In this document: in pieces, positions 1 to 32,730 of the stretch
Numbering within the stretch: the first letter of the stretch is position 1
How the letters are laid out: each line of letters opens with the position of its first letter
Assembly: GCF_004010195.1 (NCBI RefSeq)
Contig: NC_057718.1
Location: forward strand, 10,308,476 to 10,341,205
Length of the DNA stretch: 32,730 nt
Source: Chiloscyllium plagiosum
Taxonomy: Eukaryota
Direction of reading: 5' to 3'
Notes under the pieces: model-generated
Told to the model about the DNA's origin: nothing
What the model saw: the letters and a program-made list of their open reading frames with translations, nothing else
Database searches by the model: none
Program-made: the position numbers and the translations under genes

Positions 1-420
1 TCCCTGATCAATTCTGGTTCATTGCACAATACCAGATCCAGAATTGTCTTCTCCCTGGTAGGCTCCAGCACCAGCTGTTCTAAGAATCCATCTTGGAGGC
101 ACTCCACAAAGTCTCTTTCTTGAGGCCCAATACCATCCTGATTCTCCCAGTCTTCCTGCATGTTGAAATTCCCCATAACAACTGCAGTAACATCTTTGCG
201 ACAATTTCAGCTCCTGATTTAACATACATCCGACATCCAGACTACTGTTTGGGGGCCTGTGGATAACTCCCAAGAGGGTCTTTTTACCCTTAGTATTTCT
301 CAGCTCTATCCACACTGACTCTACATCCCCTGACTCTAGGTCCCCCCGCGCAAGGAACTGAATATCATCCCTTACCAACATGGCCACCCCACCCCCTCTG
401 CCCGTAAGTCTGTCCTTACG
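1..420 (-). mobile_element. CR1-type LINE fragment, APE endonuclease region of ORF2 (frameshifted, runs off window edge)
   Basis: Minus-strand translation RKDRLTGRGGGVAMLVRDDIQFLARGDLESGDVESVWIELRNTKGKKTLLGVIHRPPNS matches the R-DR..GGGV..ESVW..G-Y-RPP signature of CR1 endonucleases. Confidence 0.9.
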
Positions 421-1075
421 AAGAAGGCATTTGGTATGCTTTCCTTTATTGGTTAGAGTATTGAGTATAGGAGTTGGGAGGTCATGTTGCGGCTGTGCGG
501 GACATTGGTTAGGCCACTGTTGGAATATTGCGTGCAATTCTCGTCTCCTTCCTGTTGGAAAGATGTTGTGAAACTTGAAAGGGTTCAGAAAAGATTTACA
601 AGGATGTTGCCAGGATTGAAGGATTTGAGCTATAGGGAGAGGCTGAACAGGCTGGGGCTGTTTTCCCTGGAGAATCGGAGACTGAGGGGCGACCTTATAG
701 AGGTTTACAAAATTATGAGGATCATGGATAGGATAACTAGACAAAGTCTTTTCCCTGGTGTTGGGAAGTCCAGAACTAGAGGGCATAGGTTTAGGGTGAG
801 AGGGGAAAGATATAAAAGAGACCTAAGGGCCAATGTTTTCACGCAGAGGGTGGTACGTGTATGGAATGAGCTGCTAGAGGAAGTGGTGGAGGCTGGTACA
901 ATTGCAACATTTAAGAGGCATTTGGATGGGTATATGAATAGGAAGGGTTTGGAGGGATATGGGCTGGGTGCTGGCAGGTGGGACTAGATTGGGTTGGGAT
1001 ATCTGGTCAGCATAAACGGGTTGGACCGAAGGGTCTGTTTCCATGCTATACATCTCTATGACTCTATGACTCTAA
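421..1075 (+). mobile_element. CR1/HER1-type LINE 3' end (ORF2 C-terminus, 3'UTR and tail)
   Basis: ORF 484-987 (LVRPLLEYCVQF..LERVQKRFTRMLPGL..RRLRGDLIEVYKIM..FTQRVVRVWN) is a typical CR1 ORF2 C-terminus; it ends in a TCTATGAC tandem tail. Confidence 0.92.
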
Positions 1076-1325
1076 GAGGCAATATTTTCATGTAGATGGT
1101 GATGTGTGTATGGAATGAACTGGCAGAGGAATTGGTGGAGCCTGGTACAATTACAACATTCAAAAGGCGTCTGGATGGATACATGAACTGGAAAGGTTTA
1201 GAGGGATATGGGTGAAATGCTGGCAAATGGGACTAGATTAGGTTGGGATATCTGGTCGGCATGGACGAGTTGGACTAAAGGGTCTGTTTCTGTGCTGTAC
1301 ATCTCTATGACTCTATGACTCTAAG
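1076..1325 (+). mobile_element. Second, shorter CR1/HER1 3' end in tandem
   Basis: Diverged repeat of 830-1075 ending in the same TCTATGACTCTATGACTCTAAG tail. Confidence 0.85.
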
Positions 1326-1924
1326 TCACACCTGATCCAGAGGTTTGTTATAACGTCTCTGAGAAGGTTGTATTTCCAGCGATAGGAAAATAACTAGTCT
1401 CACTATAACTCACAAAGCTCTGTACTATGCTGACTCAGGCCTCTATAATTTTGAAACCAGTGCCTTCTTCATTGTTGCCTTGACAACCTAATATACTCTA
1501 AGGACAATAGTTTGCATTTTAACATGAATTGTTGGCATGTAAAGTGATGATGATAGGCAAGTCTTTTTTTAAACAGAGCTAATATGATGAGGGAATATGA
1601 TTAACATTTTTGATGAATAATGCATGTAAATTGTTATGGGATTGTTGATGGTCAGCATTTTTCTACTTTCAGCTCACTGTCTTACTGTCAGCAATGGAGA
1701 ATTTTTTTAAAACTTACACCATTTTTGACATGTACAAAAGAGCTGAGGCTGTATATCAGTCAATCGAGTATACTCAAGACAACACAGTCCAGGGTAGAAC
1801 AGGACAAAACAATCACTGGAAAGGTGGCATTGCAAATACTGCAGAAGACAACATGCCAAGGAGAAGAGGGCATGCCCAGCATGGAGAAAGCAGTGTTCTC
1901 ACTGCAAAAAACTGTAACATTTTG

Positions 1925-2415
1925 TCGCCCAGTTATAGGAAGGATATTATCAAGCTCGAGAGGGCTCAAGAGAGATTTACCAGGATGTTGCCAGGTATGG
2001 AAGGTTTGAGTTATAAAGAAGGCTGAATAGGCTGGGATATTTTTCACTGGAGCACAGAAGATTGAGAGATGACCTTTTCAGGGTTTATAAGATCATGAAG
2101 GGGTATAGATAGAGTTAATGGTCGGTGTGTTTTCCCCAGGATGGGGGATTTCAAGAACTAGGGAGCATATTTTTAAGGTGAGAGGAGAGAGATTTAATAA
2201 AGACATGAGAGTCAAACGTTTTATAAGAGGCTGGTTTGCATGTAGAATGAACCTCCTGAGGAAGTCGTGGATGTGGGCACAGTCACAATGTTTAAAAGAC
2301 ACTTAGATAAGTACATGAGTAGGAAACATGTGGACCAGGAGCAGGCAGGTGGGACTAGTTTAGTTTGGGATTATAGTCAGCATGCACTGGTTGGACCCAA
2401 GGGTCTGTTTCCGTG
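1925..2415 (+). mobile_element. Decayed CR1/HER1 LINE 3' fragment
   Basis: SPSYRKDIIKLERAQERFTRMLPGMEGLSY translation; sequence similar to 540-1045. Confidence 0.85.
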
Positions 2416-3486
2416 AATGAAGTGTAACCAGCAGCACACACATGCAAACCACCAAGGAATTAAGACAAGACTGAGGGAGGCAAGAGGTATGCTTTACTAG
2501 CCAAACATGAACAACAAAATCAAAGGCCATATGCCAGTGCATTGTTTGTGATGAGTACCCAGGTGGGCAAGATAAACAGGTACTGCAGACCCATAACATA
2601 CCAGACAGACAATGGATGAAGCTAGGAAAGACCTCTTCACTTTTGGAGGATCTGGTTATCTCATCACTGTACACTTCCATTCTCACATCAGGCTCCTCCT
2701 TACTGGCTACAGCTTCACCTTCAACACTATGATTTCAAACAAACCCATCTCTACACTCTAAGACATATGACTCTGCTACCCACTCTGTAACTGGATCCTC
2801 AACTTCCTCCTGAGGCAATTCTCCACCGTTATCCTCACATGCTTCTCATAGCCAGAAGTAGTAACAAGAGTAAGTCACAAAATCAAGCTGAACGGTTCGA
2901 AAGCCAAATTCCATTTCAACAGGACTGCTAAACCATTGGTCAGAATTGAGAATTGGAGTTTCAGAGTACAAACCTTCAACATTCTTAATGAGGGTGAAAA
3001 GACAATTTGGGACCTACATCAGCAGTTTGCTCCCTCAATGTCTACAGTGGAGGTGAATGACCAGATATAATATTGCAATCTTTTGTGTGTATATTTGTGT
3101 TTGGGGAAGGGAGGTGGGGTTGAGCAAATAGGTAGGTATAGTTGAGGCAACAATCAGATCACCTATGATTGGAGCAGTCTCAAGGGAAGAAGGTGGTGTA
3201 GTGGTAATGTCACTAAAAGCTAGCAATACAATCCACCAGGTTAATAATCTGGGGGCAAAGACTTGAGCCCGATCATGGCAGATGGTGAAATTTCACCCAG
3301 ATTAACCCAATAATGGAACAGATACTACAGTAACAACAATTGACATGAGACAGATACTCCTCAGGGAGGGAATATTGCCCTCCAGGAGCAAATATGTTCC
3401 AGATGGGCAGCTGGGAGAAGAAAAGGCCAAGTGAAGACTTAATAGAGGTGTTCACAATCTTGAGGAGATAGTGACAAAACTGTTCC

Positions 3487-3610
3487 CACTGATGAAGGAG
3501 CAGGGCTCCAAAAGCTAGTACTTCCAAATAAACCTGCTGGACTAGAACCTGGTGTTGTGTGATTTTTAACTTTATCAACCCCAACCCAACACCTGCACCT
3601 CCACATCATG
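3487..3610 (+). mobile_element. Short Penelope-derived element (family A) with degenerate hammerhead, inserted in a CR1 remnant
   Basis: CTGATGA-A-GGAGC-AGG-GCTCC-AAAA-GC-TA followed by aaataaacctg..aacctggtgttgtgtgattttt, which is shared with the copies at about 11490, 16360 and 21810. Confidence 0.7.
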
Positions 3611-4124
3611 GAAAGAGAGAGCGCGGAAGGTGTAGATTTAAGATAATTGCAAAAGAAGCAATGGTGGATTGAGGAAAAGCATTTTCATGCAGTGAGAGGT
3701 CAGGGTCTGGGGTGAACTCCGACAGGTGATGGGGCTTGGTTAAACTAAGGCTTTCAAAAGAAAATTTAATGTTTTTAAAATTTTCTCATGAGACGTGAGT
3801 GTCACTGGCTTGACCAGAATTTATTGCCTGTCCCTGGTTGCCCCTTGAGAAGATGATAGTGAGCTGTCCTCTTGAATTGCTGCAGCCCATGTGCTGTGGG
3901 TTGACCCACAATGCCCTTACAGAGAGAATTCCAGAATGTTGACCCAGTAACCCCGAAGGTACAGTAATATTTCCAAGTCAGGATAGTGAATGAGTGGGAG
4001 GAGAACTTACAGGTAGTGGTTGCCCTTGTCCTTCTAGATGAAAATGGTCATGGGTTTGGAAGGTGCTGTGCAAGGAACTTTGGTGAATTTCTGCAGTGCA
4101 TCTTGTAGATTGGACAAAAGCAAT

Positions 4125-4470
4125 GGCTCGGTGAAGTGGCTCAATGGTTAGCACTGCTGCTTCACAGCGCTGGGGACCTGGGTTTGATTCCAACCTCGGG
4201 TGACTGTCTGTGTGGAGTTTGCACATTCGCCCTGTGTCTGTGCGGGTTTCCTCTGGGTGCTCCGGTTTCCTCCCACAGTCCAAAGATGTGCAGGTTAGGT
4301 AAATTGGCCATGCTAAATTGTCAATGGTGTTCAGGAATGTGTACATTAGGTGGATTAGTCAGGGATAAATGTAAAGAAATAGGGTAGGGGAATGGGTCTG
4401 GGTGGGTTACTGTTTGGAGGGTTAGTGTGGACTTGTTGGGCCAAATGGCCTGTTTCCACACTCTGTTCTA
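4125..4470 (+). mobile_element. HE1-like V-SINE (tRNA-derived, elasmobranch)
   Basis: tRNA-like A/B boxes (tggctcaatggttagca..ggtttgattcc), central tgcgggtttcctctgggtgctccggtttcctcccacagtccaaaga domain, and a 3' tail similar to the CR1 ends. Confidence 0.85.
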
Positions 4471-4565
4471 AACAGAAATTTTTGGAAAAACTCAGCAGGT
4501 CTGGCAGCATCTGAGGAGAGAACTTGGAGTTAATGTTTCAGGTCTGGTGACCCTTCCTCAGAACT
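4470..4565 (-). mobile_element. Short Penelope-derived element (family B) ending in a hammerhead-like motif
   Basis: cagcaggtctggcagcatctg signature shared with 8590, 20960 and 22030; the minus strand reads AGTT-CTGAGGA-A-GGGTC-ACCA-GACCT-GAAA-CA-TT-AACT. Confidence 0.7.
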
Positions 4566-4779
4566 CGTAGATAGTACACATTGCTACTACTGAGTGTTTG
4601 GTGGTGGAGAGAGTGGACGTTTGTGAATGTGGTGCCAATCAAGCGGGCTGCTTTGTCCTGTGTGGTGTCAAGCTTCTCGAGTGTAGTTGGAGCTGCACCA
4701 TTCCAGGTTCATTGGACAATGTGGAAAAGCAGGAGAAAATCGATGTTAAGATGTGATGCTCACTCGGACAGCTGTAAGT

Positions 4780-5106
4780 GGGATTGGCCAAAAGCTGTTA
4801 AGGGTTCTGTGGCCAGGCACTAACTTTGGAAAGTTTGAGCTAGGGAAGGGTTAACAGAAAGAGGCTGTAACTTAATTCTGGGCGAAGTGTGTGTCATGCC
4901 TTTAAACAGTTGTTGTGTAGTTGCCCCTCCCTGTGCCTCGACAGGTTTGGGGTGTGGACTGAGTGAGTGAGACAAACCAAAGGCTGTGAGTGTTGCTGAG
5001 CTCTCACAGTCTGACCTGGGAGAGGCACTCGCTGTGGGTTTGAGCTAACCAGGCAGCTGCCAGTTTCTCTCTCTGCCTCTTGGAGCGGTCTCGGTCCTGT
5101 TTGGCC
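4780..5106 (+). promoter_or_regulatory. PERP: Putative PERP proximal promoter and 5'UTR
   Basis: Repeat-free sequence upstream of the ATG with an inverted CCAAT (ATTGG 4783-4787), TATA-like TTTAAA at 4901-4906 and KLF-type GGGGTGTGG at 4949-4957; there is no upstream ATG after 4901. The TSS cannot be determined. Confidence 0.45.
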
Positions 5107-5302
5107 ATGTTTAAGTGCGGACTCGCCTTCCCTCGCTGTAAATGGATCCTGCCTTTGCTGCTGCTCCTCGCTATCATCTTCGACATCATCGCACTGGCGG
5201 CTAGCTCCGGCTGGGTGGACTCCAAGTATCACTATGCCTCCCTGTGGGAACAGTTCAGGGGCAGGGACCCCAGCTGGGAATCCACCTCCCTCATGGAATA
5301 CG
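5107..5302 (+). CDS. PERP: PERP coding exon 1 (aa 1-65; TM1 and first extracellular loop)
   Basis: GCCATG start; [45 protein letters not shown] matches the PERP N-terminus; G|GTAAGG donor, phase 1. Confidence 0.96.
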
Positions 5303-5469
5303 GTAAGGAGAGGCGATCGGCTGGGAAGGGAGGGACATAATACACACAAGGAGGGAGGGAGGAGAGAAAAGGATCAGAGAGAGAAATAACACGAGGGAGA
5401 GAGGGAGTTGGTGGAAAAAAGCGGAGAGAGGAAGAACAAGGTGTGAGAAAATAGGAAGGAAGGATGGAC

Positions 5470-5600
5470 AGAGTGTGAGGGGAGAGGAGTGAGGGGAGAG
5501 GAGCGAGGGGTGGAGAGTGTGAGGGGAGAGGAGTGAGGGGAGAGGAGCGAGGGGTGGAGAGTGTGAGGGGAGAGGAGCGAGGGGTGGAGAGTGTGAGGGG
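5470..5600 (+). repeat. G/A-rich minisatellite (about 15/30-bp units, gagtgtgaggggagaggagcgaggggtgga)
   Basis: Tandem units are directly visible; they are followed by an assembly gap. Confidence 0.85.
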
Positions 5601-5633
5601 TTCGGGGCACTGGCGAAGAAGTGGGGTGAGTCT

Positions 5634-5816
5634 NNNNNNNNNNNNNNNNNNNNNNNNNNNNNNNNNNNNNNNNNNNNNNNNNNNNNNNNNNNNNNNNNNN
5701 NNNNNNNNNNNNNNNNNNNNNNNNNNNNNNNNNNNNNNNNNNNNNNNNNNNNNNNNNNNNNNNNNNNNNNNNNNNNNNNNNNNNNNNNNNNNNNNNNNNN
5801 NNNNNNNNNNNNNNNN
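5634..5816. other. Assembly gap (183 N)
   Basis: Run of N. Confidence 1.
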
Positions 5817-7339
5817 AGAGCAGGGGGGCAGAGAGTGTGGGGAGAACAGAAAAGGGGAGAAATGGAGTAGGGAAAAGAATGTAGGCAACTGAGTCAAGCT
5901 GGAAGAAAGTTTAAATGGGAGAGGAAGATAGAGAAAGTGAGATTAAACTGAGAGGGAGGAGTGAAGAACTGAGAGAAGCGAACAAGAAATATCGAGTGTG
6001 GAGGAACCACAGAAAGGGAGAGGAAAGTAAGGCAGAGAATAGAAAGAAAATGTGAAAGTCGACACAAGATCAAAACAAAACCACACAAAAAAAAATCAGA
6101 AGAAAAAAGTGGTAAAAGGAAATGGGGGTGGGAGAAGGCAGTGAATTAATGAAAGAGATGGTGAAGAGGTCAGCGAAGAAGGTGAGAAACTGACTGAGAC
6201 AACAACATTAAAGGACAATCAGAAAGAGCCAGAGCTGAAAATGAAAGAAAAATCAGGTCATGAGGCAGTGAAGAAAAGAGATGGAGAGAGTACCAGGGGT
6301 CAAATGAAAGAGAACAAGAGGAAACATGAAAGTGAGGCAGACACAAGCAAAAATCTGAGAGGAGGGAGAGATGCAGGCAAGATGACTCAGAAAGGCAGTG
6401 AAAAGAAAATAGGTCTGTATGTGATAGAAACAATATGAGCGAAGCAGATCAAAGGGTGTGAGTGAGGACAGCGAGAGCAAAAATGTAAACGGACAAAGAG
6501 AGGGTGTGTGCAGAGGAGAAATAGATAGAGCAGAGAAGACATGTTGCAAAACGTAAAAGAGAGAGCAGTCAGAAGATGCATAAATTATCAAGTAAGAACA
6601 CAAGTCAGTTTCTGATGCCAAGTTTAATTGAAAACTAATCCAGTGCTTTCCTCCATTTTACTTTTTGGTTTGAATGTTGTCTGAAGCAGATATCAACTGT
6701 TGTCAGTAGAAGCCTGGCCAACTGACTGCCTACATAGTACATCTGTTAATAATACGCTCTAACACCGACACTGCAGTTCACTCCCTAACAGAGTCTTTAC
6801 TTCATGCAGCAGAATTAGAATGAAGCAACCTCCCGCCACTGACAGGACATCCATAACATTTAAAAAAGAATCCTTCAATAGGAAGAGAAAAATTGAGCAG
6901 AGACAGAAATCTGGTGAGGAGATTGCATGTACAGTCACAGAAAATGTGGGCCTTAGATAGGGAAAGGGAAATGAAATTGGCTTGGGAGAGGATTAAACTA
7001 GGAAAGAGAGATAGTGATGAGTCGGAAGTACATGGGAAGACGACTAGAATAGGGTGAGGTGAAATCATTTGGTAAATTTGAAGTTTGGGATTGTGAAGGC
7101 TGTACTTGAAGCTACTGGGAGACAGTATAGTCTGACAGCAACAGCAAACTTTTAACATAGTCCAAGGCACTTCACAGGAGAAATTTTAGCACTAGACCAC
7201 ATAAGGCAGTACTGAACCAGATGACCAGAAGCCTGGTCACAGAGGTAGATTCTGAGGGGCATCTTAAAAGAAAGAGGGGTATGGGGAAGGATTAACAGAG
7301 CTTAGAGCCAGGGTAGTTAAAACACAACTGTCAACTATG

Positions 7340-7900
7340 GGTTGCTGTACAGAACTTTGGTTAGGCCACAGTTGGAGTGTGTGTGCAGTTCTAGTCACAC
7401 CACACTGTAGGAAGAATGTAATAACACCAGACAAGGTGTAGAGGATATTCACCAGAAACGTTGTCTGAGATGGAGCATTCCAGAGAAACTGGATAAGCTC
7501 AGGTTGGTTTTTTTTAGAGCAGGAAAGGTTGCAGGGGGTGCCTGCTAGAGATGTGTAAGATTATGAGGGGCATGGACAGAGTGGATAGAACGCAGCTGTT
7601 AGTTGAAGGGTCAATAACAAAGTGCATAATTTTAAATTGAACGGCAGGAGGTTTAGTGGGGACTTAAGGATAAAAAGAATTCACCCAGACGATGATGAGA
7701 ATCTGAAATGCACTGCCTGGGAGGGTAGTGGAGATGCGAAGCCTCAAACCTTTAAAATGTATGTGGATGAACACTTGTCATAACATTCAAGGTTACAGGC
7801 CAAGTGCTGGAAAGTGGGACTAGTATAGGTTTAGAGTACAGTTTGTCAGTACAGACTTGATGGGCCAAAGGTCCTCTTCTATATGGATCTGTGATTCTAT
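7340..7900 (+). mobile_element. Decayed CR1 LINE 3' fragment
   Basis: ttggttaggccacagttggagtg..gtgcagttc..attatgaggggcatggacag..gggactag collinear with 500-1070. Confidence 0.8.
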
Positions 7901-8544
7901 TACAGGTATATTGATACGATCGCAGACATAGGGAGAGGCAAGACCACGGATGCAACACATAGGAGGGTGGAAAAAAAAGAGTCTGAGAAAGGAGACAGTG
8001 ACCGAGGAAAGTAAAAATTAGAGTGAGATAAAGAGAGGCAAAGAGGAGGGGGAGAAAGTAAGTTGTGAAAAAACAGAATGGAAAGATAAAACTGTTGTCT
8101 GATAAATGGGATCAAATGTAACACAGTACAAGTTAATCGGAATTTATGTGCCATTTTTAGAATGCTATAGGCACCTCTGTTACATCATAAGACCCACAGG
8201 AGGTTGGTCAGCGAAGATGAATCTGGCGGTGAGAGATGGACAGAAATTAGAAATGGAGAGGGTGGGAAGGTGAAATGAAAGGAAAAATGGAAAGAGAGAA
8301 AGCGATGGGAGACTGGTATGACACTTTTGGGTCCGACTTGAAAGGGGAAATTACATCCAGGAGTTTTCTATTAGAACCTTTTCCTCAGTGCAGCAGTGAC
8401 TACACATTTTGATGTTGTGATAGGTGCTAAATAAATGCAAAAGGTTCTTTCTCTCATTTCATCTCATTCCTGATCACGCGCACTTGTTGTTGTTCTCAAC
8501 ACCAGTGAAAGCGTTGACCATGTGTAAGTATTTCTGCTTTTCAA

Positions 8545-9125
8545 GAATGGGATTCAAAGTAGACAGGCAGGAGGCTAGAAGAACACAGCAAGTTAGGCAG
8601 CATCAGGAGGTGGAGGAGTCGCTGTTTCAGGTGTAACCTTTCTTCAGGACTGGGGGTGTGTGTAAGGGGAGATGCAGATAAAGGGGGTGGCGGGGGCAGG
8701 GTGGTGAAGTGGGGATAGGTGAAGACAGGCAGAGGGTATGACCTGGTTGGTCAATGGGAGGGATGAATCAGATTGGTGGCAGCGAGGAGTGGAAGGGATG
8801 GGGAGAGGCTAGGAAGAGAGTCAGGGGATGGGGAGGGAGGTTATTTGAAATTGGAGAACTCAGTGTTGAGTCCTCAGGGCTGTAGGGTGCCCAGGCAGAA
8901 GATAGGTGTTGTTCTTCAATAGGAGCTGTTTGTTTTGGCAATGGAGGAGGCCAAGGATGGTCATGTCAGAAAGGGAATGGTTGGGGGAATTGAAATGGCT
9001 GGTGAATGGGAGGTCCGGTCAGCTCCTGTGGACCCAGCTGCGATGCTCAGTGAGCTGTTCCCTAAGTTTACCTTCGGTCTCCCCAATGTAGAGAAGACCA
9101 CATCAAGAGCACCTGATGCATGTGT
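8545..9125 (-). mobile_element. Penelope-like retroelement fragment (GIY-YIG endonuclease C-terminal part plus terminal repeat)
   Basis: The minus strand reads ctctacattggggagaccgaaggtaaacttagggaacagctcactgagcat = LYIGETEGKLREQLTEH, then HFNSP..; a degenerate hammerhead lies at 8617-8651. Confidence 0.8.
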
Positions 9126-9582
9126 TTCAAGGATGGGATGGCGTGTGAAACATGTTCGCTGCACAACCCAATGAAAAAAAGGAATTCTACTTGGCTATTG
9201 TGAACAAATTTATTTTATCTCTTTGCAAAATAATTGACCAAGTGGAGCCGTGATGTGTTAGAGAAGACATAGGAGGAGTAGGCCATTCAAACCCTTGTAG
9301 AGTGATGCCATACAATAGAAGGTGGCTATTTGCCCCATTGTGCCTGTACTGTTCCGTCATTTGAGCAGTTTCTGTGCCGATTCCATGAGTTGTTAACACT
9401 ACCTCGCACATGGTACTCAGTCTCCCAGACTGAGAGGATCTTGAGTTGTTTTGAATCTGGGTACATTGTAGAATTAGCTAGTCTCAGGGTGGAGTTGTTA
9501 AATATTTGTGACTGACTAATGTGGTAGAAATACTTAAATGACGTGTGTGTTTAGTGTGTGAGCTTACTGGGTGGAAAGCACA

Positions 9583-9601
9583 GTGTGTGTGTGTGTGTGT
9601 G
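9583..9601. repeat. (GT)9 microsatellite
   Basis: Directly visible. Confidence 0.9.
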
Positions 9602-10559
9602 GTACTTCTCTCGGTACTTCAACATGTCAGCCTACATGGCCAGTACAGACACTATGGGCCAAATGGCCTCCTCCTGTGCTATAACACTTCGGTGATGTCA
9701 AGTTTAAGTCTTCGGAGTGTGGCTATGGGTGAACTCTCAATTTCAGTTATAAGGCAAGAGTTCTCCTCATTCTTTCATGGGATGTGAGTGTCATTTGGAA
9801 GACCACCATTTGTTGCCCATCCCTAATTGCCCTCGAATTCAGTGTTTTGTTCGGCCGTTTCAAAGGGCAATTATGGTCAACCACAGCTTTGCCCTCCGGG
9901 CCAAGTCCAGCATACTAGTGACCTCCAGAGAGAGAGTGATTTAAGTGGATCTCATTAAAATCTATTTATTCCCCTTTCAGTGTTAGCCACCATGGTTGAT
10001 CTATGGTGTCAGTATTGGCACAGAACTCATTACGATATTTGTGTTATATTCATTGACCCTTGGCTAACAACGAGGTCAAAGGATGTTTGGGAGTAGGCAG
10101 GAAATAACATTACAATTGTGACCACAATCAGATCATCCATGATTTTATTTAATGGTCACAAGGAGTGAATGACCTAATCCTGCTATTAATTTATTTTTCA
10201 TATATCTTTATGGCATAGAGGGTCTCGTTGACATAGCTAAGAGGCATGATGCCCTCACATCGGTAAGCACATTAAATAAAAGTGACGATCAATTGAGCAG
10301 TGGGACCGCACAGGTTGAAGGCCTGAGACAGCAAGCCTAGACACTAGTTTCTGTCTCAATACCGCCCTTACCTCTGGGCACTCCAGACTATTTCATATGA
10401 TTCCTAAGATACAAGTTTGACAAGTTTGGAAATCACTTCCTGATTCAATTCTTCGCTAATTTGAAGGCCTTTGTTCTTTTGGGAATGTTGCAAAGTTGAG
10501 TGAAGGTTTCCTGTCTCCACAAACAATTGCAGTACAAGTTTGGACAAAAATCATTTTGG

Positions 10560-11040
10560 TTCAAAAATCACAACTCTGGGTGTTCTTATACAAGGAGGTG
10601 AACAGTAAGCACATAGGAAGGCAAATAAAATATTGTCTGTTTTTCTGCAAGGTGAATGGAATGCAAAAGTAGGGAAGTCTGATTTACCTGCACAGGGTTT
10701 TCCTGAGACCACAACGGGACGACTGTGACTAGCTCCTGTACACCTTATTTAAGGTGGAATATGCTGAATTCTAAGCAGTTCAAAGAAGGTTCACAAGTTT
10801 GATCCTTTGACTTGGTCTTACGGGAAAATGTTGAACGTATACTCTGTGGGCTTTAGAATGAGAGGCGATCTTAGTGAAACTAGAAGATCCTGTGGAGCTA
10901 GACAAGGTGGATGTTGAAAGATTGTGTCCCCTTATAGGAAAACTGGGGACACGGTTCCAAAGTGAAGAGTAAATTGTTTCGTACAGGAAACTCCCTGAGA
11001 GATGATAATCTACGATGCTCTCTCCATCGTGGACATTGGA
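10560..11040 (+). mobile_element. Old, decayed CR1 LINE fragment (continues at about 11660-11775 after insertions)
   Basis: gcagttcaaagaaggttcacaag..gaatgagaggcgatcttagtgaaac..gacaaggtggatg motifs of the CR1 ORF2 3' region. Confidence 0.65.
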
Positions 11041-11056
11041 CTATCAAATATGTAAA

Positions 11057-11463
11057 AGGTAAAAACAAGGATTGCAGATGCCACTGGGGAGACTAGACGC
11101 CTTCTCACAGAGCGCTTTAGGAAACATCTCCGGGACACCCACACCTCTACATTGGGGAGACTGGACGCCTCCTAGCAGAGCACTTTAGGGAACATCTCTG
11201 GGACACCCGCACCAATCAACCCCACCGCCCCTGTGGCCCAACATTTCAACTCCCCCTCCCACTCAGCCAAGGACATGGAGGTCCTGGGCCTCCTTCACCG
11301 CTGCTCACTCACCACCCGACGCCTGGAGGAAGAACGCCTCATCTTCCACCTCAGAACACTTCAACCCCAGGGCATNNNNNNNNNNNNNNNNNNNNNNNNN
11401 TTTCCTGCTCCTCGGATGCTGCCTGACCTGCTGTGCTTTTCCAGCACCACTCTAATCTAGCCC
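11057..11463 (+). mobile_element. Penelope-like element, 5'-truncated, GIY-YIG region, with 16-bp target-site duplication
   Basis: Translation LYIGETGRLLAEHFREHLWDTRTNQPHRPVAQHFNSPSHS..LEEERLIFHLRTLQPQG; flanking direct repeat ctatcaaatatgtaaa at 11041-11056 and 11464-11479; contains the gap 11376-11400. Confidence 0.88.
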
Positions 11464-11487
11464 CTATCAAATATGTAAAGGCATGAG

Positions 11488-11653
11488 ATAAAGTTAAAAA
11501 CCACACAAGACAAAGGAGCAGTACTTCGAAAGCTCATACTTCCAAATAAATTCAACTATAACCTGGTGTGGTGTGATTTTTAACTGTATCTCAGGCCTGA
11601 ACATATTTGATGAACTTTGTCCACTCCAGTCCAACACTGGCACCTCCACATCA
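11488..11653 (+). mobile_element. Degenerate family-A short Penelope-derived element
   Basis: aaggagcagtacttcgaaagctc..ccaaataaa..aacctggtgtggtgtgattttt..ccagtccaacactggcacctccacatca, similar to 3495-3610. Confidence 0.7.
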
Positions 11654-12541
11654 GACCTGAGATAGACAGATGTTTAAACTTTAGGGGAATCAAGGAACAG
11701 GCAGAAAAGTTGAGGCTAATCTCTGGTCAGTCTTGAGGAATGGAGGGGCTGAATGGCCTATTCCTGTTTCCTATACTAACTTTCCATGACCTCTACTGCC
11801 AGCCTACCTGTACCAGATCTGATTGGGACAAAATTGTGTTGGAGTGCAATTCCATATTTCTCCTTCTCTTCAGGCTCTCTCCTCCCTCTGTACTTCATTA
11901 CCTGCTGGTGGTAAATATCTGGGAATTTACTTTTCTTTTAGCTGCTTAGTTCAGGCAGACAGAAGCTGGAGTCATCCATTTGGTAGTACAGCAGTAAGAG
12001 CAGGGAGTTGGGCAAGAGAATAGCATCTCTCTAAATGAAGCTTTCAACAATTGGGAAGTCTGACAACAGTGTCCTATTCTGGAACTTGGAATAATTACTG
12101 CACGTTCGCTGCAACAGCAGAAGAAGACTTTTGAAGATAAAGCACTTTTAAGTTTTGAAAGGCTCTTGCCAACGTAGATGTAGAAAGGATGTCTCTGCTT
12201 CCAGGAAAGGCCAGAAATAGTCACAAACATATGATAATTGGTAAAAAAAATCCAGTTGGGAATTTGGGGAAAATTCTTTCCACATGCTCACCAAATTCCA
12301 TGTAATTCCTTCCTACAGGGAGTGGTTGAGGCAGATAACATGGGAGCACTTCAGGTGAAGCTGAGAGTGTATCAAGTTCTGAATATGGGTCTCCACAGAT
12401 GCTCCCAGACCAGCTGAGAATTTCCAGTGATTTCTGTTTATGTTTGAGAAAGTTATTACTGACGGTTAAATAGAGTAAAGTCGTAGAAAATTCATGTACA
12501 TAACAAACACTGATCATAAAGCTTTTTCTTGTACTGTGGAT

Positions 12542-12989
12542 TGACAGTGATTGTAACGAGGTCAATCAGATGGACTTTGTGAAATATGAGTTCCCTGATT
12601 GGGGCTGTTAATCTGGCCCAATCAGGGAGCTCTGGCTGACAGATAAAAACAAGAGTATCCCCCCTTCACTGTTTGATCACACAGCATTGCCCTTTTGTGA
12701 AGGGCACTGCTTGTCACTGGCCACTCAGGTGTTTTCCTATCTTCCTGGTGGTGGAAATTGAATAAAGATTCGTGCACCTTGTGTCTCTCACTGTGTAAGG
12801 AAAAAAAAATGTTTGATCACACAGCATTGCCTTTTGTGAAGGGCACTGCTTCAAAAAAAAACAGGAGTATCAGAGGTTCCATTCCCTCTCAGAGCTGGCT
12901 CTGAAGGAGCTGGATCAGTGCAAGAACTTGCCATTTATAAATAAAGGGTGACTTGGTGACAGGATACCGGCCTCTGTGGAGTTATTTCA
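12542..12989 (+). mobile_element. Solo LTR-like element containing a nested insertion (12660-12856)
   Basis: Ends in ..gttatttCA with an internal AATAAA; second homologous copy at 28001-28197. Confidence 0.6.
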
Positions 12990-13514
12990 TAATCTACGTA
13001 CATTGAAGGTAAAGTGTAAAAGGCAGGATTAATAATGATGAGCAGAGAAGCCTTGGTGTGCACAGGTCATTAAAGCTGGCTGTGCAAGTCAGTAAATTTC
13101 AATGAAGGCAAGTGAAATCCTTAATTGCATAGTTACAGTAATTTACATCTCTATAGCAAAAGGTGTCTACACAAAAGGTAGCCAGAGAAACAGAAGAAGA
13201 TGATATCATGAAAGGTACCAGGTATGTAAAGGCAAAATGTAGAGAGGAACATTGAATATTAGAAGCCTTCTAGGTGGGCAGCAATTGGCTTATTGTGGTT
13301 AGCTTTGGCCAGTTCTTCCAAGAAGGATATAGAGCAAATGGATAAATACAATGGAGCATCGTTAGGGCATTCACGGGAGTGTGGAGTTATAGTACGGAAG
13401 TCAAACATTAGACGTTGGAGTATTTATTTGCAAGTGTGGAAAGTTGGTGATCTGATGGAGAAGTCACACACACCCAATACGTTGTTTAGGATAAACAGTG
13501 ACAGATTGCTAGAA

Positions 13515-13975
13515 GAAGGATGTTGTCAAACTCGAGAGGGTGCAGAAGAGATTTACGAGGATGTTGTTGGAGTTGGAGGGTTTGAGCTATAGGAAGAACC
13601 TAAATAGGCTGGGGCGGTTTATCTGGAGCATCAGGGGCTGAGCGCTGACCTTATAGAAGTTTATAAAATCATGAGGGGCATAGATACGGTAAATAGCCAA
13701 GGTATTTTTCCTTGGATAGGGGAATCCAAAACTAGAGGGCATAGTTTTAAGATGAGAGGGGAAAGGTTTAAAAGAGAACTAAGGGGCAACTTTGTCACAT
13801 AGAGGGTGGTACATGTATGGAATGTGGTGGGGCTGGTACAATGATAACATTTAAAAGAAATCTGAATGGGTACATGAATAGGAAGGGCTTAGAGGGGCAT
13901 AGGCCAAATGCTGGCAAATGGGACTAGACGGGTTGGACTGAAGGGTCTGTTTCTGTACTTACAACCCTATGACAC
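13515..13975 (+). mobile_element. CR1/HER1 LINE 3' fragment
   Basis: Collinear with 558-1070 (gatgttgtcaaactcgagagggtgcagaagagatttacgaggatgttg..). Confidence 0.85.
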
Positions 13976-14084
13976 TGCTTGGAGAGATGGTACTAACTTA
14001 AGATAATTGCATATGCAATTAAATGAAAAGTTAGAAATATACATAAAAGGGATCAGTCACATGCAAATCATCAACAAGGCATGA

Positions 14085-14545
14085 GTCAGGATAGAATACT
14101 GCCCACTTGCCTGGATGAGTGCAGCTCTAACAATACTTAAGGAGATTGACATCATCCAGGAGAAAGCAGCCTGCTTGATTGTCACCACATCCACTGTTTC
14201 CACCCCTGACGCTTAGTAGCAGCAGTGTGTACCACCTACAAGATGCACTGCAGAAATTCACCAAAGATCTTAGACAGCGCCTTCAAAACTTACTACCAGT
14301 ACCATCTAGAAGGACAAGGGTAGCAGGTACATGGGAACACCATCACCACCTGCAAGTTCCTCTCCAGGTCACTCACCATACTGACTTAGAAATATATTGC
14401 TGCTTCTTCAGTATCTCTGGTCAAAATCCTGGGATTCCTTTCCTAACAGCATTATATGTCTACTGACAGCACATGGATTGCAACAGTTCAAGTAAGCAGC
14501 TCACCATCACCTTCTGCAGGGTAACTAGGGATAGACAATAAATGA
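14085..14545 (+). mobile_element. LINE 3' end remnant (second family)
   Basis: gtcaggatagaatactgcccacttgcctggatgagtgcagctc..gcagctcaccatcaccttc..caataaatg; reverse-complement copies at about 3780-4710 and a partial copy at about 29870-30030. Confidence 0.65.
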
Positions 14546-14825
14546 CATCGCATAGGAACACGCTAGTGGATTCGATGGGTCCATTGAACTGCTTTGGTGT
14601 TGGTACGATACTGATTCTATCCTCTTTCCATTAGTAAGAGAGAGGGTAAAACTGAGGAAGGAGCTAACTGCTGTCATGAGAGAGGATGCGAAACAACATA
14701 ATTTAGATGATTCTGGTTCTCAGAACTTACACTGACGAGAAAAACACGTTATTTCTTTTACAAAGTGGAACCTAATTCAGGTTTTCAACATTGTGAAAGG
14801 CTTAAAAATATTGCCAAAACCAATT

Positions 14826-15340
14826 CAAGACTTGCATTTATGTAGTGCCTTTCACAATCGTAGGATGTGAAAGCCAGTTAGCAACTTTACACCACAGCAG
14901 TAGCTCACTCTAATCAGCCAATTTGCTCACAGAAAGCTCGCTGGAACAAACAGATCAGGGGCAGGAGTAGGCCATTCAGCCCTGCACTACCATACAATAA
15001 AATCATGGCTGACCTGCTGGTGACCTCAACTTCATATTTTAAGTTATCCCCTCATTGTAATACTTATTAGACCATCTGTTTTTGTGATGCTGGCTGAAGA
15101 ATTACTATTGGCCAGTACACAAGGGATGGCTTTCATTGTCATCTTCACAATAGGGATCTTTTAGACCCACCCAACAGGTCAGGAAGGATCTCCCCTTGAT
15201 GGTTCATCAGATGGATAGCACCACCGTCAGTATCCATAAAGGGCATCAGCCTAGATCACAGTAGCCAGGTCTCTGAGTGGGATTTGAACCTACAAAGTTC
15301 TGACTCAAAAGGGAGAGTGTTACCCGCTGAACCACACTGA
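14826..15340 (-). mobile_element. DeuSINE (SacSINE1/AmnSINE1-like) relic, interrupted
   Basis: gacttgcattttatgtagtgcctttcac..ccaatttgctcacag..tctgtttttgtgatg..gggatcttt..tgggatttgaacc..gctgaaccac is the reverse of a tRNA head plus Deu-like domain. Confidence 0.55.
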
Positions 15341-16359
15341 GGGATAGGCTCAGACTCTCTGGAATTCAATTTAAGGACTTGGAAAGCAAAGGTAATAACA
15401 GGCATGGTATAAAACACCAGGGAAGAACATCAAATAGTTGAAGCATTAGGAGACAAGAAGACTGAGGGTTGTGGTGAGAAGGTGGAGATGGTACATATCA
15501 AAATGGGATAGACTAGATTTGCCACATGATAGCAATGATGCAAAGAATAATTGAGGAATGTGGACTTTAGCTAAATTCCATAGTGTTTCATTATTGGAGT
15601 GACCCCAATATTAAATGTTCAAAATAGTTGCACAGAGTAACCACGATGTGTCATATTGTTTCCTGTCAATTGCAGGATTGGTTAACCCACAGGAAAGAGA
15701 GAGTTGAGATAAATGGGTTATTTTTCAGCATGATAAACAGCGGAGTGCCACAGGATCACTCGATTACAATATACATTTGTGACTTGGATGGGGGAGGAGA
15801 AAGAATTGTAACCAAATTTGCTGATGATACAAAAATGCATAGGAAAGCAAGTTGTATTTTGGACACAAGGCTCTTTTAAATAAAAGGGATATAAATAGGT
15901 CAAATGAGTGGTCAAAAAAATCAGCCGATAATGTACAATGTAGGAAAATGTGAAGTCGCCTACTTTATTTTGAAAGATAGAAAAGCAGAATGTTAATTAA
16001 ATATGGTGAGACTACAGAATACTGTGGGATTTAGGTGTCTTTGTATATGAATCTCAATCTTAACATTGTAGGAGCAGTGAGTACACAGGAAGGTAAATGG
16101 TTTAAGTTGGTCCTTATTGCTAGTGGAATGGCTTATAAAAGTAAGGAATTCTTGCTACACCTTTACAGGTAAATGGATGACCATGTAGTTTTAGTTTCCT
16201 TACTTAAGAAGGGGTGTGTTGCATTGAAAACAGTTCACTGAGCTAAGTCCTGGGATAAAAGGCTAAGCTTGTAATATAAAGCTGAGCAGGTTGAGCCTAT
16301 ACTCCTTGGAGTTTAAAAGAATGGTTGGTGATCTTATTGAAACATTCAGAGGGGGCCTG

Positions 16360-16560
16360 ATGATGTGAAGGTGCCAGTGTTGGACTGGATTGGACAATCT
16401 CAGAAATCACATGACACCAGGTTGTAGTCCAACAGATCTATTCAAAGCCACGAGCTTTCGGAGCTCTGCTCCTTCATCAGGTGACAGTGCTCTGAAAGTT
16501 TTTGATTCTAAATAAACCTGTTGGTCTATAACCTGATGTTGTGTGACTTCTGACTTTGTC
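16360..16560. mobile_element. Palindromic family-A Penelope-derived element
   Basis: Imperfect inverted arms at about 16399-16468 and 16485-16553 flank the hammerhead core. Confidence 0.75.
16449..16483 (-). ncRNA. Minimal type-I hammerhead ribozyme motif (Penelope-associated)
   Basis: Minus strand: CAC-CUGAUGA-A-GGAGC-AGA-GCUCC-GAAA-GC-UC|GUG; all core nucleotides are present and stems I and II pair. Activity has not been shown. Confidence 0.72.
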
Positions 16561-17636
16561 AGATGTGAACCAGAGAAGATGTTTCTTCTCGTTGGTGAAT
16601 CTAGAACGAGTGGTCGCAGTTTAAAAATAAGGGGAGTCCCATTTAAGTAAATGAGGAATTTCTTCTGAGGATCATTCAACTTTGGGCAGGACCGTGGGGG
16701 CCAGATCATTGATTATATTCAAGGTGGAGTTAGACAGTTTTTAAGTTCATGAGAGTTGAGGGTTATGGGGACAGGCAGGAAGGTGGAGTTAAGGCCACAA
16801 TCAGAAGAGCCATGATCTTACTAAATGCCCTTTGAGCTTGCTTCACCACTGTCCTGCTTCTTTCTGATGATCTTGTGTAGATTGAAGCCAGAAACCAACC
16901 AACAAACAGTTGTTCGTTTAGAATAATCTGATGCATTTTGGAGATGGTCCCTTACCACCATCAAGGTCAGAGTGAGTCAGACTGCGGTCTGATAACAAAT
17001 TCTGTTTGGCAGGTGTGTTTACTGTACAAACTGTCCACCCTCGCTGCATTGTCTGTCTGCCATTCTTTTATCATCAGTTCTGTAGCTTTATGTTGGTAAT
17101 CTTTTTCCATGTGGGTGCTATTTCTGAATACTCGTGGGTTTTTAATTCAAGAGAGGAAAATGTCAGCATTTGTTCATTCCAAACCCAAAAAGAAACAAAC
17201 CTATTTTTAAATACAAAAGGTTAGTTCTTAGGTCGGGAGAAATGAAACACTTTCTGAAGTTTAAAACTAGCTTGGATCGAACAAGTGATAAAGCGAGTGA
17301 TGAGGATGTGGAAGTGCACTGCCTGAGACTGTGGTGAAGGCTGGTTCAACTGTGGCTTTCAAAAAGGTTCTGGGGAAAATTCTCCACAGAGATGAGATTT
17401 TAGGGTTGTATGGAAAGATAAGCGAGTGAGACTGTCTAAGTCGCTCTTGTGGAGAACTAGCACTGGACACGGAAGGAGTGGGATGGGGAGATGGAGGATG
17501 GAAGCGAGACCTGTCTCCAAAGAGCTTGTACTGCAGTGATGGGCTGAATAGTCTCTATCTCTGCCATGGATAAGAGGATTTAATTGTGCAGTTTCCATTT
17601 CAGAACGCTCCTGTTCATCAGCTGGTAAGCTGAAAC

Positions 17637-17935
17637 GGGGTGGCAGGGTGTCTCGGTGGTTAGCACTGCTGCCTCACAGCAACAGGGAGCTGGGTTCAAT
17701 TTCAGCCTCGGGTAACCGTCAGTGTGGAATGTGCATACTCTCCCGGGGTCTCCTCCAGATGCTTTGGTTTTCTTCCACGGTCCCAAGATGTGCAGGCTAG
17801 ATAGATTAGCCATGGGAAATGTAGGGTTATGGGGATAAGATAAGGGGGGGTGAGTCTTTGTGGGATGCTCTTCAGAGGGTCAGTGTGGACTTAATGGGCC
17901 AAATGGCCTGCATCTCCACTGTAGGGATTCTATGA
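17637..17935 (+). mobile_element. HE1-like V-SINE, diverged copy
   Basis: ggtggttagcactgctgcctcacagc..gggttcaat..cccaagatgtgcaggctag..gattctatgat. Confidence 0.8.
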
Positions 17936-18384
17936 TATGGTTAAACGGGAATTCTCCCCTCTCAGTTGTTGGGCCCTTTGCAGTCGTTGCAAACACTGGC
18001 CTAGTAATGGAGTGGTGTTAGTACAGACACTCACTATCTCTCTACCACAAGAGGAGAAGAAAATATTTGGGGAATGTGAATCACTGTTGTTGAGCAAGCC
18101 TTCATATCAGGTGGCAGCAGAGGGAAGAGCAGACACTGGGTGTCGGAATTTGATCCTAAATGACTTCTGAGCAAACAAGTGTTGGGAATTATTAACTTAC
18201 AAAAGCCAGGGCTCACAGTGTGCGATTCTACCCCATCTTCTCAGTAATTCCAGAATTTTCCAGAATATCCCTTTCTGTTTGTAGACTGAAAGCAGATTTT
18301 TCCATGTTTACTTTGGATTTAATGTACTACACTGATTCACTCTCTCCCCTCCATTTCGTACCCCTAAACTCACTTCTTAAAAAA

Positions 18385-18940
18385 TTCATTCATGGGATGT
18401 GGGCGTCACTGACTGGGCCAGTTCAAAGGGCAGTTAAGGGTCAACCACATTGCTGTGGGTCTGGAGTCGCATGTAGGCCAGACCGGGTAAGGATGGCAGT
18501 TTCCTTCCCTAAAGAACACAGGAGGTTTTTCCCCTGACAATCGACAATGAATTCATGGTCATCATTAGATATTTATCAAATTCAAATTCCACCATCTGCT
18601 GAGGCAGGGCCCCCGAAACATTACCACAGTCTCTGGATTATTAATCTAGTGATAATACCATGAGGCCATCACTTCCTTGTTCAATTAATATGTTAAGAAT
18701 ATAAAGCTAGTCTCCGTAATATTGACCAAAAAACTATCGTAGGATGTTGGGACAATCCATCTGGTTCACTAATGCCCCTTAAGGATGGAAATCTTCTGTC
18801 CTTACCCAGTCTGTCCTGTATGTGACTCCAGACCACGATACTATGGTTGGCTCCTAACTGCCCTCTGAAATTGCTGAGCAAAAATACTCAGTTCAATGAA
18901 ATTCGGGACTGGGGAGTTAAGGCTTGCCAACATAAATGAA
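18385..18940. mobile_element. Two oppositely oriented copies of a second SINE family (18385-18670 minus; about 18690-18940 plus)
   Basis: gtcaaccacattgctgtgggtctggagtcgcatgtaggccagacc and its reverse complement; the same family occurs at about 3190-3350, 24140-24310 and 29395-29720. Confidence 0.6.
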
Positions 18941-19031
18941 ATAACCTGTTTTTTTTAAATTATGCATTGGGGACATCCTGTGGCAATGTAAATGCAGTAA
19001 GTCTATTTTTTTAAATCAATCTATTCTTAAT

Positions 19032-19355
19032 GGGTGGCACAATGGCTCAGTGGTTAGCAGACTGCCTCACAGCCCGGGACCCGGGTTCAATTCCCGCCTC
19101 AGGCAACTGTCTGTGGAGTTTGCACACAGTTTCTCCCCGTGTCTGCGTGGGTTTCCTCTGGGTGCTCCGGTTTCCTCCCACAGTCCAAAGATGTGCAGGT
19201 TAGGTGAATTGGCCATGCTAAATTGCCCATAGTGTTAGGTGCATTAGTCAGGGGTAAATGTAGGGGAATGGGACTGGGTGGGTTGCTTTTCGGAGGTTCG
19301 GTGTGGACTTGTTGGGATGAAGGCCGGTTTCCACACTCTAGGGAATCTAAACTAA
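19032..19355 (+). mobile_element. HE1-like V-SINE, near full length
   Basis: tRNA head (tggctcagtggttagca..ggttcaattcc), V-domain and aatctaa tail; possible 7-bp TSD tcttaat (19025-19031 / 19356-19362). Confidence 0.9.
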
Positions 19356-19689
19356 TCTTAATTTTAAAGACCACTATCAGATTTTCTAAGAGCCCCTTGA
19401 ACATAGCCCTGGTGTCAGTGCTGCACTGAGTGAGGGGAGCAGTACTGTGTACAGGGTGATTTATGGCTTTGTCATGAGTCACACTAAGACAAGTTTACAG
19501 TTTGAAAGGGCGTCTCTGTGTGAGGGAGCTGCTGGGTAGCTACAACTGCTGTGCTGTGACTTGGTTCACAATCTTCTAAACTTACGAAACACCTTCAGTA
19601 TTGTGACACCGCCCTTTTGCACAGATTGAGAGAGATCATTTTACCTGGGCACACCTTGTACTAACAATGTTTCCCACCTCCTATGCGAA

Positions 19690-20030
19690 ATGACTTGCGT
19701 TTACCTAGCACCTTTGCTAACCACCCAAAGTTATTTTACATCCAATGAACTACTTTTTTGAAGAACAGTCACTGTTGTAATGTAGGAAAGGGCAGCAACC
19801 GTTTGCACACTGCACGCTCTCACTAACAGCAGTGTAATAATTACCACATAGTCTGTGGCAGTGATGTTGATTGAGGGATAAATATTGTGCCTAGGGTAGC
19901 AGGGAGAAAATCTCTGGATTTCTTTTAAACAATCCCGCGGGACGTTTTACATCCATCTGAGTGACCAGATGGGACATCCAGTTAATTGAGAAAGGCAGCA
20001 CCTCTGACAGTGCAGCACTCACACTGTACT
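19690..20030 (-). mobile_element. DeuSINE-like relic (best-preserved copy)
   Basis: ccaatgaactacttttt..cactgttgtaatgtaggaaa..gtgatgttgattgagggataaatattg..gcacctctgacagtgcagcactc. Confidence 0.6.
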
Positions 20031-20031
20031 C

Positions 20032-20116
20032 CTCGGATGCTGCCTGAACTGCTATGTTCTTCCAGCACCACTAATCCAAAATCTGGTTTCCAGCATCTGC
20101 AGTCATTGTTTTTACC
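20032..20116 (+). mobile_element. 85-bp family-B Penelope terminal fragment with 8-bp TSD
   Basis: gatgctgcctgaactgct..ccagcatctgcagtcattgtttttacc flanked by ctgtactc (20024-20031 / 20117-20124). Confidence 0.75.
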
Positions 20117-20158
20117 CTGTACTCAAATGGCCAGGTCAGCCTTAAGAATGTTTTTTTG

Positions 20159-20373
20159 TTAGATTAGTGTGGAAACAGGCCCTTCGGCCCAACAAGTCCA
20201 CACTGACCCTCCGAAGAGCAACCCACCCAGACCCATTCCCCTACATTTACCCCTTCACCTAACACTATGGTCAGTTTAGCATGGCCAATTTACCTAGCCT
20301 GCACATTTTTGGACTGTGGGAGGAAACCGGAGCACCTGGAGGAAACCCACGCAGACACAGGGAGAATGTGCAA
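20159..20373 (-). mobile_element. 5'-truncated HE1-like V-SINE
   Basis: Reverse complement of the 3' two-thirds of 19032-19355. Confidence 0.88.
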
Positions 20374-20894
20374 ATGTTCTTGAATCTCGGGAGTGGAGCA
20401 TGAATTCGTGGCTTTATTATTTAACGGTGGAAGGTCAACCCATTAAGCCCATGTCTGGTATCTGACCATAAATAACAATTAGGAGCAGGAGTTGACCATT
20501 CAGCTCCTCAAGCCTGTCCCGCCAGATGATACCGGTGGCCTCAACACCACTTTCCTGCTCGCTCCTTATAACCTGTGACTCCCCCTTAGCAAACCAATCT
20601 AGCTCAGCTGTGTCTCTCATCAATGACCCAGCTTCTGCCCCTCTCTGGGGGAAAGAATTGCAAAGACTAACGACCGGCTGATGGAATGCCTTTCTCTCCA
20701 AATGGGAGGTCCCTTCTTCTGAAACAGAGCACCCCAGTTCTAGATTCCGCTATGAGGGAAAACATCTTCTCAGCCTCTGTCAAGCCTCCTCAGAATTTGA
20801 ATTCTTTCAACAAGATCATGCCCCTCCCATTCTCCAAAATTTCAGTAGGTTCAGATCCAACTTCTGAACACATCCGTGTCACCTCAGGAACTAG

Positions 20895-21181
20895 GGGATA
20901 GTGAGGACTGCAGATGCTGGAGACTCAGAGTCGATAGATTGTGGAGCTGGAAAAGGAACAGCAGGTCAGGCAGCATCTGCGGAGCAAGAGAGTCAACGTT
21001 TCAGGCAGGACCCTTCATCAGTGCTCCTGATCAGGAGGAGGAAGGTGGGAGGAAGGGGTGGGGAGGGGTGGAGGAGGAGAAGGAGTAGGGCGGAGGAGGA
21101 AGTGGGCAGGAGAAAGGTTAGGCCTGAAGTCTTGACTGTCTTGCCCCTCAGATGCTGCCTGACCTGCTGTTCCTTTTCCAT
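20895..21181. mobile_element. Palindromic family-B Penelope-derived element with 12-bp TSD, inserted in a minus-strand CR1 remnant
   Basis: Perfect 32-bp inverted repeat at 20948-20979 / 21149-21180; TSD ctcaggaactag at 20883-20894 / 21182-21193; hammerhead core at 20991-21027 (minus). Confidence 0.8.
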
Positions 21182-21804
21182 CTCAGGAACTAGTCAAATG
21201 AGCCTTTTCTGAATTGCTAATGCAATTGGAGCCTTGCTTAAGTAAAGAGAGCTAAACTGTCGACAGTTCCCTCAGTGCAGTCTTACTAAGACCCACTAAT
21301 ACTGTTCGGAATATTGCTTGGTTCACTGGCAGCCCACGTTTGTTTGAAGTATTCCCTTTTTCAACCCTGCTGTCCGAAATTCAGCCTCCATCCACGTGTC
21401 ATCCATTATCCAACAGCATGTCCTCTGCAGTATTCCCAGTTTGTCTCTCTCTGCCCACTGAGAGGAGTGAGATTATAGGGAAGTGGCCTGTGCAGTTGGT
21501 GTAGGAAGGCGAGGTAGGCTTTATTATAATGGCAAATCACTGTGGCTGGTCACTATGCTAGAATATCTGATGCATTCTGGGGTGTGTTGGGTAGTCACCA
21601 GTCCTCCTTACTGATGCCACCTGGGGAAGGATGCCCGTAAAACTGTTGTGGCGGAAGCTAGTCTCAATCTTGATGACCAGAAAATAGGTTTATTGCATAT
21701 TGCTTAGTAATGAGATACATTACATCTGGGAAAAATGATGGTCTCCTCTGAGACAATTTGGCTCAATTTAAGATCAAACGTGTGTTACTATTTTAGTCAG
21801 ATGG

Positions 21805-22128
21805 AGCATGACACTGGGTCATAATCCACCAGGTTTATTTAAAATCACAAGCTTTCAGATCACTGCTCCTTTGTTACTTGATGATGGAGCAGCGGTCTGA
21901 AAGCTTGTCATTTTAAATAAATCTGTTGGACTGTAACCTGATGTTATGTGACTTCTGATTTTGTTCAGAGGAGAAAGTGAGGTCTGCAGATGCTGGAGAT
22001 CAGAGATGGAAATGTGTTGCTGGAAAAGCGCAGCAGGTCAGGCAGCATCTAGGGAACAGGAGAATCGACGTTTCGGGCATTAGCCCTTCTCTGATTTTGT
22101 TCACCCCAGTTCAACACCGGGACCTCCT
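21805..22128. mobile_element. Palindromic family-A element with a nested 122-bp family-B insertion (21968-22089)
   Basis: Inverted arms around about 21872; the nested insert is flanked by tctgattttgttca (21954-21967 / 22090-22103). Confidence 0.8.
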
Positions 22129-22563
22129 TATTATGGTTACTATTTTAGCTTTGTACTGTTAACTATTTACTGAAACATAATACACATTCTTGTGAGGATG
22201 TAGGGACTGGTAGGACACAATTGAGAAGTGCATAGCTGCTTCCCTCTGGAACAGTCTGTGGGTGGTGCATAGCTTGTGAAGACAGTTAACCCTTTCAGGT
22301 TCTAACTGCCTCATACAATGGATCTGGCTTCTATTTTGCAGCTCACTCAGAAGACAGACTGCACTCTCAGAGAAATAAAAGCCTCAATGGCTGCCTGGTG
22401 CATCGTAAGCTGTGAAAGGTGCTACATAAATGCAACTATCTCTCTCTTCAACCAACATCTTGTGACCAGGGTGCTCTGGCAACACCTACAGCTAAATGGA
22501 GTAAATAGAGGGAAACTGTTGCCGCTTGTAAAAGGAAGAAGAAGAGGGCAGATTTAAAGTGAT

Positions 22564-23784
22564 GTGCAAAAGTAGTGCGGATGAAGTGGGAAAAAACCTT
22601 TTTCACACAGTGAGCAGTTTGGATCTGGAAAGCTCTGCCTGGAAATGTGGTGGAGGCAGGTTCATTTGAGGCACTGAAAGGTGATGAATGTTCGCTTCCA
22701 CTGAAATAGTGTGCAAGGTTTAGAGGGAGAGAGCTGAAGATTTGCACAAGGTAATTGTGCTAATTTGAAGAGCCAGCACAGGAAAGATGGGCCAAAGGGA
22801 CTGTTCCTGCTCAGAATGACTTTGTCTTCAGTGGATACTAGAGCAGTGCAGGTAAACCAGAGACTAGGTGGTCCCATACCTGTGTCTTAATTGCAGGAAA
22901 ATGTGAGGAAGCAGCAGGAATTCCAGGTGGAGAATGCAGTGGGAAGGAATGGGAGATGGTGCAGAGAACAGCAAGGAAGAATGAAGAGGGGAGGGACCAT
23001 GGTGCTATTGATAACTATGCAACCACAATACTATATATGGATGAGTACAAATAGGAGGAGTATTTGGTCTGGGAGCAACCTCTCTCTGTCAGGCTTTCCT
23101 ATTGAGCAGCTGCATAGAGGATTGCCTCCCAGTCCCGTGGGAGAAAGCACAAAGAGCTCTCAGGTTACCATGCCAAACGACCATTCTCACCCGCGTGGTT
23201 AGACTTTAAATGGGTCTTTCATTTCAAAGCATGGACCAGTGCCATTTATAGATCCCAGAGCTGAGAAATTTTTTTTGAGAGCTGGTGTGAGACCACACAT
23301 GCAGACGTGGTGTCAAGTGGTGAAACAATGACCTGCTTCCCAACTCTCTCTCTCAAAGAAAGTAAAATTCCCTTTTCCTTAAAACAGCCATTTCCCTTCC
23401 CTCAGCACAAGGCCATGTCTCTCTTCTCTGGTGGAAGTAAGCAATCCAGGGCCAATCTTAAAGAAAGACTGTCTCCCCCCCCATCATTCAGTCCTTTTGC
23501 TTTGCAGTTTATGGGAGATTTCTGTGTGCAGTTTTCCTCCATTAGAAGAAGTAATGGGTCGTAGAATGTTAATAACACAAAATGAGGCTTCCTAACCTTT
23601 CAGGGTCTCTGTAAGCGCAACTCAGTGCAAAAGTAGTGCGGATGAAGTGGGAAAAACCTTTTTCACACAGTGAGCAGTTTGGATCTGGAAAGCTCTGCCT
23701 GGAAATGTGGTGGAGGCAGGTTCATTTGAGGCACTGAAAGGTGATGAATGTTCGCTTCCACTGAAATAGTGTGCAAGGTTTAGA
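22564..23784 (+). repeat. Near-identical 160-bp direct repeat (22564-22724 and 23625-23784)
   Basis: The copies differ only by one A in a homopolymer, by visual comparison. Confidence 0.95.
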
Positions 23785-24358
23785 CTCCTGTCTAGCCTCA
23801 GAACTTCACAAATCCTTCCCCTTCAAGCCATTTACTTTTATTTTGAGACCCTCTCTCAAATCTCTCCAACTTTTCTTCTCCAGGGAGAACAGATCCACCT
23901 TCTCCATTTCATATCCTTGTAATTAAAGTCGCTGATCCCAGGGACCATTCTTATAAATCTTCTGTACACCATCTCCAAAGCCTTCTTAAAATGTGATGCC
24001 CAGAACTGGACACAACACTCTAGTGTTTCATAAAAGTTCACCTTAAAATCCTTGCTTTTCTACTCTGTCCTTCTCTTTGTCAAGCGGTGTCTTTATTAAC
24101 CACTTTCTCGACCCACCCTGGTACGTTTTTGAGAAACGTTTGTTTATGGAATGAGGGTGTCATTGGCTAAGCTACCATTTCTTGCCCATCCCTAATCGCC
24201 CAGAGAGCAGTTAAGAGTCAACCACGTTGCTGTGGGTCTGGAGTCACATGTAGGCCAGACCAGGTAAGGATGGCAAATTTCCTCCCCTAAAGGACAACAG
24301 TGAACCAGATGTGTTTTCTTTTTAATAATAAATGACATTGGTCCTTTCATTCTACCAG

Positions 24359-24496
24359 GATGGGCGAAAGCTACTGCAGCATTGCTGATAATCGGTTGTA
24401 TCCTGTTGATCATTTGCTTCATCCTGTCCATCTTTGCTCTTTGCAAGGAGCAATCGGGTCTGCTGAGAGTGATTGGTATCATCCTCTTTGTTGCTG
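24359..24496 (+). CDS. PERP: PERP coding exon 2 (TM2 to start of TM3)
   Basis: tcctttcattctaccAG acceptor; (G)WAKATAALLIIGCILLIICFILSIFALCKEQSGLLRVIGIILFVA; G|GTAAGT donor; 138 nt, phase 1/1. Confidence 0.95.
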
Positions 24497-25998
24497 GTAA
24501 GTCTTGCTGTTCGGTAAATACCTCGCTCCTTCCCCAGGGCCCTCACTTGTTGACTGGACTCAAACTCAGTGAGTCTGCAACAGACCCAGATTAAACACGG
24601 GGTTTTCCCAAACCAGGTGTCATTCTCAAATTACTCCTATTGTAGGAGCAGGAGTGGCCATTCAGCTCACCCTGTCATTCTAGATCGTGGATGACCATCT
24701 ACCTCAACAGCATTTTCCTGCACTTTATCAACACATCTCTTGACTTCCTTAATAAGTAGAATTCTGTCATTCTCTGACTTGAAGTTAATGTATAACTGAA
24801 TTCTCTACCCCATAGGATTGTGAAAGCTTATCACCCTCTGCGGAAGTCATTCATCCTCATCTCAGCCCTAAGTAACTTGCCTTTTGTTCTGAGATCGAGT
24901 AATTATAATTACAATTCAGAATATTAATTTCCAGAAGTAAAATGTACCTAAATCGCACAATGACTGTTTCCACATCTGCCAAGCCAGCTTGTTCCATAGT
25001 TTGATCACTCACTCAGTAAGGGAGTGTTTCCTCCGAGTAATCTTCGTACCCCTTTCAGCTGACACAGTTATACTACAATAATTCAGTTGGATGACCAGTG
25101 TTAATGTGTGGCAAAACATGGCACCTCTGCTGTGCACAGCAAGAACCCACAGATGCACTGTGTAAAGAATGAGCAGCTAGTTACAGGTAGCATTGATGAA
25201 AGCAAGGGATATCAAAATAAAAAAGGAACCCTACTACTCCTCAACTAGAACCCCAAAGTTTGCTCCTTTTCACATCCAGCAAATTTTCATCATACTGGGG
25301 ATTCTTGGCTTATGTCCGGCACTTTGGTCTACATACAGATGGATCAATGCAGGTTTTCCTTCACTCCCCTCCAAGGAAAGTGTTGTACAATCCTGTTCAT
25401 TCGGAAAATATTTTTAATAAAGAACATGAGGAACAGGAGGGGGCCATCTGGACCCACGAATCTACTTTGTCACTCAATAAAATCCTAACTGATAGTTTAC
25501 CTCAACTCCACTTTTCTGCCCTACCCCCAGGACTTTTAATTCTCCAAAAATCCTTCGATCTCAGTATTCAACACACTCCATGACTGAGCATCGACTATTC
25601 TCTGGGAAAGGGAGTTCCAAAGGAATTTCCATCACCCTCTGAGTCCAAAATGGCTGACCCCTTATCCACAGATTGATCAATTTAATTGAATGGTGACATC
25701 CAGAATCAATTGACCAGTGTGAATGTGGAACTTGATTGCTATATTTAAATCGGAATGCAATTCAAATTCCTCACTCTGAAAATACCGTCCCATCAATGAA
25801 TCTGGTGATATTTCTGGTTATGGAAATGGATCGGTGAGCTTGCATCCGGTAACAATGAAGCCAAGTGTTGAGTTTGAGTTCAAAACTCAATTCAAAACTC
25901 ACCCCACCTGTAAAAAGGTTAAAATCGGGCTAATCCCGGATAGCTGATGTATTGGGTGTTCTTTTTTCCTTCCCTCTCTAACCATGTTTTCTTCTGCA

Positions 25999-26023
25999 CC
26001 CCCCCCCCCCCCCCCCCCCCCCC
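25999..26023 (+). repeat. (C)25 homopolymer forming the polypyrimidine tract of intron 2
   Basis: Directly precedes the AG at 26024-26025. Confidence 0.9.
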
Positions 26024-26025
26024 AG

Positions 26026-26234
26026 TCCTCTTCCAGTTCATCGCCCTCATCGTGTACCCAGTCAATTTCACCAAGACCCTCATCAAAAATGGCAACTATG
26101 AGTACAGCTGGAGCTACGGCTTTGGGTGGGGGGCCACCATACTGATGATCGGCTGTGGCATTTTCTTCTGCTGCCTTCCCAAGTACGAAGACGAACTCTA
26201 CGGTCAAGCTAAGCCCATCTACATCTACGGCTGA
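26026..26234 (+). CDS. PERP: PERP coding exon 3 (TM3, second loop, TM4, C-terminal tail, stop)
   Basis: (V)LFQFIALIVYPVNFT..YEYSWSYGFGWGATILMIGCGIFFCCLPKYEDELYGQAKPIYIYG*; the YPV, W-YGFGW and FFCCLP-YED motifs are PERP-diagnostic, and the frame is consistent with exon 2. Confidence 0.96.
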
Positions 26235-26965
26235 GCCCTTGGAGTCAGCGGTGGTGAAGATTTGACTCTGGTGCCGTGCACACGTGTATATTTGCTGTTT
26301 CAAAATGCCAGAGGAATGACTATGTTCCATTTCTTTTTGAGAAACAAAAGAGCCTGCACATGTTCGTACACACAAGTACTGGATTCGACTAAGCTCTTGT
26401 TTTTATCTGTTAAGGTAGTTTTTTTTAAAAAAAAGAATTTTGGCTTTAAATAGACTTGCTGGTGTTGGGGATAGCAAGAGATAAGATTTTGGGGATGCGG
26501 ACGGGGATCGATACAGACACTAGACCGTCACCAAATGCAATTTGTAGCCAGCATCTGAATCTTAAAAATTGAAATGGCAACTCTTTCCACTTCCCTATCT
26601 GGCAACTTCTTCCTCTTAATAGTATAAATTGTGGTCCAGATTAGGGCAAAACAAGTGTTGGCACGGGCAAGAGAAGTTGGAATAATGTTGATTGTGTGAG
26701 AGAGTATCATGGTGTCTCAAGGTCAGATAAGGATAAGGATAGAAATTACTTCCAGATGAGAGAGTGCAGAAGGTTTTTTTTAATGCAAGGACCACGTTAA
26801 GTACAGGATGATATTGCCATTCAAGTATTCTTCTTTATATTTTTATCTTTGACCAAAAAATTCTATGGCTCTTCCAAATGCAGGCACAAACCTGTTAACC
26901 TAAATCAGGTGATGTTGTATGAAAAATAATAATTGACATTCTGAAGTTTCAATTCTGACCATTTT

Positions 26966-26971
26966 ATTAAA
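26966..26971 (+). terminator. PERP: Putative PERP polyadenylation signal ATTAAA (3'UTR of about 750 nt)
   Basis: ATTAAA followed by CA dinucleotides and a TGTCTGT/T-rich downstream element; repeats resume just after it. Confidence 0.65.
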
Positions 26972-27954
26972 GAGTGCACATTATACATACTGTCTGTAAA
27001 TATTTCTTCTCTGGAATATGATGATTCTAATCATAGGGGAGAGGGTGCAATAGGGGGAAATGTATTAGAAGTTGGTCAAAATTCTGAGTGTTTATACAGC
27101 TGGATTGAGAAAAACAGTCTCTAATCAGAGGAAGCAAATTTAAGATCATTGGAAAATGAACTGCATGGGCGATTCTTTTTATGCAACGAATTGTTACAGT
27201 TTGCAGTACATTGCCTGAAAGAGGAGTGGTAAAAGCAGATTCACTATTAACTTTCAAAGGGGCATTGGAAAAATACTCAAAGGGCAAACTGTGGAGAAAG
27301 AGCTAGCATAGGAACAGTGGGCCAAATGGTCTCCCTCTGTGTTCATCGCTCTACAATTCTTTACATTATACATTTACACAGCTTTTCCTTGAATGTTTTT
27401 ATGGCAGATTCATGACTAATGAGGGAGGTAGGAATGTGCGTTGACTCCGTGATCAAATTAAGCATGATCTTATAAAATAGCAGAGCAGTCTCGAGGGGCC
27501 TGCTCCTAACCTGTGTCTGCTCAAGTATGTTAATGCATTTACAGACAAGTTTATGAGTTATGCTGCTTTGAATTGTGAGGGCGGAGTGACAAGACACGTC
27601 TGCAAAACACTGTTTACAATTTGTCAGTAGGAAAGCTTCAGCTTCTCAAAGCATGGGGTGGGGCATGGAGAGAAAAGGTTAAAACGATAATTACACATGG
27701 AGGATTGTTAGGACATAGAGTGGTGACAAACGTCTGTAATAGTTTTTCAAAAGACAAGCAGTTGATGGTTTGAAATGTGGAAGTGGGGAAAAGATTGGTG
27801 GATTTTTGTAAGTGGTTAGTTCTTTCAGAGTTGTCACAAATGGAAGAACTTTCTGAGCTCTTAGGTTTTATGATATTACATTTAAGCCTGGCTGTGTCAG
27901 TATAACTCTTACCTAACAGTCTGGAGTCTATGTATCACCAATTCCATTGAAGAA

Positions 27955-28530
27955 TAAACTTGCATTTATATAGCACCTTTTAACAATCTTGGGACTTCCC
28001 TGTAGTGATTGGAATGAGGCCAGCTAGGCGGACCTTATATAATATGAGTTCCCTGATTGGACCAGGTCAACAGCCCCAATCAGGGACCCCTGGCTGGGAG
28101 TTGCCTCTGAGCTAGCTGGGTCAGTGTCATGTACTATGCACGTGTAAATAAAGGGTGACTTGGTGACAGGATACTGGCCTTTGTGGAGTTATTTCGATCC
28201 CAACCTTCTTCATAACCATGAAGTACTTTTGGTTGTGGCTGTAAATATAGGAAGCCACATGCAGCCAACTTACACACAGCAAGATCCTGCAACCGGAATT
28301 GTGATGATAATCTATTTCAGTGGAAGTTGGCCAGGACACGTCCCTGTTTTTCTATGAATGCTTCAGGGGCTTTTAAATTCAACTGCGCCATTTAGTTTAA
28401 TGTGTTATCTGATCTGCCGTTTTCCCTAAATAGGCAGCATACCCCCTCCCCTAACACTGCACTGGGCATGTTGACCCAGATTCCGTGTGCCTGTCTCTGG
28501 AACAGGACTTGACGCTACGGGTTTTTTGAG
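27955..28530 (-). mobile_element. DeuSINE-like relic interrupted by an LTR
   Basis: cttgcatttatatagcacc..atgaagtacttttgg..cacacagcaagatcc..ggccaggacac, homologous to 19690-20030. Confidence 0.55.
28001..28197 (+). mobile_element. Solo LTR-like element (internally deleted copy of 12542-12989)
   Basis: TG start; shared aatatgagttccctgattgg and aaataaagggtgacttggtgacaggatac..gagttatttc; possible 4-bp TSD tccc. Confidence 0.6.
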
Positions 28531-31500
28531 GCAGCTGACAAAGTCAGCTGTGAGAATTGTGGAAACCCCATCGCGATGTGGGAGCAGGCTTCCTTTGCCT
28601 GACAGCTTTCGGTTGAATCAACATTTCTGGCTTTGTTTCAACAGTGAGAGGGAGCAGTGAGAGACTGTGAGTGAGGACAGGCTGCTGCAGGCAGAGAGGA
28701 CTAACTCTAGGTATAATGCACCATGGGCTGTGTCCCTCCCCTTATTCATCAGCTTATTCCCCATTACACACTGAGCACACTCTGACGTACGTTTGTAACT
28801 CCTGGTGACTAGAGACAGCAGGTAGAAATTGGATAGTAACACAAAGTGGGCATCATCACAATGGGGTCATGTATCATTACCTGCTGAGCAACTTGCAAAG
28901 CTGCAGGATTGTATTTGCTGCCCCTCTCCCCACCCCCAAGTTGATTTTCACTTACTATTGTACACTTTGGATTCCAGTTTTACATCCTGACATTTTGCTC
29001 GAGGTTCAGGACACCCACTCTGGGTGTGTCAGCTCCAGATAGGCAATTCAACCACATAGGTCATCACATCAAGCTCAATCCTACCTCAAATTATCCGAAT
29101 ACATGGGGCCAATCAAGTGTGGGAACTATCTGCAGCCCTGAGTTAAGATCAGGTAAGTCTACTAGTAGCGGGAATCCCAGTGGACAAGCAGAAGGCTGGA
29201 AGCAGTATCAGGAGGTGGAGAAGTCAATGTTTCAAGTATAACCCTTCTTCAGGAATCAAGCAGTGTCCCTCTTGTTCTTCAATGGTTTAGTATATTCTTC
29301 AGATTTCTGCTGATGAACTTATGAACCCCATCACAAAAATACAATTCAGCAAACTGCAGCTTATTTGACGATTGTTATATCTCCCCTCTACATCACTACA
29401 CCAGAGACCCAAAGAATCCCAGTTAATGCTCTGATGACCCAAGTTCAGATACCACCATGGTGGAATTTAAGTTCAATTAATAATTCTGAAATTCAAGATT
29501 AATCCTGACCAACTATCACCCAACTAGTTCATTAATGTCCTTTAGGGAGGGAAATCTGCCATCCTCACCCAGTCTGGCCTACATATGGCTCTGGAGTCAC
29601 AGCAAAATATTTAACACTGCCCTCTGAAATGACCAAACAAACCACTCCATGGGGGCAATTAAAAATGGGTAACAAATGCTGGCCCTGCCTGAGATGACCA
29701 CATCCCATGGAAGAATAAATTGCAAAAATGTATAGTTTGTTAACTATGGAGATCGCATTTGCTACTATTTAATTCAGCTTCATGCTTCCTTCTTCTTTGA
29801 CAGAGACTCTTAAGTTATCAGATAGTTGCCACATGTCACTATTGAAATCTCTGGACTCCAGTGTCATTGATGGGAACACCACTGCCTGCACATTCAGCTC
29901 CAAGTCACTCACCATCTTGACTTGGAATTATATTGCTATTCCTTCATTGTCACTGGGTAAAGATTCTGCAGTCATTCAAGATATCAGCTCACTACCACCT
30001 TATCGAGGGTAATCAGGGATGGGCAGTAAATGTTGTGAAAATATTTTTGTTTAAAATTCACGTCACAACAGGAAAGCATTGTTAAGGATTTCAGAGTTAG
30101 CACAAGACAGACATGTCAGGATAAGAGGTCCTAACTGCTGGCAGCAAAGGTGTGGGCTCATTCTTAGTCAGAGTTGACTCATTTCTACCACAATGCTTTA
30201 GATAGAGTGTCACAACATGTCCTAGTGCCACAGGCTCAGGTAGGGGAAATTCAACTTAGGAATTCAAGTTCTGAATGCTGTGTACTTAAAGCAACAAGTT
30301 TTATTATTCTTACGTGGGATGTGGGCATCGCTGGCAAGATCTGCACTTTGATTCCCATGTAAAGTTGCTCCTGGAGAAGGTGGCACCTTTAACCAAGCAC
30401 CTGAGGCACTGCATTGGAATGTTGACATTGGGCCACACGAGGAGATATTAGGACAAGGAACCCATGTTTTGGACAAAGACGTAAGTTTAAAAGGAGGAAA
30501 CTGAGGGAGTGGGAGAATTTCAGAGCTCAGGACTTTAGTAGCCAAAGGCATGGCCACCATCAGTACAGCAATGAAAATCCCAGGTGTTCAATTCATGGAA
30601 TGCACCAGCAAATTTCCACTAATCCATCCTGAATGCAACAAGTTCAAATGTTCCTATTGTGTGGCATCTTGCTGTGCGCAAATGGACTGCTGCTTATCTA
30701 CTCATCAGGAAAGGCCAAATGTATAATAGATTTCCTGTGAGCTGTTACAGCTTGCTAGATAATTGAAGTCATTTTCAATCAGTCTATTCGAATATGTTAA
30801 TGACGCACCTCTGTGACAAGTGAGATATGAGTGCACACTTTCTGACCTAGATATAGGGACACTGCCATTGTCTCACAAGTGCCCTTGTGAGATAGTTACA
30901 AGTTTGGTGTTCCTTTCTTGTGCTGGGCTTAGTCAGTGGGTCACAATCGCATTTTCAATGCACAGGAAATGGAAGTAGGAGTAGGCTATTCAGCCCCTCA
31001 GGCCTGCTGTAACATTAATATCTGATCATGGTTGATCTGATTGTGATCTCAATGTCACTTTCCTGCCTTTCCCCGATATTCTTTGGCTCCCTCATTAGTC
31101 AAGAATCCATCTACCTCAGCTTCAAAACTGTACCAGGACCCTGCCCCTCTGCTAACTGGGGAGGAGTACTCACTACCAAATACCCTCAACTCTCCGAGAT
31201 GATCCAATTGTTGTTTGTGGGATCTCACTGTGTAAAAATTGACTACCAAGTTTCTTGCACTACAAAAATATCTACACCTCAAAAGTGTTGTATTGCTTCT
31301 GATGCATATTTGAGGCAAGTGGGGGATGGTTAGGAAATGCAGGCTCATGAAAGGTGATACACAAATATAAGTCAGTCATTCCTTCAGGGAAAGAACAGGT
31401 TCTAGATCTATGTGAAACATTAGACTTCTGGGACTGGAATAAGATCTTTTGAGACAGTTCCTAAATTAGTATTCGGTTAAGAGTACACAGAGTTCAGTTT

Positions 31501-31896
31501 CCATGGTCACTTGGACTTTGGAGTCTGTAGATTGAAGTGATATGGCCAGGATTATAAGATCATTCAATTAGATTCGGTTTAGTTATTGTCGTTGTTCCCA
31601 GTGTGGTTTTAGCACCTTCTCTTGCTTACTCTTTAATGTAAAATCCTGTTTACAACGCTCTTAGGTCAATACACTTTTCCAGTTGAACCAGGGCCTGTCT
31701 ATTATTCATTAACCAAGTCTCACAGAATATCACTGTGGATTTGACTGCTTCCCTGTTGCATTGTACCAGTTCAGCCATGCACTTAACATAAAAGGCACTT
31801 TGATTACACGAACAATAAAACACATTATTCAAAGTGTATGCACCAAGGTTACAGTTGGTAAGTCAAATTACTGCACGGACATGGGCATGACTGCAT

Positions 31897-32520
31897 CATA
31901 AGAACATAAGAAAGTAAGACCTAGGAGCAGGAGAAGGCCATCTGGCCCCTTGAGCCTGCTCTGCCATTCAATAAGATCATGGCTAATCTTTTCATGGACT
32001 CAACCCTACTTAGCCGCGCTCTCACCGTGACCCTTAATTCCATTATTGTTCAAAAGAAATCTATCTCAGCTTTAAAAATATTTACTGAAGTAGTGTCAAC
32101 CACTTCACTGGCAGGGAATTCCACAAATTCACAACCCTCTGGGTGAAGAAGTTCCTTTGCAACTCAGTCCTAAATCTGCTCCCCCTAATTTTGAGGCTAT
32201 GCCCCCTTGTCCTAGTTTCACCCACCAGTGGAAACATCTTCTCTACGTCTATCTTATCAATTCCCTTCATAATTTTATATGTTTCTATATAAATGATCCC
32301 CCTCTTTCTTCTAAATTGCAATGAATATAATCCCAGTCTACTCAGTCTCTCCTCATAAACCAACCCATTGACTCTGGAATCAATCTGGTGAATCTCCTCT
32401 GCATCTCCTCTAGTGTCAGTATATCCTCTCTCAAGTAAGGAAACCAAACCTGCACACAGTTCCCCAGGTGTGGCCTCACTAGCACCCTGTACCCCTGTAA
32501 CATAATCTCCCTGCTTTTAA
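31897..32520 (-). mobile_element. CR1 LINE 3' end
   Basis: ORF 32082-32447 (YEERLSRLGLYSL..IETYKIMKG..TRTRGHSLK..FFTQRVVNLWNSLP); cataagaacataagaa tail. Confidence 0.9.
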
Positions 32521-32649
32521 ATTGGCTACATCATGGCTACATTACTGGGTTAGTCATCCAGAGAACCGGACAATTACTGCATAAACATAACAAATAGCCA
32601 TTTGGCCCCTTAAGCCTGCTATTTTATTCAATAGAATCCTCTGGAGATA

Positions 32650-32730
32650 TAGAACATAGAAGAATACAGCGCAGTACAGGCCCTTTGGCCCTTGATGTTG
32701 CGCCGATCCAAGACCACCTAACCTACACTA
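32650..32730 (-). mobile_element. 3' tail of another LINE copy (runs off window edge)
   Basis: atagaacatagaagaatacagcgcagtacaggccctttggccc resembles a reverse-strand CR1 tail hairpin. Confidence 0.55.

Follow-up and report, generated by a model that had tools for sequence, protein, structure and literature searches.

Both cysteines of the first extracellular loop were absent from the PERP protein encoded in the window (the whole 32,730-nt stretch of Chiloscyllium plagiosum DNA analysed here), with Phe at site 50 and Ser at site 59. Since most of the sampled sharks and rays and six bony-fish groups were also without the pair, the loss looks like a repeated and tolerated swap, not a one-off change. 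It is likely, judging from sequence patterns and structure models, that an aromatic/small pair packing on the conserved W57 of the short fish hairpin replaces the disulfide with function kept, and that, as a part of this reading taken as a whole, the window gene is the ordinary working PERP of the bamboo shark.

The PERP frame started from an ATG at 5107 and ran through three coding exons with GT/AG sites, giving 180 residues and a single terminal stop. The features were as follows.

5107..5302, + strand: PERP coding exon 1, 196 nt, M1 to Y65 and one further base; carries TM1 and the first extracellular loop; followed by a GT donor, with the spliced contigs confirming where the exon stops
5254..5256, + strand: codon 50, TTC, Phe, in the column of the first loop Cys (Cys51 in human numbering)
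5260..5262, + strand: codon 52, Gly, a hairpin position conserved in 36 of 37 Cys-less fish rows
5275..5277, + strand: codon 57, TGG, a Trp that fish conserve (W in 36 of 37 Cys-less rows, F in the remaining one); proposed to pack with the aromatic residue at 50
5281..5283, + strand: codon 59, TCC, Ser, in the column of the second loop Cys
24359..24496, + strand: PERP coding exon 2, 138 nt, TM2 to TM3; AG/GT sites; spliced contigs
26026..26234, + strand: PERP coding exon 3, 209 nt, end of TM3, second loop, TM4, tail and TGA

An assembly gap (Ns) at about 5635-5817 fell within a purine-rich repeat near the start of intron 1, and 25 consecutive C (25999-26023) immediately preceded the exon-3 acceptor. 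In addition, the window contained tandem duplications of 249 nt and 68 nt, and fragments at 19-2026, 11121-11460 and 32082-32516 resembled what we take to be LINE reverse-transcriptase/endonuclease and GIY-YIG retroelement frames.

The spliced protein was identical to the annotated C. plagiosum PERP (180/180), shared 89% identity with Heptranchias PERP and showed 53% local identity to chimpanzee PERP by pairwise BLAST. Annotated PERPs were its best sequence match, and in the tree it was placed among them, with chondrichthyan PERPs forming one clade beside those of bony fishes. The PF00822 profile scored 56.2 bits on the spliced protein, against a curated cut-off of 26.7, while the individual exons scored under the cut-off. 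W36, L46 and W47, the W...LW of the first-loop motif, were invariant in a 42-sequence alignment and kept here, and the canonical two-Cys element was missing (F50, S59). The protein is a derived variant, kept in the family by descent and fold, and not a member with the canonical motif.

PERP lay on contig C9 (10.31 Mb) of the C. plagiosum genome and the best TNFAIP3-like match on contig C3 (91.30 Mb), and a SOUL/HEBP search of the genome gave no match on C9. TNFAIP3 neighbours PERP in the human genome, and the two genes have adjacent locus tags in Caranx.

Cysteines occurred in the spliced protein at positions 4, 11, 79, 85, 94, 155, 160 and 161, with none in the first loop. In Heptranchias and Callorhinchus PERP the loop is equally long and has Cys exactly at 50 and 59, which fixes column homology without gaps, and these two columns were nearly invariant over the 42 aligned sequences. 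Pairwise BLAST against chimpanzee PERP put F50 on Cys51 but misplaced S59, owing to 5 extra residues in the mammalian loop; the assignment of the second site therefore rests on the fish orthologues. The earlier note, which had described a Cys-free loop with TTC at codon 50 and TCC at codon 59 and had set these on the two loop Cys, was right on frame, codons and columns.

The same codons were found in contigs from four sequencing runs (four studies with four organism labels), picked from 24 listed; one of the four may be the source of the C. plagiosum assembly itself. No difference was listed at codon 50 in any of the four; codon 59 was fully covered and unchanged in three, and the fourth ended at 5282. 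The contigs of two runs passed from exon 1 directly into exon-2 sequence and thus represent spliced transcript, while none of the runs listed in the search was recorded as RNA. Only three differences were listed in total, two of them synonymous and the third in the leader. Sequencing error at F50/S59 was ruled out by these independent contigs, two of them spliced, in agreement with the earlier note, which had judged such errors unlikely. A pseudogene was ruled out by the intact frame, the GT/AG sites, the full identity to the annotated protein and the spliced contigs. RNA editing back to Cys was ruled out by the contigs as well, within their reach, which does not extend to low-level editing since contigs drop rare variants.

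For the distribution across vertebrates, 470 proteins were fetched, and a PERP loop could be scored in 366 by an alignment-based tally whose counts are records and not independent species. The other 104, with exon 1 missing or TMEM47-like, included Rhincodon, Narcine and older models of C. punctatum and S. torazame with wrong first exons. Both loop Cys were present in 288 of the scored records, neither in 71, one in 1, and 6 were unreadable; the 71 are themselves non-independent, as they hold isoforms, partial contigs and the window's own protein twice. The lone single-Cys record was a partial Dissostichus model, out of register past the first Cys and thus doubtful. Two annotated isoforms of seabream PERP, both Cys-less, differed in the second half of the first loop, which suggests duplicated or alternative exon sequence.

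An open frame in intron 1 of the window (23026-23202, + strand), single copy in the genome, served as a false first exon in the older C. punctatum model, and a 7-residue stretch of it was also present in the S. torazame model. Its use as a first exon is probably an annotation error, though it may be an alternative first exon.

Both Cys were absent in all 10 named galeomorph species (site 50 Y in 7 and F in 3; site 59 S, P, E or Q) and in all 7 named batoids (F or Y at 50; P or A at 59), so that 16 named elasmobranch species besides C. plagiosum have the Cys-less state. Both were present in the one squalomorph, Heptranchias, and the one chimaera, Callorhinchus. Among teleosts, W50 was found in the clupeoids (Clupea, Alosa, Sardina, Engraulis, Coilia), while Denticeps keeps the pair; in Eucyclogobius, while Neogobius and mudskippers keep it; and in Oryzias, while Cololabis and Xenentodon keep it. 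Y50 was found in Syngnathus, Hippocampus, Phycodurus, Stigmatopora and Vanacampus, against the pair in Nerophis and Dunckerocampus; in Fundulus, against Cyprinodon, Poecilia, Xiphophorus and Anableps; and in Morone, Symphorus, croakers, seabreams, Siganus, Brachionichthys, Nelusetta, Mola and puffers, against Perca, Siniperca and wrasses. The sister relations, and the Morone, croaker, seabream and puffer group as a single clade, are assumed here from general fish phylogeny.

The gene tree supported the clupeoid Cys-less group with 95 and the seahorse-pipefish group with 89, while the puffer-seabream-croaker group did not come out resolved; in NCBI taxonomy, Nerophis and Syngnathus share a subfamily. 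A gene-tree tally of 15 changes was set aside, because weakly resolved branches among the perch-like fishes make it too high. The six teleost groups together with one or two elasmobranch events would thus amount to 7-8 independent losses of the pair. Cys-Cys is, as far as these comparisons tell, the ancestral PERP state, because it was kept in chimaera, bichir, sturgeon, gar, coelacanth and lungfish and by both shark TMEM47-like paralogues. No loss was seen in 83 tetrapod-type loops, a set with sparse coverage of birds and reptiles.

The earlier note had recognised a paired loss in an otherwise intact gene, which holds, since both Cys are gone and the gene is intact, expressed and apparently single-copy. 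Its framing as a change of this lineage had to be given up, for the loss is found in every one of the 17 galeomorph and batoid species named and in six teleost groups. The objection that it had itself raised, common absence of these Cys across fish, thus holds in part, although the pair is present in most fish records (205 of 277 fish-type loops).

At site 50, F among the 10 galeomorphs was confined to 3 hemiscylliids, with Y in the remaining 7, so the parsimonious path is C to Y to F and the bamboo shark F came probably from Y and not directly from C. Each codon is indeed one substitution from TGC, as had been pointed out, but for site 50 this is probably not the route taken.

Two losses in elasmobranchs, one in batoids and one in galeomorphs, are favoured here, because the six teleost losses were accompanied by no clear regain. 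A single loss at the elasmobranch base, followed by regain of the disulfide in the hexanchiforms (Heptranchias), has the same parsimony cost, and would agree with Y/F at site 50 in both galeomorphs and batoids and with a batoid P59 reachable via S; hidden paralogy would be another form of this reading. When sites 50 and 59 were removed, Heptranchias still grouped weakly with Callorhinchus (82/90), but this grouping was no longer resolved with the whole hairpin removed, NCBI taxonomy places Heptranchias within Selachii/Squalomorphii, and a single shark clade including it was not rejected by the AU test (p 0.354). Y/S is also a frequent outcome in teleosts, so a parallel path is to be expected in galeomorphs and batoids. 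With a single squalomorph sampled and gene trees that give no decision, the regain is considered a minor possibility.

The residues that replaced the pair were strongly patterned. Site 50 was aromatic throughout the 71 Cys-less records (Y 41, W 15, F 12, H 3), while site 59 was aromatic in none (S 28, E 10, Q 9, G 8, P 7, A 6, T 3). Under a simple model with the single-base neighbours of TGC, the probability that 7-8 independent events would each put an aromatic residue at site 50 was 0.001-0.005, a figure that a general beta-strand preference would raise. An aromatic residue stood two residues before site 59 (three with an insertion) in 71/71 Cys-less records, and G52 in 67/71. The spacing of sites 50-59 was 9 in 64/71 Cys-less and 201/205 Cys-keeping fish loops, while the 83 tetrapod-type loops had a spacing of 5-16 and none had both G52 and W57. 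W57 and G52 may permit the loss but do not predict it, because they are as common in Cys-keeping fish (193/205).

No sign of relaxed constraint was seen in the remainder of Cys-less PERP. W36, W47, L62 and W67 were invariant in both classes in a 66-row fish subset (37 Cys-less), and flanking loop residues were unchanged between them. Outside the hairpin, conservation against two outgroups in 20 Cys-less and 27 Cys-keeping teleosts was 0.759 versus 0.746 (p 0.46) and 0.587 versus 0.593 (p 0.13). Independent pairs on well-supported branches numbered only 4, all concordant (sign test p 0.125). The strict loss of both Cys together in 7-8 lineages is good, though indirect, evidence that the PERP bond is real.

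The AlphaFold2 model of window PERP had four TM helices and an extracellular beta-sheet. It matched MP20 (TM 0.71), claudin-19 (0.66) and claudin-15 (0.71), with a best Z of 18.2; TARPs also matched, and a profile alignment put the two PERP Cys on those of claudin-19. No PERP structure was found in the structure searches, and exon 1 on its own, used as a sequence query against the PDB, had 0 matches. Strands 48-53 and 56-61 were the same in window PERP (pLDDT 85.9) and Heptranchias PERP (89.7). Many rows of the alignment from which the Cys-less model was folded keep the Cys, and this tilts that model towards the hairpin. As the turn between these strands has two residues, 50 would lie opposite 59 and 52 opposite 57, contacts deduced from secondary structure.

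In the ancestral jawed-vertebrate PERP, Cys50 and Cys59 would thus face each other across the first-loop beta-hairpin in a claudin-type disulfide. The fish hairpin, short and of fixed length with the G52/W57 pair beside the Cys, could trade this bond for a large/small pair. An aromatic residue at 50 (Y, W, F, rarely H) would fill the space and pack on W57 diagonally, as residues do in hairpins, while site 59 would turn small or polar, S at first and later P, A, G, E, Q or T; the P of 7 records suits a regular beta-strand poorly. A lone extracellular Cys would be purged instead of long tolerated, so that the second Cys is expected to be lost after the first, and function would remain unchanged after the swap. 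The long tetrapod loop would not permit what the short fish hairpin allows, the fish/tetrapod contrast being one phylogenetic comparison.

The swap could instead be adaptive, a wider form of the change in desmosomal adhesion that the earlier note had suggested: without the disulfide, the part of PERP exposed outside the cell would differ in adhesion strength, redox sensitivity or the binding of partners or pathogens, and selection would have favoured this repeatedly. The 7-8 repeats with the same chemical outcome would fit this, as would a paired loss that must pass through a single-Cys state absent from good models, and in claudins the pair supports pore or barrier function according to the available text of PMC6888627 and PMC11172262. 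Against it, close relatives retain the pair and the flanking loop residues are the same in both classes. Moreover, we know of no obvious skin type or habitat common to the Cys-less lineages (rays, herrings, seahorses, medaka, mummichog, goby, puffers). Such convergence appears rather improbable, and so, to the same degree, does its bolder form, in which the PERP disulfide is a two-state switch flipped 7-8 times in fishes by the aromatic/small route since the Cys-less state changes junction behaviour, may have flipped back in the hexanchiform shark, and is locked in the disulfide state in tetrapods with their longer, variable loops.

Plain relaxation, in which the fish loop disulfide is unimportant and decays while mutation bias and beta-strand preference shape the residues, we hold to be a little less probable still. 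A single base change in a Cys codon can give Y, W or F, the step from TGC to TAC being a transition, and site 59 drifts over seven residues; but R, S and G are equally near and yet absent from site 50 in 71 records, the pair has long been held in Cys-keeping fish lineages, and W36, W47, L62 and W67 stay invariant in 37/37 Cys-less rows. Neutrality of the loss cannot be assumed, because claudin-2 and claudin-5 need these Cys for full function, as stated in the portions consulted of PMC6888627 and PMC11172262.

For a second PERP, the check for a Cys-retaining paralogue that had been proposed was run on the C. plagiosum genome with three queries (shark PERP, lizard PERP-like and exon-1 DNA), each of which returned the single PERP locus and no other, a count that is a lower bound in an assembly with gaps. 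Two genes that we label TMEM47-like by resemblance (C12:22.62-22.67 Mb and C15:28.55-28.57 Mb) keep both loop Cys at about 30% identity to window PERP, and a family scan of the genome gave 41 claudin-type matches, none on C9. In other vertebrates, two PERP-like genes are present in coelacanth and in caecilians and a divergent PERP-like copy in lizards, and all scored copies keep both Cys. That the gene is an artefact, a pseudogene or a redundant copy whose role is covered by a Cys-keeping paralogue, for which the Ns in intron 1 and the lower-bound nature of the searches leave some room, is therefore extremely improbable against the intact spliced frame, the GT/AG sites, the annotated identity, the single locus and the same state in 16 further elasmobranchs.

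PERP is a junctional tetraspan localised in mammals to desmosomes and other junctions (PMC3691483), in whose available text the terms cysteine, disulfide and loop were not found; the accessible portions of PMC11317759 and PMC4141909 held nothing specific on the PERP loop Cys. A nonsense variant at human Cys51 has been reported, the residue being called highly conserved and a disulfide going unmentioned in the part of PMC10379359 at hand, and the fish losses temper that description. The superfamily motif W...GLWxxC(8-10x)C is given in the sections available of PMC3879130 and PMC11172262, and in claudins its two Cys form a disulfide (PMC11172262, same sections). Motif erosion is not unheard of within the superfamily, given the nematode members lacking one or more key motif residues described in the available part of PMC3879130. 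The literature search, run mainly over papers outside subscription journals, found no report of PERP loop-Cys loss and no experiment on the PERP disulfide. The sequences themselves are public annotations, and what would be new is the repeated, chemically consistent replacement across fishes.

The loss of the loop Cys gives no evidence of a shark-specific change in adhesion. The natural Y/W/F-plus-small variants are ready tools to probe the role of the claudin-fold disulfide beyond folding, and the comparison is feasible in standard models, with medaka, fugu, skate and catshark Cys-less and Danio (D. aesculapii cluster) and mammals Cys-keeping.

Compared with known systems, window PERP shares W36, LW46-47, four helices and the beta-sheet with the claudin/PMP22/EMP/MP20 superfamily (PF00822), while both motif Cys are absent. 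The TMEM47/VAB-9 clade is the closest PERP paralogue in the available text of PMC3879130, and the shark TMEM47-like genes, unlike window PERP, keep both loop Cys. Mammalian PERP belongs to the same family, but the window loop is 5 residues shorter, with a fish-type G52/W57 hairpin and F50/S59. The Cys-less teleost PERPs are the nearest in character, with an aromatic residue at 50, a small or polar one at 59 and W57 kept, though their origins would be independent of the shark's, and the clupeoids, Oryzias and the goby have W50, not Y/F.

Follow-up and report, generated by a model that had tools for sequence, protein, structure and literature searches.

A minimal hammerhead ribozyme motif with an intact catalytic core lies on the minus strand of the window, the whole stretch of 32,730 nucleotides of Chiloscyllium plagiosum DNA that was analyzed (contig NC_057718.1, positions 10,308,476 to 10,341,205). 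Judged by its letters, the motif carries every sequence feature of a Penelope-type minimal hammerhead. We consider it very probable that it belongs to a neutrally drifting relic of a Penelope-like element, in which the hammerhead has stayed intact by luck and is probably silent in place.

Architecture of the hammerhead motif

All of the letters that the first-pass annotation had quoted for the ribozyme were found on the minus strand at 16485-16447. The cut site that it predicted, 16452|16451 on the minus strand, stood, whereas the span that it gave, 16449-16483, was too narrow, the full motif being two bases wider on each side (Table 1). The core contains CUGANGA and GAAA, with U16.1 and an H at position 17; an extra base between A9 and G10.1, a G10.1-C11.1 pair and stem II are also present. 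The vestigial stem III is palindromic and reads AGCU here. The extra nucleotide between A9 and G10.1, which the annotation had also pointed out, is a described hallmark of such motifs (PMC4209133), and an NUH rule has been given for the cleavage-site triplet (PMC3884650).

A descriptor combining the core, the extra base, a stem II of at least 4 pairs with G-C closing, the palindrome and a stem I of at least 3 pairs matched once in the window and not at all in 300 Markov-1 resamples. In the 3.56-Gb genome, the exact core with stem II and GAAAGCT occurred in 6,405 copies, and the reversed control pattern in none. A chance origin of the motif is therefore ruled out. The covariance-model check that had been proposed gave a negative answer: an Rfam scan of the window at E<=5 returned no hammerhead family match, and the motif does not fit the canonical type I models.

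The descriptor found no second intact motif in the window, and the core was broken or missing in all five other arms of the hammerhead family. Further insertions of the family lie at 3480-3609, 11513-11653 and 21797-21975 (two subfamily A-like single arms and one subfamily B inverted pair), all with broken cores. Decayed hammerhead-like cores of this and other Penelope-type families were seen on the minus strand at 21021-20999, 17621-17598, 8647-8625, 29252-29230 and 4561-4536; in these five, mostly G12 or the preceding C is altered, and none passes the intact descriptor. At 11085-11451, a fragment reading HLYIGETGR, the GIY-YIG-like end of a different Penelope-like family, is followed by its own terminal repeat; Pfam gave no match on this fragment.

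Table 1. Coordinates of the hammerhead motif, its carrier and the host gene in the window
Feature	Position	Strand	Description
Minimal type I hammerhead motif	16447..16485	minus	stem I of 5 bp, core, extra A, stem II of 5 bp, AGCU palindrome, C17
Stem I	16485-16481 (5' strand) with 16451-16447 (3' strand)	minus	5 pairs, one U-G
Core C3-A9	16480-16474	minus	
Extra A	16473	minus	
Stem II	16472-16468 with 16464-16460	minus	5 Watson-Crick pairs, 3-nt loop
G12-A15.1	16459-16456	minus	
AGCU palindrome	16456-16453	minus	
C17	16452	minus	
Direct arm	16360..16484	minus	5'-truncated 3' end (pseudo-LTR) of a Penelope-like element, subfamily B; starts 4 nt before C3
Optional AC-rich tail, about 33 nt	16360..16392	minus	on the direct arm only; family copies end with or without it
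Inverted arm	16485..16560	plus	second, shorter copy of the same end; starts inside stem II; without catalytic core and without tail
Long hairpin of the two arms	16393..16560	either	71% complementary over 168 nt
Possible 8-nt target-site duplication (tentative)	16362..16369, repeat 16562-16569	plus	overlaps the tail end
Host gene, PMP22/claudin group	5107..26234	plus	three coding exons

The carrier insertion

The motif is the centre of a head-to-head pair, about 200 bp long, of truncated Penelope-like retroelement ends. The direct arm agrees with the subfamily B majority in 112 of 130 aligned columns and with subfamily A in 103 of 132; the inverted arm agrees with them in 67 of 76 and 63 of 76, respectively. 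Assignment to subfamily A was rejected, since it scores below subfamily B for both arms. This copy stands about 14% from its subfamily majority, and loose alignment ends were seen at 16560, the outer end of the tail-less inverted arm. The plus-strand fold of the 205-nt element was predicted at -89.6 kcal/mol (z -7.6), with 0 of 200 shuffles as low; the host's own strand has the hairpin only and no hammerhead core.

Three traits, namely 5' truncation, an inverted copy alongside and a facultative tail (in the sense of PMC8557442 and PMC11167929), were seen at this locus and at the family loci that were fetched. This is the form reported for insertions of endonuclease-positive Penelope-like elements, with an optional tail of 30-40 bp (PMC8557442, PMC3846280). 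At position 16368, within the tentative target-site duplication, this copy differs from the family base and agrees with the far flank. The same candidate duplication, the only one here, resembles the tail end at 7 of 8 bases, a likeness that would mean microhomology between target and tail and that, as a single case, could be chance. Duplications of 10-13 nt were judged by eye at other family loci. The element seems to be nested in an older LINE-like fragment (flanks 16270-16357 and 16562-16645), and its right flank matches 32171-32244 and 20700-20771 of the window; a reconstruction of the empty site from paralogous flanks gave no paired matches.

Contigs of three other organisms run from the unique flank into the element with 2-3% difference (15 in 530, 11 in about 570, 10 in 464 and 6 in 260 bases), a comparison that covers flank to arm, the relatives' unique contigs ending inside the arms. 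Since the insertion is common to these three organisms, it predates their split.

The host gene

The coding exons of the host gene begin on the plus strand with an ATG at 5107 and a donor at 5303; exon 2 lies near 24.36-24.50 kb and exon 3 starts from about 26037. The hammerhead element lies inside the first coding intron, 5303 to about 24355, with the motif antisense. Pfam gave a PMP22/claudin-group match for one of the three exons (E 7e-4, below the cut-off), and Atlas leads put the protein in the same group at 0.80-0.89, which weakly suggests that it is a member. The annotation had placed the ribozyme antisense in intron 1 of PERP. The intron, as the first coding one, and the strand both held; the tools reach the PMP22/claudin group only, and the name PERP is a tentative one, given by resemblance. 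The exon layout and the C-terminus fit it.

The family and its source element

A first-look search of the genome gave 7,026 candidates, the best other copies being 77-82% identical. Two subfamilies were distinguished. In A, which accounts for most of one set of 30 loci, 27 of 30 carry A17 and stem I has 3 bp; in B, U17 is present at 30 of 30 loci and stem I has 4 bp. By plain script counts, the fourth pair of stem I is C-C at 18 of 30 loci in subfamily A and U-A at 25 of 30 in subfamily B. A frame opened at the core ATG runs into a stop within ten codons in either subfamily.

A second abundant family of minimal hammerheads has the same shape in different letters, with an ACGU palindrome, a different stem I, a 4-bp stem II and C17; it often adjoins copies of the first family (L044, L045, L051, L054, L068, L072, L080, L081, L086 and L093). 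The architecture of the Penelope-type minimal hammerhead, which the annotation had recognized with its intact core, was confirmed, and it varies with compensation between families. Covariation of the stems across copies, which had been named as a test, appeared as this compensatory variation (pair 4 in A versus B, and the second family), at the level of counts. Among the 6,405 matches, C17 followed by GUG occurred in 104, a rare state in subfamily A. At one locus, L076 (G000:C19:20940487-20940571), an inverted pair has an intact core and C17 in both arms, which shows that they had a single template or underwent conversion. L040 and L041, which lie 3.3 Mb from each other on contig C1, have the insertion and about 570 bases of flank in common at 93% identity, and are a segmental duplication.

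Longer copies run upstream through several hundred non-coding bases into a decayed GIY-YIG-like frame (L012 and L019 in subfamily A, L094 and L105 in subfamily B). In L105, the decayed frame lies about 500 nt upstream of the motif and reads VVY...CRQGC...WYIDET. The end of a 441-aa open frame in L169 matches its peptide at 66% identity (E 2e-37); this open frame contains YIDD and weakly resembles RVT_1 (E 1.7e-4, below the cut-off). A protein query for this coding part gave 16,875 genome candidates. This protein identity is what ties subfamily B to the L169 frame, and L169 may belong to a sister subfamily. Pfam found no GIY-YIG match on the endonuclease-like peptides of L105 and L169, and the GIY-YIG label is a tentative one, by motif resemblance. 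By motifs of this kind the endonuclease end looks Neptune-like, unlike the Poseidon element PAc of the green anole; the linker region of L169, in which a CX2-5CxxC linker would mark Neptune, is out of frame. From these sequences, the motif is placed in the pseudo-LTR of a Penelope-like element.

The 5' ends of the copies were examined in a comparison set made from the first 60 places among 628 matches to a subfamily B flank motif outside the hammerhead, which yielded 61 arms. Upstream of C3, 27 of them start within 15 nt and 12 further away; 11 start inside the motif, 2 at no more than 3 nt from the cut and 7 past it, and the remaining 2 run off the fetched piece. Copies that start at the cut site were thus discarded as a general explanation (2 of 61 arms). 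Because the arms start above the core and not at the cut, cleaved RNA is not the usual template.

The annotation had assigned the ribozyme to a short non-autonomous element. Given the variable junctions and a ladder of 5' ends that reaches into the coding frame, the locus is more plausibly a 5'-truncated insertion of an autonomous-type element. It is very unlikely that the copies form a separate short non-autonomous family, a MITE-like palindrome or a retrozyme, which moves as a 200-bp unit. The copies are indeed short and inverted pairs are very common, 36 of 78 rows of best matches being partial second-strand matches at loci already present; however, junctions and arm lengths vary from copy to copy, the tail occurs on either arm, and the 5' ends extend stepwise from inside the motif to hundreds of bases upstream. 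Retrozymes, moreover, require a tandem array (bioRxiv 10.64898/2026.07.22.740005). Membership among them was rejected, as there is no tandem array at the hammerhead locus and one intact motif in the window.

For the truncated Penelope-like insertion, we infer an old and fixed event, produced by an endonuclease-bearing retrotransposon, probably of the Neptune type. The element protein would have copied only the last 125 nt or so of the RNA, starting at the tail, and a second, shorter copy would then have been placed head to head, the usual insertion form of Penelope-like elements. The hammerhead, as a piece of the pseudo-LTR, would have been carried with it. To go by the literature, its role in the source element would most likely have been slow self-cleavage of tandem transcripts, dependent on dimers or on protein. 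The motif of this copy would have escaped damage by luck while drifting neutrally.

Decay of the core and private substitutions

Of the 61 arms, 43 reach through the motif, and the 18 truncated or gapped arms were excluded from the core counts; the arms lean to low divergence because they were chosen by an exact 31-nt flank. All 11 scored core bases are kept in 7 of the 43. None of the 43 combines an intact core with five stem II pairs, three stem I pairs and the palindrome, yet this copy does, and it is in the upper few per cent for intactness. Core bases outside CpG are kept in 346 of 382 cases versus 855 of 934 for the flank (Fisher p 0.59; 43 arms). Core and flank decay alike, and therefore the family motif is not protected after insertion. 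G12, which is part of a CpG, is still present in 19 of 43 arms. Considering that the genome holds 6,405 exact cores, an intact copy chosen for its intactness needs no selection.

Among the 61 arms, position 17 with its 3' neighbour is UG in 46, CG in 1 and CA in 0, and 85 of the 100 matches listed of 461 subfamily B matches likewise have UG. A true CpG decays both ways, as seen at C11.1-G12 (CG 5, TG 13 and CA 20 of 43); the one-sided pattern at position 17 rules out that C17 is an ancestral CpG which decayed elsewhere. C17 as the mark of a distinct subfamily was also rejected: of 39 other C17-GUG loci with distinct motifs, nearly all have subfamily A flanks, and one (L066) is clearly B. A similar count at N7-G8 in loci L109-L168 gave TG 23, CA 8 and CG 5 of 43, so that part of the source elements had a CpG in the first core box too.

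At pair 5 of stem I, 21 of 30 subfamily B loci have mismatched U-U, and pair 4, as counted above, is mostly U-A. Set against these letters, three features of this copy are private to it and not an inherited design: C17, the wobble in stem I and the fifth pair of that stem. The first two are substitutions, as is the C of the fifth pair; the G of that pair is best assigned to the junction, where the inverted arm supplies it. U17 cleaves more slowly than C17. All four substitutions within the motif are tolerated ones; survival in an intact state with tolerated changes is expected of a copy picked for looking intact, and it is not proof of neutrality.

These substitutions bear on whether the motif is an exapted intronic ribozyme, improved by mutation (U17 to C17 and a longer stem I) and kept by selection to cut an antisense transcript of the host gene. 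That would agree with a copy which is intact where none of the 43 comparison arms is, whose substitutions are all tolerated or helpful, and whose insertion is common to three related organisms. We regard it as extremely unlikely, given that the genome has thousands of equally intact cores and that about 20 of the 100 subfamily B matches listed keep C11.1-G12. The inverted arm, which should mask the motif according to the predicted fold, has been retained, and the tertiary loops typical of efficient host hammerheads (PMC6155905) are absent. Early domestication is extremely improbable as well; here, the improved motif (C17 and the junction-lengthened stem I) in an epithelial-junction gene would act only in RNA from which the inverted arm is missing or has melted away.

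Predicted folding and prospects for cleavage

The folding results are equilibrium predictions. For the bare 39-mer, stems I and II were predicted at a probability of >0.95; with 7 bases added on each side the stem probability went down to 0.04, and in the 205-nt element it was 0.000, with a penalty of 10.9 kcal/mol for the constrained fold. The penalty was 10.0 kcal/mol with the upstream inverted arm alone, the arm transcribed first, and 4.4 kcal/mol with the downstream arm alone (128-nt context without the inverted arm). A swapped dimer was predicted at -23.9 versus -25.6 kcal/mol for two monomers.

On these models, cleavage in place is unlikely, the inverted arm lying directly 5' of the motif and pairing with it. 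The annotation had seen a potentially active self-cleaving RNA; its intact core stands, and activity in place is weakened by the predicted pairing and by the lack of an intact dimer partner in the window. We take the motif to be probably silent because it is on the strand opposite to the host pre-mRNA, no intact partner is near, and the antisense arm is transcribed first and would draw it into the long hairpin. Excised and engineered as a dimer, it might, to judge by the literature, cleave in vitro with about even chances. In published work, a schistosome minimal hammerhead did not cleave as a monomer and cleaved at a low level as a dimer or trimer (PMC4209133). The hammerhead of the anole element required the element's protein for cleavage. 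It was dispensable for in vitro insertion, and no RNA ends were found at its cut site (PMC11167929).

In an RNA sample made up of roughly 2% of a raw single-cell polyA run, 383 reads fell on the element, in both directions and all paralogous. No read matched at >=99% identity or lay in the unique flanks, and no pile-up of ends was seen in this sample. Such paralogous reads say nothing for or against transcription of this locus. None of the sequencing runs containing this stretch is recorded as RNA; one unstranded run, guessed to be RNA and perhaps DNA, covers the intron flanks.

The same data address a conditionally active relic, in which short antisense transcripts that begin in or close to the motif and lack the inverted arm, or the element protein as a chaperone, would allow it to fold and be cut as a dimer with another RNA of the family, with no host function. 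The motif still has its core, stem II, palindrome and a cleavable H17, both stems are predicted to form in the bare 39-mer, and 27 of 61 arms start just upstream of C3, as if template RNA often began there. The protein dependence of the anole hammerhead (PMC11167929) and the abundance of family RNA in the sample point the same way. We nevertheless judge conditional activity unlikely: the 4.4 kcal/mol penalty persists even without the inverted arm, the swapped dimer is predicted to be less stable than two monomers, published dimers cleave poorly (PMC4209133), and the reads were all paralogous with no pile-up of ends.

Comparison with known systems

The motif shares with the minimal hammerheads of Penelope pseudo-LTRs (Cervera and de la Pena 2014, PMC4209133) the type I form without a real stem III, the palindromic 15.1-16.1, the extra base at 9/10.1, the G10.1-C11.1 pair and a short stem I. 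Its family likewise shares with them a distribution mostly as dispersed single copies of truncated elements, pairs on opposite strands and thousands of copies per genome; about 4,000 copies have been given for coelacanth and 9,000 for Xenopus (PMC4209133). Stem II is 5 bp here versus 7-8 in the schistosome example of the same study. Our literature search found no paper devoted to Penelope hammerheads of sharks; no shark is named in the passages of PMC4209133 that were compared, and its supplements may hold shark examples.

With the insertions of endonuclease-positive Penelope-like elements (Craig et al. 2021, PMC8557442; Arkhipova et al. 2013, PMC3846280), the locus shares head-to-head inverted truncated ends, a tail on one arm and a possible short target duplication or microhomology. 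Unlike those insertions, it consists of the two ends alone, about 200 bp without coding sequence. The element PAc (Frangieh et al. 2024, PMC11167929) also has a hammerhead in its pseudo-LTR, and its tail is defined by two reverse-transcription start sites. No RNA ends were reported at its cut site, and likewise only 2 of 61 arms here begin within 3 nt of the cut; its frame starts at stem II and runs on, in contrast to the early stop after the core ATG in this family. The animal non-LTR retrozymes, which have been reported in one cartilaginous fish, are likewise non-coding, with a type I hammerhead and a Penelope pseudo-LTR origin (bioRxiv 10.64898/2026.07.22.740005). They are head-to-tail arrays with at least 2 complete motifs, whereas a head-to-head pair with one motif is found here.

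Significance

The locus alone matters little, being one well-preserved copy among thousands of a described motif. Exaptation, if true, would be a vertebrate case of a retroelement ribozyme recruited by a host gene. The start pattern of the arms, 27 versus 2 of 61, agrees with published work in which uncleaved RNA serves as the template of Penelope-like elements. The intact-looking hammerheads in this genome are survivors of neutral decay, in which G12 is lost quickly via CpG, and intactness alone is therefore not evidence of function.
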